Shown piece after piece: positions 1 through 64,000 of a stretch of 64,000 bases of DNA. A program made the translations under genes and the position numbers. Source of the DNA: Poseidonia sp. (GTDB lineage: Archaea > Thermoplasmatota > Poseidoniia > Poseidoniales > Poseidoniaceae); the NCBI GenBank assembly GCA_038124565.1, contig JAYPCE010000001.1, positions 47,981 through 111,980 of the forward strand, read 5' to 3'. Numbering within the stretch: position 1 is the stretch's first letter; each line of letters begins with the position of its first letter. Below the pieces are notes generated by a model. That model was not told the DNA's origin and ran no database searches. It saw only the letters and a list, made by a program, of their open reading frames with translations.

Positions 1-104
1 AAGAGACCAATCGCATGTTTGAGACATTGATGGGCGAAGATGTTCCTGAACGCCGGGCGTTCATCGAGCGGTACGCAAAGGAGGTGACCAACCTTGACAT
101 CTGA
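1..104 (+). CDS. gyrB: DNA gyrase subunit B, C-terminal tail (gene begins upstream of window)
   Basis: Reading from nt 3 gives [33 protein letters not shown], then TGA at 102-104. This matches the conserved GyrB C-terminal tail. It is absent from the ORF track because it is open at the window edge. It directly precedes and overlaps gyrA. Confidence 0.85.
80..87 (+). promoter_or_regulatory. Shine-Dalgarno site for gyrA
   Basis: GGAGGTGA lies 6 nt upstream of the TTG start at 94. The same GGAGGTGA/GAGGTGA motif recurs before many starts in this window (18630, 19221, 19957, 24167, 34127, 38026). Confidence 0.6.
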
Positions 105-2808
105 AGATGAAGCCAATGAGCAAGATGAAGGCGCCACCAGCAGCGGTGAGATTATTCTCAACCATTCACTCAACACCGAGATGAAGAATTCCTACATCAA
201 TTACGCCATGTCCGTCATCATTGGCCGGGCCTTGCCCGATGCACGCGATGGCCTCAAGCCCGTCCACAGGCGTGTGCTCTATGGTATGTTTGAAGGTGGT
301 CACACCTCTGACAAAAAATTCAGCAAATCCGCCCGTTCAGTTGGTGAAGTCATGGGGAAATACCACCCGCACGGCGACCAGTCAATTTACGACACCATGG
401 TTCGTATGGCCCAAGAATTTTCGTTGCGCTATCCGTTGGTTGATGGTCAAGGAAATTTCGGCTCCATTGACGGCGACCCACCTGCTGCTATGCGTTACAC
501 AGAGAGTCGATTGGATCGTATCGCAAAACACATGCTGGATGACATCAACAAAAATACGGTCGATTTCCAACCGAATTTTGATGATTCTGAGCAAGAACCC
601 ACGGTGCTCCCCGCTCGTCTCCCTAATCTTTTGCTCAACGGAAGCGATGGAATTGCTGTCGGTATGGCAACGAGAATCCCACCCCACAACCTTACGGAGG
701 TGGCTGGTGCCGTTAACCTCCATGTGGATGCGATTCTTGCTTCAGGTGAAGAAGGCATGCCTCGCATCTCTATAGATGAGTACATGGAGCACATCAAGGG
801 GCCAGATTTTCCGACTGGGGCAAGCGTCCACGGCCTGGATGGTATCATTGACATGTATGCGACAGGAAAGGGGCGTTTTCATGTCAGGTCAAAGTGCGAA
901 GTGTTTGATGACGAACGGGGAAAGCGCATCGTTGTTCATGAAATTCCGTATCAGGTCAAGAAAGCGGACATGTTGGTCCAAATCGCTGACTTGGTCAACA
1001 AAGAGGCCGTGGTTGGAATCAGGGATATTCGCGACGAGTCTTCCAAAGAAGGCATTCGCGTGGTCATTGAGGTCAAAAACAACGCAGACCCCCATGCGGT
1101 ACTGAATCAACTGTTCAAATCCAGCCGTCTTCAAGAGTCTTATTCAGCGAACATGATGGGCATCTTGGACGGCCGTCCTGTGTTGTTGAACCTCGCAACG
1201 ATGTTGCATACGTATGTCTCACATCGGGAATCGGTCATTGAGCGACGTGCGGTGTTTGACCTCGAAAAAGCTCAGGCTCGTGCTCACATTCTCGAAGGAC
1301 TGGTCAAAGCCCAGGATCGAATTGATGACGTGGTTGCTGCAGGAAAAGCCAGCACAAGCCGTGAACAGTTTGAGTCCGTACTTCGCGGTGACGAGACGAT
1401 GGCTGGCATTACGCCCTTTGATTTCAGCGAAGCCCAAGCAAAAGCAATCGCCGAGCGACGTCTGTATCAGTTGAGTCAGTTGGATGTGGCTAATGTTGTC
1501 GCTGAATGGGAGGAACTCAAATTGAAAATCGCCGACCTTGAGGATATTTTGGGTTCTCGTCCGCGGCGATTAAACATCCTCAAGGAGGAACTTGCTGAGT
1601 TGGTTGACCGGCACGGTGACGAGCGAAGGTCATTCATAGACCCAATGCCCTTGTCCATGGACCGAGAAGACCTCATTGAGGAGCGAGCCATCGTCATCAC
1701 CCTCAGTGAAGATAACTACATCCGACACACGCCCGTTGAGACCTTCCGCACCCAAAACCGAGGAGGCCGAGGTCTCAAGGGCGTCACCACAAAGAGCGAG
1801 GATACCCCTCAACTCATCACGACGTGTTTCAGCAAGGACCGACTGCTGATTTTCACTGACCAAGGGCGGGTCTACGGTCTGAAGGCATGGGAAACTCCCC
1901 TCGGCAGCCGACAATCAAGAGGCAGCCACATTCGCAACTTGCTGGACAGCCTTCGTGAAGACGAAAACATCGTGAGCATTTTGCCGCTTTCACGAGAACT
2001 GTTGGATGAGCCAGAGAACCACTATCTGATGTTTGCAACAAAACTGGGTCTCATCAAGAAAACGGCACTTGCAGAATACGTGCGAATCAACCGAAATGGG
2101 AAATTTGCACTGCGCTTCAAACTCGAAGGGGATTCGTTGGTGAATGTACGTTCGGCCACCAATGACCATAACATCGTCATGATATCGACCACGGGATACG
2201 CCTCTCGGTTCCGTTGCGGTGACATCAGAGCATCGGGACGGGTCTCAGGTGGCGTCTACGGGATCAAGGTCGCTGACCGCAAAGGTTCTGGAGGCGGTGT
2301 CGTCGCCGGCATGGTCGCGATGCTGAGCCCTGATGAACACATTTTGACCATTTCCAAGTATGGTATGGCGAAACGCAGCCGTTTGGGAACCTCTCAGAAG
2401 ATTCCGGACCTTGATGCAGAAGGAAACCAACGTTTCGATGAGGAGGGGCAACTCAAGATGATGACCGATGGTTATCGGTTAACCAACCCAGGTGCGAAGG
2501 GCGTTCGAACGATGAAGCTCGACGAAGAACACGAGGACAGCATCATCAGCGTTCGCACCATCCCCGACCTGAATGACCACTTGTTCTTGCTGACCAAGTC
2601 CGGCATGATGATCCGTATTCGTATTGACCAAACGAAGGAAACCACCGGGAAAGCCACACGTGGCACCCGTGTGATGGAACTTCGTGATAAAGAACAAGGT
2701 GGTTTCATGGATGAAATCATCTTCTCATCTCGCGTGTCAGCGTCGTTGCTTGACCCGGATGACGAGGATGAGAGCGGAGAACCTCCTGCATCAGGCGAAG
2801 AGGAATAG
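94..2808 (+). CDS. gyrA: DNA gyrase subunit A
   Basis: 904-aa ORF with [30 protein letters not shown], the catalytic-Tyr motif [10 protein letters not shown], the GyrA-box [11 protein letters not shown]-terminal beta-pinwheel-type repeats and an acidic tail. The TTG start at 94 is preceded by GGAGGTGA at 80-87. It overlaps the gyrB stop by 11 nt. Confidence 0.97.
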
Positions 2809-2923
2809 GTCACTTGGTTCACAACCATGAGACGCTTCTCCACCGCAAGAAAGCGACGCATTGAAACGGGAAGGGGTGTTCTCCAAGGTTGCGGGGGCCA
2901 CTCGTTCTCGCAGGTGAAATTTC

Positions 2924-4180
2924 ATGGACGAGCGTTCACTCATTTACGATTGGAACACGGTGGAGTACGACTTCAAGCGCAACGCCTCAAACCATCCCCA
3001 TGGTGTTTGGTTTGATGACGAGACACTCCGTGATGGATTGCAAAGTCCGAGTGCCCGCAACCCCACGATTGAACAAAAGATTGAGTTGCTGGGGTACATG
3101 GAGCAGTTGGGCATACAGAAAGTGGACCTCGGATTGCCGGGTGCTGGGCCGTTTCACAGAGATCACATCGACGCCATGCTCACGCACATCAAAGACAACG
3201 GGTACAACATCCGACCTGGCGCAGCCGTTCGTACCTTAATGAGCGATATTGAGCCACTGGTTGAGATGCAAGCGAAGCACGAGATGTCCATCCAAGCCTC
3301 TGCTTTCCTCGGCACCAGCCCCATCCGTCAATACACCGAAGGTTGGACCATGGAGAAACTGATGTCAACGATGGAGGCTGCGGTCTCTTACGCCGTTGAG
3401 AACGATGTTCCCGTGATGTTCGTCACCGAGGATACGACCAGGTCCAACCCTGAAGATGTCAAAATGATCTATCAGCGGGCGATGGAACTCGGCGTCCGGC
3501 GCCTTTGTGTGTGCGATACGTGCGGCCATGTTACGCCGAACGGTGTCAAGAAACTCTTGGCCTTCATCGACGAGGAGGTCATCAAAGATGCTGGTTACCA
3601 ACGCCGGGACATTGAAGTGAACTGGCACGGCCATCAGGACCGGGGTCTCGGCGTAGCCAACAACATCGCTGCCGTTGAAGCAGGCGCCGATGTGATTCAC
3701 GGGACAGCCCTTGGCGTAGGGGAACGTGCTGGCAACGCTCCACTTGACCAAACCCTGGTCAATTTGAAGCTCATGGGTGTCATCGATAACGATTTGACGT
3801 TGCTGGATACCTACATGCAGAAGGCCAATGAATACATTGAGGTGCCTTTGCCTCGCAATTATCCAGTGTTCGGTGAAGACGCCTTTGAAACCGGTACTGG
3901 CGTTCACGCCTCAGCCGTCATCAAAGCCATGCGAAAAGGCGATCACTGGTTGGCGGACCGTGTCTATTCCGGCGTTCCTGCTGGTGACTTTGGACTCAAG
4001 CAAGTAATTCGTATCGGCCATATGTCTGGACGTTCGAACATCGTTTGGTGGCTCGAACAGAATGGCATAGAAGCGAGTGATGAACTGGTGGCTCACCTCT
4101 TTGAAATCGCCAAGAGTCAAAAGCGAAACATGTTGGATGAGGAGATTCATGCCGAAGTTGCTGCCTTTTCAGGGCAGTAA
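2924..4180 (+). CDS. HMGL-like (pyruvate carboxyltransferase) family enzyme, isopropylmalate/homocitrate/citramalate synthase-like
   Basis: 418-aa ORF with N-terminal DETLRDGLQSP, a TIM-barrel-type HMGL pattern (CDTCGHVTP, WHGHQDRGLGVANNIAAVEAGADVIHGTALGVGERAGNAPL) and AFETGTGVHASAVIKA. The exact substrate cannot be assigned by eye. Confidence 0.65.
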   Translation: MDERSLIYDWNTVEYDFKRNASNHPHGVWFDDETLRDGLQSPSARNPTIEQKIELLGYMEQLGIQKVDLGLPGAGPFHRDHIDAMLTHIKDNGYNIRPGAAVRTLMSDIEPLVEMQAKHEMSIQASAFLGTSPIRQYTEGWTMEKLMSTMEAAVSYAVENDVPVMFVTEDTTRSNPEDVKMIYQRAMELGVRRLCVCDTCGHVTPNGVKKLLAFIDEEVIKDAGYQRRDIEVNWHGHQDRGLGVANNIAAVEAGADVIHGTALGVGERAGNAPLDQTLVNLKLMGVIDNDLTLLDTYMQKANEYIEVPLPRNYPVFGEDAFETGTGVHASAVIKAMRKGDHWLADRVYSGVPAGDFGLKQVIRIGHMSGRSNIVWWLEQNGIEASDELVAHLFEIAKSQKRNMLDEEIHAEVAAFSGQ

Positions 4181-5494
4181 TCAAGCATCTTCTTCTTCGA
4201 ATTCCTTCTCATCGTTGGTGATTTTTGACCCAATCCATTCGGAGTCAACGCCCCCACCGCTCCATTCACCTTCAAGGGAAATTTCGCTGATTTCGTGCTC
4301 TTCTCGCCAGACCTTGTCTTCTTGACTTCCATTGACCATGAAGTGGCCGGCGGCGTCGATTTGTTCTTCAAGCAAGGAAAAGTGCTTGGCGATGGGCAAA
4401 AAATGGCCAACGGGCATCCCTGCGGCCGTAAACGGATTGGTCGCTGCGCCAATGATAAGGCCATCTTCAGGCGCGACGATATCAACGGTCATGCCCGGTG
4501 TGGCTGGGTCTGAGATGGTCGCAACCACTTCACCTTCACGCATGATGCTTCCAGCCGAGACAAACATGTCCAAGAGGCCCCCTTCTGCTGCTCGCAACCA
4601 TATGGAACCGCTCGCCATGATTCTGAACTTTGGGCGTTGAGGGTTGCCGGGAACCATGCGCATGGAACGCAAGGTGTTGAGAATACCATGCACGGCAACT
4701 TTGACAGATTGGTCTCCCAGGAAATCTGCTCCACCACCTTCGTAGGTGATGACAGGGATGTCGGCTTCGTTGGCCGTTCGGCGAAGCGTTCCTCGTGGTG
4801 GGATGGAATCAAGAAGGATTTCTATACCGAAGGATTTCGCAAGTAAGTATGAACTTGTATGAGTGAGGTCGACACGTACTTGTGGCATATTCATGCGGCC
4901 TTTTGCAGCGCTGTGGAGGTCGATAATGGCGTCGCTGTCCTCAACCAAATGCTTCCAAATTTGGTCAGCCACCCGTTTTGTGGTCGACCCCGAAGGGTCG
5001 CCAGGGAACTGACGATTGAGGTCTCTTCCGTCTGGAAAGTATCGTGATTTCATGCGATAACCAGGGAGGTTGACAACCGGAACAATGCGCAAGGTTCCTG
5101 CCAGAGTTTTCGGGTCAAGGGGTTTGCCGGAATCGGTGAAAGCGTTGCTCAACAGGTGTGTGCATGCTGAGGGGCCAGTGAGTTCGTCGCCATGGATGCC
5201 GCCCAGAATGGTGATGCAAGGGCCGGGACGGGAGCCATGGATAATGGTCACAGGCACGGGCCAACGATCGCCAAGGTTGACATCGAGCAGGGGCAACGGA
5301 ATGGTGCGTAGGGTTCCCGGCTTGATGCGCTTTCGATAAAAGCGCACATCCGTCCATTCTGAGGTTCTGTCCCACTCAGGTCGATCTTCGGTTTGGTGCG
5401 CCTTCATGGCCTCATCGATGGCCATTCTACGACGTTTGGGCAATTCATGGGCAACCCGAACCTTGCGAACGGATTTCTCCTTCCGCGCGGCCAT
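4181..5494 (-). CDS. succinylglutamate desuccinylase/aspartoacylase (AstE/AspA) family zinc hydrolase
   Basis: 437-aa ORF with ITILGGIHGDELTGP, GRDLNRQFPGDPSGS and IIDLHSA motifs typical of the M14-like AstE/AspA family. Acidic C-terminal tail. Its stop abuts the stop of the convergent gene at 4180. Confidence 0.75.
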   Translation of the reverse strand: MAARKEKSVRKVRVAHELPKRRRMAIDEAMKAHQTEDRPEWDRTSEWTDVRFYRKRIKPGTLRTIPLPLLDVNLGDRWPVPVTIIHGSRPGPCITILGGIHGDELTGPSACTHLLSNAFTDSGKPLDPKTLAGTLRIVPVVNLPGYRMKSRYFPDGRDLNRQFPGDPSGSTTKRVADQIWKHLVEDSDAIIDLHSAAKGRMNMPQVRVDLTHTSSYLLAKSFGIEILLDSIPPRGTLRRTANEADIPVITYEGGGADFLGDQSVKVAVHGILNTLRSMRMVPGNPQRPKFRIMASGSIWLRAAEGGLLDMFVSAGSIMREGEVVATISDPATPGMTVDIVAPEDGLIIGAATNPFTAAGMPVGHFLPIAKHFSLLEEQIDAAGHFMVNGSQEDKVWREEHEISEISLEGEWSGGGVDSEWIGSKITNDEKEFEEEDA

Positions 5495-5579
5495 GCCCCT
5501 TGCATGCGAGCCTCAGTCATCAACACTCCGCTAAAAAACGGAGGTAAGAACCAAGAAGCGTCGTCGTTCAAGGTGGCCC

Positions 5580-6047
5580 ATGACCGAATTGGGTGTTCAA
5601 CGAACCTATGCGCCGTCTTCCATTTGTTTTGGCTGTGGTCCAGCCAATGAACAAGGCTTGCAAATCGATTCGCATCGCGTTGATGGTGGACTGATTATGG
5701 AATTTCAACCCGAATTGCACCATCAAGCCTTTCCTGGAATGGTCAACGGGGGCATCATCGGAACACTGCTTGACTGCCACGGCAATTGGACTGCGGCCGT
5801 GGCTCTGATGGACGCACAAGGGCTTTCGGAGCCTCCGTGCACCGTAACGGCCAGTTACGAGGTCAAGTTACGAAGGCCCACGCCCGTGGATCAACCACTT
5901 ACGGTGACCGGCCATGTGAAGGAATTGTTTGATGACCGAGCAACCGTTGAACTGACCTTGGAGGCGGGTGGAAAGGTCTGTGCCTCTGGAAGCGGGTTGT
6001 TTGTTGCGGTTAAAGAAGGTCATCCCGCCTACCACCGATGGTCTTGA
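5580..6047 (+). CDS. hotdog-fold thioesterase, PaaI-like
   Basis: 155 aa with CFGCGPANEQGLQI and GMVNGGIIGTLLDCHGNWTA, typical of PaaI/4HBT-type thioesterases. Confidence 0.7.
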   Translation: MTELGVQRTYAPSSICFGCGPANEQGLQIDSHRVDGGLIMEFQPELHHQAFPGMVNGGIIGTLLDCHGNWTAAVALMDAQGLSEPPCTVTASYEVKLRRPTPVDQPLTVTGHVKELFDDRATVELTLEAGGKVCASGSGLFVAVKEGHPAYHRWS

Positions 6048-6050
6048 GGG

Positions 6051-6587
6051 TTGGTTGTGGTTCGAGCCAATTCAGAGCAACTCACCATCCTTGAGGGGAT
6101 GCGAAGCACGGTCATCAACGGCATGGCTTTGATGCCGTTTGTTCACGAAGGTATGCTCGAGACGCTTCACGAGGTTCAACTTGGGTTGTTGAAAAAAACC
6201 GCAACCCAGCGTCATGGTGTCACGCGATGGGAACGCGGAACAGACGGCGCGTTAACGGTCAAAACAGTGGACTTGCACCCTGCTTTGTTGGACCCATCGT
6301 GGAGGGATTACGCAACCTTCGTTCTCTATCACGAGTTTCTCCACGCGCTGGGTTGGCGAGCACATGATGCTGAGTTCAGAGCCCTTGAAGCCTCTTGGCC
6401 GGATGTGGCTGGCTCACAACGAGGACCTTCCTTCACACACGCCATGCGTTTCTCTCGTGCCTCGTGGTTGTGGAAATGCCCGCAATGCAGCAAGGAGTTC
6501 CCTCGTCAACGAAGGGGCGCTGGCCGGTATGTTTGCCGAACCTGTCGTTGTGTTTTGGTTGATGTTCACTTGCAAGACGCCCAATGA
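6051..6587 (+). CDS. SprT-like zinc metalloprotease with C-terminal zinc ribbon
   Basis: 178 aa with the HExxH motif in YHEFLHALGW, followed by CPQC...CRTC (WKCPQCSKEF...YVCRTCRCVL). Starts 3 nt after the upstream gene. Confidence 0.55.
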   Translation: MVVVRANSEQLTILEGMRSTVINGMALMPFVHEGMLETLHEVQLGLLKKTATQRHGVTRWERGTDGALTVKTVDLHPALLDPSWRDYATFVLYHEFLHALGWRAHDAEFRALEASWPDVAGSQRGPSFTHAMRFSRASWLWKCPQCSKEFPRQRRGAGRYVCRTCRCVLVDVHLQDAQ

Positions 6588-6592
6588 AATAG

Positions 6593-8662
6593 GTGGGCTT
6601 CTTGGTGCAAACGGTGAGGAGAACGATGCAGAAGGTACGCGCCGTCCTTTTCCTCTGCGTTTTCCTGTTTTCTTTGGTCCAACCTTTTGGCCATGCTATG
6701 GTTTCTGCAGGGCTAACCTCTGAAGAGGGAGGAGGCGAGTTGTTCCTGTCATGCAGGGCGGACAACGATTGCGTCTTGACGCCCACACCTGTTGGTGAAG
6801 AAACGGTTTCAGGCCAGTCATCAGCCAACCTGTTTCAGCAGGAGACGGTGACGTTTGAGTTCTCAGCTGACCCGCCTCAAGGACACGTGGCGCTGCTGCC
6901 GGATGTTTTGGCTCTTCTCGAAGTTGATTTTCGCCATCAAACCGAGGCAGGGAGTTTCTTCCGCCCAGAACTTGAGGTTCGCTTGGTCCTCGGGCAAAAT
7001 GTCAACACATGGACCTTTGAAGCCTCTTCATTTCCAGAGGCAACCCCCTCTCCTTACAGGTTGGAGAACGAACCTCTCACCTTGAGTGAGGGACGTGTCC
7101 TCTGGTCTGATGAACCCATCCGTTTGCTTCTTTCTGTTACATTGGACCGTCCAGGGACATGGACGCTTTTCATGCGAGGGGCTTCGCAATTGACCGTTGA
7201 TGTCCCTTGGTCCATTGACCCAAACGCTGTGGATGTGGACGAACCTTCGTCCACCAGCCAGCCTCGTGCAACGTCGTTTGAAGACATCCATCGTGGTGCT
7301 TTGGTAGGGGCGGATCACGATTGCTGGTTGTTTGAAGTCGAAACCCACGAAGTCCTTCGGTTGATGGTTGAGTGGGACCAAGTACCCATTGAGTTGGAAC
7401 AACCGCATCCCGTTCCAGATTTGGTTACGCAGGCTGGTCGAAGAGCACCGGCACCAGAAGTGCTCGTCGATGATGACGGGCTCTCCTTGAGCATCACCTA
7501 CCGATGGCGTGCTCTTGCAACGGGTGATTACACGCTGTGCATGCACGGTTCACCTGAGAAGGTGCAAGCCTACACCTGGTCGGGGGCCTTCGGCTACGAA
7601 AGTATGGGTCCCTCCGACCCGAGCACCTTTGGTTCGGCGAGTTTTTACCCTCAAGGGGCTGCTCTGCTGGGTGACCTCAACGACCCCTACACTTTGCATG
7701 ACCAGGGCTTGGCCTTGTTGCTCATTTCCTTGGTCATGTTGGGAGTGTTGTTGTTGATGGCTTTCCGCCCCACCACTTCCTACGGGCTACGTTTTGGTAT
7801 GTTTGTACCGGGCGTGGTCTTGCTCATGGTGGGTGGTGTCATCCATCCGTTATGGGCCATGGCGGACGAGGTACAGCACGCTGATGAAATCACGGTGGAT
7901 GACCTCATCGAGATGCGGTTGCAACAACTCTGGGACGTCTCTGCAGAGGGTGTTCCAGAGCAAACACTCTACACCCATACTGGAGCAACCTGGGGTATGC
8001 TTGATGGCGAATCGTTGAAACTTAAACTCACGATCGATGAAGCGCTTCCTCTCGAAGATGGACGATGGCAACTCGTCGTCCCCGAACTTGAGCGTCTTCG
8101 TCTCGACCAACTCATTTTCGGACAGGTAGCCAAAGGGCAAACGCAGCCTACGGGCGAGGGTATGTTGGAGAGCCAAACGATACGCTTCATCCTGCTCGCT
8201 GGACGCTCGCTGTTGTTGGATTTGCTGATGCTTGAAGCCCTGCTCGTGGTTGATGAAGTCCCCGTATCGTCCGTCTTCCATATCGATACCACGATGGTGG
8301 AAACCCAAGCAGCAGGGTCCTTCGCCGCGCCAGCATGGGGCACACGACCCGAGAGCATTACCGCTTCCGATTGGGTACGCTTGCAAGGTTCGCTCTTTCC
8401 TGAAAGGATTTCCATCAGTCTTTGCGACTGTGACCTCGATTTGCTCGATGTGACTTTTTCAGCCTCGAATGGGTTTGATGTTCGTGACCTACCGCCCCAG
8501 TGGGATGTTCGTAATGCTATGGGGCTACTGCCATATGGAGCACTGTTGATGTGGTCTGGACTGTTGCTCGGCGTTGTCGCAACCACCATGGAAGTACGAC
8601 GTTCATTGAACGCACAGAGGCTCGCTGAGTCGTTCCGACGAAGCGGAAACCAGTGGAAGTGA
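6593..8662 (+). CDS. large secreted/membrane protein of unknown function
   Basis: 689-aa ORF. It has a signal-peptide-like N-terminus (MQKVRAVLFLCVFLFSLVQPFGHA; ATG at 6626 is an alternative start). Hydrophobic segments are LALLLISLVMLGVLLLMAF, FGMFVPGVVLLMVGGVIHPLW and, near the C-terminus, GALLMWSGLLLGVVATTM. No recognisable catalytic motif. Confidence 0.6.
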   Translation: MGFLVQTVRRTMQKVRAVLFLCVFLFSLVQPFGHAMVSAGLTSEEGGGELFLSCRADNDCVLTPTPVGEETVSGQSSANLFQQETVTFEFSADPPQGHVALLPDVLALLEVDFRHQTEAGSFFRPELEVRLVLGQNVNTWTFEASSFPEATPSPYRLENEPLTLSEGRVLWSDEPIRLLLSVTLDRPGTWTLFMRGASQLTVDVPWSIDPNAVDVDEPSSTSQPRATSFEDIHRGALVGADHDCWLFEVETHEVLRLMVEWDQVPIELEQPHPVPDLVTQAGRRAPAPEVLVDDDGLSLSITYRWRALATGDYTLCMHGSPEKVQAYTWSGAFGYESMGPSDPSTFGSASFYPQGAALLGDLNDPYTLHDQGLALLLISLVMLGVLLLMAFRPTTSYGLRFGMFVPGVVLLMVGGVIHPLWAMADEVQHADEITVDDLIEMRLQQLWDVSAEGVPEQTLYTHTGATWGMLDGESLKLKLTIDEALPLEDGRWQLVVPELERLRLDQLIFGQVAKGQTQPTGEGMLESQTIRFILLAGRSLLLDLLMLEALLVVDEVPVSSVFHIDTTMVETQAAGSFAAPAWGTRPESITASDWVRLQGSLFPERISISLCDCDLDLLDVTFSASNGFDVRDLPPQWDVRNAMGLLPYGALLMWSGLLLGVVATTMEVRRSLNAQRLAESFRRSGNQWK

Positions 8663-8664
8663 AC

Positions 8665-9297
8665 TCAGTTTGACCCTTGCTTTTCAAGTTCAGAACTGAG
8701 GGCTTCATTGACTTGCTCGGGCGTCATGTTGGCTGCCCTTGCCGCTTCGTCAATCGATTTTGCTTCCGAGGCCGTGATTTCACCGTCAGCCGCTGCACTC
8801 TTGATGGCCGCCTTTACATTGATATCTGCGGCTGCTTCGTCACTGATTCCTAGGGCCTTTTGGAAGGATTTGAGTTCTCGTAGTTCCTCATCGGTGATGA
8901 CGCCGTCTTTCCACGCCGAATCGTAGGCATGGACCAAGAAATCCCTGTATGCCTCCTGGTGCATCAAGACATCTCGGATCAAGCCAGTATCCACGCCGTT
9001 CGAACCTTCGGCCATGTCGAGTAAGGCGATGGAGCGACGGACCTCTTTGACTGCCATATCCTTCAACCCATGGCCTGCCCAAACGGCACCGGCAGCGACA
9101 ATGGCCGCAGAGAACCAGCGCATGATGTTGGCGTCGACCAATTCGCCTGGTTCAACAAGATGAAACACGCCCAACACGACCATGGCGGCCCCGCACATGA
9201 CTTCGACCCAGTCGTTCAAGTCAGGCTCGTCGTCAAACACCGACAGGCGTTCCTCCACCAAGGACTCCATATCATCGCTCATGGTTGGACCATGCAT
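8665..9297 (-). CDS. membrane protein with C-terminal helical repeats (tentatively TerB-like)
   Basis: 210 aa with two hydrophobic helices (VMCGAAMVVLGVFHLV, WFSAAIVAAGAVWAGHGL). These are followed by DGVITDEELRELKSFQKALGIS and DGEITASEAKSIDEAARAANMT repeats. The domain assignment is weak. Confidence 0.45.
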   Translation of the reverse strand: MHGPTMSDDMESLVEERLSVFDDEPDLNDWVEVMCGAAMVVLGVFHLVEPGELVDANIMRWFSAAIVAAGAVWAGHGLKDMAVKEVRRSIALLDMAEGSNGVDTGLIRDVLMHQEAYRDFLVHAYDSAWKDGVITDEELRELKSFQKALGISDEAAADINVKAAIKSAAADGEITASEAKSIDEAARAANMTPEQVNEALSSELEKQGSN

Positions 9298-9343
9298 TGG
9301 TGGGCCTTATGGATGTCGGCCTTGAGGTTCGGCCGCTGTCCTT

Positions 9344-11965
9344 TTGAACCGCTGGCCAGAATGTGCATGTATGGAGGCCAGTCAACGTCAGGTTTCAGCG
9401 TTGAACCTGCCTCCAAGGTTGTTGCGATTTTTCAAGGACGAGTGGGGAATATCAACCCTCCATCCGCCGCAGGCTGAAGCGATTCCCAGCATTTTGGAGG
9501 GTCGCAACACACTGGTTGCAATTCCAACCGCATCCGGCAAGTCGCTTCTTGCTTACATGGGAATGATCAAACGATTAAGTGAAGGACACGACCGTTCAAA
9601 AGCCATCTATATTGTTCCGCTGAAAGCCTTGGCGATGGAGAAGTACGAGGACCTCTCGGCTATTGGTAAGGCCCTCGGGCTCTCTGTAGGGTTGGGAATC
9701 GGGGACGCATCCTCAGAAGCAAAGAACATCAAAGAATGCAACCTCTTGGTGTGCACATCGGAAAAACTCGATTCACTGTTGCGACATCAACCTGAATTGG
9801 TCAGCGACCTATGCTGCGTTGTCGCCGATGAATTCCACTTGATGAACGATGCCACACGAGGGCCAACCCTTGAAGTGAACCTTACTCGGCTTCGCCACAT
9901 CAAACCCGAAGCCCAACTGATTGCCCTTTCTGCGACGGTAGGAAACGCGCCTCAACTCGCAGCATGGTTGGATGCACAATTGGTGGTGTCTGACTGGCGA
10001 CCTGTGGCCTTGGAGTACGCCACCTTCCACGATTTCCATGTCGAGCCTCGAAAAGTTCAGACACCTGGAGATGAGGATGGCCCTGCTTCATTGAGTCCGC
10101 CTCGCCGACTTGAAGGCCTCAAAAGTCATCCAACTTGGAGTGTCGTGAGTGATGGGCTTGACCAAGAAAGTCAGGTGTTGATGTTTGTAGGTACGCGACG
10201 GAGTGCTCAATCTGAGGCAAACAATCTTGCGAAGCGTGTCAAGAAACGTCTGGCAGTGGAACAACCTCAACGTCTTGAACAACTGAAGGCTTTGGCCCAA
10301 AACTTGACGGGGAGAAACCAATCCAATCTTGCAGAACAACTGGCATCGTGCATAGAGGGAGGTGTTGGCTTTCATCATGCTGGACTGACCCACGCCCAAC
10401 GCAAAGAGGTTGAATCGGCCTTCAAGGAAGGACTCTTGGTGGCGCTTACAGCAACGCCGACCCTTGCCGCTGGTGTCAATCTGCCTGCACGGAGGGTTTT
10501 GGTTCGCGACCTCAAGCGATGGGATGACGGTATGAGTCGCCCGCTTCCCGTCATGGAAGTGCATCAGATGCTGGGGCGTGCAGGACGCCCGAAGTACGAT
10601 ACAAAAGGCGAGGCATGGGTGTATTGCAAAGGTACGGATGGCTGGGAAGTTGCCGATGCTGTATCAGATCGGTATTTTTTCGGCCCGATTGAAGACATCA
10701 CCTCAAAACTGGCCTCTGAGCCTGCCTTGAGAATGCACCTGTTGTCCAGCATCGCTACCGGTGGATTGGTGCATAAAGGGGAGCTTGAGGCGTTCTTTGG
10801 AGCGACATTTTTGGGGGCGACCATGCCGAAACACCAATTGAACGAACGTTTGATGACCGTGCTCAATTGGTTGGTTGAGGAACGCTTTGTCCGTCGATGC
10901 GGTCATGATGAACAGTACGCATCACGAGGTTCACACCAGACCCCTGCCGAGGAGGAAGAATGGGACGATACCATCCCTATTTGGGCCAGCAGTGCGTCAA
11001 CCACATGGGGTGTTGCATGGTCTCCTTCGTCACCTGGTGCCTCAAAACGTTCGTCTTCGCACGGCTTACCGACCTTTGGTTTCTCTCCGGCCTCAGCGCT
11101 CGACCGGCGTGCTGTTTCCTTCGACCCCGTGGCTGCCGATGGCCCGTCCATGCGCTATGAGGCAACCGCCATGGGGGAGCGGGTCACTCAATTGTATCTT
11201 GACCCACTCTCAGCATCCATCCTGCGGACAGGGCTGAGGAGGGCAGTTCGGCGTGCGGTCCGTGAAGATGGGCCAGTGACCGATTTTGGCCTTCTCCACT
11301 TAGCCGTCGCAACACCCGATTTCACATCTCTGTGGGCCAAAACGAGCGATATGGAGGCCAACTCACCGACATGGCTCAAAGCCAACGATTCGGAAGATGA
11401 ATTGTTGATTGAACCTGGCTACGCAGAGGCCATGCTCAGTGACATCAAAAGTGCCTGGATGGTGGAGGAGTGGACCGAAGAGACAACACTACGGGACCTT
11501 GAGAAGCAATTGGATGTCTCACCAGGCGATGTCCACCACCGGGTGGACTTGATGGGTTGGTTGCTGTCAGGTGCGCAACATGTGTTGTTGACAGATGATG
11601 TGTTTGCAGATGAACACATGGCTGTGGTGTCCACGCTTGTGCAGAAACTCAGCGTCCTCCAACAACGGGTTCGACACGGTTGTAAACCAGACCTGTTGCA
11701 GTTGGTGAACATTCGGCATGTGGGTCGTCAACGAGCACGTGAACTCGCTGCCTTGGGTCTGCGTGAACCAAACGATGTGTTGAATATCACGCCGTCAACC
11801 AAAATTAAGCTCTTAGCACAACGCGGCTGGGGTCCGCTTTTGCTGGACAAAATCCATGGCGAAATCAGCAGAATATTGAGACGTCAGAGCAATCAGACAA
11901 GTGCCGAACCATCGCTTCGTGTTGACGATGCACCGTTGGATGGGGAACGTTTTGACGACCTTTGA
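9344..11965 (+). CDS. hel308: Hel308/Ski2-like DNA helicase
   Basis: 873 aa with PPQAEAI...AIPTASGKSLLAYM (motif I), VVADEFHLM (motif II), LSATVGN, GFHHAGL, TPTLAAGVNLPARRVLV and QMLGRAGRP (motif VI), plus a C-terminal helix-hairpin-helix region (IRHVGRQRARELAALGL). The track start is TTG at 9344; ATG at 9371 is an alternative. Confidence 0.9.
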   Translation: MNRWPECACMEASQRQVSALNLPPRLLRFFKDEWGISTLHPPQAEAIPSILEGRNTLVAIPTASGKSLLAYMGMIKRLSEGHDRSKAIYIVPLKALAMEKYEDLSAIGKALGLSVGLGIGDASSEAKNIKECNLLVCTSEKLDSLLRHQPELVSDLCCVVADEFHLMNDATRGPTLEVNLTRLRHIKPEAQLIALSATVGNAPQLAAWLDAQLVVSDWRPVALEYATFHDFHVEPRKVQTPGDEDGPASLSPPRRLEGLKSHPTWSVVSDGLDQESQVLMFVGTRRSAQSEANNLAKRVKKRLAVEQPQRLEQLKALAQNLTGRNQSNLAEQLASCIEGGVGFHHAGLTHAQRKEVESAFKEGLLVALTATPTLAAGVNLPARRVLVRDLKRWDDGMSRPLPVMEVHQMLGRAGRPKYDTKGEAWVYCKGTDGWEVADAVSDRYFFGPIEDITSKLASEPALRMHLLSSIATGGLVHKGELEAFFGATFLGATMPKHQLNERLMTVLNWLVEERFVRRCGHDEQYASRGSHQTPAEEEEWDDTIPIWASSASTTWGVAWSPSSPGASKRSSSHGLPTFGFSPASALDRRAVSFDPVAADGPSMRYEATAMGERVTQLYLDPLSASILRTGLRRAVRRAVREDGPVTDFGLLHLAVATPDFTSLWAKTSDMEANSPTWLKANDSEDELLIEPGYAEAMLSDIKSAWMVEEWTEETTLRDLEKQLDVSPGDVHHRVDLMGWLLSGAQHVLLTDDVFADEHMAVVSTLVQKLSVLQQRVRHGCKPDLLQLVNIRHVGRQRARELAALGLREPNDVLNITPSTKIKLLAQRGWGPLLLDKIHGEISRILRRQSNQTSAEPSLRVDDAPLDGERFDDL

Positions 11966-11975
11966 AAAGCCGTGA

Positions 11976-12557
11976 ATGGTTGGGTTGAGCATGGACCAGC
12001 CCGTTTTCCCCTGTATCGCTGTATCGTTAAGTGGGGACATGCAAGCATCACCAATTGAAGCGTTCCTTAAGCATCGTCCGAATGAACGCTGGGTGTTGTT
12101 AGGGCAACATGCTGTGCAATCGACAGACCAACTGTGGACGGCTTGGATTCAAGCCGCACGCAATGAATTACGCCAAGCGATGGTCGCTCGAAGTATTGAT
12201 GCTGAATTTCTTCGTTACCTTGCGGGAACACACCACATCTCAGAGGCGTTTGCTCGTGCAGGTTGGCAGTCTGGACAAACATCTGCATGGATCGTCTTCC
12301 TCTGTGAAGCCGAGGGCCTCGCCAACGACCTTGGCCATCTCCAACCTATTTCCCTGCCTTACGAGGCCTTTCACGAGCAATCCCAAGCCCTTCTTTCAAC
12401 CTTAGATTGGGCCGAAATTCAAAGCGAAGTAATTCATTCTATAGAGGGGATGTCGACGCTTGGCATCGATGTGGAGGGTTGGCCTGATGAACGTCTCCAC
12501 GAAGCCCTCATCGCTCATATCTTGATGGCCGATGACCAGAGTTCATCCCACCGATAA
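11976..12557 (+). CDS. cgi121: Cgi121-like KEOPS subunit (tentative)
   Basis: 193 aa. The central ARSIDAEFLRYLAGTHHISEAFARAGW...AWIVFLCEAEG resembles the archaeal Cgi121 core (A.S...E.L.r.sG.rqI.eAi...G), and the C-terminal helix EALIAHILMAD also fits. By-eye similarity only; the start is uncertain (ATG at 11991 or 12039). Confidence 0.5.
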   Translation: MVGLSMDQPVFPCIAVSLSGDMQASPIEAFLKHRPNERWVLLGQHAVQSTDQLWTAWIQAARNELRQAMVARSIDAEFLRYLAGTHHISEAFARAGWQSGQTSAWIVFLCEAEGLANDLGHLQPISLPYEAFHEQSQALLSTLDWAEIQSEVIHSIEGMSTLGIDVEGWPDERLHEALIAHILMADDQSSSHR

Positions 12558-12589
12558 GGGGAGGGTTCAAAGGCTACCGCTCGGTCCTT

Positions 12590-14038
12590 TTGCTCATGGT
12601 GATGGCAGCCAAGCAAGGTGATGGCTTCATGCCCACTTCTGGGCGATATTTGGACCAAGAGAAAGTACGAACTGTACTGGATTCCGCTCACGATTTTGGA
12701 GCGACATACGCCGAAGTTCGTGTCGTTGCACTTACGGAATCAACCGTGGCGATGCGCGATGGGGTCCTTGAGCGAGCGATTCCCGGCCAAGAACTTGGCA
12801 TGACGCTTCGTGTTCTCGCAGATGGTGCTTGGGGGGTTCATTCCACGACGGACCTAGCTTCGTTACCCGACCAAATTGAGTCCACCACGAGGCTAGCAAA
12901 AGCCGTCGCTAAGCGACGCGCTCAAGGTGAACGGGCCATTGGTTTGGCTGAGGTACCTATCTTTGAAGACGAGCACCATTGGCGTTCGGTCTTGGATGTA
13001 CGCCATACAGACCTGGACACCAAAATGGAACTGATGAATGACCTGCATCGCGGCGCTACTGGTCACGATGACATCGTTTCGGTTCGAACGGGTTGGAGCG
13101 ATGAACACCTTCACACCGAGTTAATGACATCGGAGGGCATGGACCGTGTTTGGTCGTTTCAACGTTCGCTGGTGCACGGCATGGTCACGGCCCGCCGTGA
13201 CGGCGAAGTGGTGTCGTATCGTACACGGCACGGTGGACAAGGCGGCCTCGAAGTGATTCAAGCCTGCGATTTGGTTGAGTTAGGCGAACAAGCTCAACGT
13301 GCGGCCCTCCGCTTGCTTGGTGCTGAGCGTGCCCCCTCTGGGAAATTGCCTTTGATCGCTGACCGAGACCTGACAGGGGTCTACATTCACGAAGCCCTCG
13401 GCCATCCTTGTGAGGCCGATTTGGTCGCAGCCGGCGATTCATGTTTGGATGGCAAAATGGGCCAGCAAATTGGCAATGAACTGGTTACGGTTGTCGATGA
13501 CCCTACCATGAAAGGAGGCTATGGAGCGTATCCCATTGATGACGAAGGCGTGAACACCCGAGAAAAGGTCCTCATCAAGGATGGGATACTCACGGAGTAT
13601 CTGAATCATCGCGAAACAGCACACCACTTCGGCGTTGACCCGAACGGAGGGGCTCGAGCGCAAGATGGCTTGCATCACCCCCTGGTGCGCATGTCCAATA
13701 CGATGATTCAAGGTGGGAAACACGCCGATATGGACGAATTGATGGAAGATATCGCCTACGGCGTCTATGCCTGCGGTACGCGAGGCGGTCAAGTTGATAC
13801 GGGCCGTGGTTCGTTCCAATTCGCCGCACAAGAAGCATGGCTCATCGAAAACGGTGAATTAACTCGCCCGCTCAAGGACGTCAGCGTGAGTGGCTTAACC
13901 CTTCAAATTCTGAAAAACGTGGACGGCTTAACCCGTGATGCCGCCCTTGCCTCACCCGGTTTTTGTGGTAAAGGTCAAACGGTTCCAGTGGGCGATGGCG
14001 GCCCAGTCATGCGCATTCGTGAAGCCTTGGTGGGATGA
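12590..14038 (+). CDS. tldD: TldD-family metalloprotease
   Basis: 482 aa with the HEALGHPCEADL metal-binding motif and the TldD/PmbA-fold C-terminal region (GGQVDTGRGSFQFAAQEAWLIENGE). Overlaps pmbA by 4 nt. Confidence 0.88.
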   Translation: MLMVMAAKQGDGFMPTSGRYLDQEKVRTVLDSAHDFGATYAEVRVVALTESTVAMRDGVLERAIPGQELGMTLRVLADGAWGVHSTTDLASLPDQIESTTRLAKAVAKRRAQGERAIGLAEVPIFEDEHHWRSVLDVRHTDLDTKMELMNDLHRGATGHDDIVSVRTGWSDEHLHTELMTSEGMDRVWSFQRSLVHGMVTARRDGEVVSYRTRHGGQGGLEVIQACDLVELGEQAQRAALRLLGAERAPSGKLPLIADRDLTGVYIHEALGHPCEADLVAAGDSCLDGKMGQQIGNELVTVVDDPTMKGGYGAYPIDDEGVNTREKVLIKDGILTEYLNHRETAHHFGVDPNGGARAQDGLHHPLVRMSNTMIQGGKHADMDELMEDIAYGVYACGTRGGQVDTGRGSFQFAAQEAWLIENGELTRPLKDVSVSGLTLQILKNVDGLTRDAALASPGFCGKGQTVPVGDGGPVMRIREALVG

Positions 14039-15444
14039 ACATGCTGCCTGAAGGTGCTGAAGACCGCCTCTTGGCGAACGCCCAACTCCTTGCCGATGCT
14101 TGTCGTGCGAGTGGGGTTCAGCAATGGGATTTGGTTGGATTTCAGTCCTATGGTCATGAATTGGACATCGAAGCAGGCAAAATCACGATGGCTGCTGGAG
14201 GTGGAGAAGGCGGTTTTGGCGTCCGTGTTGTTGACCAAGGAAGGTTTGGCTTTGCTCACTTGGTCGATGTCAGTGGTGCAGAGCGTGCCGTTGAGCAAGC
14301 GCTGGCCATCGCCAACAAATCCCCTGCCGTAGAAGGCTTCGTTCTTCCATCAGAACAACCAGCGGCTGAAGTTTCAGGACGCTTTGACCGGGGCCTGCTT
14401 GACCTTCAACCCGAAGATTTGCTTGAACAAGCCGACACCATCCTTGCTGAAGTGCAGAGTTTGGATGCTCGCGCTGTGGTCACAGGTGGTGGTGTTGGCG
14501 TTTCTGCTACCGCTTCGTGCCTGATGAACAGCGAAGGCATCCTTTCAGCCGGCATGACGACTTCGCACGGCATCGGTCTCCAAGTCTCCATTGAAGTCGA
14601 TGGAGAGTTGACCAGTTCCTACCAAGGTGATTCCAGCCGTACGCGTCTTGCCGATGTGCCTTCGTGCGTGGGTCGGGCTGTGCACTGGGCTCAAATCACC
14701 CAACAGACTGTTGAGGTGGAAAGCCAAGCCGTTGATACCCCGGTCTTATTCACCAGTGAAGGCTTCTCTCCGCTGTTTTCTATGGTGGTCCCACCTGCGA
14801 TGACGGGAGAAAAAATGGTGCGAAATGAATCGTTTTGGTCAGAGAAGTTTGGCGAAGTCGTGATCAATCCCGCTCTTTCCATCAGCGATAATGGGCTCCT
14901 TTCTGGAGGCATGTCCTCAGGCTCAAGGGATGCTGAAGGCGTCCCTCGCCGGCAACAGCTGCTCATCGAATCAGGACGGTTGACCAATATGCTGTGGTCC
15001 ACCCGGGACGCTGCACAACAGGTGGCCGAGGGGCGCATCGAAGAGGCCTCTTCCACCGGGTCAGCCTCAAGTGGTGGGCATCAGTCTCCACCCTCAACAG
15101 GATGCACGGAATTGTTTTTGACCAGCCAAGACAGTTCAAGGGATTGGGAGCAGTTGCTTGCGACCATGGAGCATGGGTTCGTGGTGAACAGTGTGATGGG
15201 CGCTCATACAGCGAATCCCAGCAGCGGTGATTTTTCCGTCACCACCAGTTCAATTTTGAGAGTTGAGAACGGCGAAGTGATTGGGGCGTTGAAGCAGGCC
15301 GGATTGTCAGGAAATCTGGCCAAAGCCTTGAACCAAGATGTCCACCTTGGCTCCGATGTTCGACGCCAAGGCTCCTACTCAACCGGCAGCATGCATTTGC
15401 CCGATGTGTTGTTGATGAACGGTTTGCGTGTGAACCCTGCTTGA
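14035..15444 (+). CDS. pmbA: PmbA/TldE-family protein (TldD partner)
   Basis: 469 aa with GFGVRVVDQGRFGFA and VMGAHTANPSSGDFSV, typical of PmbA/TldE. It lacks the HExxxH motif. The ATGA overlap with tldD indicates translational coupling. Confidence 0.85.
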   Translation: MNMLPEGAEDRLLANAQLLADACRASGVQQWDLVGFQSYGHELDIEAGKITMAAGGGEGGFGVRVVDQGRFGFAHLVDVSGAERAVEQALAIANKSPAVEGFVLPSEQPAAEVSGRFDRGLLDLQPEDLLEQADTILAEVQSLDARAVVTGGGVGVSATASCLMNSEGILSAGMTTSHGIGLQVSIEVDGELTSSYQGDSSRTRLADVPSCVGRAVHWAQITQQTVEVESQAVDTPVLFTSEGFSPLFSMVVPPAMTGEKMVRNESFWSEKFGEVVINPALSISDNGLLSGGMSSGSRDAEGVPRRQQLLIESGRLTNMLWSTRDAAQQVAEGRIEEASSTGSASSGGHQSPPSTGCTELFLTSQDSSRDWEQLLATMEHGFVVNSVMGAHTANPSSGDFSVTTSSILRVENGEVIGALKQAGLSGNLAKALNQDVHLGSDVRRQGSYSTGSMHLPDVLLMNGLRVNPA

Positions 15445-15605
15445 AACACCCAAGACGACCTTAGGCATTCTTTATCATCTGTCGTCGGCAGTGAGGTGAC
15501 CCATGGAGGTCAAGGGAGTGTCCAAACTAAACCAACCCGCACGAAAGCCCGCCGCCTGTACTCCAAACAGGCCACGAAGAACAGCGTCTGTTGGAGGTTC
15601 GTTGC

Positions 15606-17291
15606 ATGGCTGATGGAAAGTATGCAGATTATATCGAGGCTATTCTAAAGGAATGTCCTGATGCTGACGAAAGCGAAGTGGCGGAAGCCTTTGCAAAGTA
15701 CGAGGAGGAATTTTACATTCCACCTCAAGATGCCATGCGATCCGTTCTGCGCCGATTCAAGAGCGGGACATCACCAGGCCCAACGACATCGAGCGACAGA
15801 GCACCTCGCCAAACAAAGAAAGTTGCTGCCCTGTCAGAATTAACAGGGACCGATAAGGATGTAGAACTTGAAGTCGCTATTATCACTCACAATGTGCGTG
15901 ACCAGACGATACGAGGCGAAGAGAAACAAGTTGCGTTCGGCATGTTGGAGGACAATCCATGGGAAGAAAACGGCCAGAGAACTCGTTGGGATTACAAGGA
16001 CTGGGGGCCTCATGCGAATCTTGCCGCCGGAAGCATCGTACGGATTGAAGGAGCCAGCGTCAACGAGTACAACGGCAAAATGTCGTTGAACATCAATCAA
16101 TCAACGCGCATTGTCGTACTGAAAGAAGGCGTTGCAACTGTACCCGCATCCAACGATCCATTGGACATTGACCAATTGCCTTCTGACGGCTATGTTTGCG
16201 TTGTCGGCAGGGTGTTGGCGTTACGCCCGGACCAAATTCACCGCAAGGATGGGTCGGGTTCCATCGACGTTGTTCGTGGTCGCATCGCTGATGATTCAGG
16301 CACGATTGGTTTCCTCTCTTGGGAACCTTTTGAGCATGAGATTGGGACGTTGCTCAAAATCGACGGTGCCCAAGTGCGAAGTTTTCGTAACACACCTGAA
16401 TTGAACTTTGGAAGAACCACACGCATTGAACTGTTCCACGATGCGAGCTTTGCGGATTTGGATTCACTTTCTGCTCGGACAAATGTCACCATTTCCGAAC
16501 TCACCGACGGAGCACGAGATGTGGACGCCGTTGTGAACATCACTGAAATGGTTCAACGCACCTTCGAACGAGACGGTGAGGAGAAATTTCTCTGGTCTGG
16601 ACAAATCGCTGACCCAACTGGCCGATGTCGTATCAGTCTGTGGGATTCGCTGCCATTTGAGATTGCGGATCTCCCCGTTACGGTTCAAATTAAAGGAGCA
16701 CGAGTTCGTGCATGGCAGGGTATCCCCGACATTACCGTAGACCAAGCGGAACAGCTTGAGGTTCTGGAAGAACCACCATGGGATGCTTCCATGGATTTGA
16801 CCAATCATTCTGTTTCGGTGCCTTTGGCTGAACTTGTGACAGGGGCCAGTCGAGTCGGCATTGAGACAAGCGGCATGGTGGTCAGTGTCCGAGATGACTC
16901 CGGTTACATCATGCGTTGCACTGAATGTCGGCGTGTGTTACGGGATGGGGCCTGCTATGAACACGGTTCAAACGATGGAGATGAAGACATTCGTATTCGG
17001 CTTGTTGTCGATGACGATGGTGCTACGACGGCTGTCCTTGTCAACAAAGACGCCTCCCTGCAATCACTTGGAATGACGGACGAAGGTATGAAGTCAAGCG
17101 TAGAGGAACACGGCGACCTTGGGTTCGTTCAATTGGTTCGTGAAGCCCTGCTTGGGCGTACAGTCCAGGTTTCAGGACGGACCATTGTCGATGAACAGGG
17201 GGCGATGATCCTCGCTGAAGGCTTGGTCGTGACCGAGCAAGATGCTCAGTTACGTGCAACCGAATTACGGGCACAGTGGGGGTGGGCCTGA
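15606..17291 (+). CDS. rpa: replication protein A (ssDNA-binding, multi-OB-fold with zinc finger)
   Basis: Repeated OB-fold-like segments plus CTECRRVLRDGACYEH, which matches the C-x2-C-x8-C-x2-H zinc finger of euryarchaeal RPA. ATG at 15606 is preferred over the track TTG at 15591 because GGAGGT at 15593-15598 lies 7 nt upstream. Confidence 0.85.
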   Translation: MADGKYADYIEAILKECPDADESEVAEAFAKYEEEFYIPPQDAMRSVLRRFKSGTSPGPTTSSDRAPRQTKKVAALSELTGTDKDVELEVAIITHNVRDQTIRGEEKQVAFGMLEDNPWEENGQRTRWDYKDWGPHANLAAGSIVRIEGASVNEYNGKMSLNINQSTRIVVLKEGVATVPASNDPLDIDQLPSDGYVCVVGRVLALRPDQIHRKDGSGSIDVVRGRIADDSGTIGFLSWEPFEHEIGTLLKIDGAQVRSFRNTPELNFGRTTRIELFHDASFADLDSLSARTNVTISELTDGARDVDAVVNITEMVQRTFERDGEEKFLWSGQIADPTGRCRISLWDSLPFEIADLPVTVQIKGARVRAWQGIPDITVDQAEQLEVLEEPPWDASMDLTNHSVSVPLAELVTGASRVGIETSGMVVSVRDDSGYIMRCTECRRVLRDGACYEHGSNDGDEDIRIRLVVDDDGATTAVLVNKDASLQSLGMTDEGMKSSVEEHGDLGFVQLVREALLGRTVQVSGRTIVDEQGAMILAEGLVVTEQDAQLRATELRAQWGWA

Positions 17292-18211
17292 TGGAGCGAG
17301 GACGTATCGTTCGGCAACCGGCCTATGTGTTATTGGCATCTGAATTCGGAAGCGCAACCCTACATGAGAAAGGGTCTGGGGAATACGACCCCTCGTTCAT
17401 TATCACGAAACTCGGCGCGAAGGTGAACCGCGTTGTCGCTGCGGGGTTGCTCGAGCGCCTTGAACAACGGGACACGAGCAACGGTTCGATGATGATTCAA
17501 GGGCAACTTCGCGACCCAACAGGCTTGCATTACTTCTCCATCGGCGAATACAACTCCGAAATGATGCGAGAACTTGCTCACCAATGGATGGAACGTCTAG
17601 AAGACGGTGAACCGTTGTTGGTCATGATGACGGCGAAAACACGCTGGTATCAAACCGATGAAGGCGCTGTGTACACCTCCCTTCGTCCAGAGGAAGCCTG
17701 TGTCATCTCCCGAGATGTCTATGCGAATTGGTTGTTGGATGCGTGTGAGAGCACCATGAAACGAATGCAGGCGCACACCGCGTCGTTGGAAATTGAGCCC
17801 ACCATGGAAGCGTATGCAAGGGCTGGGCTTCCCAGCAGCCTCGTTCTTGCTCGCAACCATTACGGCGAAGTGGATTTAGAACCATTCAAACTGAACTTGA
17901 TGCAAGCGCTTGATATTGCCGAAGGTCGCATTGAGGCCGCTACGACCGCCCCACCAATGATGTCCTTACCGAATACCGATGACGACGGTGGTGCTGTTGG
18001 CGAGCAAGCCGAAGGGTTGAGCGCCTTTCTCTTGCAAGCCATTGGTCAGTTGGATCAAGGAGAAGGGGTTGACTTTGATACGGTGTTGAAAAACGCAGTC
18101 GCCAGGGGGCATGTGCGTGAAGCAGCCGAAGCTGTTCTCGATGAATTGCTTGAATCAGGGCGTTTAGAAGAGCCCCGTTTCGGGTGGTTCAGGATTGCCT
18201 CCGTCGATTAA
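17291..18211 (+). CDS. RPA-associated OB-fold protein (COG3390-like) with C-terminal winged-helix
   Basis: MERGRIVRQPAYVLLASEFGSAT...FIITKLGAKVNRVVAAGLL is an OB-fold N-terminus like the RPA-associated proteins encoded next to rpa in euryarchaea. The C-terminus GVDFDTVLKNAVARGHVREAAEAVLDELLESGRLEEPRFGWFRI is winged-helix-like. ATG at 17291 shares one base with the rpa TGA stop. Confidence 0.65.
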   Translation: MERGRIVRQPAYVLLASEFGSATLHEKGSGEYDPSFIITKLGAKVNRVVAAGLLERLEQRDTSNGSMMIQGQLRDPTGLHYFSIGEYNSEMMRELAHQWMERLEDGEPLLVMMTAKTRWYQTDEGAVYTSLRPEEACVISRDVYANWLLDACESTMKRMQAHTASLEIEPTMEAYARAGLPSSLVLARNHYGEVDLEPFKLNLMQALDIAEGRIEAATTAPPMMSLPNTDDDGGAVGEQAEGLSAFLLQAIGQLDQGEGVDFDTVLKNAVARGHVREAAEAVLDELLESGRLEEPRFGWFRIASVD

Positions 18212-18266
18212 ATTGGTCCAACACATTGAAGGCCTTCTCGTGCTGTGGAAGCCATAGGGGTCAAGC

Positions 18267-18620
18267 ATGGCTGGAATGGATTTCTTTATTCGTCCCGCGA
18301 CAGGGACATCAAGTTCTGACTGGGTCCGCATTGCAAATGCAGACATGAAGGTTCGAATGACGCGTCGTTTGACACGCACGGTAGTGCGAGGTCAAGAAGG
18401 CGATGATTTGCATGATGAAGGGGCCGAGTCCACGGTTTACACCGTACGCGGAGAAATGAACCTGGATGAGTACAAACGCATTGTGGCCATGTTCCGAACT
18501 GGTCAACCCTACATTCATGACCCGTTTGAAGAGCGTGATGTCAAGGTGATTTTTGCCGTGATGGAATACGACAGTGCCAACGAAAGTTTCCACTTTGAGT
18601 TGCTTGAAGACGTTATTTGA
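18267..18620 (+). CDS. hypothetical 117-aa soluble protein, first gene of the pilus-like operon
   Basis: ORF ends 9 nt before the first T2SS-F gene. It has no hydrophobic N-terminus and no recognisable motif. Confidence 0.5.
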   Translation: MAGMDFFIRPATGTSSSDWVRIANADMKVRMTRRLTRTVVRGQEGDDLHDEGAESTVYTVRGEMNLDEYKRIVAMFRTGQPYIHDPFEERDVKVIFAVMEYDSANESFHFELLEDVI

Positions 18621-18629
18621 GGTGATGCA

Positions 18630-19211
18630 ATGCGCAAGCTGGAGGAAAAGCGCGAACTCCTCTATGTGATACGCACCATGGATGTGCTGATGTCTTCTGG
18701 TGTTGGTCTAGAGGCCGCTCTGCACACCATTGGTCGTGGTGGGTATGGCATCATTTCCGATGATTTCTCGGCCATGATGATTCGCCTCCGCAAAGGAACA
18801 TCAAAAGGACTCGACCGAGAGCTGAAAGATTTGGGAAAGGTTGCTGAATCTGCAGGGTACAAACGGTTGCTGAACACGCTCTACACCAACGTTACGCAAA
18901 ACACCGATTTGGTGGAGACGCTCAAGAAGCAAGGCGCTCGAATGGAAGAGGAGCGCAGTGACGAGGTCGAAAAATACATTGAAGAATTGGGAGGTGTTCC
19001 TGAGACCTTGCTCTCAATCGGTATGATTGGTCCCATTATTCTCGCTATCGTTGGCCTCGTTCCACAGTTGATGTCTGGCGATTTGGGTGCCTTCATGTCG
19101 CTTCCTGACCCGGGCGTCATCAACGCTGTGGTAAACATGGGTCTGTTGATGACGCTTGTTGGAATGGCTCTAATTGGACTTAAGGCCCACACGAAGGACC
19201 CGGGGTTGTGA
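18630..19211 (+). CDS. type IV filament platform protein, half-size T2SS-F domain (EpdJ/TadB-like)
   Basis: 193 aa with one T2SS-F-type domain: cytoplasmic helical bundle LLYVIRTMDVLMSSGVGLEAALHTIG, then TM helices LLSIGMIGPIILAIVGLVPQL and VVNMGLLMTLVGMALIGL. GAGGTGA lies 4 nt upstream of the ATG. Confidence 0.7.
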   Translation: MRKLEEKRELLYVIRTMDVLMSSGVGLEAALHTIGRGGYGIISDDFSAMMIRLRKGTSKGLDRELKDLGKVAESAGYKRLLNTLYTNVTQNTDLVETLKKQGARMEEERSDEVEKYIEELGGVPETLLSIGMIGPIILAIVGLVPQLMSGDLGAFMSLPDPGVINAVVNMGLLMTLVGMALIGLKAHTKDPGL

Positions 19212-19220
19212 GGTGTTACG

Positions 19221-19952
19221 ATGATTTTTGGTATTCTTGAATCGTTCAACGACACCCCTCTGCTGCTCTATCTCGCTGTGATCGCCGTCGCATGCGCCGG
19301 CGGTGGAATTCCACCCATGCTCGAGCGCCGCCGACGCCGAGCGATTGAGAATGAATTACCATCGTTCCTCGAATCTCTCTCCGACTCTGTGGGTGCGGGA
19401 CGCGGCCTTCAAGAAGCCATGAAGGAGCAATCGGAGGCCAGTGACAGTCCGCTGGCTTTGTTGCTTCGGGAAACCTTGCGGGAAGGACACGCTTCTTCCT
19501 TTGAAGCCAGTCTTTCCGCCTTTGCAGCCAAAACACGTTCCAGTCAGGTACAGCGCGTCATGATGTTGATTGAAACAGCGCTCCAGCAAGACTCGTCGTT
19601 ACGAGACATCCTAGCTGATTTGAGTCGTGATTACGAACGATTGAACGATTTGATGAACCGCCGTGAGAGCGAACTTTCTGGCCGGGGCATGCTCATTGTC
19701 ATCTTTGTAAGCGTTGGCTTACCAGTCTTGATCGCCTTTATCGTTGGGCTCTTTGCACCAGCGAGCAAGGGCTTTCAAATCGCTTCGTTCAACCAGACCT
19801 TCTCCTTCTTTTTCGCTGCTGCATCGGCTGTGGGTGTAGGCGTTTCAGGCCGAATGATGGGCCGGTTTCGTGACACACTCTGGTGGTTGCCGATGTGGAT
19901 GGCGGTTTCTATGGGGCTGTATCTCGGCGCCGTCAAAGCAGTAGGAGGTTGA
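19221..19952 (+). CDS. type IV filament platform protein, second half-size T2SS-F domain (EpdK/TadC-like)
   Basis: 243 aa with an N-terminal TM, a helical domain (LPSFLESLSDSVGAGRGLQEAMKE) and C-terminal TM helices. It is a paralogous architecture to the preceding gene. Confidence 0.7.
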   Translation: MIFGILESFNDTPLLLYLAVIAVACAGGGIPPMLERRRRRAIENELPSFLESLSDSVGAGRGLQEAMKEQSEASDSPLALLLRETLREGHASSFEASLSAFAAKTRSSQVQRVMMLIETALQQDSSLRDILADLSRDYERLNDLMNRRESELSGRGMLIVIFVSVGLPVLIAFIVGLFAPASKGFQIASFNQTFSFFFAAASAVGVGVSGRMMGRFRDTLWWLPMWMAVSMGLYLGAVKAVGG

Positions 19953-19956
19953 TGTT

Positions 19957-21198
19957 ATGTCAGAACAAATTTTAGAGCAATACGGTCGAGTAACGATTTA
20001 CACAGAATCCAACCACCCTTCACCAATCTATCATGTTGAAGGCGACATCCAAGCCAATCCATACGGAGACTTGGCTGCTCTGTTTGAGGACGACGCGCTT
20101 GAAGAAGTCATGTACAACGGCGGTACTCAATGCGTGAAAGTCGCGCACAGAAACCATGGAATGTGCCGAACCAACATCTGGATTGATGACGATTCAGGCT
20201 TGCAAATCGCCAAAAACATCGCCTCATTCACCAATGTCCCCCTTGGCGATGGGCCTGGACTTGTTCCTATCTTTGATGGACGCCTACCCGATGGGTCTCG
20301 TGTCAACGGAACCATCCCCCCTGTTTCTCCAGACGGTCCAACCTTGACGATTCGTAAATTCAAGGAAGACCCACTCACGATGATTGACCTTGTCAACTTC
20401 GGAACGGTCAACTCACGCCTTGCTGCTATGATGTGGGTGTGGATTGAGGGCTTGGACAGCCGCCCCGCCAACTTCGTCATCGCTGGTGGTACCGGTTCGG
20501 GTAAAACGACCACACTGAATTGTCTCGGCATGTTCATTCCTTGGTCCCGTCGGTTGTTGACAGTGGAAGACACTGCTGAACTTCAGGTCTATCACGACCA
20601 CTGGCTGCGCATGGAAACACGACGAGAGCGCCCCGATGGAACGCCAGAGGTTGACATGAACGATTGCCTCAAATCGAGCCTGCGTATGCGACCTGACCGC
20701 ATCATCGTCGGTGAGGTCAGAGGCCCGGAATGTGCAACCCTCCTTACTGCCATGAACACAGGTCACGACGGTTCGTTTGGTTCGCTGCACGCCAACACTG
20801 CGCAGGAAACCGTGACTCGAATGATCAATCCTCCCATGAACGTTCCACCCATCATGCTCAGCGGCCTTGATTTGATCATCATTCAAGCTAGATTGCACGT
20901 CAACGGCAAGACCGCTCGCAAAATCACAGAGGTTGCAGAGGTAGCGGGCATGGAAGGTGATAAGCCGCGACTGAACGCCATTTGGAAATACAATGCTGCG
21001 ACTGACCGAATTGAAGAAACAGGCATTCCTTCAAAACTTCGTGAGACCATTTGCAGTGCAGCAGGTGTGACGCCTGATGTCTTCGAACGCCACGTTGCTC
21101 AGCGTCAGGCCATTATTGAGGACCTTTGTTCACGGGGTATCTCGGACATTCAGACCGTCACATCCGTTATCCAGAACTTCTATGCCCAACAGCATTGA
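19957..21198 (+). CDS. type II/IV secretion-family ATPase (FlaI/TadA/CpaF/EpdL-like)
   Basis: 413 aa with Walker A VIAGGTGSGKTTTLN, Walker B/Asp box RIIVGEVRGPE and His box GHDGSFGSLHAN. GGAGGT lies upstream of the ATG. Confidence 0.9.
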   Translation: MSEQILEQYGRVTIYTESNHPSPIYHVEGDIQANPYGDLAALFEDDALEEVMYNGGTQCVKVAHRNHGMCRTNIWIDDDSGLQIAKNIASFTNVPLGDGPGLVPIFDGRLPDGSRVNGTIPPVSPDGPTLTIRKFKEDPLTMIDLVNFGTVNSRLAAMMWVWIEGLDSRPANFVIAGGTGSGKTTTLNCLGMFIPWSRRLLTVEDTAELQVYHDHWLRMETRRERPDGTPEVDMNDCLKSSLRMRPDRIIVGEVRGPECATLLTAMNTGHDGSFGSLHANTAQETVTRMINPPMNVPPIMLSGLDLIIIQARLHVNGKTARKITEVAEVAGMEGDKPRLNAIWKYNAATDRIEETGIPSKLRETICSAAGVTPDVFERHVAQRQAIIEDLCSRGISDIQTVTSVIQNFYAQQH

Positions 21199-21226
21199 GG
21201 TTGAAAAGATATTGAGTGAACCAATC

Positions 21227-22957
21227 TTACCCGTTGAGACGGTTAAGCAATTCATCAATGCGGTCAATTTTACCCCGAACGCGAGAGATGTTGCTTGATG
21301 CATCGGCAACTGATTCAGCGATTTCGCTTTCCTTTTCTTGAATGACCGTTGGTTGTGGCTTGAAACTTGATGCCAGCGCCTTCAATTCTGTCACGATGGC
21401 GTCCACTTCTGTTTCTGTCACGAGGACACCTGGGGCGATTCTTGGGATATCGCTTGGTGAAAGATACCCAAGTTCAGCACCCAAAATTCCAGCACACGCG
21501 AGGATGCGCGGGCGTAAATTGCTGGTGTTGACCTCATAGCCTTTGGATTCTAAGAATCGGATTACTAAGGCCTGCTGAGCATCTCCAAAGCCGTCCTCGT
21601 CGGTCTCAAGCACAGTTTGTACCAATTCTTCAAAGGCAGCAATGTTTCGCTCAAGACGGTCTATCGTCATACGTTCTCGTTCGAGCATGTGGACAGAGCC
21701 GCGGTGGAGGATGCGCATCATTCGCTGCCTTCGCTGAACGACAGGGTCGTGAAGTGCCTGTGTTTCGGCAATCTCCACATGGAGGTCAAATAAGGCGTGA
21801 AGGCGACCCGATACACTCGGGACGCGGAGGTCAAGCCCCATGACTCGCCCTTCTTCTTCAAACGCCATCCTTGCCTTGATAGGGTCGCCTTTGTGGAGTG
21901 CAAGAATGTTCTCTAATCGGTCGCGGAGGCCGCTGCGAACTTCCTCAAATCGTCGTAGAGCTTCTCGTTCTCCCCAAGATTGAGGCATCGCGGTCGCCGC
22001 CGCGGATTCGTTTTGGATTTGATAATCAAGTTCCATGATGATGTTCGCTACCGTTTGGTGGACGGGGGCATGGTCGGTTGCAAAGCCTTGATGGCGTAGT
22101 GAGTCAATGAAGGCGTTCATATCATCTTGGTTGGTCGTTGAACTGACCATCAAGAAATCGCGTGCAAAGGCTTTGACCTCGGCCATTCGTTCGTTCAACT
22201 CAATTAAGGCTGTTTCAATCTCAAGGCTGTGGACTTCTTGGTCAACGTGTTGAATCATGGGTGGGGGTTGCACATGCATCCCAGGCTCAGGCAGTGGCTG
22301 TTTTGACTCCCATGCAGATGGGGCAAGAAGGTCAGGTTCAGACCGGCCTGAATGCAGTTCATTTACCTCGTCCATGCCCCAATCGTCATTCTGTTCATCT
22401 CCAACTGATGAAACGTAGGTTGCATGCGGAGCAGCGGCAGTACTGGCTGAACTTATCGGCTGAGCCACTGAGGGAATGATGAGTTTATCCTTTGGTCGGC
22501 GCAGGCTCTTTTTCACCTTCCCCCAAGCGTTTTCCTGTGATGCAAGCACACCAGCGACGCGTGCTAGGAGGCTTTGCTTATTGCCTGAAAGTGGGAGTTC
22601 GAGGTCCTTACACAAGGCGTGCAGGTCTTCTCTGGTCATGTCATCAAGTGTCTCAACCGTCAATGATTTTGGGTCGTGGTTGAGGTGGAGGAAGAGCCGT
22701 TGCCTGCGGGCTTTGATGGAACCGGATTTCTTGATGCCAAACAATCCAAGAAGTTCTCCCAAGTCGTTGTTTGAAATGGATTTCATGCCGCTGGGTGAAA
22801 GGTCCCACTCATCCAGAACCAACTCTCGGATGAGTCGGGAGCGAAGTGATTCAACCGGGCCAGTTTTGGCCAGATTGTGTTCGCCGGCCAACTCCTTGAG
22901 GTCCTCAAATCGGGCTTGATAGAGTTCGGCCAACAGGGCTGACTTGTCCATGTTCAC
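21227..22957 (-). CDS. protein with three N-terminal SAP/HeH-like motifs and a long helical C-terminal region; function unknown
   Basis: 576 aa. The three motifs are LKELAGEHNLAKTGPVESLRSRLI, LGELLGLFGIKKSGSIKARRQRLF and LHALCKDLELPLSGNKQSLLARV, each matching the SAP helix-extension-helix pattern (L..L....gL...G.k..L..RL). The remainder has no recognised motif. Confidence 0.6.
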   Translation of the reverse strand: MNMDKSALLAELYQARFEDLKELAGEHNLAKTGPVESLRSRLIRELVLDEWDLSPSGMKSISNNDLGELLGLFGIKKSGSIKARRQRLFLHLNHDPKSLTVETLDDMTREDLHALCKDLELPLSGNKQSLLARVAGVLASQENAWGKVKKSLRRPKDKLIIPSVAQPISSASTAAAPHATYVSSVGDEQNDDWGMDEVNELHSGRSEPDLLAPSAWESKQPLPEPGMHVQPPPMIQHVDQEVHSLEIETALIELNERMAEVKAFARDFLMVSSTTNQDDMNAFIDSLRHQGFATDHAPVHQTVANIIMELDYQIQNESAAATAMPQSWGEREALRRFEEVRSGLRDRLENILALHKGDPIKARMAFEEEGRVMGLDLRVPSVSGRLHALFDLHVEIAETQALHDPVVQRRQRMMRILHRGSVHMLERERMTIDRLERNIAAFEELVQTVLETDEDGFGDAQQALVIRFLESKGYEVNTSNLRPRILACAGILGAELGYLSPSDIPRIAPGVLVTETEVDAIVTELKALASSFKPQPTVIQEKESEIAESVADASSNISRVRGKIDRIDELLNRLNG

Positions 22958-23060
22958 CTCACCTTGAGGACTTTTGCTGCATTCAAAGCATATAGGTCTT
23001 CGCTGTCATATGATGGCGAAGAGGCCTGTTCTCGCCCTCTTCGAATGAAGCCGCATGGCC

Positions 23061-24167
23061 TTATTCATCGTGTAAAAACAGCATACGGGGGCTTGGCTCA
23101 TTGAAGGAAGGGGGCATCCCTGGGATGTTTCGTTTTGATCCTTCATGGTCGGTTGTCATGATGGTAACCAACTCCATGAATTCACGAAGCAACGTCACCA
23201 TAGCCGTATGGCTTTGTTCGGGCAAGACAATTCGTTCACAGGCGGCCGTGACCGTTCCAGTTGGGTTGAGGGTTTCAATCAGGAATTCAACTCTTGGACC
23301 GCTTTGAAAGACGCCTTTCTTCTTGTTTGGGTCTACCAACGATGTGAGCAGGGTTTCATCGCCTTCTTCTTTCGCCTTTTTGATGAAGGTCGCTACCTTT
23401 CGTTGCTCTACATAAACGCCTGTAATGTTGTGAACTGATGGGTCTAAACTCTCAAGGATTGCAGCCTCGAGTCTATAGGCCAATTCTGCGCTTCCATCAA
23501 GCATATCTCTCACACTCATTTTTGGGAACCCTGCCCGGGCCACCAAGAGCGTAAAGCCATGCAGTGGTGGTGGAATGAATCGCTCACGCTGGCTCTCTGA
23601 CTGGTCACGCTGCAGACCCAATGTGTGCCGCCGATTTTTCATTCGGTGACCAGCATGGATAGCGCGCGGTGCAATGAAACCATCGATCTTTCCTTGCGTG
23701 ACCATGGCATCAAACCAAGACCATCGGTCGTCTTCATCCAAGGTGTGAAACTCATTTTCAGCCTTCAAATAGTGCAACGTCTCTTCTTCGGAGAGGAGGA
23801 TGAGGTCGGAACGCATACGCAGCATTTGCCTTCGCAGCAATTCATGGTCGCACATCACGACGGCCCCTTGTTTGAGATATTCGGGCTTGTCTTCAGCGAC
23901 CAACACCCAGGTTGGTTCTTTACGCGAGAGCAGACCGACAATTTCCAAACCCTGTACATCGTGGTTTCGCCAGTCAAAAGCACTCATGGCCAAAAGGTCT
24001 CCCAAACCATCGCGGAGCGCCTCCAATGCCGTTTGCATGTGAGGCAGTTGCTTGAGTCGAAGGTCCCTATGTTTCCCGTGGGTCTCCACGGCTCGCTCGA
24101 TGTGGAGACGAACGCCGTCATCCCGAGATGGAGTGGTGAGAACCACAAGACGCTCACCCGTTTCCAT
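23061..24167 (-). CDS. porphobilinogen-deaminase (HemC)-like fold protein, probably non-catalytic (tentative)
   Basis: It is colinear with HemC blocks. GDLLAMSAFDW resembles DIAVHSLKDVP. GAVVMCDHELLRRQMLRMRSDL resembles G..VGTSSLRR.aQL...RPDL. GKIDGFIAPRAIHAGHRM resembles GeyDAiiLA.AGL.RLG. PPPLHGFTLLVAR resembles lPAvGQGal.ie.R. ATG at 24167 is preferred because GAGGTGA lies 4 nt upstream. Confidence 0.35.
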   Translation of the reverse strand: METGERLVVLTTPSRDDGVRLHIERAVETHGKHRDLRLKQLPHMQTALEALRDGLGDLLAMSAFDWRNHDVQGLEIVGLLSRKEPTWVLVAEDKPEYLKQGAVVMCDHELLRRQMLRMRSDLILLSEEETLHYLKAENEFHTLDEDDRWSWFDAMVTQGKIDGFIAPRAIHAGHRMKNRRHTLGLQRDQSESQRERFIPPPLHGFTLLVARAGFPKMSVRDMLDGSAELAYRLEAAILESLDPSVHNITGVYVEQRKVATFIKKAKEEGDETLLTSLVDPNKKKGVFQSGPRVEFLIETLNPTGTVTAACERIVLPEQSHTAMVTLLREFMELVTIMTTDHEGSKRNIPGMPPSFNEPSPRMLFLHDE

Positions 24168-24248
24168 GCATTCACCTCGGTGAGGGTCGCCCCCCACGGG
24201 TCATGGGCGTTGACGACCGGTTAAGAAGCCCTCCGTTGTGGGGGGTAT

Positions 24249-25232
24249 GTGCACAGCGATGTTGAGAGCCTGAATTCTGCGCTTCAAACGATGCGCGAAG
24301 AGGTCAACACAGCGCTTGAGCACCTCATTGAATCGGAATTAGAAATGGGTGCTGGCGAGGTGGCGCTGGAGGCAGGGCGTGTCCTCAATGCAGGTGGAAA
24401 ACGACTTCGCCCGCTCTTGTTTTTGCTCGCCTATCGGCTGGCCGGCGGGACCCGCCAAGAAGACGTGATGCCCCTTGCTTTAGCGTTTGAATTGATTCAC
24501 ACCGCCACCTTGGTTCATGACGACATCAACGATGATGCTCAACAGCGGCGAGGCATTCCCACCATTCATGCACAAGCGGGTCAAGCAAAAGCCGTCATCG
24601 CTGGAGATTGGTTGTTCGTCCAAGGTTTTGGGCTCGGTGGCCGATACAGTGAACAAATCGTCACGATCATTGCACGCTGTTGCGCAGACATTGCGGTTTC
24701 GGAATTCCACCAACTCGACCATGTGCTGAATTTGGCGACCTCTCCTGAAGACTACCTCTCCATCGTGAAAGGCAAAACAGCCGGACCGTTTGCTGCCGGT
24801 TGCTACAGTGCAGGATTGGTGGCTGGGCTCTGTGAAGAACAAGCACAAATCCTGCAACGATTTGGTATGGAATTGGGTATTGCCTTCCAACTTGTCGATG
24901 ATTTGTTGGACCTTCGGGGCGATGAGAGGATGGGAAAGCCGAGGGGAGCAGATGTTTACGAAGGCAAAATGACCCTGCCCCTCATTCATGCCCTAACCCT
25001 TTCACATGGACATCACAGAGACCGACTTTCTGCCCTCATCGAGCATTTTAGCGATGATGATTTTGATGAATTGATGACCCTCTTGAATCGGTCAAGTAGC
25101 CTGCAGTATGCCGAAATCTTGGTTCGTACGCATTTGGAACGTGCCCAGGCTGCGTTGGATGAATTCCCCGATAGCGAGGCCAAAGCAATGATGATGCACA
25201 TCACCAATTTTGTCAAAGAACGACACGCCTGA
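24249..25232 (+). CDS. idsA: polyprenyl (geranylgeranyl) diphosphate synthase
   Basis: 327 aa with the first Asp-rich motif LVHDDINDD and the second FQLVDDLLD, plus RLRPLL and GKTAGPF family blocks. Confidence 0.9.
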   Translation: MHSDVESLNSALQTMREEVNTALEHLIESELEMGAGEVALEAGRVLNAGGKRLRPLLFLLAYRLAGGTRQEDVMPLALAFELIHTATLVHDDINDDAQQRRGIPTIHAQAGQAKAVIAGDWLFVQGFGLGGRYSEQIVTIIARCCADIAVSEFHQLDHVLNLATSPEDYLSIVKGKTAGPFAAGCYSAGLVAGLCEEQAQILQRFGMELGIAFQLVDDLLDLRGDERMGKPRGADVYEGKMTLPLIHALTLSHGHHRDRLSALIEHFSDDDFDELMTLLNRSSSLQYAEILVRTHLERAQAALDEFPDSEAKAMMMHITNFVKERHA

Positions 25233-25241
25233 GGTGGTTCA

Positions 25242-26387
25242 GTGTCCGTAAAAGAGGTTCAGCACCGAACGGTGATTGTGGTGGGGGCGGGCCCTGCAGG
25301 CAGCGCCGCTGCACAACGATTGGCCGAGGAAGGCATCGATGTGCTCGTTTTGGAACGGCGTGCTGTCGTTGGAAACCCTGCTCAGTGTGGGGAGTGCATC
25401 CCCAATTGGGGTGAAGTGGCAGGGACATTCCGGCATCTCGATGACCACGAATGGCTCAAAACCTACTTTGATTTTCCTGAGCGGCTTCGCCTCCATCGAT
25501 TGGACAACATGCGCGTGTTTCTCCCATCGGGTAAGTCCTTTGATTTTGAACTGGATGCGTTTGCCGGGCATCGGCTTCAATTTGATGGCTACCTCGCCGA
25601 CAAAGCGGTTCGAGCCGGTGCAGAAATCTTGACCTCAACGCCCCTCAAACGTTTGCAACGGCAACGAAAAGCCAACCGTGAACTTTTGGTAACCAGCGAA
25701 GGTCGTTTTTCTTGCGACTACCTCATTGACGCCTCAGGCAGTTTGGCTCAGGTCGGTCGTCTACGTCATGGTCAAGACCCAGAGGTACGGCCAGCAGACC
25801 AAGTACCAACCATTTATGCCCAGGTCAAGGGAGATGTTCCTGAGACCTTCGATGTGTTCCTTGGCTCGGTAGCACCTTCTGGATATGCTTGGATTATTCC
25901 AAAAGGCAAAGGATTCGCCAATGTCGGTTTGGGAGTCCGTGCCGGTAAGCTGCAAGGCTCTTTGAAAGACCATTTGGAACAGTTTTGCAAGGATTTGAAC
26001 TTTGAAATCCTCTCGGTAGGAGGCGGCTGGATCCCAATGGGAGGCCCAGTCAAACGCATGGTGGATGGCACGACCTTGGCAGTAGGTGATGCTGCAGGCT
26101 TGGTCATGCCGAGCAACGGAGGTGGTATCAGCCAAGCCATCATCTCAGGTTGTTTTGCTGCGGAAGCCATCGTTGACAACCTCCACAATGGTACACCGCT
26201 TACTTCCTACGAGGAGAAAGTACGAGCATCAATGGGACCCGCCCTCAAAAATTCATTGCGAAGCAAAAACCTAGGCTATGCCTTCTTCAGAGGCGATGTG
26301 CTAACCGAATTGATTCTTCGTTGCCTCGGCCCCATCGGAGGCATCAAACGTGCGATGGAATGCGACCGCCCGTTGTGGGTGTTGTAA
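25242..26387 (+). CDS. geranylgeranyl reductase family flavoprotein
   Basis: 381 aa with the FAD-binding VIVVGAGPAGSAAAQRLAEEGIDVLVLER, then CGECIP and LAVGDAAGLVMPSNGGGI. Starts 9 nt after the GGPP synthase gene. Confidence 0.88.
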   Translation: MSVKEVQHRTVIVVGAGPAGSAAAQRLAEEGIDVLVLERRAVVGNPAQCGECIPNWGEVAGTFRHLDDHEWLKTYFDFPERLRLHRLDNMRVFLPSGKSFDFELDAFAGHRLQFDGYLADKAVRAGAEILTSTPLKRLQRQRKANRELLVTSEGRFSCDYLIDASGSLAQVGRLRHGQDPEVRPADQVPTIYAQVKGDVPETFDVFLGSVAPSGYAWIIPKGKGFANVGLGVRAGKLQGSLKDHLEQFCKDLNFEILSVGGGWIPMGGPVKRMVDGTTLAVGDAAGLVMPSNGGGISQAIISGCFAAEAIVDNLHNGTPLTSYEEKVRASMGPALKNSLRSKNLGYAFFRGDVLTELILRCLGPIGGIKRAMECDRPLWVL

Positions 26388-26468
26388 CACACAAGCCGAG
26401 CACGCAACGTGCTGAATGCTGCTCTTGCTCATCGGTTGGTTCAAGTGATTTGACGGCCACGACATACC

Positions 26469-26960
26469 ATGCGAGGTACAATCCGCAGGGACGAAGACGC
26501 TGTCAGTCCTGTGATTGCGACCGTGCTTCTGTTGGCCATCACCGTCATGTTGTCCAGCATGGTGTTCGTGCTTATGCAAGGGGCGCTCACCACCGTTGAA
26601 AAAGCAGCCCCACAAGCGACTGTGAGTGTTCGGGCACTGGACAACGGCTTTCACGTTGTTCGAATTACCAGTCTTGACCAGTCCATTGACCCTGCTCGTT
26701 TGGAATACACCTTGCAACCGATGAACCTCACGGCTTCGTTGCCCATTGCAGGACATGTTTCTGATGCAACCGTGTACGGCGTGATTGGTTCCAATGTGTC
26801 GTTTCATGACCGGGACGCAGGGTACTCTGTCACACAAGGAGATTACTTCGTCATCGATTCGCAAACCATCGGTTCAACAGATGGAACATGGCGCTTCAAA
26901 TTGGTTGAGGAATCTGTGGGTGTGTTGTTGATCGATGTCACGCTTCCAGCCATGCGTTGA
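26469..26960 (+). CDS. archaeal type IV pilin-like protein (class III signal peptide, DUF1628-type N-terminus)
   Basis: 163 aa. MRGTIRRDEDAVSPVIATVLLLAITVMLSSMVFVLM matches the archaeal pilin/flagellin-like N-terminal pattern (charged leader, then AVSPVI + hydrophobic helix). Confidence 0.65.
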   Translation: MRGTIRRDEDAVSPVIATVLLLAITVMLSSMVFVLMQGALTTVEKAAPQATVSVRALDNGFHVVRITSLDQSIDPARLEYTLQPMNLTASLPIAGHVSDATVYGVIGSNVSFHDRDAGYSVTQGDYFVIDSQTIGSTDGTWRFKLVEESVGVLLIDVTLPAMR

Positions 26961-26962
26961 AA

Positions 26963-27970
26963 TCAACCGCCAATAAAGGACATCTCAACCTTGGATTGAG
27001 GGTTCTTTTGCCCCTTACGCTCAACTGAATACTGGTCGTCCCGTTGTTCCCAAATGCTCGAGATGGCTGTTTTGATGTCGCCTTGGCTCGCCCCCATACG
27101 AATCAAGCCGCGGACATCGTGACCTTCCGATGCAAATAAGCAAGTGTAGAGCGAACCATGGGCAGAGAGTCGTGCCCTTGAACAGTCTCCACAGAATGGT
27201 TCGGTGACGGAATTAATGAAACCAAATTCTTGTCCCTCTGTTGTCTGGTATCGACGAGCAACTTCGTGGATGCCCTGTCCCTTGTGCGGTTGTAGCGTAC
27301 CAAACTCTTGTTCCAGCATGCCCCGAAGTTCGCGTCCGCTGACGACCTCGTCAAGTTGCCAAGCGTTGGTATTTCCAACATCCATGAATTCAACAAATCG
27401 CAACGGTATCTGGCGTTGTGCACAGGTATACGCTAGATTGAGCACCTGATGTTCGTTGATGTTCTTGCGTACAACCGTATTGACCTTCACCTTCAAGCCC
27501 GCTTGAAGTGCTGTATCAATGCCCTTGAGTACATCGTTGGGCGTGAATTGGGTGGTGTCGGCCATCTCAGCAAACACATCTGGGTCCAATGCATCAAGAC
27601 TTACCGTAACTCGGTTGAGTCCTGCTTCGGCCAGCGACTGAGCATGATGTGCAAGCAAGGCACCGTTGGTGGTCAAGGCAAGGTCCAGTTGAGGGTCCAA
27701 GGAACGCAGCATCGCCACCAATTCAACCACATCGGCCCGTAACAGCGGCTCTCCACCCGTAAGCCTCACTTTTTGGAGTCCAACAGACCGAAGCGATTCC
27801 ACAACAAGGACAATTTCCTCGTAGGTCAACAACGCTGACCGTGGAAGAAAAGCATGGTCTTTTCCAAAGTGTTCCCGGGGCATGCAGTAAGTGCAGCGGA
27901 AGTTGCACCGGTCGGTAACCGAAATTCGGAGGTCTTTGAGTGGACGTGAGCGACGGTCCACGAGCGTCAT
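26963..27970 (-). CDS. moaA: GTP 3',8-cyclase (molybdenum cofactor biosynthesis protein A)
   Basis: Radical-SAM motif CNFRCTYCMP and C-terminal cluster CGDCSRARLSAHGSLYTCLF. The start is set at ATG 27970 (MTLVDRRSRPLKDLRISV). The track ORF extends to 28117, which would overlap aroA. Confidence 0.9.
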   Translation of the reverse strand: MTLVDRRSRPLKDLRISVTDRCNFRCTYCMPREHFGKDHAFLPRSALLTYEEIVLVVESLRSVGLQKVRLTGGEPLLRADVVELVAMLRSLDPQLDLALTTNGALLAHHAQSLAEAGLNRVTVSLDALDPDVFAEMADTTQFTPNDVLKGIDTALQAGLKVKVNTVVRKNINEHQVLNLAYTCAQRQIPLRFVEFMDVGNTNAWQLDEVVSGRELRGMLEQEFGTLQPHKGQGIHEVARRYQTTEGQEFGFINSVTEPFCGDCSRARLSAHGSLYTCLFASEGHDVRGLIRMGASQGDIKTAISSIWEQRDDQYSVERKGQKNPQSKVEMSFIGG

Positions 27971-28042
27971 GAAATGACGACGGTCCACTGGTTCTTGAAG
28001 GTATAAGCAAGGGTTCTTGGCTGGAACCGAGCACCTTGAATC

Positions 28043-29461
28043 ATGGGGAAGCGTTGGGTGAAGCGTTGGGCCCCTACGCATCCTGGTGAGAAAGGTAGCC
28101 TTGTACCGGTTCTTCATGTGAATCCAAAAACCTCTATAGAAAAAATAACTTGGAGGTTACCTCCGTCCAAGAGCCACGCCATTCGTTGGCTTGCTCTGGC
28201 GGCTCAAACAGCCCAGGTGGTGACCATGCATGGGATGGCCAATGCAGGCCAAGATGTGGTGGCCATGCGCCGCTCGCTCGGACAAATGGGTGTTCAAACC
28301 GTTGACCTCGATGAGGAGGGAGAGGTGCTTGAAGTACACAGCAATCACGATGACCAGCCAGCCCCAAACACCGTGGCATGGCGGGTACATGGGTCGGGAC
28401 CAGCGGGGTTACGTCCGCCCGTCAGCGTACTCCATGCGGGGAATTCTGGAACCAGCCTGCGAATCTTGATGGCGCTCGCTTCGCGCTTTACCGTCCCTGT
28501 CATGTTGGATGGCGATGCTTCGTTGCGTTCTCGCAATTACGATGCCATGCTCTCAAGCTTGCAAGCGTTGGGCGTGGAATGCTCAAGGGGCTCAGACAAA
28601 GAGGGGTTGCCGTTGCTGATGAAAGGCCCTGCCACGTCGGCCGGACCCCTACACTTGGATGTTACAGCCTCCAGTCAACCAACATCGGCATGGTGTTTGG
28701 CCACGCCTGGCTTTTCGGGTCCGCTGGATGTCATCTTTGAAGGTGAACCAGTATCGCGGCGCCATGCTGCCCTCACCATGTCGTTGTGTGAGGCTACGGG
28801 TTCGTCCTCCTTTGAACGTGGGTCGTTCGTTCCATGGTCGCCAACCATCCCGCATGGCGAAGTGAGCATACCACCCGATTGTTCCATGCTGGCCTTCGCC
28901 TTCCTCGCAGTTCAGTCCTTGAAGACAACGGTGGAATTGGTCGAACGGCCACTTGACGAAGACGGCCTCGGCCATGAGATTCTGTTTGAATTGGCGACGT
29001 CCTTGGGCATCAACATTCAGGGCTCTACCCTCTCGTTCAGTGGTCAAGGCGAGGCACTTCGCATAGACTTGAGAGATGCGAACGATTTGATCACTCCATT
29101 GGCTGCGACCATGGCCTTGGGGGCAGGCGGCGAATTGTACGGTGCTTCTCACGCTGCGTTCAAGGAAACAAATCGTTTGGTCGGCACCCAACGCCTTCTG
29201 CAACAATTCGGACTTGAGGTCAGTACCAATGAAGGAGGACTTCGTATTCCAGGAGGCCAACGTCTTTCAGCCCCTACAACACCCGTTGAGACATACAACG
29301 ACCATCGCATGCAAATGACCGCCCTGCTGTTGGCTGCTGCTTGCGACCGCGAGGTCATGATCGTCGGACCGACGCTGCACCAGGTTGCCGACCCAGAAGC
29401 GGTTGAACGGCTGGTCAGTGCTGGGCTTCACGTGAGCGAAACGCTGCATCAACCGTGGTGA
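28043..29461 (+). CDS. aroA: 3-phosphoshikimate 1-carboxyvinyltransferase (EPSP synthase)
   Basis: 472 aa with LPPSKSHAIRWLALAA, LHAGNSGTSLRILMAL and DGDASLRSR. The start is uncertain: ATG at 28043 or in-frame GTG at 28118. Confidence 0.88.
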   Translation: MGKRWVKRWAPTHPGEKGSLVPVLHVNPKTSIEKITWRLPPSKSHAIRWLALAAQTAQVVTMHGMANAGQDVVAMRRSLGQMGVQTVDLDEEGEVLEVHSNHDDQPAPNTVAWRVHGSGPAGLRPPVSVLHAGNSGTSLRILMALASRFTVPVMLDGDASLRSRNYDAMLSSLQALGVECSRGSDKEGLPLLMKGPATSAGPLHLDVTASSQPTSAWCLATPGFSGPLDVIFEGEPVSRRHAALTMSLCEATGSSSFERGSFVPWSPTIPHGEVSIPPDCSMLAFAFLAVQSLKTTVELVERPLDEDGLGHEILFELATSLGINIQGSTLSFSGQGEALRIDLRDANDLITPLAATMALGAGGELYGASHAAFKETNRLVGTQRLLQQFGLEVSTNEGGLRIPGGQRLSAPTTPVETYNDHRMQMTALLLAAACDREVMIVGPTLHQVADPEAVERLVSAGLHVSETLHQPW

Positions 29462-29463
29462 GG

Positions 29464-31485
29464 TTAACCATGACGGCCAAAGTGATGGTCGAGACTGTCA
29501 ATTGGAATGCGCAGTGATGTTGGCCGTCCATGAACACACGCCCATGGGTTCGGTATTCGTCGCATATCGTCCAGCAGCCGCCTCATCTCGGGCAGCGTGA
29601 GCGATTCGTTGGCTTTCACGGCTCCTCGACAGGCGTTCATGAAGGCGATGTGGTCTTTTTTCGCCTCCATGGTTTCAAGCGGTCCCCCGTCAAGCGCCAA
29701 GTCCTGAAGCAAATCCAAGAAAAAAGGCCTCAATTCCTCGCCCGCTAACAGCCTTGGTGAAGCGGTCAGCACCCAATCGTCATTCTGAAGATGAATGTGA
29801 AAACCCAGTTCCTCCAACCGCTCTTGATGTGCTGCAACGACAGCGGACTGCCTTGCATCGAGTTCCAAGTCAAGCGGTGTGAGGCGCTGTTGGGGCTCCC
29901 AAGCCTGCCCGTGATAGCGCAACCGTTCGTAACGAACGCGCTCATGGAGTGCATGTTGGTCAATCAACAGTAACTCGTCTTCCGCCTGCACCAAGATGTA
30001 TGAGTTCGCAAATTGCGCCAACGGCTCCATGGCGGGCAACTCATTGAGTTCTCCCCCAAGCGGCTCCTCTTGACTCGGTAACGAGGTTGGCGCTGCCCCC
30101 GAATGTCGGTGCAGGGCGCGTTCTGCAGAAGACAGATGGGGTGCAAGGGGCTCATCCTGCATGTCCGGAAGAACAGTCTGGCCCAAGGGTGAGGAGGAAA
30201 CGGGACGGTTCGAAGGTATGGTTTCAGGTTCGTTGGCTTCCTCCCCGACCAAATTCAGTTGGCGACCTGCTGCGACGGCCCATGCCGGTGGTGCAGATGG
30301 GCTCACAACAGGTGCTGATTGTGAAGCAAGGCCGGCTGCAGAAACCAATGTGTTTGATGCATCGTTTTGATGTCCTTGGGCTGGGCCATCCACTAAGTAA
30401 GTTTCAACCGACTTTACGCGTTCAGCCGTCGAAAGTCCCTGCAAAGCGGGAATGCCGCCCGTCGCATCGGGTTCGGTGGGAATGCTTTCCAGCGTGTGGG
30501 CGATGGCACGTTCCAATCGTTCCAACACCCGCCAGGAATGCTTGAGGCGTACTTCACGCTTCGTTGGATGGACGTTGACGTCGACTTCCATGGGCGGACA
30601 TGTGAGGTTCAATACCGCCAGTGGATGGCGTCCGTGCATCAACCGCGTTTTGTATCCTCTGCGAATTGCTTGCAAAAAAGGACCAGGCGCCACAGGCCGG
30701 TGATTGATCAAGACATGGATATCATCGCCTTTACCGCGGGTGATGTCCGGTGTGCTGATCCATCCTTCCCAGCGCTCAATGCCTGGGGCGTCTTCATCAG
30801 CGGGAGGAAGTTGAAGAGGCACCAGTTCGGTGGCTTGTGCCCCCATGACGTCGTAGAGGCGGTCAAGCATGTCGTCCGTTGCTGGAACATTGAGTAAGGT
30901 TCTCGCTTCGTTTTTCAAGTGAAAGCCACACTCAGGGTGGGCCAAGGCATGGTCGACGACGACATCCACAATCCGAGCCGTTTCGGTTTCAGGTCGACGT
31001 TGGAAAGCGAGGCGAGCCGGGGTGTTCTGGAACAGATGTTCAACTGAAATCCGTGTGCCGTTCTGCATCCCTACAGGATGAACAGAGGATTTGACGCCGT
31101 CTTCCATGGTAATACTTGACCCAGCAGTTCCAGCAGGTTGACTCTCAATGGTTAGTTTTGAAACCATGCCGATACTCGCCAGTGCCTCACCTCGAAATCC
31201 AAGGGAAACGATGGCGCTCAAATCCTCTTTTGACGTCAGTTTGGAAGTAGCGTGACGGTCCAAAGCAAGGGGAAGGTCTTCTGCTGCGATTCCACCGCCA
31301 TTGTCTTCGACCACGAGTCGGTCAAATCCCCCGTTTTCAACCAGTACGGTGATGGATGTCGCCCCCGCGTCCAGACTGTTTTCTACCAGTTCCTTGACCA
31401 CTTGAGCGGGGCGCTCAACCACCTCGCCAGCGGCAATATGGCCAATGGTGGCGTCATCGAGTTGATGGATTCGCTGAGGCTTCAT
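29464..31485 (-). CDS. mutL: DNA mismatch repair protein MutL (endonuclease type)
   Basis: 673 aa with the GHKL ATPase N-terminus IAAGEVVERPAQVVKELVENSLDAGA and the C-terminal DQHALHERVRYE endonuclease motif. Its start overlaps the mutS stop by 4 nt. Confidence 0.95.
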   Translation of the reverse strand: MKPQRIHQLDDATIGHIAAGEVVERPAQVVKELVENSLDAGATSITVLVENGGFDRLVVEDNGGGIAAEDLPLALDRHATSKLTSKEDLSAIVSLGFRGEALASIGMVSKLTIESQPAGTAGSSITMEDGVKSSVHPVGMQNGTRISVEHLFQNTPARLAFQRRPETETARIVDVVVDHALAHPECGFHLKNEARTLLNVPATDDMLDRLYDVMGAQATELVPLQLPPADEDAPGIERWEGWISTPDITRGKGDDIHVLINHRPVAPGPFLQAIRRGYKTRLMHGRHPLAVLNLTCPPMEVDVNVHPTKREVRLKHSWRVLERLERAIAHTLESIPTEPDATGGIPALQGLSTAERVKSVETYLVDGPAQGHQNDASNTLVSAAGLASQSAPVVSPSAPPAWAVAAGRQLNLVGEEANEPETIPSNRPVSSSPLGQTVLPDMQDEPLAPHLSSAERALHRHSGAAPTSLPSQEEPLGGELNELPAMEPLAQFANSYILVQAEDELLLIDQHALHERVRYERLRYHGQAWEPQQRLTPLDLELDARQSAVVAAHQERLEELGFHIHLQNDDWVLTASPRLLAGEELRPFFLDLLQDLALDGGPLETMEAKKDHIAFMNACRGAVKANESLTLPEMRRLLDDMRRIPNPWACVHGRPTSLRIPIDSLDHHFGRHG

Positions 31486-34139
31486 CGTTCCTCCTCCGCC
31501 ATTGATTTCAGTTGATACAACACCTCAAGGGCTTGGCGTGGTGAAAGTTCGTCAACCTGCGTGTTTTGGAGATGGGTCAGCAACGCAGTAATGTGGCTTG
31601 GGATGGCGACCTGTTCTTGGGTTTGAACCGATGTCATGGCGGCGGCTGCGAAGTATCCCATCAAACTTGATTGACCAGCATCACGGGTTTGAGGGGCACC
31701 TTGCTCACCCGCTTTCGCACCACCTGCTTGTTGTTCCAAAAAGGCGAGCAAATCCGTTGCGCGTTCAACCACGCTGCGAGGCAGGCCAGCAAGGGCGGCT
31801 ACTTGGACACCGTATGAATCGTCACATGGGCCATCGGCCACTTTGTGCAGGAAGCGCAGTTGTCCGTCGACGTGGGCCACTTGGACGTGAACATTGCACA
31901 GGCCATTGACTTCTCCTTCAAGGCCAATTAACTGGTGGTAATGCGTTGCAAACAAGGTGCGGGCCCCAATTCGTGAACAGATGTCTTCGGTAACCGACCA
32001 GGCGATTGATAGGCCATCAAAAGTGGATGTTCCTCGTCCAATTTCATCAAGCAATACAAGAGATCGGGGCGTGGCACGCTTGAGGATATGGGCGACCTCA
32101 ATCATCTCCATCATGAATGTTGAACGTCCTCGCTTGAGGTCGTCGCTTGCGCCGACGCGTGTGAAAATGCGGTCGACAAGGCCAATCTTGGCGTTCTGTG
32201 CAGGGACAAAACAACCCGATTGAGCTAAGACGGTCGCCAACGCAACGGTGCGCAGATAGGTCGATTTTCCACCCATATTCGGTCCTGTGATCAGCAAAAA
32301 GGAACGCTTTTTGTCAATGCTTACATCGTTGGGGACAAACCCTTGTTGTGTTTCCAAAACGGGATGTCGGGCATCGTTCAGTTTGAGCACAGGGGTTGAG
32401 GATATCTCGGGTTTGGTCCATTGACGTTCCCTGCTGACAGAAGCAAAGCACTGCAGAACATCGATGGCGGATACGCGTCGTGCGATGTCGGCGAGGGTAG
32501 TGGAATGTTGGGTGCAATAGGTTCGTAATTCAAGGAACCGGCGGTATTCCAATTCCTTCAATTTGGAATCGGCGGTGAGCAAGAGGTCATCGCGTTCCAT
32601 CAATTCTGTGGTGACATACCTCGAACCGTTGGTCAGTTGCTGTTTTCGGCGCCAAGTTTCCGGCACTTTATCATCATGGGTTTGCGTAACCTCGATGAAC
32701 CACCCAACCTGGCGATTGTGCTTCACTTTTAGTGACGGAATCCCAAGGTCAGCACGGAGTTTCATTTCAAGGTTTGAGAACCATGCCTTTCCTTCGGACG
32801 TTACCTCTCTGAGTGCATCGACCTCCTCGTCAACACCGGCCTTGAGCAGGCCTCCATCTCGCAATCCCAGAGGAGGTGTTTCGTTGAGTGTGGCCTGAAT
32901 CATATCCGCCATCTCTTGCAAGCCATCCAAACCGTTGCTGAGATGCACCAGCAGTGGGTCTTGACTGTCGCTGCACCACCGAGCCACGGCGGGCATGCGT
33001 TCAAGGGCGTGGGCGGTGGCCACGAGGTCGCGAGCATTGCTTCGCTGGTAAGCCAATTGTGTGGCTAGGCGTTCCATGTCCCGAATGCCCTTAAGCGATT
33101 CACGAAGCCCATCTAAACGTCTTGCCGATTTGGTCAAGGTGCCGACGGCTTTGTGGCGCGTTTCAATCGCATCACGTTCTGCAAGTGGATGCAGCAACCA
33201 TGTTTTGAGCATACGCCGCCCCATGGCCGTTCGACAACGGTTCAAGGTTGAAAGCAGGCTTCCATCATGCTCTCCCGACAAGGTACTGGTCAGTTCGAGG
33301 TTGCGGAGGGTTGTTTGGTCAAGCAGCAGATGGCCCTGTTCCTCAACAACTTCAACATCTTGGAGCGGAACATCGGTTCGCATGTGGACCGTGGCCAGAT
33401 AATCTGCAGCAAGTCCTGTGGCTGAAAGAGCCAGTGGGGCATGGTCCAAGTCAAGATGGCCCAAATCTGCAACATCCAGCATGGCCCGGAGCCGCTGTTC
33501 ACGTTTGGCTTGGCTCAGTTGATGTTGGCTGATCATCGTTCCCTGCAATAACAGGAACAAACGCCCCATCTCTTCGTTTTCAGCATCCTTGGCGGAGAGC
33601 ACCAATTCATTCGGTTGCCAGCGTTGAAGGTCGTCTTGGAGTTTCACAAACCGTTCCGGGCCATCATGCGTGCTGGCCCATGCTTTTCCAGTTGAAACAT
33701 CGATGACGGCCAGCCCCAAACTCTCCGAGGACAAGGCCACAGCAGCGAGTAAAGATTGTTCGTCGCCCTCCAACAGGCCTTCTTCGTAAAGGCTGCCGGG
33801 TGTGTAGACTCGGGTCACGACCCGTTCGAGAAGTTTCGCGCCTTCCCGTAATTCCTCTTCTTGTTCAGCAACAGTGACTTTGTACCCTGCTCGAAGCATG
33901 GTCCTGAGGTGGTCCTCTAGACCGTGCCAAGGAAACCCCGCCATTGGAACCGGTTGTTCTGCATTCTTATCCCTCGAGGTGAGGGTAAGTCCAAGCACTT
34001 CTGCAGCCACCTCTGCATCTTCGTGGAAGAGTTCATAGAAATCGCCCATGCGGAAAAAAAGGATGGTGTCAGGATGTTGCTCCTTGATGTCAAAGAACTG
34101 GTCCATCATGCCGCGCTTTGACATCATCTTCACCTCCAT
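31482..34139 (-). CDS. mutS: DNA mismatch repair protein MutS
   Basis: 885 aa with the mismatch-binding FFRMGDFYELFHEDA, Walker A ITGPNMGGKSTYLR, and STFMMEM. The real start may be ATG at 34127, which follows GGAGGTG at 34137-34131 on the minus strand. Confidence 0.96.
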   Translation of the reverse strand: MEVKMMSKRGMMDQFFDIKEQHPDTILFFRMGDFYELFHEDAEVAAEVLGLTLTSRDKNAEQPVPMAGFPWHGLEDHLRTMLRAGYKVTVAEQEEELREGAKLLERVVTRVYTPGSLYEEGLLEGDEQSLLAAVALSSESLGLAVIDVSTGKAWASTHDGPERFVKLQDDLQRWQPNELVLSAKDAENEEMGRLFLLLQGTMISQHQLSQAKREQRLRAMLDVADLGHLDLDHAPLALSATGLAADYLATVHMRTDVPLQDVEVVEEQGHLLLDQTTLRNLELTSTLSGEHDGSLLSTLNRCRTAMGRRMLKTWLLHPLAERDAIETRHKAVGTLTKSARRLDGLRESLKGIRDMERLATQLAYQRSNARDLVATAHALERMPAVARWCSDSQDPLLVHLSNGLDGLQEMADMIQATLNETPPLGLRDGGLLKAGVDEEVDALREVTSEGKAWFSNLEMKLRADLGIPSLKVKHNRQVGWFIEVTQTHDDKVPETWRRKQQLTNGSRYVTTELMERDDLLLTADSKLKELEYRRFLELRTYCTQHSTTLADIARRVSAIDVLQCFASVSRERQWTKPEISSTPVLKLNDARHPVLETQQGFVPNDVSIDKKRSFLLITGPNMGGKSTYLRTVALATVLAQSGCFVPAQNAKIGLVDRIFTRVGASDDLKRGRSTFMMEMIEVAHILKRATPRSLVLLDEIGRGTSTFDGLSIAWSVTEDICSRIGARTLFATHYHQLIGLEGEVNGLCNVHVQVAHVDGQLRFLHKVADGPCDDSYGVQVAALAGLPRSVVERATDLLAFLEQQAGGAKAGEQGAPQTRDAGQSSLMGYFAAAAMTSVQTQEQVAIPSHITALLTHLQNTQVDELSPRQALEVLYQLKSMAEEER

Positions 34140-34233
34140 GGCTTACGCTGGAGTTTGAGGAAGTTGACGAGGGCACATGAAGGTTCTCGCAACGACTGGT
34201 GACGAAGAGAAGTTTGGCAGGTATTGTGCCCCG

Positions 34234-35442
34234 TTATCCTTGCAATCGGAATTCCATCACGGCATAACGCAACATCAAGGCGAGGACGACCGTGCCTGTG
34301 AGGAGATACAAGAGGTTCAGGAAACCTCGCCCACTCTCTATAGAACCGTTTGCAGAGATGTCAATTGACCATTGCACGGGGTGGCCGTTTTCGTCAACAC
34401 CGTGAACATGGACATAACTTCCGGAGGCGCCGGCAGCATGAGGCTCAACTGGCATTGGACGACCAAGCACATGCGTGTTAAGCACACCATGTTCGTAGGT
34501 ATTCAGGACGCTGGAACCCAATTGGCCAATGAACCAAACACGCCCGTTCTCGTCAGCCAAAGCGTGAACTGTTGGGACCTCCAGCACTTCTACGTCCTCT
34601 GGGTTGTGAATCAACAAACTCTCTGAGGTGCCACCAATCACCACAGCATCGCTGCTCTTGGCGATGCTGTGAAACACACCCTCGCCAAAGGTCTGGACTT
34701 TGTGAACGACTGGGGTGGCCTCCGTACCGTCCCATTGAATCCAGCCAAGTACCGGCCTTGATTGCGGCGTAGCAGGGCTTGAACCGTCTGCACCGGCCGT
34801 GGTGATGTGGGTGCCTAGTGCGACCCACAACGTATCGTCATAGGCTTCGATAGTATGCCATTGCACCCCTAGCGAAGTGGACATTGCGGGGGTCGGTGTC
34901 ATTCCCACAATACCTCGTACGGAGGTGTTGGCTCCTTCCTGCGTGAGCAGCATACGATGAACGAATTCACCCTGTTCCCGCTCCGCCACATCGAGCACAC
35001 CGAACACCCCTCTCGTGGTTGAGTAATCATACGACACGCTGATCGTACCCTCAAGACCAATCACCTGGTTGTTGGCTACGGAGAAGAGGATTTCGCCGTC
35101 GGGCATCGCTTTGAGAAACTTGACATCCGCGGCTTTGTCAACGGTGTCTGGACTGTAGACCACGCGAATCTCGCCACTGCGTGTATCTTCTGTGAACAGC
35201 GAGTAGCCCGCTTGGGGTGAATAGACCACCGCCGTGTAGGCTCCGACTTCTGGGCCGTAGGCAATATCCGTGACCAAACCGCCTTCATGAGCCGCATCGA
35301 CATCAACCAGTGAGGCCCCAACAAAGTGCTCCGTGGCACCAATGGCGAAGGCTCCAATGAACACGAAGAGGAAAAAAGCGGTAATGGAGAGCCATTGATA
35401 CTCAGATTCCTCTTCAAGGAGCCTGCGCCACTTCCCAGCCAT
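34234..35442 (-). CDS. membrane-anchored protein with beta-rich (propeller-like) ectodomain, unknown function
   Basis: The start is set at ATG 35442 (MAGKWRRLLEEESEYQWLSITAFFLFVFIGAFAIG, an N-terminal TM). The track N-terminus (to 35682) overlaps rpl10e on the other strand. There is a C-terminal TM, LLYLLTGTVVLALML. Confidence 0.55.
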   Translation of the reverse strand: MAGKWRRLLEEESEYQWLSITAFFLFVFIGAFAIGATEHFVGASLVDVDAAHEGGLVTDIAYGPEVGAYTAVVYSPQAGYSLFTEDTRSGEIRVVYSPDTVDKAADVKFLKAMPDGEILFSVANNQVIGLEGTISVSYDYSTTRGVFGVLDVAEREQGEFVHRMLLTQEGANTSVRGIVGMTPTPAMSTSLGVQWHTIEAYDDTLWVALGTHITTAGADGSSPATPQSRPVLGWIQWDGTEATPVVHKVQTFGEGVFHSIAKSSDAVVIGGTSESLLIHNPEDVEVLEVPTVHALADENGRVWFIGQLGSSVLNTYEHGVLNTHVLGRPMPVEPHAAGASGSYVHVHGVDENGHPVQWSIDISANGSIESGRGFLNLLYLLTGTVVLALMLRYAVMEFRLQG

Positions 35443-35530
35443 GTGGGTCGCTGTCGCCCACGCAACATGAAGACTTTGCTGGCCGTTGGCTTGATTTGGC
35501 GATGACCGATGGTGAACGGTTGATGCGGAG

Positions 35531-35540
35531 ATATCATAAA
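35531..35540 (+). promoter_or_regulatory. candidate TATA-like element upstream of rpl10e
   Basis: ATATCATAAA lies about 40 nt upstream of the rpl10e ATG (35578), and GGAGG at 35566-35570 provides an RBS. Sequence-only inference. Confidence 0.3.
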
Positions 35541-35577
35541 GGGAGCATCGGTCGCAGGACTGCTTGGAGGCAGACCA

Positions 35578-36117
35578 ATGGCACGAAAGCCCGCAGTGAT
35601 GTATCGCCGTTTGAAAGGCCCAGCCTACACCCGCCGCAAGTACATCGGCGGTGTCCCGAACAACCGAATTCATCAGTTCCACGTGGGCAACCGCAGGGCT
35701 GCTGAAACAGGTAAGTTCCCCGTTGTCATCGAACTACGTGCCGACAACGATGTCCAAATCCGACACACCGCTTTGGAAGCAGCTCGTGTGGTCTCCAACT
35801 CTACCATCCGTAAGCAAGCAGGGCCTCAAGGGTATGCTCTGCGTGTCCACACTTTCCCACATCACGTCCTGCGTGAAAACAAGCAAGCGACCGGTGCTGG
35901 TGCTGACCGTGTTTCCCAAGGCATGCGATGTGCTTTCGGAAAGAACGTTGGAACGGCCGCCCGTGTACGCCGAGGCCAGCGCATTCTCTCCATTCAGGTC
36001 AATCCACAACACTACCTCACCGCTCGTGATGCGCTTCGCAAGGCGAGTATGAAATTCCCTACACCGTGCACCATCCGCCTCATCAGCGGCCACGAGCACC
36101 TCAAGGGACTCATTTGA
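35578..36117 (+). CDS. rpl10e: 50S ribosomal protein L10e (uL16)
   Basis: 179 aa starting MARKPAVMYRRLKGPAYTRRKYIGGVPNNRI, with the characteristic L10e N-terminus and FPHHVLRENK block. Confidence 0.95.
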   Translation: MARKPAVMYRRLKGPAYTRRKYIGGVPNNRIHQFHVGNRRAAETGKFPVVIELRADNDVQIRHTALEAARVVSNSTIRKQAGPQGYALRVHTFPHHVLRENKQATGAGADRVSQGMRCAFGKNVGTAARVRRGQRILSIQVNPQHYLTARDALRKASMKFPTPCTIRLISGHEHLKGLI

Positions 36118-36210
36118 GACCTGGAACGACCTCCTCAACCGACGGGTTTTGCCTGCCGGTTGGTAGGTGAAACAAAATAGAACAGACGAAAGGCTTGGTT
36201 GGGTGATGGA

Positions 36211-37989
36211 ATGCGTGTTGCCGTTCTGAAGGAAGACAATTGTCAACCGAAGAAATGCAACGACGAGTGTCACGATTATTGTCCACCTGTACGGAACGGC
36301 CAAGAATGCATCATCATGGATGACCACACTGGAAAGCCACATATCTCAGAGAGTTTGTGTATAGGTTGCGGTATATGCATTAACAAATGCCCCCATGATG
36401 CGCTGATCATTGAGAACCTTCCAAGTGAACTCGAGACGGACATGATTCACCGGTATTCGATGAACGGTTTCCGTTTGTTCCGCTTGCCCACGCCGTCCAA
36501 GGAAAGCGTCGTCGGTATCCTTGGCCCCAATGGAATGGGAAAATCTACCGCCATCAGTGCGTTGTCTGGGCGCATGATTCCCAATCTTGGCGATTGGTTG
36601 AATCTGGAGCCGGATTGGGACGACGTCATCGACTCGCTGCCAAAAGGTGAACTGCGGGACTTCTTTATCGCCGTCCAGAAGGGCGAGGTCAAGGTGGCGG
36701 TCAAGCCGCAAAATGTTGACCGCTTGCCCAAACGTGTGCAAGGAACCGTACATGACTTGCTGAGTAAGGTTGACGAGCGCAAGATCATGGGCGAAATGAC
36801 GGTCTCTCTCGGCATTGACCATCTGCTTGACCGCAAGATTCAGCAACTGTCCGGCGGAGAATTGCAGCGAATGGCCATATGCGCCACCATCCTTCGTGAT
36901 GTGGATGTGTACTTCTTCGACGAACCGTCTTCCTATCTGGATATTCACGAACGCTTGCGCATTGTTCGCATCATTCAGGAACTCGCCGAGACAAAGCGGG
37001 TCATTGTCATTGAGCACGATCTTGCCGTTCTTGATGTGCTTGCAGACCTCGTCCACATCGTGTACGGAAAGAAGGGTGCGTTTGGCATTTTCACCCCCGC
37101 ACGGTCAACTAGGCAGGCCATCAATTCGTATCTTGATGGCTTTTTGCCGGAAGAGAACGTCCGTATTCGGGACAAACCCATCAAATTCCTCCGCCACCAA
37201 GACAGGTCCTCCGAAATTGGGACGCCAGTGGTCAGTTGGGGTGAATTGAGCAAGCAATTGGGGAGTTTCCAACTGAGAGCCGGAGAAGGCGCTGTTCACC
37301 GTTCCGAGGTGGTTGGCGTTGTGGGTGCAAACGGGACTGGAAAATCGACGATGATCAAAATTCTCGCTGGTGAGCACGACTACGATGAGGGTTGGGTAAC
37401 AGCGGATGCCACCATCTCTTACAAACCACAGCACATTGATGTGGATATGGATGGCTCTGTTCAGCTTTGGCTCGATAGCGAGTTGGGCCCGCGTTGGCGA
37501 AGTGGTGAGTTTAACGTCAACGTGATTCGTGCGTTGGGGATTGACCAATTGTTACCCAAACGCGTGAAAAAACTCTCCGGAGGGGAACGACAGGCGGTCT
37601 CCATCGCCTTGTGCTTGGGACGAGAGGCAGATTTGTATCTGCTCGATGAGCCTTCGGCACACTTGGACGCCAGTGCGAGAATGGAAGCGGCGAAGGCGAT
37701 TCGTCGAACCATGGAAGCCAATGAAAAATCGGCGTTTGTCATTGACCATGATGTCTATTTCATTGACATTGTTTCCGATTCACTGCTTGTGTTTGAGGGC
37801 GAAGGTGGTGTACAAGGTAACGCCACCGGCCCGTTCAATTTGCGAACGGGCATGAACCAATTTTTGGCCGGTGTTGATGTGACGTTCCGACGAGACCACG
37901 ATTCACGCCGACCCCGGATCAATAAGAGCGAGAGCAGAAAAGACCGAGAACAACGTAGTAGTGGTGACTATTATTCCTATGATGCTTGA
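36211..37989 (+). CDS. abce1: ABCE1 / RNase L inhibitor homolog (ribosome recycling ATPase)
   Basis: N-terminal 4Fe-4S region (CQPKKCNDECHDYCPPV, CIGCGICINKCP), two ABC cassettes (GILGPNGMGKST, GVVGANGTGKST) and signatures LSGGELQR / LSGGERQ. ATG at 36211 (MRVAVLKED) is preferred to the track TTG at 36199. Confidence 0.95.
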   Translation: MRVAVLKEDNCQPKKCNDECHDYCPPVRNGQECIIMDDHTGKPHISESLCIGCGICINKCPHDALIIENLPSELETDMIHRYSMNGFRLFRLPTPSKESVVGILGPNGMGKSTAISALSGRMIPNLGDWLNLEPDWDDVIDSLPKGELRDFFIAVQKGEVKVAVKPQNVDRLPKRVQGTVHDLLSKVDERKIMGEMTVSLGIDHLLDRKIQQLSGGELQRMAICATILRDVDVYFFDEPSSYLDIHERLRIVRIIQELAETKRVIVIEHDLAVLDVLADLVHIVYGKKGAFGIFTPARSTRQAINSYLDGFLPEENVRIRDKPIKFLRHQDRSSEIGTPVVSWGELSKQLGSFQLRAGEGAVHRSEVVGVVGANGTGKSTMIKILAGEHDYDEGWVTADATISYKPQHIDVDMDGSVQLWLDSELGPRWRSGEFNVNVIRALGIDQLLPKRVKKLSGGERQAVSIALCLGREADLYLLDEPSAHLDASARMEAAKAIRRTMEANEKSAFVIDHDVYFIDIVSDSLLVFEGEGGVQGNATGPFNLRTGMNQFLAGVDVTFRRDHDSRRPRINKSESRKDREQRSSGDYYSYDA

Positions 37990-38004
37990 TACGAAGACCG
38001 TCTC

Positions 38005-39777
38005 TTGGCGGATGGAGGTGACGATGTGCCTGTAGGCTTACCTCCCCGAGGTGGCCCTCTTGGACGCTCAAGAGGTCGTCTTTCCGCCAGCGCTTTGACG
38101 ACCTATCTTCGTTGTCCACGTCAGTGGTTGCTTCTCTACCAAGCCGGCCTGCAAGCACCCACGCGTCCATCACAAATCCTCGGAGTGGTTTTGGAAGAGG
38201 CCTTGTGCGAATTGTTGATGATGCACCCTCCGGAAGAGGTGGAGGGAACGGATGAACTGCGGCAATGGGCAAAAACAGGGATTGAATCCTTGGCGATAAA
38301 GGCTCAACAGGAAGGCGAGCGAGCATGGCAGGAAAGCCTGTGGACCGTTGATGACGAGTCTTGGTCAGACATCCCACTGGAGGTCTTTGTTAACCGTCTT
38401 CAGGGCGGCCTTGACCTGTTCCTAAGCGAGGTTCAAGCGTGTTTTGAAGCCGGTGGTGGACCGTATCTCGCAGCCATGCGCCAAGGTACACAGCCGTTCA
38501 ACGTACCAGCGCCATGCAACTCCGCACCACCTGTGTTTCCCCTGCCAGAGAAAGTCCCAGATGTCGACTTGCGACGATGGCCGTTGGATGATTTACCGAT
38601 TTGGCAGCCACTGGACGCAGCGGTGAAGTGGAACGAAGCGTGGGAGTGCGCTCGACCGTGGTTCAAAGACCCCCGAGTCCATCAACCACAACGACTCTAT
38701 CACCCAGAGGGTTGGGCCTCCGGAGAATTGGACCTGGTTCTTCGATGGGATGGAACCGTTCGCTTGGTTGATATCAAATCCGGCCGTCCTGGCTCTGCGT
38801 TTTCACCTTCGCTTGAACACCAATTGAGGTTCTATGCATGGCTCTGGCATGAAACGCACGGAGGGGACCTCGTTTCTGCAATGGAAGGATGGTACCTTGA
38901 CGGTGGAGAACGCGTGGCCTTTGATGTACCTCTGAGCGCTGAAATCGAGCAACTGCACACCCATTACGCCACCCTCCACCAAGCGATGCAATCAATGGCT
39001 GAAGGCGTGTTGGCGTTTCCTGCCTCTCCCGATTTAGCCTGTGATGGGGCAGCGGCTGGTTGCAGTTGGTGTTCCCTTTCTCGGGATGAACAGGGGGTTT
39101 GGAAGGGTGCACCTTCTCTGTCGTGGGTTGGCGATATCTCGAATGTAAGTATGCGCTCACCATATCAGCCTTTGGCTATGATTCAAGGGAGAGTGGCGGT
39201 CAGAGGACGCCTCACAGGTGTTTGGGGTCCACTGCCAAATCACTTTGGCGAACCCGTATTGGGTGCCGTTTTGGTTGTTGGAGATCAACACATTACCGTA
39301 GAAGAAAGCGAACCTGGGGCATTTTCAACCTTGCATGAAGCGAACGAGCAGGATGTGGTCATACTGGACGCGCTTCCTGGAGTGTGGCGTGACCAACCTC
39401 GCTTGTACATGGACGGTTCGTCCTCTATGTTGCTTGAAGAAGGGCCGGACGTGACGCACGCCAACACCACCTTCACGCGATTGGGCTTACTGCGTACGAG
39501 GGCGAATGTTTCAGGTCATGTGCTCTCTCTTGGTAGGCGTTCGGGAGTTCGCATCGATGGCAAACCATGGACCATGGTTTCCTTCATGCTGTGGGACGGG
39601 TCCTCCATTGCCGAAGTCGTCGCCTTCGGTTCAAGCATTAACCAACGTTTGTTGGAATTGCGTCCCGGTGATGAGATTGGTATGACTGGTGTTGAAATCG
39701 GTTGGCGTTCGGGCGTCCTTCAACTTCGCATAGACAACCGGAAAACAAGGTTGGATCTGCAGGCAATCCGTGAATAA
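38005..39777 (+). CDS. Cas4/RecB-like PD-(D/E)XK nuclease (4-Cys) fused to C-terminal OB-fold-like domains, paralog 1
   Basis: 590 aa. N-terminal LSASALTTYLRCPRQW. Nuclease core GELDLVLRWDGTVRLVDIKSG (D...D-x-K) and QLRFYAWLWH. Cys cluster CDGAAAGCSWC. The beta-rich C-terminal 220 aa (RVAVRGRLTGVWG..., VSGHVLSLGRRSGVRIDGKPWTMVSFMLWDG) is OB-like. An alternative start is GTG at 38026, 4 nt after GGAGGTGA (38014-38021). Confidence 0.6.
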   Translation: MADGGDDVPVGLPPRGGPLGRSRGRLSASALTTYLRCPRQWLLLYQAGLQAPTRPSQILGVVLEEALCELLMMHPPEEVEGTDELRQWAKTGIESLAIKAQQEGERAWQESLWTVDDESWSDIPLEVFVNRLQGGLDLFLSEVQACFEAGGGPYLAAMRQGTQPFNVPAPCNSAPPVFPLPEKVPDVDLRRWPLDDLPIWQPLDAAVKWNEAWECARPWFKDPRVHQPQRLYHPEGWASGELDLVLRWDGTVRLVDIKSGRPGSAFSPSLEHQLRFYAWLWHETHGGDLVSAMEGWYLDGGERVAFDVPLSAEIEQLHTHYATLHQAMQSMAEGVLAFPASPDLACDGAAAGCSWCSLSRDEQGVWKGAPSLSWVGDISNVSMRSPYQPLAMIQGRVAVRGRLTGVWGPLPNHFGEPVLGAVLVVGDQHITVEESEPGAFSTLHEANEQDVVILDALPGVWRDQPRLYMDGSSSMLLEEGPDVTHANTTFTRLGLLRTRANVSGHVLSLGRRSGVRIDGKPWTMVSFMLWDGSSIAEVVAFGSSINQRLLELRPGDEIGMTGVEIGWRSGVLQLRIDNRKTRLDLQAIRE

Positions 39778-39792
39778 CCTTCCTTGTGAGGC

Positions 39793-41676
39793 TTGAAAAG
39801 GGGTGAACTTTGTCGCCTTTCTATGCCCGTTCACGCAGCAGACCCAGCACGTGATAATGTGGGCCCGTACAACCGTCTTTCTGCAAGCCAAGCCAACCTG
39901 TACAAGGCTTGCCCGCGGTTGTGGTTCTATGAGAAAATCTACCGGTTCAAGATGCATCAAATCCCCGTACTCTATGTTGGAAAGGCGGTTGAGGAAGCGA
40001 TTTGCAGGGTGCTCAAAGATTCACCGTGTTTGGTGATGGCGAACGCACCTGCCGATGTTCTCGGCACGAGCCCATACACGGAAGATGGTGTACCGTACGG
40101 GCGGGATGAACAACCATGGCCAGCAGAGCGCTTGCTCCCTCTTCTTCCTGAGGAACGCCCCCAGACCATCGAAGACCTCGAACAGTGGGTTGTCGGACGC
40201 TGTCGGGCGCATGTTCCTCCAGCGCTCGCAAAGGCACGTACCCAATGGGAGAAAGACGAACGACGAAGTGGGGATTGGAATGAGGTCGATGTTGACGCTT
40301 GTTATGAGATGGTAGTCAATGGTCTGATGTTCCACATCAACGAGGTTGAGCGCTGTCTCGACGAAGGTGGGGGGCCATCGTTTGAAACTTGGAGAAGCGG
40401 GCAACGTCTCCATTGGCCAGCACCGGATGGATTCCCCCATGAACCGTTTGAAGGCAACCACCCCTTGGCTGAAGAAGGGCCAATTTCAGTTGCAGAAGCC
40501 TGGGAGGTTGCCCGTCCTTGGTTTGTAGACCCCGATTCACCTCCCTTCAAGATGAACGCCGTCCACCCGGATCATTGGTTTCAAGGCGAATACGACTTGG
40601 TGTATCGTTGGAGTGGGCGCGTAGCCATCGTCGACATCAAAGCCAGCATCGGAGCAGGTGACCGTTCGGGTGATTATGTTGAGCAGATGAAGGCATACGC
40701 CCTGCTGTGGCATGTAACACACGGACGAAAGGAACACGTTAGCGAATTGGAAATTTGGTACCTTGGGCACCCCAGCATCAAATACATTCCCGTACCTGGT
40801 CCTGAGGAACTTGTTGAACTTGAAACAGACTTGGAAGCGATGTGGCAGCAATTACGGGCGACGGTTCCGACCATTGAGCAATGTCCTCCTACTCCAAGGC
40901 CGATGCGAGGGTTCACGCCCGGAGGGACACCGACGTCCCCTCCCGATGTCAAGCGTTGTGACTCCTGTGACTGGCGAGCGGTCTGCCCGGGCGGAGAAGG
41001 CGCGGCGCAGCCAGTTGTGCCGTCATCCTATCAATTGCCGGGGGCGAGCGAACGCACGCCATTGCAAGACATTGGTACGCTGAATCCGAGGATTTCAGTC
41101 CGTGGTGTCTTGTTTTCGGTCGGTATCAGCTCGCCAAGCAAACCGCTGATGCTCACGCTCAAACAGGGCACAAATACGGCGCATGTGCACGTGGTAGCGA
41201 GTGAGCATGCCGACGGCGGGCCAATTGTCACTATGCAACCCGCTCGAGGTATGCCTGTCCTTGTTCAGGACGCCGTTTTTACTGTGAATTGGAAAGGGGA
41301 AATCGTTCTCAAACTTGACCCGTATGCCCGATTGATGGAAGACAACGACCCGTCAGTGCCTTCCAGTGACCTGTTTGACATTCAAGCCAAGCACAACATC
41401 GGGGGCGTCGTGGTCTACACCTACGAAAAGAGCGGCGTCGGCAAGGGTGGGAAACGCTGGTCCAGACGAGGCATGATGGTCATGGATAGCACGGGGGCTA
41501 CCAAGGTCGAAGGGTGGGCGGATGATTGGAACGCTCAATATGAATTGGTCCAAGAAGGCGACACGGTTGTGTTGGCCAACCTTGGTCTTGATGCTTGGGC
41601 CAGCGATGTTCGTGGCGAATATACGAGAAATTCTCGATTACAAATCATTGAACGTGTTGAACGCTCAACCCCCTGA
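39793..41676 (+). CDS. Cas4/RecB-like PD-(D/E)XK nuclease (4-Cys) fused to C-terminal OB-fold-like domains, paralog 2
   Basis: 627 aa and colinear with paralog 1. Motifs: LSASQANLYKACPRLW, AWEVARPWFVDP, GEYDLVYRWSGRVAIVDIKAS, QMKAYALLWH, and the Cas4-type CDSCDWRAVC (C-x2-C-x5-C). C-terminal OB-like segments are ISVRGVLFSVG... and GGVVVYTYEKSGVGKGGKRWSRRGMMVMDSTG. An alternative start is ATG at 39823. Confidence 0.6.
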   Translation: MKRGELCRLSMPVHAADPARDNVGPYNRLSASQANLYKACPRLWFYEKIYRFKMHQIPVLYVGKAVEEAICRVLKDSPCLVMANAPADVLGTSPYTEDGVPYGRDEQPWPAERLLPLLPEERPQTIEDLEQWVVGRCRAHVPPALAKARTQWEKDERRSGDWNEVDVDACYEMVVNGLMFHINEVERCLDEGGGPSFETWRSGQRLHWPAPDGFPHEPFEGNHPLAEEGPISVAEAWEVARPWFVDPDSPPFKMNAVHPDHWFQGEYDLVYRWSGRVAIVDIKASIGAGDRSGDYVEQMKAYALLWHVTHGRKEHVSELEIWYLGHPSIKYIPVPGPEELVELETDLEAMWQQLRATVPTIEQCPPTPRPMRGFTPGGTPTSPPDVKRCDSCDWRAVCPGGEGAAQPVVPSSYQLPGASERTPLQDIGTLNPRISVRGVLFSVGISSPSKPLMLTLKQGTNTAHVHVVASEHADGGPIVTMQPARGMPVLVQDAVFTVNWKGEIVLKLDPYARLMEDNDPSVPSSDLFDIQAKHNIGGVVVYTYEKSGVGKGGKRWSRRGMMVMDSTGATKVEGWADDWNAQYELVQEGDTVVLANLGLDAWASDVRGEYTRNSRLQIIERVERSTP

Positions 41677-41865
41677 TGAAATGGTCGTCACTCGCAACTC
41701 AACGCTCTCGTTCAAGGGTGTGGAATGAGGTAAGATCGTTCCTTCGTAACTTACAATCACCATGGACGGTAACAAGCCGGCGGCTACTAGGGCTTCACGA
41801 ACAGTCGTTCCTGCTTCCACTTCCGCAAGATGTTCACCCTCGCCATCGTTGAACCTCACTTCCAT
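41665..41865 (-). CDS. ThiS/MoaD-family ubiquitin-like beta-grasp protein with C-terminal Gly-Gly (SAMP-like)
   Basis: 66 aa from ATG 41865: MEVRFNDGEGEHLAEVEAGTTVREALVAAGLLPSMVIVSYEGTILPHSTPLNESVELRVTTISSGG, then stop. Size, pattern and terminal GG fit ThiS/MoaD/SAMP. The track ORF (to 41964) would run into the tRNA. Confidence 0.7.
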   Translation of the reverse strand: MEVRFNDGEGEHLAEVEAGTTVREALVAAGLLPSMVIVSYEGTILPHSTPLNESVELRVTTISSGG

Positions 41866-41920
41866 GGCACATCCATGAAACATCATGCTTATGACCGTCG
41901 CGCAAAAGCGGCATGACAGA

Positions 41921-42003
41921 GCCGAGGTCGCATAGCCCGGTATTGCGGTGGATTCGAAATCCACTGTCCCTTGGACGCGGGGGTTCGAATCCCTCTCTCG
42001 GCG
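41921..42003 (+). tRNA. tRNA-Ser (anticodon CGA)
   Basis: 83 nt. Acceptor stem GCCGAGG/TCTCGGC. D arm GCAT-AGCCCGGTA-TTGC. Anticodon stem GTGGA/TCCAC with loop TTCGAAA (CGA at 41955-41957). Long class II variable arm TGTCCCTTGGACGC (GTCC/GGAC stem). T arm GGGGG-TTCGAAT-CCCTC. Discriminator G. No encoded CCA. Confidence 0.92.
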
Positions 42004-42006
42004 CTC

Positions 42007-42486
42007 TCAACGGACCCAAGTGGTTTGGACAATCCCGCCATCAAACTCCTTCGTTAATGTGGGGCGCCATCCGTTGGGCAGGCCGGTCCCCAACGAGCCA
42101 AACAAGGGGATGCCGTTGGTGAGCGTCACTGGAATTTGGGTCATGACGATGGTGTCGATCAGCCCAGCCTCAAGGAGACTTGCGTTGAGTTCGCCTCCAC
42201 CAAGCAACCAAATGACGCCACCTGGTTTGATTTTCAGGGAATGGACCAGGTCCTCTGCACGCCCCGTTTGACGTGAGCAAACATGCCGGTCATACGCTTC
42301 AAAGGGTTTCTCTTCCAGCGTTTGAGCAACCTCCCACGTACGCCTGCCCATCACCACGCAATCCACCGTGTCCATGAAGGCCTTCATGCCGAAATCTTCC
42401 ACCTCGTTCGGTTGAGGGAGCCAGTCCAAACCATCGTCCTCGGTTGCGATAAATCCGTCTTCGCTGGTGGCGATATGCAACACCAT
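42007..42486 (-). CDS. dihydrofolate reductase-like protein (RibD C-terminal domain family)
   Basis: MVLHIATSEDGFIATEDDGLDWLP...VMGRRTWE...IWLLGGGELNASLLEAGLIDTIVMTQIPVTLTNGIPLF is typical of the RibD_C/DHFR-like family. ATG at 42486 is preferred over the track GTG at 42504. Confidence 0.75.
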   Translation of the reverse strand: MVLHIATSEDGFIATEDDGLDWLPQPNEVEDFGMKAFMDTVDCVVMGRRTWEVAQTLEEKPFEAYDRHVCSRQTGRAEDLVHSLKIKPGGVIWLLGGGELNASLLEAGLIDTIVMTQIPVTLTNGIPLFGSLGTGLPNGWRPTLTKEFDGGIVQTTWVR

Positions 42487-42513
42487 TTGTCGCTGGGAGT
42501 TCACTGCACCATC

Positions 42514-43269
42514 TCACATATAGAAAGCATCATGGGTTGCTGTCATCTCTGCGACCAAGTCCTCTTGTGTCTCTGGTGCCATGGCCTTTAATCGCTCCCT
42601 CAACCACTCACCGCCCCCTGCAGGGATGGTTAAGCCGAATGAAAACCATCGGTCGAGGTGTTCAATGATGCGTTGTGAGCCAAATACATCGCCACTTGAA
42701 CCGACGGTTGATGCGATGATACAGGCCGAATTGATGTTGTAAAGAGGGCCTGTTGATGCAAGGAGGGCGCCCAATCCAATCGCTCCATTTTTTGGTTCAT
42801 CGCGACGAACATCCACTCCCATGCTTTCCATATCGATACGAAACGATGCAGAACTTGCAACGGCAAATGTTTCCTTTCGCCCGGGAGGGTCGAGCATGCC
42901 CGCCAATACCAAGACAGATTCTACCTCATGTTCCCAAAAAAATTCCATCAATTCATGGGCAAGCGAGGATTGTTGGCCTGGTTCGTTGGGTTGGCCTTTT
43001 CCGGTGAGGGAAAGAAGAGCCGTTCCTTTGCCAGTCGTGCTGAGGCAGAGGGAAAGATGGGGTGGAGCAAGCAAACCATCTTCGTCAAGTTCAGCCAATG
43101 GAGGGAGACCAAGAGCGTGAATGCGTGCGATTTCGACCGTCTCGTGGAGTTCGCGGATGGAATCCACGGCCACTTTTCCAATGTTACCGATACCAGGAAA
43201 GGCGACGAGCAATGTGGAAGATGGAGGTAGTGCACTGTACCCGTTTCGCCACTCCACCTTGAAGGTCAT
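42514..43269 (-). CDS. PAC2-family proteasome assembly chaperone
   Basis: LLVAFPGIGNIGKVAVDSI is the PAC2 (COG1938) signature. Its position after nop10 matches the conserved archaeal cluster. ATG at 43269 is given here. A longer form from GTG at 43362 (GTGA overlap with the nop10 stop) is equally possible. Confidence 0.75.
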   Translation of the reverse strand: MTFKVEWRNGYSALPPSSTLLVAFPGIGNIGKVAVDSIRELHETVEIARIHALGLPPLAELDEDGLLAPPHLSLCLSTTGKGTALLSLTGKGQPNEPGQQSSLAHELMEFFWEHEVESVLVLAGMLDPPGRKETFAVASSASFRIDMESMGVDVRRDEPKNGAIGLGALLASTGPLYNINSACIIASTVGSSGDVFGSQRIIEHLDRWFSFGLTIPAGGGEWLRERLKAMAPETQEDLVAEMTATHDAFYM

Positions 43270-43358
43270 GAACGCGCAAACCCAGCGAATCGCGCTATAA
43301 TGTTTGAGATGGTTGCCGGTGTCTTCAACCGAATTTTCAATCCTCGGAGCAATCTCGG

Positions 43359-43595
43359 TCACTCTTCTTCTTGCACACCTTCACGCATCGTTTCAACATC
43401 GGGAAGGGTTGGCAAAGCCGATGCCCACGCAGGGTCTTCAACCTTGTTCATTTTTCTTCGCAGTGAGGCACGGTGGTCCTCTGGTGACCATTTGAGTGGG
43501 GCCGCTGCTTGCGCAACATCTCCACATTCGGGGCAAGTTGTATGCAGTGAGAAGGCCCCACATGCTCCGCATTGTTGCATGCGTTGGCGCGCCAT
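43359..43595 (-). CDS. nop10: H/ACA RNP protein Nop10 (with C-terminal extension)
   Basis: From ATG 43595: MARQRMQQCGACGAFSLHTTCPECGDVAQAAAPLKWSPEDHRASLRRKM. This has the Nop10 zinc ribbon plus the P.rFSPeD motif. It starts 4 nt after the aIF2-alpha stop. An extra ~30 aa acidic tail is present. Confidence 0.85.
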   Translation of the reverse strand: MARQRMQQCGACGAFSLHTTCPECGDVAQAAAPLKWSPEDHRASLRRKMNKVEDPAWASALPTLPDVETMREGVQEEE

Positions 43596-43599
43596 GGGA

Positions 43600-44388
43600 T
43601 CACTCTCTGTATGCTGTGGCTTCGCCACCGGCCTTTGTCATGTGGTCAAGAACAGCCTTCGTGGCCTTTTCCCACATGTTCTCTGCAATTTTGAAGTCAG
43701 GAGCTCGCAGTTCGAGACGGTAATTCGGGGCCCCGTCGTAGTAGCACTTCACATCGATTTCTTCTTGTTCATCGGTGAAGGCTTCGGCTGCTTCAAGGGC
43801 CGCTTGGATAACGGTAATGCCGTTGGTATCGTTGATACTCAACGTGAGTGTACCTCGGACCTCCACGAAGGGAGGAATAATGTTTTCAACAGCCAATTCA
43901 ATGAAATCAGTGACCCAACCGTCTTCAAAACCAGCGTTCGCAAGAGCGCCATCTTGCAAGGCCGCCTCTTCGAAGGCGGTATAGAGAGAACCGAACGCCT
44001 CCGACAGTTCTGCCGTCACTTCAGCCAGTTCGTTTTCATTCCAGTCGACTTTCTCAGCGAGCACCTTCAATAATTGCTGCGCTCGTTGTTCATTTTTCCA
44101 TTCTTGAAGTCGGTCACGGCGGCGCTCCTCTGAGACGGATTTCAGCGACAACTCAAGTGAAGACCCATCTTTTCGGGTTCGCATCACTTTGCAGATGACG
44201 CGCTGACCTTCGCGGACAAAGCCGCGAATGTTCTTGACCCAACCAGAGGCGATTTCACCGATGAAAATGAAGCCCTCTATACCAGGGTATTCATCGAGGT
44301 CAACATAAGCCCCGTTTTGCTTGACATTTGTGACGGTCGCAACCACCAGTTCTCCTTCTTCGGGAGTCGCGGTGGGTTCGGTTGACAT
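43600..44388 (-). CDS. eif2a: translation initiation factor aIF2 alpha subunit
   Basis: 262 aa with the N-terminal S1 domain GELVVATVTNVKQNGAYVDLDEYPGIEGFIFIGEIASGWVKNIRGFVREGQRVICKVM, followed by the helical and alpha-beta domains. Confidence 0.93.
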   Translation of the reverse strand: MSTEPTATPEEGELVVATVTNVKQNGAYVDLDEYPGIEGFIFIGEIASGWVKNIRGFVREGQRVICKVMRTRKDGSSLELSLKSVSEERRRDRLQEWKNEQRAQQLLKVLAEKVDWNENELAEVTAELSEAFGSLYTAFEEAALQDGALANAGFEDGWVTDFIELAVENIIPPFVEVRGTLTLSINDTNGITVIQAALEAAEAFTDEQEEIDVKCYYDGAPNYRLELRAPDFKIAENMWEKATKAVLDHMTKAGGEATAYRE

Positions 44389-44403
44389 GGAGGCTCAGCC
44401 TCC

Positions 44404-44574
44404 TCATCCCAACGTTTCAACAACGGTGCATCCAACGAGTTCCGCTTTCCCACCAGCAGGTTTGGTGAGGGTTGCGCTGCAAATATCACAGGCAATGGCT
44501 GTGGTGGCGCGAGAAAAGATGGTTGATTCATTGCCGCAATCTCGGCAACTGACTTTCAAAAATTGGCTAGCCAT
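44404..44574 (-). CDS. rps27e: 30S ribosomal protein S27e
   Basis: Hand translation gives 56 aa (below the ORF-track cutoff): MASQFLKVSCRDCGNESTIFSRATTAIACDICSATLTKPAGGKAELVGCTVVETLG. It has the C-x2-C...C-x2-C zinc ribbon and the FLKVkC.dC pattern of S27e. Confidence 0.9.
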   Translation of the reverse strand: MASQFLKVSCRDCGNESTIFSRATTAIACDICSATLTKPAGGKAELVGCTVVETLG

Positions 44575-44584
44575 GGATAACACC

Positions 44585-44869
44585 TCATCGGTCGATCAAT
44601 TCGAACTTCTTTGCCCGCTGACAGGGAGCATAGTGCGCCTTCCCGGTCTCTGTGCATCGGTAGAGCACGTTGACCCGCTTGGTAGGCTTCTCACGGCCAT
44701 CGGGTTTTGGACGGGGGAAACCGCGGTAACCCGCCATGACGCGACGGAAGCGGCGTTGACCCCAGCGGAGTTCCGAGGCGCGCTTTTTCTTGACGCGCTC
44801 AACGGTGTGGAGCGTGTGCTTTCCAGCCGAAGGGCTGTATCGCTTGACTTGACGTGGTCTCTTCACCAT
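44585..44869 (-). CDS. rpl44e: 50S ribosomal protein L44e (eL42)
   Basis: 94 aa: MVKRPRQVKRYSPSAGKHTLHTVERVKKKRASELRWGQRRFRR...EKPTKRVNVLYRCTETGKAH. It matches L44e throughout but lacks three of the four zinc-ribbon cysteines. Confidence 0.9.
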   Translation of the reverse strand: MVKRPRQVKRYSPSAGKHTLHTVERVKKKRASELRWGQRRFRRVMAGYRGFPRPKPDGREKPTKRVNVLYRCTETGKAHYAPCQRAKKFELIDR

Positions 44870-44971
44870 GTGACAACCTCAGCGTTCAGCCCACAGAGGT
44901 CGGGTATTTATGCCCTCCGCAAGCCGATTCGCCAGAGTTTGTGGGCCCTCGCAAGCACCCATGGGATTCTC

Positions 44972-44978
44972 TATAAAT
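44972..44978 (+). promoter_or_regulatory. candidate TATA box for the 44999 membrane-protein operon (near-leaderless)
   Basis: TATAAAT ends 20 nt before the ATG at 44999, in the divergent spacer between rpl44e and the membrane-protein gene. The spacing fits an archaeal leaderless or short-leader transcript. Sequence-only inference. Confidence 0.4.
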
Positions 44979-44998
44979 CAGCCCGACCTGCATCCACC

Positions 44999-45793
44999 AT
45001 GGAAGAAGCGATGCAAGCCTTCGTTTTCTTCTGGCTAGCAGGCCTCGCTCTCTTGGTCGGCCTGTTGCTCGGTTTCTTTTCCAAGGCTACATTCCAACGC
45101 ACGGTAGGAAAGGTCCTGCTGGGCGCAGGTTTGGTGTCGTTACTTGCAACGCCTTGGACCATTTCATTTTCTTCTTCAAGTGCGTTTGGCCATTTTCTCG
45201 GCAGCATCGCTGGGCCTTGTGTTCTCGTTGCTGTTGGATTGTACCAACTTGCTTTTTCAGGAAATGTCCCCGTGGGTCGATTATCCAACAATGAACGAAT
45301 CATCGGGGGGGCCATGGTCGTCTTGGGCGTTATTTGGCTTGAGGCCATGCATTGGTGGACAATCACGCCGACCTATCCAAGCGACGTCAACAGGTATTGG
45401 TTGATCTTTTGGCCTACCATGCTGTTGTTTGGCTTTGCCTGTGCAACGTGCGCTTATGCCCTGGTGGGGCTCACAGGCAAACAACGGGAGCGTGAACAAC
45501 GCTTGATGCTCGCCGTAGCTGGTTTCCTCCTCACCCTGATGATGGTTGGTATCTCCATGGATGGACCCAATGTATCCAGTGAACAGTTCACCGTTGAACT
45601 GTTGCTCGCTGCTGCAGATTTGTTCGGTGTTCTGGTCGGCACCGCCATTGCAGTGTTGTTGTTTGCGTTGGTACTCTTCGTCTATGAACGGCAACTGCCT
45701 GAACCTCAGAAACTTGCAGCCCCAACCGCTGAGCAATTGAAGCAAGCCGCGCAGACCATTGCAAGGCACACTTCGGGAGGTGAGGAGGAATGA
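44999..45793 (+). CDS. polytopic membrane protein, unknown function
   Basis: 264 aa from ATG 44999 (MEEAMQAFVFFWLAGLALLVGLLLGFF), with about 7 hydrophobic helices and an acidic tail. The track ORF from 44321 is antisense to rps27e/rpl44e and is rejected upstream of 44999. Confidence 0.6.
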   Translation: MEEAMQAFVFFWLAGLALLVGLLLGFFSKATFQRTVGKVLLGAGLVSLLATPWTISFSSSSAFGHFLGSIAGPCVLVAVGLYQLAFSGNVPVGRLSNNERIIGGAMVVLGVIWLEAMHWWTITPTYPSDVNRYWLIFWPTMLLFGFACATCAYALVGLTGKQREREQRLMLAVAGFLLTLMMVGISMDGPNVSSEQFTVELLLAAADLFGVLVGTAIAVLLFALVLFVYERQLPEPQKLAAPTAEQLKQAAQTIARHTSGGEEE

Positions 45794-46251
45794 AGCCCGA
45801 TGAAGGTGGAAACGGTTTGGTCAAGGCATTCTTGGCGTTTACCATTCCTTCGTTGGTCTTAATCATGGCCGTTTGGATGGGCACATCGTTGCCTGTGGAT
45901 GGGGCCTTGGTTCGCTTCGCCAACTCCATGTTGACCTCGATGATGGTGGTGTCGTTCATGCTGCTGGTCACCCTTATCGCCTACGGCGATGCGAGGAAAC
46001 GACCGATTGCTCCTCTTGCAGGCATGCTGTTGGTCGTTGGCTCAACCATTTGGCTGACCATCTTCTTCCTTTCACAAGGCGACTTACTCATGGAAGACAA
46101 TGGTTCGGTGAGAGCACAAGCTTTGTCCAACATCATTCGTTTTGGAACCACCTCTGTTGCGATCGTTTTTGGCTCAATTTTTGTTGGTGGCGTTCTGCTT
46201 GCATCCCTATTGAACAGACCGATTCAAGGTGTGAAGTTTGAGGAAGAGTGA
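45790..46251 (+). CDS. membrane protein, unknown function (coupled to preceding gene)
   Basis: 153 aa with about 4 hydrophobic helices, an ATGA overlap with the upstream gene, and an acidic C-terminus (KFEEE). Confidence 0.55.
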   Translation: MKPDEGGNGLVKAFLAFTIPSLVLIMAVWMGTSLPVDGALVRFANSMLTSMMVVSFMLLVTLIAYGDARKRPIAPLAGMLLVVGSTIWLTIFFLSQGDLLMEDNGSVRAQALSNIIRFGTTSVAIVFGSIFVGGVLLASLLNRPIQGVKFEEE

Positions 46252-46324
46252 ACATTCACTTCGCAGGCCTTTGCCGTTGATTTCATAAGGGGGAGGTCGG
46301 TGGCCAAGTCGTTCAGGTGAGTGC

Positions 46325-46504
46325 ATGTCCAAAGGTACACCGTCCATGGGTCGTCGTCAAAAGACCACGCACATCCGATGTCGAAGGTGTGGCCGGAACG
46401 CTTACCACAAGCAAAAATCGGTTTGCGCATCTTGCGGATACGGGGAAACATCTCGTATGCGCAAGTTCAATTGGTCGAAGAAAACTCACCGCCCTAAGGC
46501 ATGA
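46325..46504 (+). CDS. rpl37e: 50S ribosomal protein L37e
   Basis: Hand translation gives 59 aa (below the track cutoff): [59 protein letters not shown]. It has the L37e pattern GTPS.GkR.k.tH..CRRCG...YH.qk..Ca.CGy. Confidence 0.92.
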
Positions 46505-46562
46505 AGTCATTCCAACGCAACGATAAGAAGCGTTCACACACAGGTGGCACCGAGGCGAACGC

Positions 46563-48104
46563 ATGTGCGGCATCCTTGGAATCGTGGGGCGACAAGGATT
46601 CCATGTCAACCAACTTCTGTATGATGGTTTGACCGTTCTGCAACATCGAGGTCAAGATGCTGCGGGCATTTTGACTGATGCAGGGGGCAATTTCCGCCTC
46701 AGGAAGTCCAATGGTTTGGTTGCTGATGTCTTCTTCAAGCGCCACATGCTCCGCCTTGAAGGCAATGTTGGTATTGGTCACGTTCGTTACCCAACAGCTG
46801 GCTCTTCCTCTCGAGCGGAGGCTCAGCCGTTTTATGTCAATTCACCCTATGGTATTGCTTTGGCCCACAACGGTAACCTGACGAACGCTGATGAACTTGC
46901 AATCTACCTTCGCGATGAATGCATGCGCCACATCAACACCTCCAGCGACTCGGAGTTGTTGCTCAATGTCTTGGCGGTTGAACTTGGACAGCGCTCCCGT
47001 GCGCTGCGCATAGAAGGCACTCCTCACATCAACATTGAGACCATTTTTGGAGCGGTCTCAGCGCTCAACGAGCGGGTACGTGGTGGCTATGCTTGCGTCT
47101 CCGTGATCGCCGGCTACGGCTTGCTTGCGTTCCGAGACCCTAATGGGATCCGACCGTTGATTTTCGGGAAACGCAGCACCGAAGAAGGAGATGAATATGT
47201 CGTTGCCAGTGAATCCGTCGCCATCACCGCTCTTGGCTTCCAAGTGATTCGAGATGTAGCGCCAGGGGAAGCGGTGTTCATCAGTACCTCCGGGCACCTC
47301 TTCCACCGGTCCTGTGCAGCGAATACGGGCTATACGCCGTGCATTTTCGAGCATGTGTATTTTGCACGGCCTGATTCTGTTATTGATGGTATGTCCGTTT
47401 ATCAATCTCGAATGAATCAAGGCCAACGTCTTGCAGAACGCCTGTTAGAACATTGGCCTGACCATGACATCGATGTCGTCATCCCGATTCCTGACTCCGG
47501 TCGTATTGCGGCCTTGCAGATGGCGAAGGCTTTGAAGGTCCCTTACAGGGAAGGCTTCGTGAAAAATCGATATGTTGGTCGGACGTTCATCATGCCCGGC
47601 CAAGCCTTACGAGAAAAGTCAGTCCGACGAAAATTGAATGCTATTGAGCATGAATTTAAGGGAAAAAATGTCCTCTTGGTTGATGATTCCATCGTTCGCG
47701 GCACCACGAGTGCCCAAATCATCGAAATGGCCCGGGATGTGGGGGCATCGAGTGTCTACTTTGCCTCTGCTGCCCCTCCTGTGCGTCACCCAAATGTGTA
47801 TGGAATTGACATGCCTGCTGTCAACGAATTCATCGCCAACGGCCGGAGCATCGAAGAGATCAACGAGACCATTGGAAGTGACCGACTGTTCTACCAAACG
47901 CTTGAAGACCTTGAGCAAGTTACCCTCCAGCCCACCTCGACTGTTTCCGCCTTTGACTCAAGTTGTTTTGACGGACACTATGTGACAGGTGACATTGACG
48001 AAGCCTACCTCAAGCGATTAAACGACCAACGCAACGACGGTGCGAAGAACCATTCACACAACGAAGATGCCGTGATTGACCTTCACAACGATGAAGAGAA
48101 CTGA
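46563..48104 (+). CDS. purF: amidophosphoribosyltransferase
   Basis: 513 aa with the N-terminal nucleophile MCGILGIVG, the Ntn glutaminase domain, and the PRPP-binding [13 protein letters not shown]. Confidence 0.95.
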
Positions 48105-49815
48105 TGAAGGCTTCTGCGCATTCCAAGCGAGTGCTTTTGAACACCGCATCATCTCCGATTTCATGGTCTTGACACGTGACACTGCTGTCTTGGTCAGGCC
48201 TGAACAGAAAGTGCGCCACACAGCACTCGATGCCGAGGGGGCCTTCTTGGCGTGGGTGGAAGGTTCAAAGCAGGTGTTCATCGCTGATTTGATCGGCGGT
48301 CATCAGGTTGAGGTCAAGACCATGTTCGAGCACCCACACACGGTCTCGTTGCTTATGATACATCAAGGACAAGTTTTCGTGGGTGATGATCTGGATGGCT
48401 TACACATCTACCAAATCGATGGCTCAGTGGTCCGGCAGGTCCCACTTGATGGTGGCGTGCTGCAATGCTACCCCCTCGCTGACGGCTTGGTCGCCATTAC
48501 TGGCATGGGACATCTTGTGTTGATGAACCATGATGGACAGATACAACCGGATGGTGAGGTTCGTGAACTGGATGATTGTCTTCACCTGGCAGTCCATGAC
48601 TCAGTGACCTATGTGGCCACTCAATCAGGAGATGTCGTCGCCATTGAGGCAGGTCGAATCGTTTGGCGGCGCCCGAAACGAGGAGACTTTGGCGAACGAA
48701 TCACCGCTCTTGGTACAACCTCGGGCGGTGGGTTATTTTTGACACGAGAAGGCCATGCATTGGTAGGTGGGGAGGAAGAGGCGATTGAATTTGAGTTGTG
48801 GGCAAACAATTCACTCCTTCTTCGCCAAGACCAACGTATGCGTTTACTTACTTCCAGCCCATCTCCGCAAGGGGCAATCCTTGGGTACGACGATGGAAGC
48901 GTGTTCACCGTGGACGAAGAGGGCAACTTCACCCATCGCTTTTCAACCGGACATCCGGTGTTCCAATGCCTTGAATATGGTGAACACATCATCGCTGGCT
49001 CGTGGTTTTATCTGACGGGCATGACCGAAGACACCGTATGGAAAGTAGAACACCAGGGAATGCCCACCATGTTGGTTTTGAACAGGACGGCGGGCACATT
49101 GGTGTTTGCAGGAGATGACCAAAACGACTACACCGCACCCGAACCCATAGGCGTCATTGACCTGGCTGGAACACCACGAGAAGTTGATGAAGCCGAACTT
49201 GGTTTATGGTTTGAACGAAGCGAGGCTGCCGCCCCCTTGACCGCCGAGGCCCTGTATGCCGATAATGACGATGTATTGGAACACCTCACGGACGAGGAAC
49301 GAGCAACCTATGCGACCGATCCCGTATCATCAGGCGCACATCGCCACCTACTCGATGCCATGGGTGATGTGTACACATCGGATGCTGCAGGTACGTCGGT
49401 GGAAGAGAATGAACAGAGTCAAAGCCACGACGAGGGCGAACTCTTTGATGCCTTGGCTGGCTTTGAAGACTTGGCAATGGATATTGATGAAGCTGATTTG
49501 TTGACCATGCTGGAAGCCGATGTGACCGATGTCCACCGCCCACAGGCGATTGCAGGGGAAGACCAACAGGTCGTTGCTGACCAGGATGGGACAGCCATTG
49601 TCCATCTGGACGGCCGAGGCACCATGGACCCCCACGGGTTGATCGTGCGTTGGTCATGGCACAACGAGCGAGGTGAAGAACTGTCCAACAGCCAGCAACT
49701 CAAACTTCGCCTACCCACTGGAGTGCACCGTTTTGAGTTGCGGGTTGTCGACGCCGAAGGTTCGTGGACCACCGATAGCCTCACGGTTGAAGTAAACCCA
49801 TCCTCAACCTCATGA
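48091..49815 (+). CDS. beta-propeller-like protein with acidic linker and C-terminal PKD/Ig-like domain, unknown function
   Basis: Repetitive beta-strand blocks ([25 protein letters not shown], etc.), a D/E-rich linker, and C-terminal [37 protein letters not shown]...[27 protein letters not shown], which is PKD-like. No signal peptide. ATG at 48091 overlaps purF by 14 nt. Confidence 0.5.
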
Positions 49816-50603
49816 AGGTCGTGTGTTTGCATCGGTGCATGGGGCTTTCCACACCTTGGATTGAACATTTCTTTGTCGGTCCCCTTCAGATGCGTTGTTC
49901 CGTGGTCACCGATACGGCCACTGGCGACACCATCATCGTGGATGGGGGTGATGAGCCACAACGCATCATTGATTGGATTGACGGATTTGAAGGGCCTGGT
50001 CCAAATTGGACGACCGGCCCTCAAGACAAAAACGAAGCCGGTGATTGTCCCAAACGAACCGTGGTGGCATTGGTCAACACCCATGCACATTTTGACCACA
50101 GTGGATTCATTCCAGCTTTGAAAAACCACTATCAAGTTGAGTGGTATCTTCATCCAGATGACACGTTTTTGCAAACGCTGGCCCAAGCGTCTGGACGCAG
50201 GTATGGTTTGGAATTGCCCGAACCTGCTATCGCAGACAAGGCCTTTGAAGGTGGAAAAACCTACAACTTTGGCAGCATTGAATTGCAGGTCTTGCACACA
50301 CCAGGGCATACACTAGGAGGCTGCTGTTTGTTGCTTCCAGTTGACGACGGACCAGACCATGTGTTCGTCGGTGATACCTTGTTTGCGGGTTCGGTCGGCC
50401 GCACCGATATCGCCAATTCAGGTGGAGATTTTACGCTCTTGGCCCATTCCATTCACACCCAACTTTGGCCCCTTGATGAACAGACGGTGGTTCATCCCGG
50501 CCATGGGCCCTTGACCACCATCGGCCACGAACGCAGAACGAACCCATTCGTAGGCGATGCAGCGGGCCCGGGTGGCAGCTACGGCTTTGGGAAATATGCG
50601 TGA
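49812..50603 (+). CDS. MBL-fold metallo-hydrolase (glyoxalase II-like)
   Basis: HxHxDH motif NTHAHFDHSG, then HTPGHTLGG and GDTLFAGSVGRTD. ATGA overlap with the upstream gene; ATG at 49839 is an alternative start. Confidence 0.85.
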   Translation: MKVVCLHRCMGLSTPWIEHFFVGPLQMRCSVVTDTATGDTIIVDGGDEPQRIIDWIDGFEGPGPNWTTGPQDKNEAGDCPKRTVVALVNTHAHFDHSGFIPALKNHYQVEWYLHPDDTFLQTLAQASGRRYGLELPEPAIADKAFEGGKTYNFGSIELQVLHTPGHTLGGCCLLLPVDDGPDHVFVGDTLFAGSVGRTDIANSGGDFTLLAHSIHTQLWPLDEQTVVHPGHGPLTTIGHERRTNPFVGDAAGPGGSYGFGKYA

Positions 50604-51530
50604 TTATCCCATCATCGACTTGAGAGTCTCATGAAGGACGGGCAGGGCTTCTTCCCAAGTGGCGACAATACCGTAGTCTGCATGTTGGAAGATTGGTGCG
50701 TCTGCGTCCTTGTTGATGGCGACGATGTACTTTGATGAACGCATGCCGGCCAGGTGTTGAATGGCACCAGAAATGCCCACGGCAATGTACAGATTTGGAT
50801 TCACGGTTTTCCCTGTTTGGCCGACTTGCATAGAATGCGGGATGGCCTCCCATGTATCTACAGCGGCACGTGAAGCACCAACGGCTGCGCCAATGGTGTC
50901 AGCAATGGCCTCAAGGTGAACGAAGTTATCGGGAGAGCCCATTCCACGACCTCCTGAAATTACGATGTTGGCTTCAGCGACATCAAGTCGCTCAGAAGCG
51001 CGAGCCATGAATTCAACAACGGAAGTGGCGATGTCGCCGGACGTATCGATGTAAGATGGCTCGGTTGCTCCGCCAGTTGCGGGCGTGAAAATATTGGAAC
51101 GGACCGAAATCACGGCTGGTCCATTCAGGGCCACCGTCTGCATGGCTTTACCGGAAAAGACAGGGGAGGTCACGTGGTTCCCATGGATGGCGACGGCGTC
51201 TTGAACCACGGCGAGGTTCCGGCGTGCGGCTAAGCGTGCTGCCAGATCTTTTGATTGCGGGCTTGCACCGGTGATGATGGTGCCTTGAGGGGCAATGGCG
51301 TCCAAAGCCTCAGCCCATGAACTCGCATCATAATTCGAGAAGGCTGCAGCCACGGCACCGATGATGTTACCTGCGCCCATGCCCGCTGCTTTCTCGGCTT
51401 GCGTCGCATTGGAACAGGGTACCACGACCGTGGGGGCATCCCCAAACGTCATGGCCGCCGAGATGAGTTCGGCGGTACTTGGGTGAACGGCGTTGTTGCT
51501 CATTTCTGCGATAACAATGGTTTGTGTCAT
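50604..51530 (-). CDS. etfA: electron transfer flavoprotein alpha subunit
   Basis: 308 aa with the FAD-binding C-terminal domain: [38 protein letters not shown]. Confidence 0.92.
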
Positions 51531-51539
51531 GGGAGCACC

Positions 51540-52277
51540 TCAGAGAACGTTGGCTTCATCACGAAGCAAGTGAGCGACCTCGGCCGCAGCGTCGCCACCT
51601 TGGTAGGTTTTTCCAGCAGGCTTGGCTGGTGGTAGCGATTGATTGACAATGGAGATGGTGGATGGTGGAGCCTCTATAGAAAGAACCTCAACGCTCGCTT
51701 TCTTTGCTTGCATGATGCCTTTCACATTCGGTTTGCGCACCTTGAAATCACCTTTGTCGCAGGACACAACAGCCGGAAGTGGAACGGTCACCTTGGCGTT
51801 GCCGCCACCACTGGGAGTGACGACGGAGAGGCCACCTGAAAAATCCGCCCCCACGATGTTTGAACTGGAGGCCCAGCCGAGGCGTTCTGCGAGTCCAGGT
51901 CCTGTTGAACCTGCACCCGTATCGGCTGCAGATTTACCGCAGTACACGACCTCGGCATTCAGGTGTTTGACGGCCTGTGCGAGCACGCTTTGCAGGGCGT
52001 GGGAGTCCATTTCCCCGTCGTGATCCACACGAACGATGTGGTCGACACCAATGGCTTTTGCATCTTTCAGAATCTTTTCTGCAGCAGGTCCACCAACGGT
52101 GAGTGCCGTCACTTCTCCGCCAGCAGCTTCTTGGTGCTGAAGCGCCGTCTCAACGGCGAATTCATCATACGGACTCATGACCATTTTTACTGTTGAGAGG
52201 TCAACTCGGTCACCATTGACGACAATTTTTGCATTGGTGTCTGGGACTTGTTTTACGAGGACGATGATGTTTGGCAT
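51540..52277 (-). CDS. etfB: electron transfer flavoprotein beta subunit
   Basis: From ATG 52277: MPNIIVLVKQVPDTNAKIVVNGD...MSPYDEFAVETAL, the typical EtfB N-terminus. The track N-terminal extension to 52430 has no support and would overlap the start of the divergent gene at 52424. Confidence 0.9.
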   Translation of the reverse strand: MPNIIVLVKQVPDTNAKIVVNGDRVDLSTVKMVMSPYDEFAVETALQHQEAAGGEVTALTVGGPAAEKILKDAKAIGVDHIVRVDHDGEMDSHALQSVLAQAVKHLNAEVVYCGKSAADTGAGSTGPGLAERLGWASSSNIVGADFSGGLSVVTPSGGGNAKVTVPLPAVVSCDKGDFKVRKPNVKGIMQAKKASVEVLSIEAPPSTISIVNQSLPPAKPAGKTYQGGDAAAEVAHLLRDEANVL

Positions 52278-52423
52278 AACACGACACTCCAGTTCTTGCT
52301 CTGCACGACCGTCAAGCAATTCATGAACCTTGTCACTTGGCCCTATGAACACACTCTTTCGCAAAGGAAGGCCGTGTCCCCAACGGGTAGGCTTATACAC
52401 CGTCTCATCTGGGGGGAAATTCC

Positions 52424-53275
52424 ATGTCACGGCCGGATGAAGTTGACCTTGAACCTGAAGCGCAGGACCTCTTACGTGAATGGAGGGAACTGTTCGTTGA
52501 ACACTACTTGGAGGACATTAAACGTCTCAAGGGAAATCCAGCCTTGGTTCATGGATTTGAGGTGGACCATGCCTTGATGGACCGTTGGGAAACGCTTCGA
52601 AGAGAATTCCACTTGAACCCGACTCGTGTGCTGAAATACGGCACCCGCGTGTTGGTTGAACAGTTTGAGGACCAAATGGTACGCATGCGCCCCGTTATTC
52701 GTGTGGTGGGGTTGTCGGAAAATTACCTCCGTCGTGTCGAAGACCTGCGCATGCGAGACCGTAATCAACTCGTGTGCTTGGATGTGAAAATCCAGGAGGT
52801 CTCCAACCCATATGGTTGGCTTTGGTGGACGGTGTACGAGTGCAAGGATTGCTCAGCGCAGGTCAATCTTGAACAGCGTCGTGGACGGGAGCGGGAGAGC
52901 CCTCTGCATTGCGAGCCATGTTTTGACCGCATGCTTGAGCGTCTTGGTGATGACGATGCATCGTTTCCAATGTTTCCCATGCGAGGTCGTTTCCGTATGG
53001 TCACGGAGGATTGCAAGTACGAGGATGTGCAAGACATCAGCATGACACAAGTCGTCTACAACGATGCGAACGAAGTCGTCAATGCCTCATCCAAACACCC
53101 GATTATTGGCACGGTGACCGACGATTTGGTGGGTGATATGGAGGCCGGCGCCTATGCCAGAATCAACGGTATTGTTCGGGTTCAGCCCGTCCCCGATCGC
53201 AACTTTTCCAAAGACACCCGACGTGTATTGTCCATCGATGTCTTGAGCGTGGAAGTGTTGGCGCTCAACGGATGA
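52424..53275 (+). CDS. stand-alone MCM N-terminal-domain-like protein (helical + OB-fold + zinc finger; no AAA+ module)
   Basis: 283 aa and colinear with the MCM N-terminal domain. RRVEDLRMRDRNQLVCLDVKIQEVSNP resembles lR.lrs.hIgkLV...GiV...s.v. A Cys4 zinc motif is present (YECKDC...HCEPC). YEDVQDISMTQ resembles DyQ.i.iQE. IIGTVTDDLVGDMEAGAYARINGIV resembles l...l.dDLVd...pGd.V.vtGi. The ORF stops before any Walker A. Confidence 0.6.
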   Translation: MSRPDEVDLEPEAQDLLREWRELFVEHYLEDIKRLKGNPALVHGFEVDHALMDRWETLRREFHLNPTRVLKYGTRVLVEQFEDQMVRMRPVIRVVGLSENYLRRVEDLRMRDRNQLVCLDVKIQEVSNPYGWLWWTVYECKDCSAQVNLEQRRGRERESPLHCEPCFDRMLERLGDDDASFPMFPMRGRFRMVTEDCKYEDVQDISMTQVVYNDANEVVNASSKHPIIGTVTDDLVGDMEAGAYARINGIVRVQPVPDRNFSKDTRRVLSIDVLSVEVLALNG

Positions 53276-53277
53276 CG

Positions 53278-54423
53278 CTAATCTTTGGTCAGCGCGGAAA
53301 CCTGCTCAAGCCACTCGGGGTTTGATTCAAAGTGAGCGTGAACTGCCTCAAGGCCTTTGGCAAGTCCATCAGCGACGCCTAATTTTGCATCAAGGGGATG
53401 CAATGTCCCGTCCATGACTGCTTGGCGAAAGGCATCGAGTGTGGTCCATGTGGAAGGCTCTCCAAACCGAGGGTCAGGTGTCACCACAATTTCACCAAAT
53501 TCTGCAAGAACAACGTGCTCCGCAAGTTCGTAAACCGGAGATTCGGGGTCGTCAGGGGAGATGTATGCTTTTTTCATCTTCTTACGAAGTTCATCATGCG
53601 TATCGTGCAGTAACAACGCCCCTTTCGGGTCAGATTTTGACATCTTATGGTCAAAGGATTCCATCCGGGCTCCTGATGCTTTGAGCGACGAGATGATGGG
53701 GGTGTGGAGGCAGGTCGCTTTGAGCCAGCCGTATTTGGAAGCAACATCGCGCATGAACATGTGGGCTTTGCGCTGGTCCATGCCCCCAATGGCTACATCG
53801 ATATGCATCTCAAAAATGTCAGAAGCTTGCATGGCGGGGTAGTAAAATTTGGACAGATCATGGTCGGAAGAGGCCTCGTCTCGGCCCATGATGGTGAAGG
53901 TTTTGCGCACCATGGCGAGTGTTGCCCCTTTTGAGCAGCGCAAGACACGGGCCCAATAATCGCTTGATTCCATGACCTCTGAGGCCCACACAAAGCGAAG
54001 TTCTCCTGGGCCATCACCCTCTGAAGGATGCCCAAGCAAAGCACGAAACGCTTCCTGCATGTAGTGGGCCGTGGTCCGAATGGCTTCCATGTCTCCGTTG
54101 AACTTGTCGTTCACCCAGGCGTGCCAGTCTGCGAGAAAAATCATAACGTTGGCGTTCGCGTCCAGCATCCGTTTGCATTGCAGAGCCAAGACCTTCCATC
54201 CAATGTGTGCCTTTCCGCTTGGTTCAAACCCAACATAGCAACGGATGACATCATCACCTGCGTGGCTGGGAGAGCCGTTCAATACGCCGATGAGGTGTTC
54301 CACGCCAACAACTTCTTCGACATGGCCGACCATGGTGTGTAACCGTTCTCGCGCCTCCTCCGGCAAGGTGGCGTAACTCTCGTGGGACGCAAGCATCGTT
54401 TCGAGGTCTTGCGTGTCGGCCAT
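53278..54423 (-). CDS. tyrS: tyrosyl-tRNA synthetase (archaeal type)
   Basis: 381 aa, class I aaRS. CYVGFEPSGKAHIGW, IFLADWHAWVN, YYPAMQASDIF...IDVAIGGMDQRKAHMF, KMSKS and LHPLDAKLGVA are colinear with archaeal TyrRS (Y and D specificity positions retained). TrpRS is not fully excluded. Confidence 0.75.
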   Translation of the reverse strand: MADTQDLETMLASHESYATLPEEARERLHTMVGHVEEVVGVEHLIGVLNGSPSHAGDDVIRCYVGFEPSGKAHIGWKVLALQCKRMLDANANVMIFLADWHAWVNDKFNGDMEAIRTTAHYMQEAFRALLGHPSEGDGPGELRFVWASEVMESSDYWARVLRCSKGATLAMVRKTFTIMGRDEASSDHDLSKFYYPAMQASDIFEMHIDVAIGGMDQRKAHMFMRDVASKYGWLKATCLHTPIISSLKASGARMESFDHKMSKSDPKGALLLHDTHDELRKKMKKAYISPDDPESPVYELAEHVVLAEFGEIVVTPDPRFGEPSTWTTLDAFRQAVMDGTLHPLDAKLGVADGLAKGLEAVHAHFESNPEWLEQVSALTKD

Positions 54424-54433
54424 GGAGGGTCCC

Positions 54434-54958
54434 TCAAAATAAATCGTTCAATTTTTTGACTTGTGTTTCTGATGGAAGGTCGCCTTCCTCAAGCACGGCT
54501 TCAATGGAGGCGATCATTTCATGAGCCTTGTCAATGGTGCTTTGGTCAAGATTTTTCATCATGTCCATGGCTTTGTGGGCCATTGAAATCGCGGATTTCG
54601 CCTTCGAGATTTTCTTTGCATCTTCTTTGGCTTTATCGCCTCGTTGTTTGGCGTTGTAACCGGTCGCCTCATCGAGGAATGCCGACCAACGTTTCCTTGA
54701 TTCCATCGCTTGGTTCGGGCCGTGATCGCTGTCCAAGAAATCGGCGAGTTCGGCTCCTTTGAGTTGTTCCACATCAACGGCAAGCTTTCCAGTTTGGTCG
54801 TAGGAACCCTCCACTCGGACCAAGAGCCCGTACGAACCGGTGAAATTCCCGTCAGCATCAACATTGATGTTTTCGAAATACTTGGTGGCAAGTTTCGCTA
54901 ATCCAGCGTTTCCACCCATGCTTTTGATGACCCCACGTTTGACGGCAAATCGCTCCAT
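54434..54958 (-). CDS. hypothetical soluble protein (alpha/beta N-domain plus K/A-rich helical tail)
   Basis: 174 aa from ATG 54958 (MERFAVKRGVIKSMGG...). The track N-terminal extension to 55123 overlaps the divergent signal-peptide gene. No recognised motif. Confidence 0.45.
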   Translation of the reverse strand: MERFAVKRGVIKSMGGNAGLAKLATKYFENINVDADGNFTGSYGLLVRVEGSYDQTGKLAVDVEQLKGAELADFLDSDHGPNQAMESRKRWSAFLDEATGYNAKQRGDKAKEDAKKISKAKSAISMAHKAMDMMKNLDQSTIDKAHEMIASIEAVLEEGDLPSETQVKKLNDLF

Positions 54959-55061
54959 GTTGGTTGCAACGGTCGCGGTCTCATAAGACCTACCGTTGCA
55001 TCTCCTCGCGAAGAGCCCTTCGGAGGGGAGGTGTTTTGATACTCGGCAAGGTGGCCGCACC

Positions 55062-56246
55062 ATGCGAACCCGTAGTATCACGGCCATTGTCTTGGTCTTG
55101 CTGATGCTCGCACCGTCGGCCATGGCCGAGGAACTGGTCTCTCGCGTGACACTCCAGAATGTGGGTGCCTTAGGAGAGGTGGACCTTGGGATTACGACGG
55201 GTGCCGTCTCTCCAGACGGTCAAGATGTGCTGGTGGCCGGCCACAACGGCTTTGCACGCTTGCTTTCTGCTGAAGAGGCCGAGAACCGTGAGATGGACGT
55301 GGAACTGGTCACTGGGCGCAACAGCACAATACACGACATTGCATGGCACCCTCGCGGCAATACTGCATTGTTGGTGGGCGAAGATGGATTTGCCATGAGG
55401 TACCACACCGACGACCACAGCGTCACCTATGTGAACGGGACGTTTTCGGTGTTGGGATACGACCTTACGACGGTGACATGGCGCCCATCGGGTGACTTTG
55501 CCTATGTGGGGGCCACCGACGGTTCGGTTTGGAAATATGCAGAACACACGGGCTTTGAACGACTTGAAAACCTCGGTGTGAGCACCGTCAACGACATCAC
55601 CTGTCATCGCAATTACAATGTTTGCTTTATTGCGTCTTTGGACGAAGGGATTGCGGTGATCGACGGCGACCATGCCGTTTCATGGATGGGTCAAACTTCA
55701 GGAGAAACATGGGTTGGTATTGATTGCTCAAATCCCGGCCTCAATGAATGCGTTGGTTTTGCGAGCGGATTGTTTAGCAAGGTGATACGAATCAACACCA
55801 TCAATCCTCGGCAATCCACCGTAGAGGGCTTGCACAGGATTGATCTGCCCTCCGGCGAGCATACTGCCGTCTCTCGGGGGCACGACGGAACAGCGCTGGT
55901 TCATCTCGCTCCGCTCGGTATCGTTCGCCATGATGCCCTTGCCAACATGGCGTTCACCGTCCTGCTTCCGGAAGACGCTGCAGCATGGGACGCAGCCATC
56001 GGTGGCCGCAGTCTCGAGGTGGTCTGGGAAACAGGCTATCACCGTGGCTACTTCATCACGGGCTTCGGCAACATCGTCGCCTTTACGCCAGCAACCGAAG
56101 AGGTCGACATGGGCATCATGGATGTGCTCGTGCTGGGTGCGGTGGCGATTTCGGTACCTGGCGTCATCCTCGGCCTCATCTACATGAACAGCCCTTGGTT
56201 GCAACGTAAATACAACGAACTTCGCTTTGGCAAGAAAAAGAAATGA
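55062..56246 (+). CDS. secreted beta-propeller-like protein with C-terminal membrane anchor
   Basis: From ATG 55062: the signal peptide MRTRSITAIVLVLLMLAPSAMA, repeated WD/BNR-like blades (IHDIAWHPRGNTALLVGEDG, VTWRPSGDFAYVGATDGSVW), a C-terminal TM IMDVLVLGAVAISVPGVILGLIYM and a basic tail. Confidence 0.6.
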   Translation: MRTRSITAIVLVLLMLAPSAMAEELVSRVTLQNVGALGEVDLGITTGAVSPDGQDVLVAGHNGFARLLSAEEAENREMDVELVTGRNSTIHDIAWHPRGNTALLVGEDGFAMRYHTDDHSVTYVNGTFSVLGYDLTTVTWRPSGDFAYVGATDGSVWKYAEHTGFERLENLGVSTVNDITCHRNYNVCFIASLDEGIAVIDGDHAVSWMGQTSGETWVGIDCSNPGLNECVGFASGLFSKVIRINTINPRQSTVEGLHRIDLPSGEHTAVSRGHDGTALVHLAPLGIVRHDALANMAFTVLLPEDAAAWDAAIGGRSLEVVWETGYHRGYFITGFGNIVAFTPATEEVDMGIMDVLVLGAVAISVPGVILGLIYMNSPWLQRKYNELRFGKKKK

Positions 56247-56318
56247 CGCCATCGTCCACACTGCACAGAGGGTTATGTTGATGAAGCACCCGCGTGGCAG
56301 TTGGTTTGAGGGACACCC

Positions 56319-57494
56319 ATGGAACCGTTTGAAGGCCTCGACTTTTACGATGTAGAAAGCCTCCTCACCGAAGAGGAAATCATGATTCGCGACATGGTTC
56401 GTGAATGGGTTGATGAAGCGGTCATTCCCAAGATTGAACAAGCCTGCGAGGAAGGCGTCTTTCTTGATGAGTGGCGCGTTGCTCTCGGAGAAATGGGTGT
56501 ACTTGGTGCACCATTGAAGGGCTACGGCTGTCCAGGTCTGTCCTATGTCGCCTACGGGTTGATTTGTCAGGAACTCGAACGCGGAGATAGCGGTTTGCGC
56601 TCCTTCGCTTCGGTTCAAGGCTCCTTGGCCATGTATCCGATTTGGGATTTTGGAAGCGAAGAGCAGAAGGAAAAATACCTCCCGAAAATGGCCTCGGGTG
56701 AATGGATTGGTTGTTTTGGCCTAACGGAGCCAGACTACGGGTCCAATCCCGGTGATATGGTCACGAAAGCTGAAGACCATGGCGACCATTACCTGCTCAA
56801 CGGTGCAAAGATGTGGATTACCAACGGTACCATTGCCGACATCGCCATCGTTTGGGCGAAGTTGGATGGTGTGATTCGCGGATTCATCGTCGAGAAGGGC
56901 GATGAAGGATTTAGCGCTCCGGAAATGAAAGGGAAGCATTCGCTGAAGGCCAGTGTCACCAGCGAACTCGTGTTTCAAGATTGCAAGATTCCCAAGGACC
57001 GAATGTTGCCTAACGTGCAAGGACTTCGCGGACCGTTTTCCTGCCTCAACAACGCACGGTATGGAATTTCATGGGGTGCGCTTGGTGCCGCCATGGCCTG
57101 TTTCCACAGCGCCAAAACGTACGCGCTTTCTCGTATTCAATTTGACCATCCAATTGCATCGTACCAACTTGTCCAAAACAAGTTGGCCTGGATGTTGAGA
57201 GAAATCACCAAGGGTCAGTTGTTGGCGTATCATCTCGGTAAGAAGAAAGACGATGGGACGTGGTTCCCCGAGCAGATTTCTCTTGCAAAGATGAACAATG
57301 TCGATATTGCCCTTGAAATTGCTCGCGTGGCCCGAGACATACATGGTGCCAACGGCATTCTTGATGAATACCCTGTCATGCGTCACATGGCCAACTTGGA
57401 GTCGGTAAAAACTTACGAAGGCACGCATGACATTCACAATCTCATTCTGGGCCGATATATCACTGGAATCCAGGCGTTCACTCGCTCTGCTTGA
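56319..57494 (+). CDS. gcdH: glutaryl-CoA dehydrogenase (acyl-CoA dehydrogenase family)
   Basis: 391 aa with LDFYDVESLLTEEEIMIRDMVREWV, GLTEPDYGSNPGDM, WITNGTIADIAIVWAK and a C-terminal YEGTHDIH block. This is GCDH-like within the ACAD family. Confidence 0.8.
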   Translation: MEPFEGLDFYDVESLLTEEEIMIRDMVREWVDEAVIPKIEQACEEGVFLDEWRVALGEMGVLGAPLKGYGCPGLSYVAYGLICQELERGDSGLRSFASVQGSLAMYPIWDFGSEEQKEKYLPKMASGEWIGCFGLTEPDYGSNPGDMVTKAEDHGDHYLLNGAKMWITNGTIADIAIVWAKLDGVIRGFIVEKGDEGFSAPEMKGKHSLKASVTSELVFQDCKIPKDRMLPNVQGLRGPFSCLNNARYGISWGALGAAMACFHSAKTYALSRIQFDHPIASYQLVQNKLAWMLREITKGQLLAYHLGKKKDDGTWFPEQISLAKMNNVDIALEIARVARDIHGANGILDEYPVMRHMANLESVKTYEGTHDIHNLILGRYITGIQAFTRSA

Positions 57495-57523
57495 ACCTAA
57501 GCGAGGTTGACCACTAAGGAGGC

Positions 57524-57982
57524 ATGGTTGTGGTAGAACTCGGCCATTATGTGCTCTATGTACGAGCAATGCAACCCATGGTGGACTTCTACACCCGCAT
57601 CGTTGGCCTCGATGTTGTTGGAACCACCTTTGGTGGTCGAGCAACGGCGTTCAGCGGGGGCCGAACACACCACGAACTTCTCTTGTTGGAAGTGGGTGAT
57701 GCTCCTGGCCCAATGAGAGGGCATCGCATTGGCTTGTACCATACCGGTTGGTGCATCGGATTTGACGATGCCGACCTCATCGCTGCAAAGGAGCGCTGTC
57801 GCCTCCACGGCGTGCGCATTGTAGGGCAGAGTGACCACGGCGTCTCACACTCGTTGTATGTCCTTGACCCTGATGGAAATGAAGTTGAACTATACATTGA
57901 TGTTGAGGGGTTTGATTGGAAGGAAGATGCTTCTTGGCTTGAATACCCCGTGCGCCCACTCAACCTTGCAGACGAGGCGTGA
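57524..57982 (+). CDS. VOC-family (glyoxalase/bleomycin-resistance/extradiol dioxygenase) protein
   Basis: 152 aa with ELGHYVLYVRAMQPMVDFYTRIVGL, HHELLLLEV, GLYHTGW and HSLYVLDPDGNEVELY, giving paired beta-alpha-beta-beta-beta modules. Confidence 0.8.
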   Translation: MVVVELGHYVLYVRAMQPMVDFYTRIVGLDVVGTTFGGRATAFSGGRTHHELLLLEVGDAPGPMRGHRIGLYHTGWCIGFDDADLIAAKERCRLHGVRIVGQSDHGVSHSLYVLDPDGNEVELYIDVEGFDWKEDASWLEYPVRPLNLADEA

Positions 57983-58020
57983 GGAAGCAACGCAACCCCA
58001 AGGACGCTTGTGGAGGGTGT

Positions 58021-59328
58021 TCAAACGGCTGGTAGGATGCCGATGCGTGCAAGGCCGCCCCAGACGGGATCAAGGAAGGCTGGTAGGAATCGATGACGCA
58101 GGTACACGGCTGCAGCGAGAGAGATTTTTTGCACTTTGTTGAGTTTCACACGGTGGGTAAAGACGTCGCCTTGCTGTTTCTCAATTTGCCTGAGAATCTT
58201 GTCATAGAAAGCGATCATCGCCGCTGGAGAGTAGCGTGAACGGCGCGGAAGCAGAGGGAGCAGTGCTCGGGCTTCTTCCAAGTAGGTGCGTGCCCGAGCA
58301 GCGTAGTGGCGACAATAAGGCTCCCAGTGCTTGTTGAGAACAATACGACCGTCAAGCTCAGGTTCAGTCATACCGTTGCGTTCAAGTTCATCAAGGGGCA
58401 AATAGACACGGTCACGCTGAATGTCTTCGCCAACATCGCGCAAAACGTTCGTGAGTTGCATGAAAATGCCCCAAGACTCAGCATATTTCTTGGCCATGGG
58501 GTTGTCATATCCGTAGACTTCAATGCACATGAGGCCAACGACAGAGGCTACTCTGTAACAATATACATACAATTCATCAAAGGTCCGGTATCGGTTGTTG
58601 TACAGGTCGTCTTCCATGCCGGTAATGAGGTCATCAAACACGTCACGGGGGATGTTGTATCGCTGAACCGTGTCCTTCAAGGCCAAAAAGACAGGATCGG
58701 TTGAGTAGACCTCGCCGTAGCAGGTTGAGAGTTTCTTTCTGAAGAAGAACAGTTGCGTGATTTTGTTGAGGTAAGCCTGCTCATCCAAAATCGTGCCTTG
58801 GTCTTGAAGTGATTCCAATTGAGCTCGGTAGTTCATGGCTTCCGGGTCCAGCATGCCCTGTCCGCCAGGGAAGCGGTCCGACCAATCCCCGTCAGCGATG
58901 TCATCTGCTCGGCGGCAAAACGCATAGATGGCACACATGGCCATTCGCTGCTCGTCGGGCAGGTATTTGAAGGAGTGATAGAAATTACCGGCCTCCCTCA
59001 TCGTCAGTTCTTCACAATAGCGGTAGGCGAGTTTGTGCAATTCTGCTGGCGGTTGTTCGGACCAAATTGGAGCGTCCAAATGGGCGAAGGGGTCCACGAG
59101 TTCGTTCTTTTCACTGACAATCCCAATGAATGAAGCGCCTTCTCGGAGGGCTTCCATGGCCGTGACGCTGACTGCTTTCACGGCGTCTCGAGCGAGGGTA
59201 ACACCCGCCCGCAATCGGTCAAGGGTGTGAGTGGATGTACGTTCTGCCTCGCCGTTTCGACTTGATGCGTTGCCCTTGAGAGGGAACAACAAGTCGAGGG
59301 GTTTGCGGCGTTCCAGCATCCTAACCAA
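58021..59328 (-). CDS. phytoene synthase-like (CrtB/PSY-type) head-to-head prenyl diphosphate condensing enzyme
   Basis: AIYAFCRRADDIADG (first Asp-rich motif), YCYRVASVVGLMC, and LTNVLRDVGEDIQRDRVYLPLDEL (second motif). An N-terminal extension of about 100 aa leaves the true start uncertain (ATG at 59319 or further internal). Confidence 0.8.
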   Translation of the reverse strand: MVRMLERRKPLDLLFPLKGNASSRNGEAERTSTHTLDRLRAGVTLARDAVKAVSVTAMEALREGASFIGIVSEKNELVDPFAHLDAPIWSEQPPAELHKLAYRYCEELTMREAGNFYHSFKYLPDEQRMAMCAIYAFCRRADDIADGDWSDRFPGGQGMLDPEAMNYRAQLESLQDQGTILDEQAYLNKITQLFFFRKKLSTCYGEVYSTDPVFLALKDTVQRYNIPRDVFDDLITGMEDDLYNNRYRTFDELYVYCYRVASVVGLMCIEVYGYDNPMAKKYAESWGIFMQLTNVLRDVGEDIQRDRVYLPLDELERNGMTEPELDGRIVLNKHWEPYCRHYAARARTYLEEARALLPLLPRRSRYSPAAMIAFYDKILRQIEKQQGDVFTHRVKLNKVQKISLAAAVYLRHRFLPAFLDPVWGGLARIGILPAV

Positions 59329-59443
59329 TGGGCCCTTGCGGCCTTCGTTTATGAGTCCTCCTCTTCAGGGTGCGAACAGTGAGCCGTTCTTTGATGTATA
59401 AGTAAGTATTATTTTACATATTGCTGATGTTCTATAGAAAAGT

Positions 59444-60556
59444 TCACTTATCTTTATTTTGCTCAAGGAGTCTTCGGACGCCACCGGGGATGAACAAGGC
59501 CCGAATCAATTTGCGAGCGTAGGTTTTCATTTCCTCTCTGGTCACTTTGATTTGTTCTTCCGAATTCAGGATGTTGCCTGTACGAAGGAGCGTGACGGTT
59601 CGCTGGCCAATCAACACGGGCAACATGCATGATGCTTTGAGTCGGAATTGCGTTTCAGGAATCATACGAATGTACGCTGTTGCTGCCTCCAAATGGTCGT
59701 TCGTGAGGTCGAGGTACCCGTCATACACTGGCCTGAAGGCATCAAGGCAATCGTCGTTCAGTAGGTCGGTGGGAGTAAGATTGTGTTGGCGCAGAACATC
59801 TTCTGGGATATAGCACCGTCCAAACCGTAGGTCCTGAGGAATATCTCGGAGGATGTTGATCATTTGCAAGGCTTTACCAAATCGGATACCTCGCTCCAAG
59901 AACAAGGCTTCGTCTTCGGGAGAAAGTTGCATGAGATGAGCAAGGGACATCTTCGTCCAAAACACACCGACGCAACCGGCTACGCGAAAGGTGTAGTCGT
60001 CCAACTCCTCATCGTTCTTCAGCGCAGAAATAGTGCCGCCTTCATTGGCTGGACCGAAGCGCTCGAGGTCAAGAATTTGCCCGCTGACAATGACATCAAG
60101 GCATTCCAACATACGCTGCTGGTCTCCTTCGCCATACTCATTGAGGCCCGAGATGACCTCAGGCACGCTGCGAAGGAGTTGGGCCTCATGCTCGTTGCTT
60201 TGCAGATTGGCGAGCTCACTCAAGTCTGGTAGTTCGGTTGCTCGGCCTTGGACAACCTCATTGTAGGACCGCAAGTGGTTGAGCAGGACCTCGGTTTCGC
60301 CGTGCTTGGAATCAGCGATAGTATCGGCCACACGGGCAAGTAAGTACAACAGGCCAATTTGACCTCTGATTTTCTTGGGGAGGTATTTGAGTGTTGGATA
60401 AAACGAGCGTGATGTGGTTTCCAACAAGCGGTCAATGTTCTCGTTCACCAACACCGCCAAAGCCATCCCCCCGTCTGGCCCACTTCGCCCCTCCGCATGA
60501 AGATATTCGTTCACCCTGTCCGCCATGCAACGACCCTGTTTTGTTTGAAGTCTCAA
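59444..60556 (-). CDS. squalene synthase-like (FDFT1/eukaryote-archaeal type) member of the SQS/PSY family
   Basis: TSRSFYPTLKYLPKKIRGQIGLLYLLARVADTIADS resembles the SQS signature SRSF...L...R.....YLvlRalDT.eD. Also YTFRVAGCVGVFW and LQMINILRDIPQDLRFGRCYIPEDV. Confidence 0.7.
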   Translation of the reverse strand: MRLQTKQGRCMADRVNEYLHAEGRSGPDGGMALAVLVNENIDRLLETTSRSFYPTLKYLPKKIRGQIGLLYLLARVADTIADSKHGETEVLLNHLRSYNEVVQGRATELPDLSELANLQSNEHEAQLLRSVPEVISGLNEYGEGDQQRMLECLDVIVSGQILDLERFGPANEGGTISALKNDEELDDYTFRVAGCVGVFWTKMSLAHLMQLSPEDEALFLERGIRFGKALQMINILRDIPQDLRFGRCYIPEDVLRQHNLTPTDLLNDDCLDAFRPVYDGYLDLTNDHLEAATAYIRMIPETQFRLKASCMLPVLIGQRTVTLLRTGNILNSEEQIKVTREEMKTYARKLIRALFIPGGVRRLLEQNKDK

Positions 60557-60620
60557 TGGGCAATCGGTCGCAATCCTTTAGGAAGGGTAGCACGAGCATT
60601 AGGATGCGAGGGGGGCATGC

Positions 60621-62189
60621 ATGAACTGTGGCGCTTGTGGTGAAGCGATTCCAGCCGACAGTATGTTCTGTCCGGAATGCGGTTCCCGCCAAGACATGTC
60701 GGTTGCTGGTGGTTTCGCCCCTCCACCCGCTCAAAACATACCTCCGTTCCCACAGCAGCCGCGCTCGTTTGACCCCGTTTCTGGAGAGCAGCAACGTATG
60801 CAGCAAGAAGCCAACATGAACCAAATGGGCCAAGTCTCACAGGACATGCTCCAAGGCATGGCTCAAGGTTTGAATCAGCACCAAAACCTTCCTCCAGGTA
60901 CCTATCCCCAACAACCAATTCATGGTGGATTCCCTCCCCAGCAGGGCTTCATGCCTCAAGGCAATGTGATGCCGAACAACAATGTCGCTCCACTGAATGA
61001 TATGCCCAACGTGCACCGTGGGCCCTCAATTGCAAGCGGGGTGTTGCCCAACACGAGCAATGTTTCTCCGCTTGCAGCGGGAGGGACAAAAATTGCCCAC
61101 AATCCTGCCAACTCCCCCACCGATGCCATGGTGAACCGACTGGCTGAGGCTGAACGTGCGGTAAAAGAAGATCGCCGAAGTCAATGGCTTTCCATGAACC
61201 AAAGCCCTGCTTCGTCGGTCCTCGCCAACCTCGGTGGCGGCGAGTTGCCTGCTCACCTGCGAGGTGCAGCGGAGAGTGGTAGTGCCGCTGCTGACATCAT
61301 GGCCGGCGCCATGGGGGGACAAGGCAACGATGCACCAAACGATGCATTGTTGCGTCGCATTTCGGAAGTAGCCATTCGCCGTGTGGCTCGAAAGCGCGGC
61401 GTGGCGGTAGAAGCGCCTCAGACCAAACTTGCTGGAGACACGTTTGAAGTCAATGTCACTTATGTTGACGATGGTCGCGTGTTGGATTCTGCTGAAGACC
61501 TCATGCAGGCCTTTGAGCAAGCGATTCAAACCGAGCTTGCGTTGAAGGGGTACGATTTGACATGCACCATCACCATGTTCCGGTCAAAAGATGGAAAAAC
61601 CGAGAAAATCGGTGCAGAAGAAACCGATGAAGACATGTTTGCTTGCGAGATTTGCGACGGTTTGGTCAAGGAAAGCGACCCAACCTGCCCCCATTGTGGA
61701 GCAATGTTTGAGGATGACGGTGATGAAGAGCCTGCTTCCATGCCGCCCAAGCGAGGCGGCCCCCCTGGTCCAAGTAAGTCCGGAGGTCCACCAGGTCCAA
61801 GCAAGAGTGGAGGCCCCCCCGGACCGAAGAAAGGTGGTCCACCAGGACCAAGCAAGAGTGGAGGTCCTCCCGGTCCAAAGAAAGGCGGCCCCCCTGGTCC
61901 AAGCAAGTCCGGGGGTCCACCCGGTCCGAGCAAGAGTGGAGGCCCTCCCGGTCCAAAGAAAGGCGGCCCCCCTGGTCCAAGCAAGAGTGGCGGTCCACCC
62001 GGTCCAAGCAAGAGCGGTGGCCCTCCCAAAGGCGGTCCAGGCGGCGGCCCCCCCGGTCCAAGCAAGAGTGGCGGCCCTCCCGGCCCCAGCAAGAGCGGTG
62101 GCCCTCCAAAAGGTGGTCCTGGTGGCGGCCCCCCAGGCCCCAAGAAGAGCGGTCCTCCCGGTGGTCCAAAACGGGGCCCACCTCGATGA
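60621..62189 (+). CDS. double zinc-ribbon protein with Q/N/P/M-rich region and C-terminal (GGPPGPSKS)n repeat tail; unknown function
   Basis: 522 aa. N-terminal CGACGEAIPADSMFCPECG. A low-complexity Q/N/P/M-rich stretch. A central folded-looking region. A second ribbon, CEICDGLVKESDPTCPHCG. Then about 16 tandem 8-9 aa Gly/Pro/Lys/Ser units running to the stop. Confidence 0.7.
   Translation: MNCGACGEAIPADSMFCPECGSRQDMSVAGGFAPPPAQNIPPFPQQPRSFDPVSGEQQRMQQEANMNQMGQVSQDMLQGMAQGLNQHQNLPPGTYPQQPIHGGFPPQQGFMPQGNVMPNNNVAPLNDMPNVHRGPSIASGVLPNTSNVSPLAAGGTKIAHNPANSPTDAMVNRLAEAERAVKEDRRSQWLSMNQSPASSVLANLGGGELPAHLRGAAESGSAAADIMAGAMGGQGNDAPNDALLRRISEVAIRRVARKRGVAVEAPQTKLAGDTFEVNVTYVDDGRVLDSAEDLMQAFEQAIQTELALKGYDLTCTITMFRSKDGKTEKIGAEETDEDMFACEICDGLVKESDPTCPHCGAMFEDDGDEEPASMPPKRGGPPGPSKSGGPPGPSKSGGPPGPKKGGPPGPSKSGGPPGPKKGGPPGPSKSGGPPGPSKSGGPPGPKKGGPPGPSKSGGPPGPSKSGGPPKGGPGGGPPGPSKSGGPPGPSKSGGPPKGGPGGGPPGPKKSGPPGGPKRGPPR
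61755..62186 (+). repeat. in-frame tandem repeat array (24/27-nt units encoding GGPPGPSKS / GGPPGPKK / GGPPKGGPG)
   Basis: About 16 consecutive units read directly from the sequence. Units differ mostly at third codon positions and by AGY/TCC serine codon switches. The array generates long spurious ORFs in the other five frames. Confidence 0.9.
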
Positions 62190-62203
62190 TCGTGGTGTGA
62201 CCC

Positions 62204-64000
62204 ATGGTCCTCGATTTTGGAAACATCCGGTTTTCCGGCAAATTGAGGCCTTCACAGGTGGCTGCCTCCTCGGTCATTGAGCAGCAACTGAAGGTGGGGG
62301 AAAAAGAACTCTACATCGTCGCCCCTCCCGGTTCAGGAAAAACCATTCTTGGCCTGTATGTGTGGTCGAATTTGGTTCGATGCCCTGCCCTCGTGTTGTC
62401 GCCTAACTCTGCCATTCAAGCCCAGTGGATAGACCGGACTTCTCTCTTCGATTTAGACGGTCGTGAAGACCACCTCGCCCTAACAGCAGACCAACCTGGG
62501 TTACTCACTTCGTTGACCTATCAGTCATTGACGATGGTGAGAACAGAAGGTCAAGATTTGGAACGCGGAGCCATTGAGGTCTGGTCACAGCGACTGATTG
62601 AGCAAGGTGAAGCCATTGACCAAGAAACGGCGCTTGCTTGGCTCGCTGACCTCCAGTCCAACAATCCTTCCTACTTCGAGGAACAGATGAAGAAGCACAG
62701 AAAGCATGTTAGAAACCAACTTGAAACTGAACAGGGAAGCATAGCGTGGCTGAATGAACAATCACGCGCCTCCATTCTTGCTTTGAAAGAAGCCGGTGTC
62801 GGCTTGGTGATTTTGGATGAATGCCATCACCTTACAGAGCATTGGGGAAAGGTCTTGGCAGAGGTTCGAGATTTACTTGACGACCCTGTCATTCTTGGAC
62901 TCACGGCTACCCCGCCTGATAAGGAAAAAGCCGAAGCCCCACATTATTTGCAACTCTTGGGTGAAATTGACTACGAGGTGCCGACACCCGCTTTGGTAAG
63001 GGACTCAAATCTCGCTCCCTACCAAGATCTCGCCTATTTTGTTCGGCCAACAGCGGGTGAATTGGCCTACATCGCTGAGGCCGATCAGGCGTTCCTTGAT
63101 GTCGTACGAGATATCAGTCAACACCGAGAGGGGGAAGGTCGTGCACTTCCATTTGAACCTTGGTTGACTCATGTTCTCGCCAACAAAGAGATTCCAGGCC
63201 GCCAGAACCTGACCTGGAAGCAATTCTACAACGCCATACCAGAATTTGCGGATGCAGCGCGAGCATACCTCCTTGCTAACGACCACCCGTTGCCGCAGGG
63301 CGTCCCCTCTTTTCATGCATCAAACAGCGCGCAGGAACCTGGTGAACAGATACGCTTGTTGAGGCCGTTGCTTGACCGTTACGTGAGATTTGGCTTACGC
63401 CGTTCAACGCATCCTGAGGACCATGCTTTGGCGACAGAGGTCACGGACCGTTTTCGCCTGCTTGGATACCAAATCACTGAAAGTGGAGCACGGCCGTGTG
63501 CGTCGCCAGTTGGTCGAATTCTCGCATATGCTCAAGCGAAGTCAACCGCACTCACCGACATTCTCCGGGTTGAACAGGATGCGCTTGGAGACCGTTTACG
63601 ATGTGTTATTGTTACGGATTTTGAAAAGACATCGTCCACGGCCGTTGTGGAAGGCGTCCATGACGATGAGGCTGGAGGAGCGATTGGTGTTTTCAAAGCC
63701 TTGGTAGCCTGTGAAATCGGAGACCAACTTGACCCGGTGTTGATGACAGGAAGCACCCTCCTCGTTGATGATGACCTTGCCTCTCGATTTCTCGAAAAGG
63801 CTCGGGACTGGGTGGAACAACGAGGCCTCACCATCACGTTCCGTGATGAACCGATGGGTCGATTCCATCACCTCCATGGGTCTGGAAAGGATTGGGCACC
63901 ACGGCATTATTCGACGATGGTGACTGAGTTTTTTCAGGAAGGATTCACGAAATGCCTCATCGGGACTCGTGGCCTCTTGGGAGAGGGATGGGATGCCTCC
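62204..64000 (+). CDS. SF2 helicase (ResIII/DEAD-DEAH-like), 3'-truncated by window edge
   Basis: Not in the ORF track because there is no stop before the window end. ATG at 62204 follows an in-frame TGA at 62198, and 599 codons are open to nt 64000. Motifs: LRPSQ, motif I APPGSGKT, Ia LVLSPNSAIQAQW, II LVILDECHH, III LGLTATPP, and near the end CLIGTRGLLGEGWDAS (motif V/VI region). Confidence 0.8.
   Translation, partial: MVLDFGNIRFSGKLRPSQVAASSVIEQQLKVGEKELYIVAPPGSGKTILGLYVWSNLVRCPALVLSPNSAIQAQWIDRTSLFDLDGREDHLALTADQPGLLTSLTYQSLTMVRTEGQDLERGAIEVWSQRLIEQGEAIDQETALAWLADLQSNNPSYFEEQMKKHRKHVRNQLETEQGSIAWLNEQSRASILALKEAGVGLVILDECHHLTEHWGKVLAEVRDLLDDPVILGLTATPPDKEKAEAPHYLQLLGEIDYEVPTPALVRDSNLAPYQDLAYFVRPTAGELAYIAEADQAFLDVVRDISQHREGEGRALPFEPWLTHVLANKEIPGRQNLTWKQFYNAIPEFADAARAYLLANDHPLPQGVPSFHASNSAQEPGEQIRLLRPLLDRYVRFGLRRSTHPEDHALATEVTDRFRLLGYQITESGARPCASPVGRILAYAQAKSTALTDILRVEQDALGDRLRCVIVTDFEKTSSTAVVEGVHDDEAGGAIGVFKALVACEIGDQLDPVLMTGSTLLVDDDLASRFLEKARDWVEQRGLTITFRDEPMGRFHHLHGSGKDWAPRHYSTMVTEFFQEGFTKCLIGTRGLLGEGWDAS

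Follow-up and report, generated by a model that had tools for sequence, protein, structure and literature searches.

AdnAB contains two RecB-family nuclease modules on two paralogous subunits that are encoded side by side, and AddB carries four cysteines in the 1+3 arrangement known as the 'iron staple'. Dna2 and EXO5 are eukaryotic Fe-S PD-(D/E)XK nucleases acting on single-stranded DNA (ssDNA), and Dna2 has an OB fold besides its nuclease and acts together with RPA. SfsA, too, joins an OB fold to a PD-(D/E)XK domain (PMC1189080). For the pfam12705 nucleases, the fusion catalogue of a Cas4 phylogenomics paper lists UvrD-like and YprA-like helicases as the only partners, and a role of solo-Cas4 in defence or repair has been published there as speculation (PMC5704561).

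Two adjacent genes, here called A and B, are located in the window, i.e. the whole 64-kb stretch of DNA that was analysed. Their main features are:

38005 to 39777, + strand: gene A, longest ORF 590 aa; putative Fe-S PD-(D/E)XK nuclease with predicted tandem OB folds
38074 to 39120, + strand: nuclease domain of A, residues 24-372 (PF12705, E 1.8e-20; Foldseek)
39172 to 39762, + strand: predicted tandem OB folds of A, residues ~390-478 and 499-586 (AlphaFold2 strands 397-477 and 499-585; Foldseek)
39793 to 41676, + strand: gene B, longest ORF 627 aa from TTG 39793; paralog of A with the same architecture
39874 to 41022, + strand: nuclease domain of B, residues 18-400 counted from 39823 (PF12705, E 9e-15)
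41080 to 41658, + strand: predicted tandem OB folds of B, residues ~420-506 and 524-610 (AlphaFold2 strands; Foldseek)

A and B share the D, D/E-x-K, Q-x3-Y core with Cas4, solo-Cas4 and other pfam12705 nucleases (SSO0001; Pcal_0546, PDB 4r5q), as well as the 1+3 cysteines of Cas4, with the spacing C-x2-C-x5-C in B and in divergent A-type proteins; a weak profile match to 4r5q was also obtained. However, they are about three times larger than Cas4; their nuclease domain contains an extra stretch of about 90-130 aa, and two OB folds follow at the C-terminus. Assignment to Cas4 proper was rejected, as the scores with the TIGR00372 equivalog model (20.0 and 19.8 bits) lie far below its cut-off of 65 and the genes have no cas or CRISPR linkage. 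Two RecB-family nuclease modules are likewise present in AddAB and AdnAB, but A and B have OB folds instead of motors and no helicase or helicase-like domain, they are archaeal rather than bacterial, and B is dispensable in some genomes; the AddA and AddB models of NCBIfam gave no sequence match to A or B. Dna2 differs in its single, N-terminal OB fold and its additional SF1B helicase, and EXO5 in having no OB fold; both were absent from the results of all sequence searches with A and B. Structurally, the nuclease domain comes closest to phage RecB-family exonucleases (COG2887; Thermus phage P23-45 A7XX28 and HCTV-1 R4TI04; TMt up to 0.58), and PHROG 'exonuclease' families matched A and B weakly, whereas the phage proteins are single-domain proteins of 250-340 aa without OB folds. 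The tandem OB arrangement resembles that of RPA (RPA70 DBD-A/B; P. abyssi RPA, 8aaj/8aas) and crenarchaeal SSB, with structural E values of 2e-9 to 1e-6. Unlike RPA, A and B have two OB folds only, no zinc-ribbon-containing OB fold and no RPA32/14 partners, and their OB folds are fused to a nuclease. The OB fold of SfsA is single and N-terminal, its nuclease is YraN/Hjc-like without an Fe-S cluster, and the protein, of about 230 aa, is unrelated in sequence. The component parts of A and B are already known; undescribed is their combination, a putative Fe-S PD-(D/E)XK nuclease with predicted tandem RPA-like OB folds, as a paralog pair.

Architecture and paralogy

The two same-strand ORFs of 590 and 627 aa are as given in the preliminary description, and all motifs quoted there were found: LSAS..Y..CPR.W, (A/E)GGGP, AWE.ARPWF.DP, GE(L/Y)DLV.RW.G.V..VDIK(S/A) and Q(L/M)..YA.LWH. 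Its 15-nt spacer, taken from the longest ORFs, has to be revised. In A, GGAGGTGA at 38014-38021 is followed by GTG 38026, and most A and B homologues have the N-terminus MPV... (MPVGLPP in most A homologues). Because the homologues mostly begin in this way, A probably starts at GTG 38026, which gives a protein of 583 aa, and B probably at ATG 39823, which gives 617 aa; the spacer is then probably 45 nt.

The paralogy proposed earlier was confirmed by BLASTP (E 2e-42), which aligned nearly the entire proteins at 25% identity. Identity between A and B is 36% in the nuclease core and falls to 17-23% in the OB folds; inside its own family, each OB fold is 42-66% conserved. In one midpoint-rooted NJ tree, calculated without bootstrap, the A clade and the B clade are separate and bacterial single-OB proteins fall outside both, a topology that points to an old duplication as the origin of the pair. 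The AlphaFold2 models of both proteins, of about 600 aa each, are confident (pLDDT 85-86, pTM 0.81-0.83), and from the pTM values the nuclease and the OB pair are predicted to form one compact unit in each protein. Apart from the nuclease, the helical insert and two beta-barrels, the models contain no further domain. A helicase family domain was found in neither protein by Pfam and NCBIfam profile searches, in agreement with the preliminary description.

PF12705 (PDDEXK_1; RecB/AddB/Cas4-like) was matched by A with 74.4 bits and by B with 55.7 bits, and the gathering threshold of 22 was also passed by divergent and bacterial relatives. The catalytic residues are E241-x-D243, D256-x-K258 (D256-I-K258) and Q273..Y277 in A, and E256-x-D258, D271-x-K273 (D271-I-K273) and Q288..Y292 in B. 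An N-terminal cysteine (Cys37 in A, Cys30 in B) is followed by three more, Cys346/353/356 in A (C-x6-C-x2-C) and Cys379/382/388 in B (C-x2-C-x5-C), just as first described; the latter spacing is shared by divergent A-type proteins and bacterial relatives. The D, D-x-K and Q-x3-Y residues and the 1+3 cysteine set do not vary among 33 orthologues of A and 34 of B, with identities as low as 45-50%, the catalytic set is also invariant in A and B combined, and divergent and bacterial relatives keep both the catalytic and the cysteine residues. A and B are predicted from these residues to be catalytically intact PD-(D/E)XK nucleases, and the four-cysteine layout is of the 'iron staple' type of Cas4, AddB, Dna2 and EXO5, with putative cluster binding. 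The insert of A (residues ~76-205) is helical and Pro-rich. Foldseek matched the A model to RecB-family/PD-(D/E)XK exonucleases of phages with probability 1.00 over ~320-340 alignment columns (R4TI04 to the nuclease domain: TMt 0.58, rmsd 5.1), so that the modelled nuclease domain of A has the alpha/beta restriction-endonuclease-like fold.

Foldseek on the AlphaFold models, the check suggested in the preliminary description, recovered the PD-(D/E)XK fold in A and OB folds in both proteins, and the two C-terminal OB segments proposed there are borne out by the AlphaFold2 secondary structure. With probability 1.00, both models matched RPA70 DBD-A/B, P. abyssi RPA, POT1, Teb1 and HIN-200. The best E values were 2e-9 for A with RPA70 (4gop_C; also HIN-200, POT1 and Teb1) and 6e-9 for B with RPA70, followed by 8e-8 with P. 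abyssi RPA (8oej; also HIN-200). A profile of the C-terminal halves (A6) matched Pyrococcus abyssi RPA in OB2 (E 2e-5) and SSB in OB1 (E 0.02). PF01336 was matched by 7/13 C-terminal halves, the best relative reaching 25.1 bits and A 15-17 bits; the window proteins are below the cut-off of 27. The two OB folds of A are joined by the invariant, basic linker TRLGLLRTRAN. According to the models, the C-terminal halves of A and B are RPA-like OB beta-barrels in tandem, which suggests that they bind ssDNA; the HIN-200 matches may also be compatible with binding of double-stranded DNA.

Conservation and inheritance

The gene directly upstream of A, named correctly in the preliminary description, is recognized by its Pfam domains:

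36199 to 37989, + strand: ABCE1/RLI (Fer4_RLI, Fer4, two ABC_tran stretches)

ABCE1, a translation factor, is the tightest conserved neighbour of A-B. It precedes A directly on the same strand, with gaps of 8-36 nt, in 80/80 GTDB loci and in L086, a locus on a divergent 3.0-Mb archaeal contig where ABCE1-A-B are in the same order and the genes upstream of ABCE1 differ. In the phyletic profile and gene-neighbourhood check proposed earlier, the order uL16-ABCE1-A-B-ThiS-like-PAC2-aIF2alpha is present in 78 of the 80 loci of GTDB species-representative Poseidoniales. B has been cleanly deleted and A kept in two genomes, L059 and L051, probably in independent events. In the archaeal class Poseidoniia (Marine Group II and relatives), both genes belong to the core chromosome, and the tree is consistent with vertical inheritance along the lineage. 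A rare, single-copy relative with a single OB fold occurs in Planctomycetes-like bacteria, where it is not adjacent to translation genes; relatives were found in none of 2.9 million viral contigs. The A and B distance matrices are correlated with r 0.96 and partial r 0.80, the top of all pairs tested, a mirror-tree signal that is non-specific, as PAC2-aIF2alpha gives partial r 0.76.

No repair gene specifically linked to A-B was found. CRISPR-like repeats are absent from the whole window, as had been reported for the vicinity of the pair, as are cas, restriction-modification and other defence genes from its annotated ORFs, and cas genes from the called genes of related loci. Homologues are named in the databases only 'PD-(D/E)XK nuclease family protein' or 'hypothetical', and no published description of the family was found; with only helicase fusions in the published catalogue (PMC5704561), the earlier statement that the family could not be named still holds, and it is uncharacterised.

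Proposed function and alternatives

A and B are best read as ssDNA-directed nucleases of genome maintenance, of Fe-S type and equipped with OB folds, that possibly cooperate with a separate helicase; this reading is given a probability of about 0.55. Their role would be DNA-end resection, flap or gap trimming, or excision. The OB pair would take hold of a single-stranded tail, or of a junction between single and double strand, and hand the substrate to the nuclease site, the four-cysteine cluster would hold the nuclease together like the staple of AddB, Cas4 and Dna2, and unwinding would come from the separate helicase. Because the paralogs diverged most in their OB folds, A and B probably differ in the strand, polarity or substrate that they act on. 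By analogy with AddAB/AdnAB and their two nuclease domains, A and B may cooperate, one nuclease per strand. An obligate A-B complex is unlikely because B is cleanly deleted in two genomes, which also weakens the possible heterodimer of the preliminary description. We infer DNA rather than RNA as the substrate, and likewise the pathway and any A-B complex.

The deletions of B would also fit two independent enzymes, i.e. ssDNA nucleases that serve different substrates or pathways (e.g. processing of replication intermediates versus repair), never form a complex and owe their adjacency to duplication history and low rearrangement. The single-copy bacterial relatives, the strong divergence of the OB folds between the paralogs and a region that is syntenic anyway are in line with such independence. 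It is nevertheless doubtful, given that the genes have stayed adjacent in 78/80 species and in L086 despite the old duplication and show the highest distance correlation among the genes tested. OB folds and PD-(D/E)XK domains in general can also act on RNA, and the pair might act on RNA in connection with translation: it would be transcribed together with uL16 and ABCE1 and degrade mRNA or rRNA fragments when ribosomes are rescued or recycled, its OB folds holding single-stranded RNA. The ABCE1 linkage, which survives in L086 with its different upstream genes, and the translation or proteasome-assembly genes downstream (PAC2, Nop10, aIF2alpha, L44e) speak for a link to translation. However, the synteny covers the whole block and is not ABCE1-specific, the bacterial relatives do not lie beside translation genes, and all named homologues and structural neighbours are DNA enzymes or binders (RecB-family exonucleases, Cas4, RPA, SSB, POT1, LEF-3, HIN-200). 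To our knowledge, Fe-S PD-(D/E)XK nucleases of the A/B type are known only as DNases. The reading as an RNA nuclease tied to translation is considered decidedly improbable.

Defence, an alternative proposed in the preliminary description, would be directed against viruses or plasmids and make A and B a solo-Cas4-like nuclease pair degrading invading DNA. Weak PADLOC matches to Cas4 and DruK models (E 4e-9 to 1e-4) and the speculation on solo-Cas4 (PMC5704561) point in this direction, but the matches span the generic nuclease core only, and TIGR00372 stays at 20 bits against 65. Defence is not supported because the pair is fixed in a housekeeping block in 78/80 species, was passed on with the lineage as two distinct clades, and lacks relatives in viruses or mobile elements; nor does the window hold CRISPR, cas, restriction-modification or other defence genes. 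It is regarded as very improbable; the pair is most likely a DNA-repair or end-processing nuclease instead. Within genome maintenance, a more specific proposal is that A-B is a motor-less two-nuclease DNA-end-resection/excision machine peculiar to Poseidoniia, with one built-in RPA-like ssDNA clamp per Fe-S RecB-type nuclease, each acting on a different strand or polarity, together with a separate helicase. It might functionally take over from HerA-NurA or act alongside it, or provide the missing exonuclease step of the bacterial-type MutS-MutL system encoded 4 kb from the pair, on the opposite strand (and absent from L086). This proposal is tentative and unlikely to hold as a whole.

Downstream flank and remaining window

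Two small features follow B:

41665 to 41865, - strand: ThiS/ubiquitin-like small ORF, convergent, ~66 aa from an internal Met (Pfam ThiS, E 0.0017)
41921 to 42004, + strand: tRNA-Ser(CGA) (Rfam RF00005, 50.9 bits; ARAGORN)

The ThiS-like call of the preliminary description is a weak one, with 19.3 bits under the Pfam cut-off of 22.5. Elsewhere, the window consists of ordinary chromosomal DNA that encodes GyrA, MutL-MutS and, 26 kb from the pair, a Hel308-type helicase. The ThiS-like ORF shares 12 nt with the 3' end of B, and its longest version runs to 41964, with a 5' part that overlaps tRNA-Ser. Its position downstream of the pair is kept in nearly all loci, and homologues of 66 aa are present in L004 and L086.

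The A and B genes in their chromosomal setting

The window is ordinary chromosome, with GyrA, a Hel308-type helicase, TldD/PmbA, isoprenoid-lipid genes, MutL-MutS, uL16, ABCE1, PAC2 and aIF2alpha. The features under discussion are as follows, in window coordinates.

9344-11965, + strand: Hel308/Hjm-type helicase (DEAD, Helicase_C and archaeal helicase domain 4; Pfam)
29464-34139, - strand: MutL and MutS, bacterial-type, 4-8 kb upstream of A and B on the opposite strand
34234-35682, - strand: 482-aa ORF between MutS and uL16, no Pfam match
38005-39777, + strand: gene A, 590 aa as ORF
39793-41676, + strand: gene B, 627 aa as ORF
41665-41964, - strand: longest 'ThiS-like' ORF, convergent with B
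41921-42004, + strand: tRNA-Ser(CGA), overlapping the longest 'ThiS-like' ORF in its 5' third
61755-62123, + strand: coding tandem repeat of GGPPGPSK-like units in the ORF at 60621-62189

Both genes lie where the preliminary description had placed them, and all the motifs that it listed were found in their products. A and B were aligned by BLASTP at E = 2e-42, with 25% identity over essentially their full length; the paralogy proposed there is therefore real. Most homologues of both families have MPV as N-terminus. In the window, GGAGGTGA precedes a GTG at 38026, from which A reads MPVGLPP..., and an ATG at 39823 gives a B product beginning MPVHAAD.... With these starts the spacer between A and B is more likely 45 nt than the 15 nt reported originally. 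A sigma-70 promoter and terminator scan of the archaeal sequence gave counts equal to the shuffled expectation, sigma-70 models being uninformative for an archaeon.

No CRISPR-like repeats were found in the 64-kb window and no defence genes among its annotated ORFs, in agreement with the absence of nearby cas genes and CRISPR arrays noted previously. A Pfam scan of 31 window ORFs found no helicase other than the Hel308/Hjm-type gene, which lies 26 kb upstream and is unlinked to A and B. MutL-MutS is syntenic with the A/B block throughout the Poseidoniales and is not found in L086, a divergent 3-Mb archaeal contig. The 482-aa ORF keeps its position in all loci, is fast-evolving (28-69% identity) and overlaps the uL16 start in its longest form. 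The real start of the 'ThiS-like' gene is probably the internal Met at 41865, and the product would then have 66 aa, like its relatives; this gene has a 12-nt convergent overlap with the 3' end of B and keeps its position in nearly all loci. The tandem repeat has a 27/51-nt start-to-start spacing and contains 8 overlapping copies of an 81-nt reference.

Nuclease domain, cysteines and OB folds

The products of A and B match PF12705 (PDDEXK_1, RecB/AddB/Cas4-like) with 74.4 and 55.7 bits, respectively, against a cut-off of 22 (Pfam). For the Cas4 equivalog TIGR00372 the score is just 20 bits, its cut-off being 65, and no family of NCBIfam was matched above its own cut-off. By these profile scores the two proteins are Cas4-like in a wide sense, and are not Cas4. 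A helicase domain was found in neither by Pfam or NCBIfam, and searches with PADLOC and PHROGs returned generic nuclease matches only. When the nuclease halves were searched against PDB sequences, as single sequences and as profiles, the matches were insignificant (Cas4 4r5q, E 0.05); the IF3 matches among them were spurious.

Conservation was determined in alignments of 33 A-type and 34 B-type orthologues with identities down to 45-50%. Invariant in the A family are C37, E241-x-D243, D256-x-K258, Q273..Y277 and C346/C353/C356, and in the B family, numbered from ATG 39823, C30, E256-x-D258, D271-x-K273, Q288..Y292 and C379/C382/C388; the same catalytic and Cys columns are invariant in the joint alignment. 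Both paralogs thus keep the complete catalytic set and the complete 1+3 cysteine set (one Cys before and three after the nuclease core, the layout of Cas4/AddB-type Fe-S nucleases). Together with the PF12705 scores, this upholds the PD-(D/E)XK core and cysteine layout recognized in the preliminary description. Neither protein looks like a degenerate subunit by its conserved residues, and a nuclease-dead DNA-binding role is rejected, as all catalytic residues are invariant in both paralogs.

Two extra cysteines outside the 1+3 set, C68 (38206-38208) and C146 (38440-38442) in A and C61 and C160 in B, are invariant across both archaeal families. Each of the three bacterial short relatives in the alignment lacks at least one of them, and the relatives P0338 and P0364 lack both. 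A second metal site or a structural function is conceivable for the two residues.

AlphaFold2 models were built from the family alignments and reached pLDDT 84.9 and pTM 0.83 for A, and pLDDT 85.9 and pTM 0.81 for B. In both models the parts are ordered as N-terminal helices with the first Cys, a long helical, proline-rich insert of low confidence in places, an alpha/beta core and two beta-barrels. For chains of about 600 residues these pTM values are high and suggest packing of the barrels against the nuclease domain, not a flexible tether. In Foldseek searches of the PDB with both models, the 50 best matches were all OB-fold nucleic-acid binders (probability 1.00) and nearly all of these were tandem-OB DNA binders, including RPA70 DBD-A/B (4gop_C, 2e-9 and 6e-9; 1jmc), Pyrococcus abyssi RPA, POT1, Teb1 and HIN-200. 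The two C-terminal OB folds that had been suspected are therefore also predicted from structure. With a profile of the C-terminal half, OB2 matched P. abyssi RPA (E = 2e-5 to 6e-5) and OB1 matched crenarchaeal SSB (E ~0.02); PF01336 matched 7 of 13 C-terminal halves, all below its cut-off. In a viral structure library (Foldseek), the nuclease domain matched RecB-family/PD-(D/E)XK phage exonucleases over ~320-340 alignment columns, including that of HCTV-1 (TMt 0.58, rmsd 5.1 Å), the RecB-family exonuclease of Thermus phage P23-45 and COG2887 proteins, and the OB part matched baculovirus LEF-3 ssDNA-binding proteins.

Distribution and inheritance

Full-length relatives number hundreds each for A and B. 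Their source labels are Poseidonia, Poseidoniaceae, Poseidoniales, Poseidoniia, Thermoplasmatota and 'Euryarchaeota archaeon', and their product names 'PD-(D/E)XK nuclease family protein' or 'hypothetical'. When 1.84 billion cluster representatives were searched exhaustively by HMM, full-length matches numbered only some 35, besides fragments, and no relatives were found in 2.9 million viral contigs.

A GTDB scan with one genome per species gave 458 matching stretches, the best 80 of which were used for locus counts. All 80 are from Poseidoniales except two bins with bacterial labels. ABCE1 is directly upstream of A in 80/80 and B follows A in 78/80 of these best loci, so that the neighbourhood conservation proposed as a check in the preliminary description is found across the Poseidoniales. 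The order MutS, hypothetical, uL16-ABCE1-A-B, ThiS-like, PAC2, aIF2alpha persists at protein identities as low as 45-50%. Among full-length pairs, the most divergent is on the high-GC, 3.0-Mb contig L086, which has ABCE1-A-B-small ORF-PAC2-aIF2alpha-S27e-L44e and different genes upstream of ABCE1. The two exceptional GTDB representative bins are labelled Salipiger bermudensis (L075, CAXQWT010000056.1) and Rhodobiaceae bacterium (L082, CALDQY010000232.1); their contigs have the typical Poseidoniales order uL16-ABCE1-A-B-PAC2-aIF2alpha, and judged from this order the labels are probably due to mis-binning or contamination.

ABCE1 identity to the window is bimodal in otherwise similar genomes (~67-78% vs 84-94%; loci L006-L085), and ABCE1 distances show poor correlation (r 0.28-0.39) with the distances of every other gene, which may point to two forms of ABCE1 or to an insertion in part of the genomes.

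Shorter relatives of 429-477 aa consist of the nuclease and a C-terminal region only long enough for one OB fold. They are rare (nine clusters only among 5.8 billion proteins, one labelled Planctomycetes bacterium), single-copy and located in bacterial chromosomal contexts. In a single neighbour-joining tree, midpoint-rooted, without bootstrap and hence indicative only in topology, the bacterial short proteins fall outside, and A and B form separate clades, with the divergent pairs contributing one member to each. This placement suggests a duplication older than the split of these archaeal lineages.

The single-cell genome AG-333-I22 (L059:4314-6392) has lost B by a precise deletion of 1.87 kb; it is 92% identical in nucleotides on both sides of the deletion to the B-containing locus of UBA91 (L069:5220-9173). 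B is also missing in a Tara MAG (ERR599165_bin.117, L051:6001-8039) that is only ~80% identical to either, which implies at least two independent losses; B is thus dispensable in nature. A and B may form a complex, as the suggestion of a possible heterodimer had it. The genes are adjacent almost everywhere and have the highest distance-matrix correlation of the pairs tested (r 0.96, partial 0.80), although the control pair PAC2-aIF2alpha is nearly equal (partial 0.76) and such mirror-tree results are weak evidence. The losses of B speak against an obligate complex.

Proposed function and novelty

AddB, Cas4, Dna2 and EXO5, all Fe-S 'staple' nucleases, have ssDNA or DNA ends as substrates, and tandem OB folds of the RPA/POT1 type bind ssDNA along a groove spanning two barrels. 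By analogy with both, we infer that A and B are ssDNA-directed nucleases. A tail, flap or junction would be bound by the OB pair and guided to the nuclease active site, and A and B may be specialised for different strands, polarities or substrates. Such specialisation would fit the identity between A and B of 36% in the nuclease core and 17-23% in the OB folds, each OB fold being conserved at 42-66% inside its own family. AddAB and AdnAB, with their two nuclease domains, are the obvious analogy.

A defence module, the alternative offered in the preliminary description, is poorly supported and is rejected: the genes are fixed in a housekeeping position, the tree fits vertical inheritance, no defence neighbours were found among the annotated window ORFs and no copies in 2.9 million viral contigs, and PADLOC matches were generic. 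A translation-linked RNA nuclease deserves mention, as ABCE1 is the one invariant same-strand neighbour (gaps of 8-36 nt), but all homologues and structural neighbours are DNA enzymes or DNA binders, and the bacterial relatives have no linkage to ABCE1 or translation. Among DNA-directed roles, that of an excision nuclease for the bacterial-type MutS-MutL encoded 4 kb upstream is possible and speculative, but both genes are absent from the divergent locus L086.

In a phylogenomic survey of Cas4/pfam12705 proteins, fusions or operons were reported with UvrD-like and YprA-like helicases only (PMC5704561). A PD-(D/E)XK census described one OB fusion, SfsA, which differs from A and B in domain order and nuclease subtype and has no Fe-S cluster (PMC1189080). 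No description of the A/B family was found in the searchable literature (Cas4-like or RecB-like with OB, Poseidoniales nuclease or repair), and no statement of the resection genes carried by Poseidoniales in that on Poseidoniales repair, Rad50 and HerA/NurA distribution. With source annotation generic or hypothetical, the earlier remark that the family could not be named holds. In each of the two diverged paralogs a Cas4/AddB-type nuclease with the Fe-S cysteine signature is fused to an RPA-like tandem OB module. Going by sequence, we class A and B among the PF12705 nucleases of predicted Fe-S type; both their architecture and their arrangement as a pair are new. The parts are familiar and the combination is new; it is neither Cas4 nor AddAB/AdnAB, and is unlikely to be a defence system.

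Poseidoniales (Marine Group II) rank with the most abundant archaea of the surface ocean. To our knowledge they have no cultured member, and their DNA-maintenance machinery is therefore known from annotation alone; here a near-universal, strongly conserved gene pair has so far been annotated generically or as hypothetical. The pair is lineage-restricted and its function argued by analogy, yet it is near-universal in an abundant ocean group and directly testable in vitro. Known couplings of ssDNA handling to a nuclease are the helicase fusions AddAB, AdnAB and Dna2 and the NurA-HerA system. If A and B are end-resection or excision nucleases, they would represent a third solution coupling ssDNA handling to an Fe-S nuclease, and would offer studies of genome maintenance in an uncultured lineage a concrete target that can be expressed.

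A simpler version of this architecture is found in the rare bacterial relatives with a single OB fold. Three of their loci are:

L087:6632-9392, bacterial single-OB relative
L088:6224-9290, bacterial single-OB relative
L089:6583-9317, bacterial single-OB relative

These relatives are flanked by a conserved, divergently oriented hypothetical protein of ~335 aa with no Pfam match and also adjoin a 4Fe-4S ferredoxin of ~105 aa; the three genes may constitute a small conserved module.

Follow-up and report, generated by a model that had tools for sequence, protein, structure and literature searches.

The window analysed here, that is, the whole 64,000-nucleotide stretch of Poseidonia DNA, carries towards its right-hand end a plus-strand gene for a protein with two zinc ribbons, with squalene/phytoene-synthase-family genes on its left and a gene for an SF2 helicase on its right. 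The genes and the parts of the zinc-ribbon protein are as follows, in window positions and with the basis of each assignment in parentheses.

58021-59328: second squalene/phytoene-synthase-family gene
59444..60556, minus strand: squalene/phytoene-synthase-family gene, the divergent, conserved left-hand neighbour in the slot (Pfam SQS_PSY)
60621..62189, plus strand: whole zinc-ribbon gene, encoding a 522-aa protein with zinc ribbons, low-complexity sequence and a repeat tail (ORF list and sequence)
60621..60692, plus strand: zinc ribbon 1, aa 1-24, with Cys 3, 6, 17 and 20 (Pfam Zn_Ribbon_1 and DZR; AlphaFold pLDDT ~83)
60693..61100, plus strand: Q/N/P/M-rich disordered linker, aa 25-160, which differs between genera (composition; pLDDT mostly <50)
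60843..60869, plus strand: short conserved motif within the linker, aa 75-83, DMLQGMAQG, family pattern [DE]xLxx[IM]AxG (candidate docking motif)
61101..61265, plus strand: long conserved helix and LPxHLR motif, aa 161-215 (alignments A1 and A2; helix 166-194, pLDDT 72-78)
61335..61616, plus strand: family-defining alpha-beta-beta-alpha-beta-beta core, aa 239-332 (pLDDT 86-93; invariant columns)
61617..61745, plus strand: acidic block with zinc ribbon 2, aa 333-375, with Cys 342, 345, 356 and 359, net charge -14 (Pfam Zn_ribbon_3; pLDDT ~88)
61746..62186, plus strand: basic Gly/Pro/Lys/Ser repeat tail, aa 376-522, net charge +24, 15 units and the tip GPPGGPKRGPPR (Tandem Repeats Finder; unit table)
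62190..62203, no strand: 14-nt spacer between the zinc-ribbon gene and the helicase gene (sequence)
62204..64000, plus strand: SF2 helicase (ResIII/DEAD), the N-terminal 599 codons of 922 aa, continuing beyond the window (Pfam; full length read from contig G000:C1)

From its N-terminus, the protein consists of a Cys4 ribbon, the Q/N/P/M-rich linker, a helix, an alpha/beta core, an acidic block that holds the second ribbon, and a basic tail. Pfam recognizes the two ribbons and no other domain in the 522 residues: ribbon 1 matches Zn_Ribbon_1 (PF13240; aa 3-24, 28 bits against a cut-off of 25) as well as DZR (PF12773), and ribbon 2 matches Zn_ribbon_3 (PF13248; aa 339-361, 30.5 bits against a cut-off of 27). 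Both are CxxC...CxxC four-cysteine knuckles that score above the Pfam gathering cut-off, have conserved cysteines and are confidently modelled. AlphaFold also folds the core with confidence and leaves the remainder disordered; disorder extends over more than 60% of the protein. The open reading frame, its two ribbons and a globular-looking centre had been described in a sequence-only reading of this DNA, and all three are borne out by the Pfam matches and the modelled core. Alignments show that the whole order shares a layout in which two ribbons accompany a low-complexity region and a globular centre; ribbon 1 is kept across it, and ribbon 2 is missing from some lineages (G025, P0139, P0141), in which the acidic and basic blocks stay. 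The overall pI is 8.0, with an acidic body (residues 1-375, pI 4.56) set against a tail of pI 12, the acidic block lying directly before the positively charged tail. Neither a signal peptide nor a membrane segment was found, nor any hydrophobic segment, the top Kyte-Doolittle 19-aa window scoring 0.6, and the protein is soluble and cytoplasmic.

The linker is rich in P (15%), Q (13%), G (11%), N (9%) and M (7%), and only 7% of its residues are charged; the Q/N/P/M-rich composition noted earlier therefore stands, but the region measures 136 aa rather than the roughly 110 aa first given. Its length and sequence vary in alignment A1, and homologue P0127 has (QFNQQQN)n repeats in it. The short motif embedded in the linker, overlapped by a predicted helix (74-82), recurs in distant homologues as EFLQHIASS, EMLSRIAS, DVLKGIAEG and ELLNQIASG. 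The segment that follows the linker has seven invariant residues (D168, V171, K182, R186, W189, L190 and N193), and two invariant stretches lie in the core, an Arg/Lys-rich helix, RRVARKRG (253-260), and a loop, DDGRVLD (283-289). The core matched nothing in Pfam, NCBIfam or the PDB sequences (in the last, not even at E <= 10), and Foldseek returned only generic alpha/beta matches (E >= 5e-3), with no recognised nucleic-acid-binding fold among them. As modelled, the core is a new folded module that matches no Pfam family or solved fold.

The tail is composed of G (36%), P (34%), K (14%) and S (12%), with Arg at only 2%. It contains 15 complete units, namely nine of GGPPGPSKS, four of GGPPGPKK and two of GGPPKGGPG, followed by the degenerate end GPPGGPKRGPPR; the same three unit types had been recognized in the sequence-only reading, whose count of about 16 comes down to these 15 and the degenerate end, and whose description of the tail as strongly basic and proline-rich agrees with the charge, pI and proline content measured here. 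Tandem Repeats Finder gives a period of 27 nt with 13.6 copies, and higher-order periods of 51, 78, 81 and 129 nt. Among the nine units of identical peptide, the mean DNA identity is only 82% (range 67-96%), and the 10 variable sites are all synonymous (8 third positions and 2 Ser AGY/TCC switches); therefore, the repeat is maintained at the protein level. Judged from this codon pattern, the tail is neither a chance frame nor a very recent slippage product. Across the homologues, tail length ranges from 55 to 208 aa, with a conserved composition and a conserved C-terminal tip, GPKRGPPR; in more distant genera, a tail of this kind is assembled from other units, which in some genera are of the GPSRGPGG type. 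In the AlphaFold model, the tail has no fixed structure (pLDDT 42-56), and PPG/PPxP-type motifs are displayed along this disordered segment in 15 units that contain PPGP or PPKG. A collagen-like (G-X-Y)n tail was considered and rejected, since Gly does not occur at every third residue, the GGPPGPSKS and GGPPGPKK units fall out of the 3-residue register, and units of 8 and 9 residues alternate. The composition had earlier been called unusual for archaeal proteins, which holds in a relative sense only, as ArnA also has a ribbon followed by a Q/P-rich linker, and Gly/Pro-rich low-complexity tails are found on several other proteins of the same genome. One further protein of this genome (C20:12081-13142) has true RanBP2 fingers and an RGG tail.

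We found 899 homologues of the zinc-ribbon protein. Conservation of the reading frame among relatives, which the sequence-only reading had left to be checked, is broad: the gene is present as a single copy in 113 of 166 Poseidoniales genomes, in 17 of 24 genera. It occupies a fixed slot between sucCD and the squalene-synthase genes, and the divergent arrangement with squalene-synthase (SQS) or FAD-oxidoreductase genes was seen in all six genomes examined, from four families or genera, with an intergenic distance of 64-150 nt. In streamlined lineages (seen in G039, G032 and G029), the slot is cleanly empty, running from sucD to the SQS/HpnE genes; a divergent orthologue hidden in these 'negative' genera was rejected, given the empty slots and a negative profile search. 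In a search of 1.8 billion cluster representatives, only members of the family were recovered (45 at E <= 1e-10), the further matches being to the zinc ribbon alone; one match to a eukaryotic repeat protein in the same search was spurious. The gene is vertically inherited. As far as sequence comparison goes, it is a real, conserved gene under selection, and it is specific to Poseidoniales (Marine Group II), none being detected beyond the family of Poseidoniales-like proteins. A role as an anti-phage defence system was rejected, since PADLOC gave no match for the zinc-ribbon protein and its gene lies at a core position of the chromosome, where synteny is conserved. A literature search for Poseidoniales in combination with zinc ribbons returned nothing, and a broader search found nothing relevant.

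We tentatively propose, as the leading possibility, that the zinc-ribbon protein is a Poseidoniales-specific cytoplasmic scaffold or adaptor that binds a polyanion or nucleic acid in a multivalent manner. Its observed architecture is one of small folded modules strung along long disordered segments. The tail might form an extended, polyproline-II-like, multivalent polycation, which, jointly with the ribbons and the core's basic helix, would bind a polyanionic partner, most probably nucleic acid, while the adjoining acidic and basic blocks and the Q/N/P-rich linker might favour self-association. The protein would thus concentrate or tether its ligand and not catalyse a reaction, and in Poseidonia and two sister genera it may help to load or tether a probably co-transcribed SF2 helicase. 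Nucleic acids are commonly bound by Cys4 zinc ribbons and by disordered tails rich in Lys/Pro or Arg/Gly, as in TFIIB, TFS, the C-terminal ribbons of topoisomerase I, histone H1 tails and RGG tails. The roles suggested for the tail in the sequence-only reading, binding of nucleic acid or action as a spacer or condensate element, are plausible. However, several observations argue against the proposal. No nucleic-acid-binding fold was recognized in the core, for which the best Foldseek match (E 5e-3) is to C-terminal domains of cation-diffusion facilitators and KH-type domains match equally weakly; the folded body is net acidic; the charge density of the tail (14% Lys) is far below that of histone H1-type tails; and the helicase link is missing over most of the range of the family. 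Further, the genus-level co-occurrence of the gene with a Trp-rich tag on acidic protein tails, described below, points to a protein ligand.

This tag, hereafter the W-tag, has the consensus DENGxEW[FW]EDEDGxWWYRExGxxxWxxY (for example, SIDENGVEWFEDEDGYWWYREEGETEWQPYDE) and forms the C-terminal end of a small acidic cytosolic protein and of several giant surface proteins, the cytoplasmic tails of which are very acidic. Alternative to a nucleic-acid ligand, the (GGPPGPxK)n tail might be a multivalent, proline-rich, basic ligand of the W-tag, by which the zinc-ribbon protein, acting below the membrane, would tie tagged tails together or to another component of the cell; we regard this role as rather unlikely, although it is suggested by a close match in distribution. 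Of 166 genomes, 118 encode the W-tag; they belong to exactly the 17 genera that have the zinc-ribbon gene, and the 7 genera without the gene have no W-tag either. Whole genes for two tagged proteins, one of 240 aa and the other a surface protein of 1428 aa, are missing from each of the 16 zinc-ribbon-negative genomes tested; of 7 zinc-ribbon-positive genomes, 6 have the former and 7 the latter. Archaellin, the helicase and another cytoplasmic tail domain (kept in g6) are distributed differently. At least six proteins of the source genome carry the W-tag after a membrane helix and D/E runs, the charge of which complements that of the +24 tail. The W-tag is modelled as a small antiparallel sheet of 3-4 strands (pLDDT ~84) with seven conserved aromatics in ~30 aa, and exposed aromatics are typical of proline-recognition domains (WW, GYF, SH3).

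The weight of this co-occurrence is reduced by the phylogeny. In a tree of sucC+sucD, the zinc-ribbon-negative genomes make up one large clade plus g6, so that the co-loss of gene and W-tag amounts to only one or two events, and this count is itself uncertain, since the tree agrees only in part with the assignment to genera and families. The large negative clade is, moreover, streamlined and has lost many genes. The W-tag cannot be assigned to the GYF or WW domains, since Pfam finds neither in the W-tags and Foldseek gives no significant match, superposing the tag on single beta-propeller blades at E ~3. Further, the zinc-ribbon gene and the tagged genes are not adjacent, and the zinc ribbons and the core would be left unexplained. 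The genus-for-genus co-occurrence gives a hint of an adaptor role below the membrane, a hint based on only one or two losses. That it reflects a previously undescribed Poseidoniales system, in which proline recognition and charge would make the +24 tail the ligand of the ~30-residue W-tag and tie the surface proteome to an internal scaffold, is doubtful. Its proposed components, the zinc-ribbon protein, the small tagged protein and the tagged surface proteins, are shared by 17 genera and jointly missing from 7.

The downstream helicase offers another partner. The stop codon of the zinc-ribbon gene (62187-62189) and the ATG of the helicase (62204) confirm the 14-nt, same-strand spacing from which the sequence-only reading had proposed a functional pair, and this adjacency recurs in every judgeable Poseidonia genome (g1), even on contigs broken within the repeat, and in the sister genera g15 and g16, with a gap of 12-14 nt on the same strand in all three. 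Terminator-like sequences at the spacer were no more frequent than in shuffled sequence; the promoter and terminator scan, which used a bacterial consensus and gave counts at the shuffle level, is uninformative. With no convincing terminator in the spacer, the zinc-ribbon gene is probably co-transcribed with the SF2 helicase gene in Poseidonia and these two sister genera, as far as gene spacing can indicate. The protein might accordingly be read as a dedicated accessory subunit of the helicase, a nucleic-acid-binding or recruiting adaptor forming one functional unit with it, and in g21 the two genes lie on one contig, 3.3 kb apart. However, we consider this unlikely. No linkage between the two genes is seen in G025, G033, G042 and G104; six genera (g3, g4, g11, g14, g20 and g24) have the zinc-ribbon gene and no helicase, and two (g7 and g8) have the helicase and no zinc-ribbon gene; where no helicase is found at the slot, the gene adjoins sucD or a LysE-like gene; and none of the 120 closest helicase homologues has a fused zinc ribbon. 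The proposed pairing thus holds for g1, g15 and g16 and fails elsewhere, and an obligate partnership was rejected as a general rule. The helicase is a neighbour and not an obligate partner, and the function of the zinc-ribbon family is independent of it. In PADLOC, the helicase itself gave only a weak DinG-like match (E 2e-5 over 80 aa), and it had no match among PDB sequences at E <= 1e-3.

On the other side of the gene, the divergent squalene-synthase (HpnC/D/E-like) cluster raises the question of whether the protein is a zinc-finger transcription regulator of that cluster, similar to Brz, a small archaeal zinc-finger regulator. In all six genomes examined across the order, the gene stands head to head with SQS or FAD-oxidoreductase genes, an arrangement of the kind expected by comparative genomics, in which one member of a conserved divergent gene pair is often a regulator, and the protein does have zinc ribbons and an arginine-rich helix. 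However, every lineage that lost the zinc-ribbon gene still has the SQS cluster beside sucD, and gene order is generally conserved in this region. Further, known archaeal transcription factors do not resemble a mostly disordered protein of ~520 aa that ends in a ~150-aa repeat tail, and no helix-turn-helix or other DNA-reading domain was found by Pfam, NCBIfam or Foldseek. Such a regulatory role is therefore improbable.

It is very improbable that the protein is an archaellum-regulating signalling protein like ArnA. The family profile does match ArnA of Sulfolobus (PDB 5a8i, E 1e-3, profile positions 2-131), with which ribbon 1 aligns, and this is the only sequence-level PDB match of the family. 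However, it covers only the ribbon and the compositionally biased Q/P-rich linker and ends before the FHA domain, no FHA domain was found in Pfam or NCBIfam, and the core is alpha/beta and not a beta-sandwich. Archaellin (PF01917), moreover, is absent from the gene-positive g3, g4 and g24 and present in the gene-negative g10 and g23, and this discordant phyletic pattern, together with the missing FHA domain, led us to reject an archaellum regulator.

Finally, it is hardly credible that the copy number or frame of the repeat tail is an assembly artefact and that the actual gene is shorter or a pseudogene: although many metagenome-assembled contigs end inside the gene, ~23 homologues have frame-shifted tails (20 of them from contigs >130 kb), the tail DNA contains six C6-C7 runs, and the median tail is 184 aa on contigs >= 250 kb against 110 aa on shorter ones, so that copies may be collapsed in short-read assemblies, the Gly/Pro/Lys frame, the composition and the same conserved tip recur in hundreds of independent assemblies. 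The differences between units are synonymous, distant genera make the same kind of tail from different units, and a frame-shifted tail often comes back into frame and finishes with the usual tip, the outcome expected if long-read assemblies contain homopolymer indel errors.

Poseidoniales (Marine Group II) rank with the most abundant archaea of the surface ocean. We know of no cultured representative, and their cell biology is therefore known from sequence alone. The zinc-ribbon gene adds to this a conserved, order-specific and uncharacterised component. If its tail is the ligand of the W-tag, the gene would belong to a new kind of archaeal membrane-to-cytoplasm adaptor system; if the tail binds nucleic acid, the nucleoid- or RNA-associated proteins would gain a new member specific to this lineage, some branches of which would pair it with a helicase. 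In eukaryotes, scaffolding and condensate formation are tied to blocks of the Q/N/P-rich, acidic and polycationic polyproline-like kinds, and a protein of which more than half is disordered in such blocks offers a prokaryotic test case for how these sequences are used and selected, the composition of the repeat and its tip being conserved while the copy number drifts between strains. In practice, many metagenome assemblies break at the repeat, and public genomes therefore often contain a truncated or frame-shifted copy of the gene.

Among known systems, ArnA of Sulfolobus acidocaldarius (5a8i, 8s05) is likewise cytoplasmic, and a long disordered Q/P-rich linker joins its N-terminal Cys4 ribbon to a folded domain. 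This domain is an FHA beta-sandwich, and ArnA lacks the second ribbon, the acidic block and the basic repeat tail. The archaeal XPB/Bax1 pair is similar in that an SF2 helicase gene follows the gene of its partner in an operon-like arrangement, and the N-terminus of the helicase found here is weakly XPB-like (NCBIfam E 2e-8 over ~100 aa, 33 bits against a cut-off of 610). However, the zinc-ribbon protein has no Bax1 nuclease domain, and its pairing with a helicase is found in three genera only. For the core, the best structural match is the C-terminal domain of cation-diffusion facilitators (CzrB 3byr, MamM 3w5x), an alpha-beta-beta-alpha-beta two-layer sandwich (TM-score 0.50-0.57 over 85-95 columns). 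With E values of 5e-3 to 3e-2, 10-20% identity, neither a transporter domain nor common metal-site residues, and equally weak Foldseek matches to OsmC and to the KH-type domains of uS3 and Era, this likeness is, on the predicted model, a generic fold resemblance.

The order of elements recalls the FET family (FUS/EWS/TAF15), in which Q-rich low-complexity sequence leads into a small alpha/beta domain, after which come a finger of the zinc-ribbon type and a disordered tail that is basic and Gly-rich. This is a resemblance of design and not homology: neither an RRM (PF00076) nor a RanBP2 finger (PF00641) was found in the zinc-ribbon protein at E <= 0.1, the topology of its core is not that of an RRM, and its tail is Lys/Pro-based without RGG/RG repeats. 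Disordered C-terminal tails of tandem short basic Pro/Lys units are also found in histone H1 (SPKK motifs) and mycobacterial HU (Hlp/MDP1, PAKKA repeats), where they bind and compact DNA. In contrast, the present tail, given its G, P and K contents, has about one third of the charge density of H1/HU-type tails, has no S/T-P-K-K turn motif, and is attached to an acidic zinc-ribbon protein instead of a histone or HU fold. Lastly, although no sequence or fold relation links them, bacterial SSB and FtsZ resemble the zinc-ribbon protein in having a length-variable disordered C-terminal segment with a short conserved tip, and their tips dock partner proteins; here, the segment that leads to the GPKRGPPR tip is a regular and strongly basic repeat.

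The open reading frame that the sequence-only reading placed at 60621-62189 on the forward strand is present as described in both the ORF list and the sequence, and encodes a protein of 522 amino acids. Pfam recognised two zinc ribbons alone (aa 3-24 and 339-361, both above cut-offs), and NCBIfam added no further domain.

Parts of the zinc-ribbon protein, from N- to C-terminus
aa 1-24, zinc ribbon 1
aa 25-160, Q/N/P/M-rich segment (24% Q+N, 7% charged residues)
aa 161-215, conserved helical region
between helical region and core, Ala/Gly linker
aa 239-332, globular core
aa 333-375, acidic block with zinc ribbon 2 (net charge -14)
aa 376-522, tail (G 36%, P 34%, K 14%, S 12%; net charge +24; pI 12)

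The low-complexity segment, put earlier at about 110 residues, is there but extends over aa 25-160, and the repeat tail comprises 15 complete units and a degenerate end (GPPGGPKRGPPR). Tandem Repeats Finder reported a 27-nt period plus higher-order periods. The nine units encoding GGPPGPSKS are identical as peptides and just 82% identical as DNA, with 10 of 10 variable sites being synonymous. Since no hydrophobic segment was found (maximum Kyte-Doolittle window 0.6), the protein is soluble and cytoplasmic.

An AlphaFold2 model built from a 21-sequence alignment placed both ribbons (pLDDT 82-89) and the core (aa 241-332, pLDDT 86-93, topology helix-strand-strand-helix-strand-strand) with confidence and helix 166-194 with moderate confidence, and left the remainder disordered, including the whole tail (pLDDT 42-56). 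Foldseek gave no match in the PDB below E 5e-3; its top matches were alpha-beta-beta-alpha-beta C-terminal domains of cation-diffusion-facilitator transporters (TM-score 0.50-0.57), followed by OsmC/Ohr proteins and KH-type domains of uS3 and Era. A core profile matched no PDB sequence even at E <= 10, and the core, contained in no known family, is best described from the model as a new family with a predicted generic two-layer alpha/beta fold. The sole PDB sequence match of the full-length profile was Sulfolobus ArnA (E 1e-3), spanning the ribbon at the N-terminus and the Q/P-rich linker of ArnA itself, with the FHA domain of ArnA outside the match.

A word-indexed search returned 899 homologues, the close ones carrying the source names Candidatus Poseidonia or Poseidoniaceae. 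When aa 150-375 were searched exhaustively against 1.8 billion cluster representatives, 45 representatives at E <= 1e-10 all shared the architecture, and matches beyond them were limited to the zinc ribbon. Homologues from four other genera (44-55% identity) keep the same part order. The low-complexity linker differs between homologues in both length and sequence, yet contains a recurring short motif, [DE]xLxx[IM]AxG (aa 75-83 in the window protein), and nearly all invariant residues fall in the helix region (D168, K182, R186, W189, L190, N193) and the core (E249-V250; R253-R254-V255-x-R257-K258-R259-G260; D283-D284-G285-R286-V287-L288-D289; T304-E305; L308-K309-G310). Some lineages lack zinc ribbon 2 and keep the acidic block, the basic Gly/Pro tail and its tip, [KR]RGPP[RK]. 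Proteins with the canonical tip have tails of 55 to 208 aa, and near-identical proteins differ in tail length by one-unit steps; selection acts on the composition and tip of this polycationic Gly/Pro/Lys tail, not on its length. In one low-GC relative (P0127, 565 aa), the linker carries a perfect Q/N-rich tandem repeat, (QFNQQQN)n, far more prion-like than that of the window protein, and the tail is read in another frame.

Many contigs stop inside the repeat, a few hundred bases from the core. Among the 120 homologues listed, about 23 have tails slipping into the repeat's other two frames, 20 of them on contigs of more than 130 kb, and several regain the frame and finish with the canonical tip. 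Given six C6-C7 runs in the tail DNA, the simplest explanation is that long-read assemblies contain homopolymer indel errors, which probably account for the slipped tails, although some may represent real phase variation. Such alternative-frame tails (RRRAVLPAV... or EERRSSW...) belong almost exclusively to proteins encoded on very long contigs (P0006, P0008, P0013, P0014, P0019, P0020, P0036, P0037, P0050, P0063 and others). In-frame tails have a median of 184 aa on contigs of at least 250 kb (range 106-195, n=11) and 110 aa on shorter contigs, and the window's 147-aa tail may be slightly collapsed; that the repeat tail is itself an assembly artefact is exceedingly improbable.

The source genome comprises 1.9 Mb in 92 contigs, the window being G000:C1:47981-111980. 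Among 166 Poseidoniales genomes, each at least 85% complete, a conserved-region profile search found one copy of the gene in 113. These represent 17 of 24 genera, namely every genus of the window's family and of a second family, and six genera of a third. Genomes of the seven negative genera are small (1.3-1.7 Mb), and one of them is closed. The slot of the gene is fixed: sucC-sucD, zinc-ribbon gene, (FAD oxidoreductase), two squalene/phytoene-synthase-family genes. In three negative genomes the synthase or oxidoreductase genes directly adjoin sucD, which shows that the gene has been lost and not merely altered beyond recognition. Given the fixed slot and clean loss, the gene is therefore vertically inherited, lineage-specific and dispensable. 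The window's two adjoining synthase genes lie at 58021-60556 on the reverse strand; in other genera (loci L014 and L019) a FAD-dependent amine-oxidase-like gene adjoins them, so that the set looks like an HpnC/D/E-type squalene pathway, and the block from sucCD to oxidoreductase/synthase is syntenic order-wide.

Taken together, the zinc-ribbon protein is a conserved, order-specific, soluble protein in which small folded modules lie between long disordered regions, with an acidic body. The tail would be extended and would bind a polyanionic partner multivalently. We rank nucleic acid first, tentatively, on account of the zinc ribbons, the invariant Arg/Lys helix, a tail logic analogous to that of H1 or RGG proteins, and a helicase operon in part of the lineage. 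It is also quite possible that the function falls outside all readings considered here. PADLOC gave no defence-system match, and we found no literature on the family.

A serious second candidate, which we consider rather doubtful, is that the tail binds acidic cytoplasmic tails of surface proteins. A whole-genome low-complexity scan detected Gly/Pro-rich segments also in cytoplasmic tails of giant type-I surface proteins, in every case past a membrane helix and an Asp/Glu run. Several such tails, and a small acidic cytosolic protein of 240 aa, end in a conserved Trp/Tyr-rich tag of about 30 aa, DENGxEW[FW]EDEDGxWWYRExGxxxWxxY, found at the C-terminus of at least six proteins of the source genome.

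Tag-bearing proteins of the source genome (five large type-I surface proteins with membrane helix, Asp/Glu runs and tag; one small acidic cytosolic protein)
C18:22979-26671, reverse strand
C2:28031-32317, forward strand
C13:15898-21018, reverse strand
C43:1421-5782, forward strand
C24:1-4748, reverse strand
C30:2320-3042, forward strand

In the AlphaFold model the tag folds into a small antiparallel sheet (pLDDT about 84); Pfam called neither WW nor GYF, and Foldseek gave no significant match, with superposition only on single propeller blades. Tag and zinc-ribbon gene co-occur genus for genus: the tag is present in 118 of 166 genomes, in exactly the 17 positive genera and 0 of the 7 negative ones, and the five tag-positive genomes without the gene are incomplete and from positive genera. 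Whole genes are missing from all 16 negative genomes tested, both for the 240-aa protein (present in 6 of 7 positive genomes) and for a 1428-aa tagged surface protein (7 of 7). A control tail domain, from a 2151-aa protein, has a different distribution (14 genera), being kept in g6 and undetected in g2, g11, g12 and g21. However, in a sucC+sucD tree of 30 Poseidoniales genomes (L023-L052), only partly congruent with taxonomy, 12 of 14 negative genomes group in a single clade (support 95/98) and g6 stands apart beside a positive genus (95/84), and the co-loss therefore amounts to one or two events. The same tree places g12 and g20, which carry the label of the window's family, among third-family genera and splits each of g7, g8, g10 and g22, reflecting either sucCD transfer or recombination or weak resolution.

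Further low-complexity proteins were observed in the source genome, with long Pro- or Gly/Pro-rich segments such as (PPMPPG)n and GGPGGSPPGRG in the first four listed.

Other low-complexity proteins of the source genome
C25:10897-17352, reverse strand, Pro- or Gly/Pro-rich protein
C31:16194-21689, forward strand, Pro- or Gly/Pro-rich protein
C44:3596-7054, forward strand, Pro- or Gly/Pro-rich protein
C10:38635-39915, forward strand, Pro- or Gly/Pro-rich protein
C20:12081-13142, reverse strand, 353-aa protein with Gar1-like N-terminus (weak match, E 0.013), two RanBP2-type zinc fingers (Pfam E 5.5e-19) and long RGG/RG-rich tail

In the C25 and C31 proteins the segment lies in the cytoplasmic tail, past the membrane helix, and at the end of the C25 tail stands another conserved domain, which has a distribution of its own (14 of 24 genera). 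The domain combination of the C20 protein is eukaryote-like in an archaeon.

That the protein is a dedicated helicase subunit is unlikely. The stop codon lies 14 nt before the ATG of a 922-aa helicase, in which the N-terminal motor alone was recognised (Pfam ResIII, DEAD), with a weak XPB-like stretch far below cut-off and no match among PDB sequences. As the terminator signal is not above chance, the two genes are probably co-transcribed in the window genome. The functional pair proposed from this adjacency holds in part: the helicase follows the gene in every judgeable Poseidonia genome, including contigs broken inside the repeat with a tail fragment adjoining the helicase, and in g15 and g16, but elsewhere the genes are far apart or on different contigs (G025, G033, G042, G104), separated by 3.3 kb (G139), or found one without the other (zinc-ribbon gene only in g3, g4, g11, g14, g20 and g24; helicase only in g7 and g8). 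None of the 120 closest helicase homologues is fused to a zinc ribbon, and the helicase cannot be required for the family's function. Two genes flank the helicase in G008, G039 and G037, one for a PriS-like primase-domain protein (Pfam DNA_primase_S, E 7e-6) and one for a two-helix membrane protein that ends in a Cys-rich finger. A tblastn search of the source genome found neither.

Helicase neighbourhoods
L018:4094-5971
L019:2966-5162
L020:1335-3602

Regulation of the squalene-synthase genes, which are divergently oriented from the zinc-ribbon gene in every case, is improbable. An archaellum regulator, suggested by the resemblance to ArnA, was rejected, as the distribution of archaellin (PF01917) is discordant: absent from three gene-bearing genera and present in two without the gene.

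Compared with known systems, the protein shares with ArnA just the module of N-terminal ribbon and linker. Its likeness to FET proteins, to H1- or HU-type basic tails and to the linker-plus-tip designs of SSB or FtsZ is one of functional analogy, not kinship, and we file it, as a broad kind, among zinc-ribbon-anchored, largely disordered adaptor proteins.
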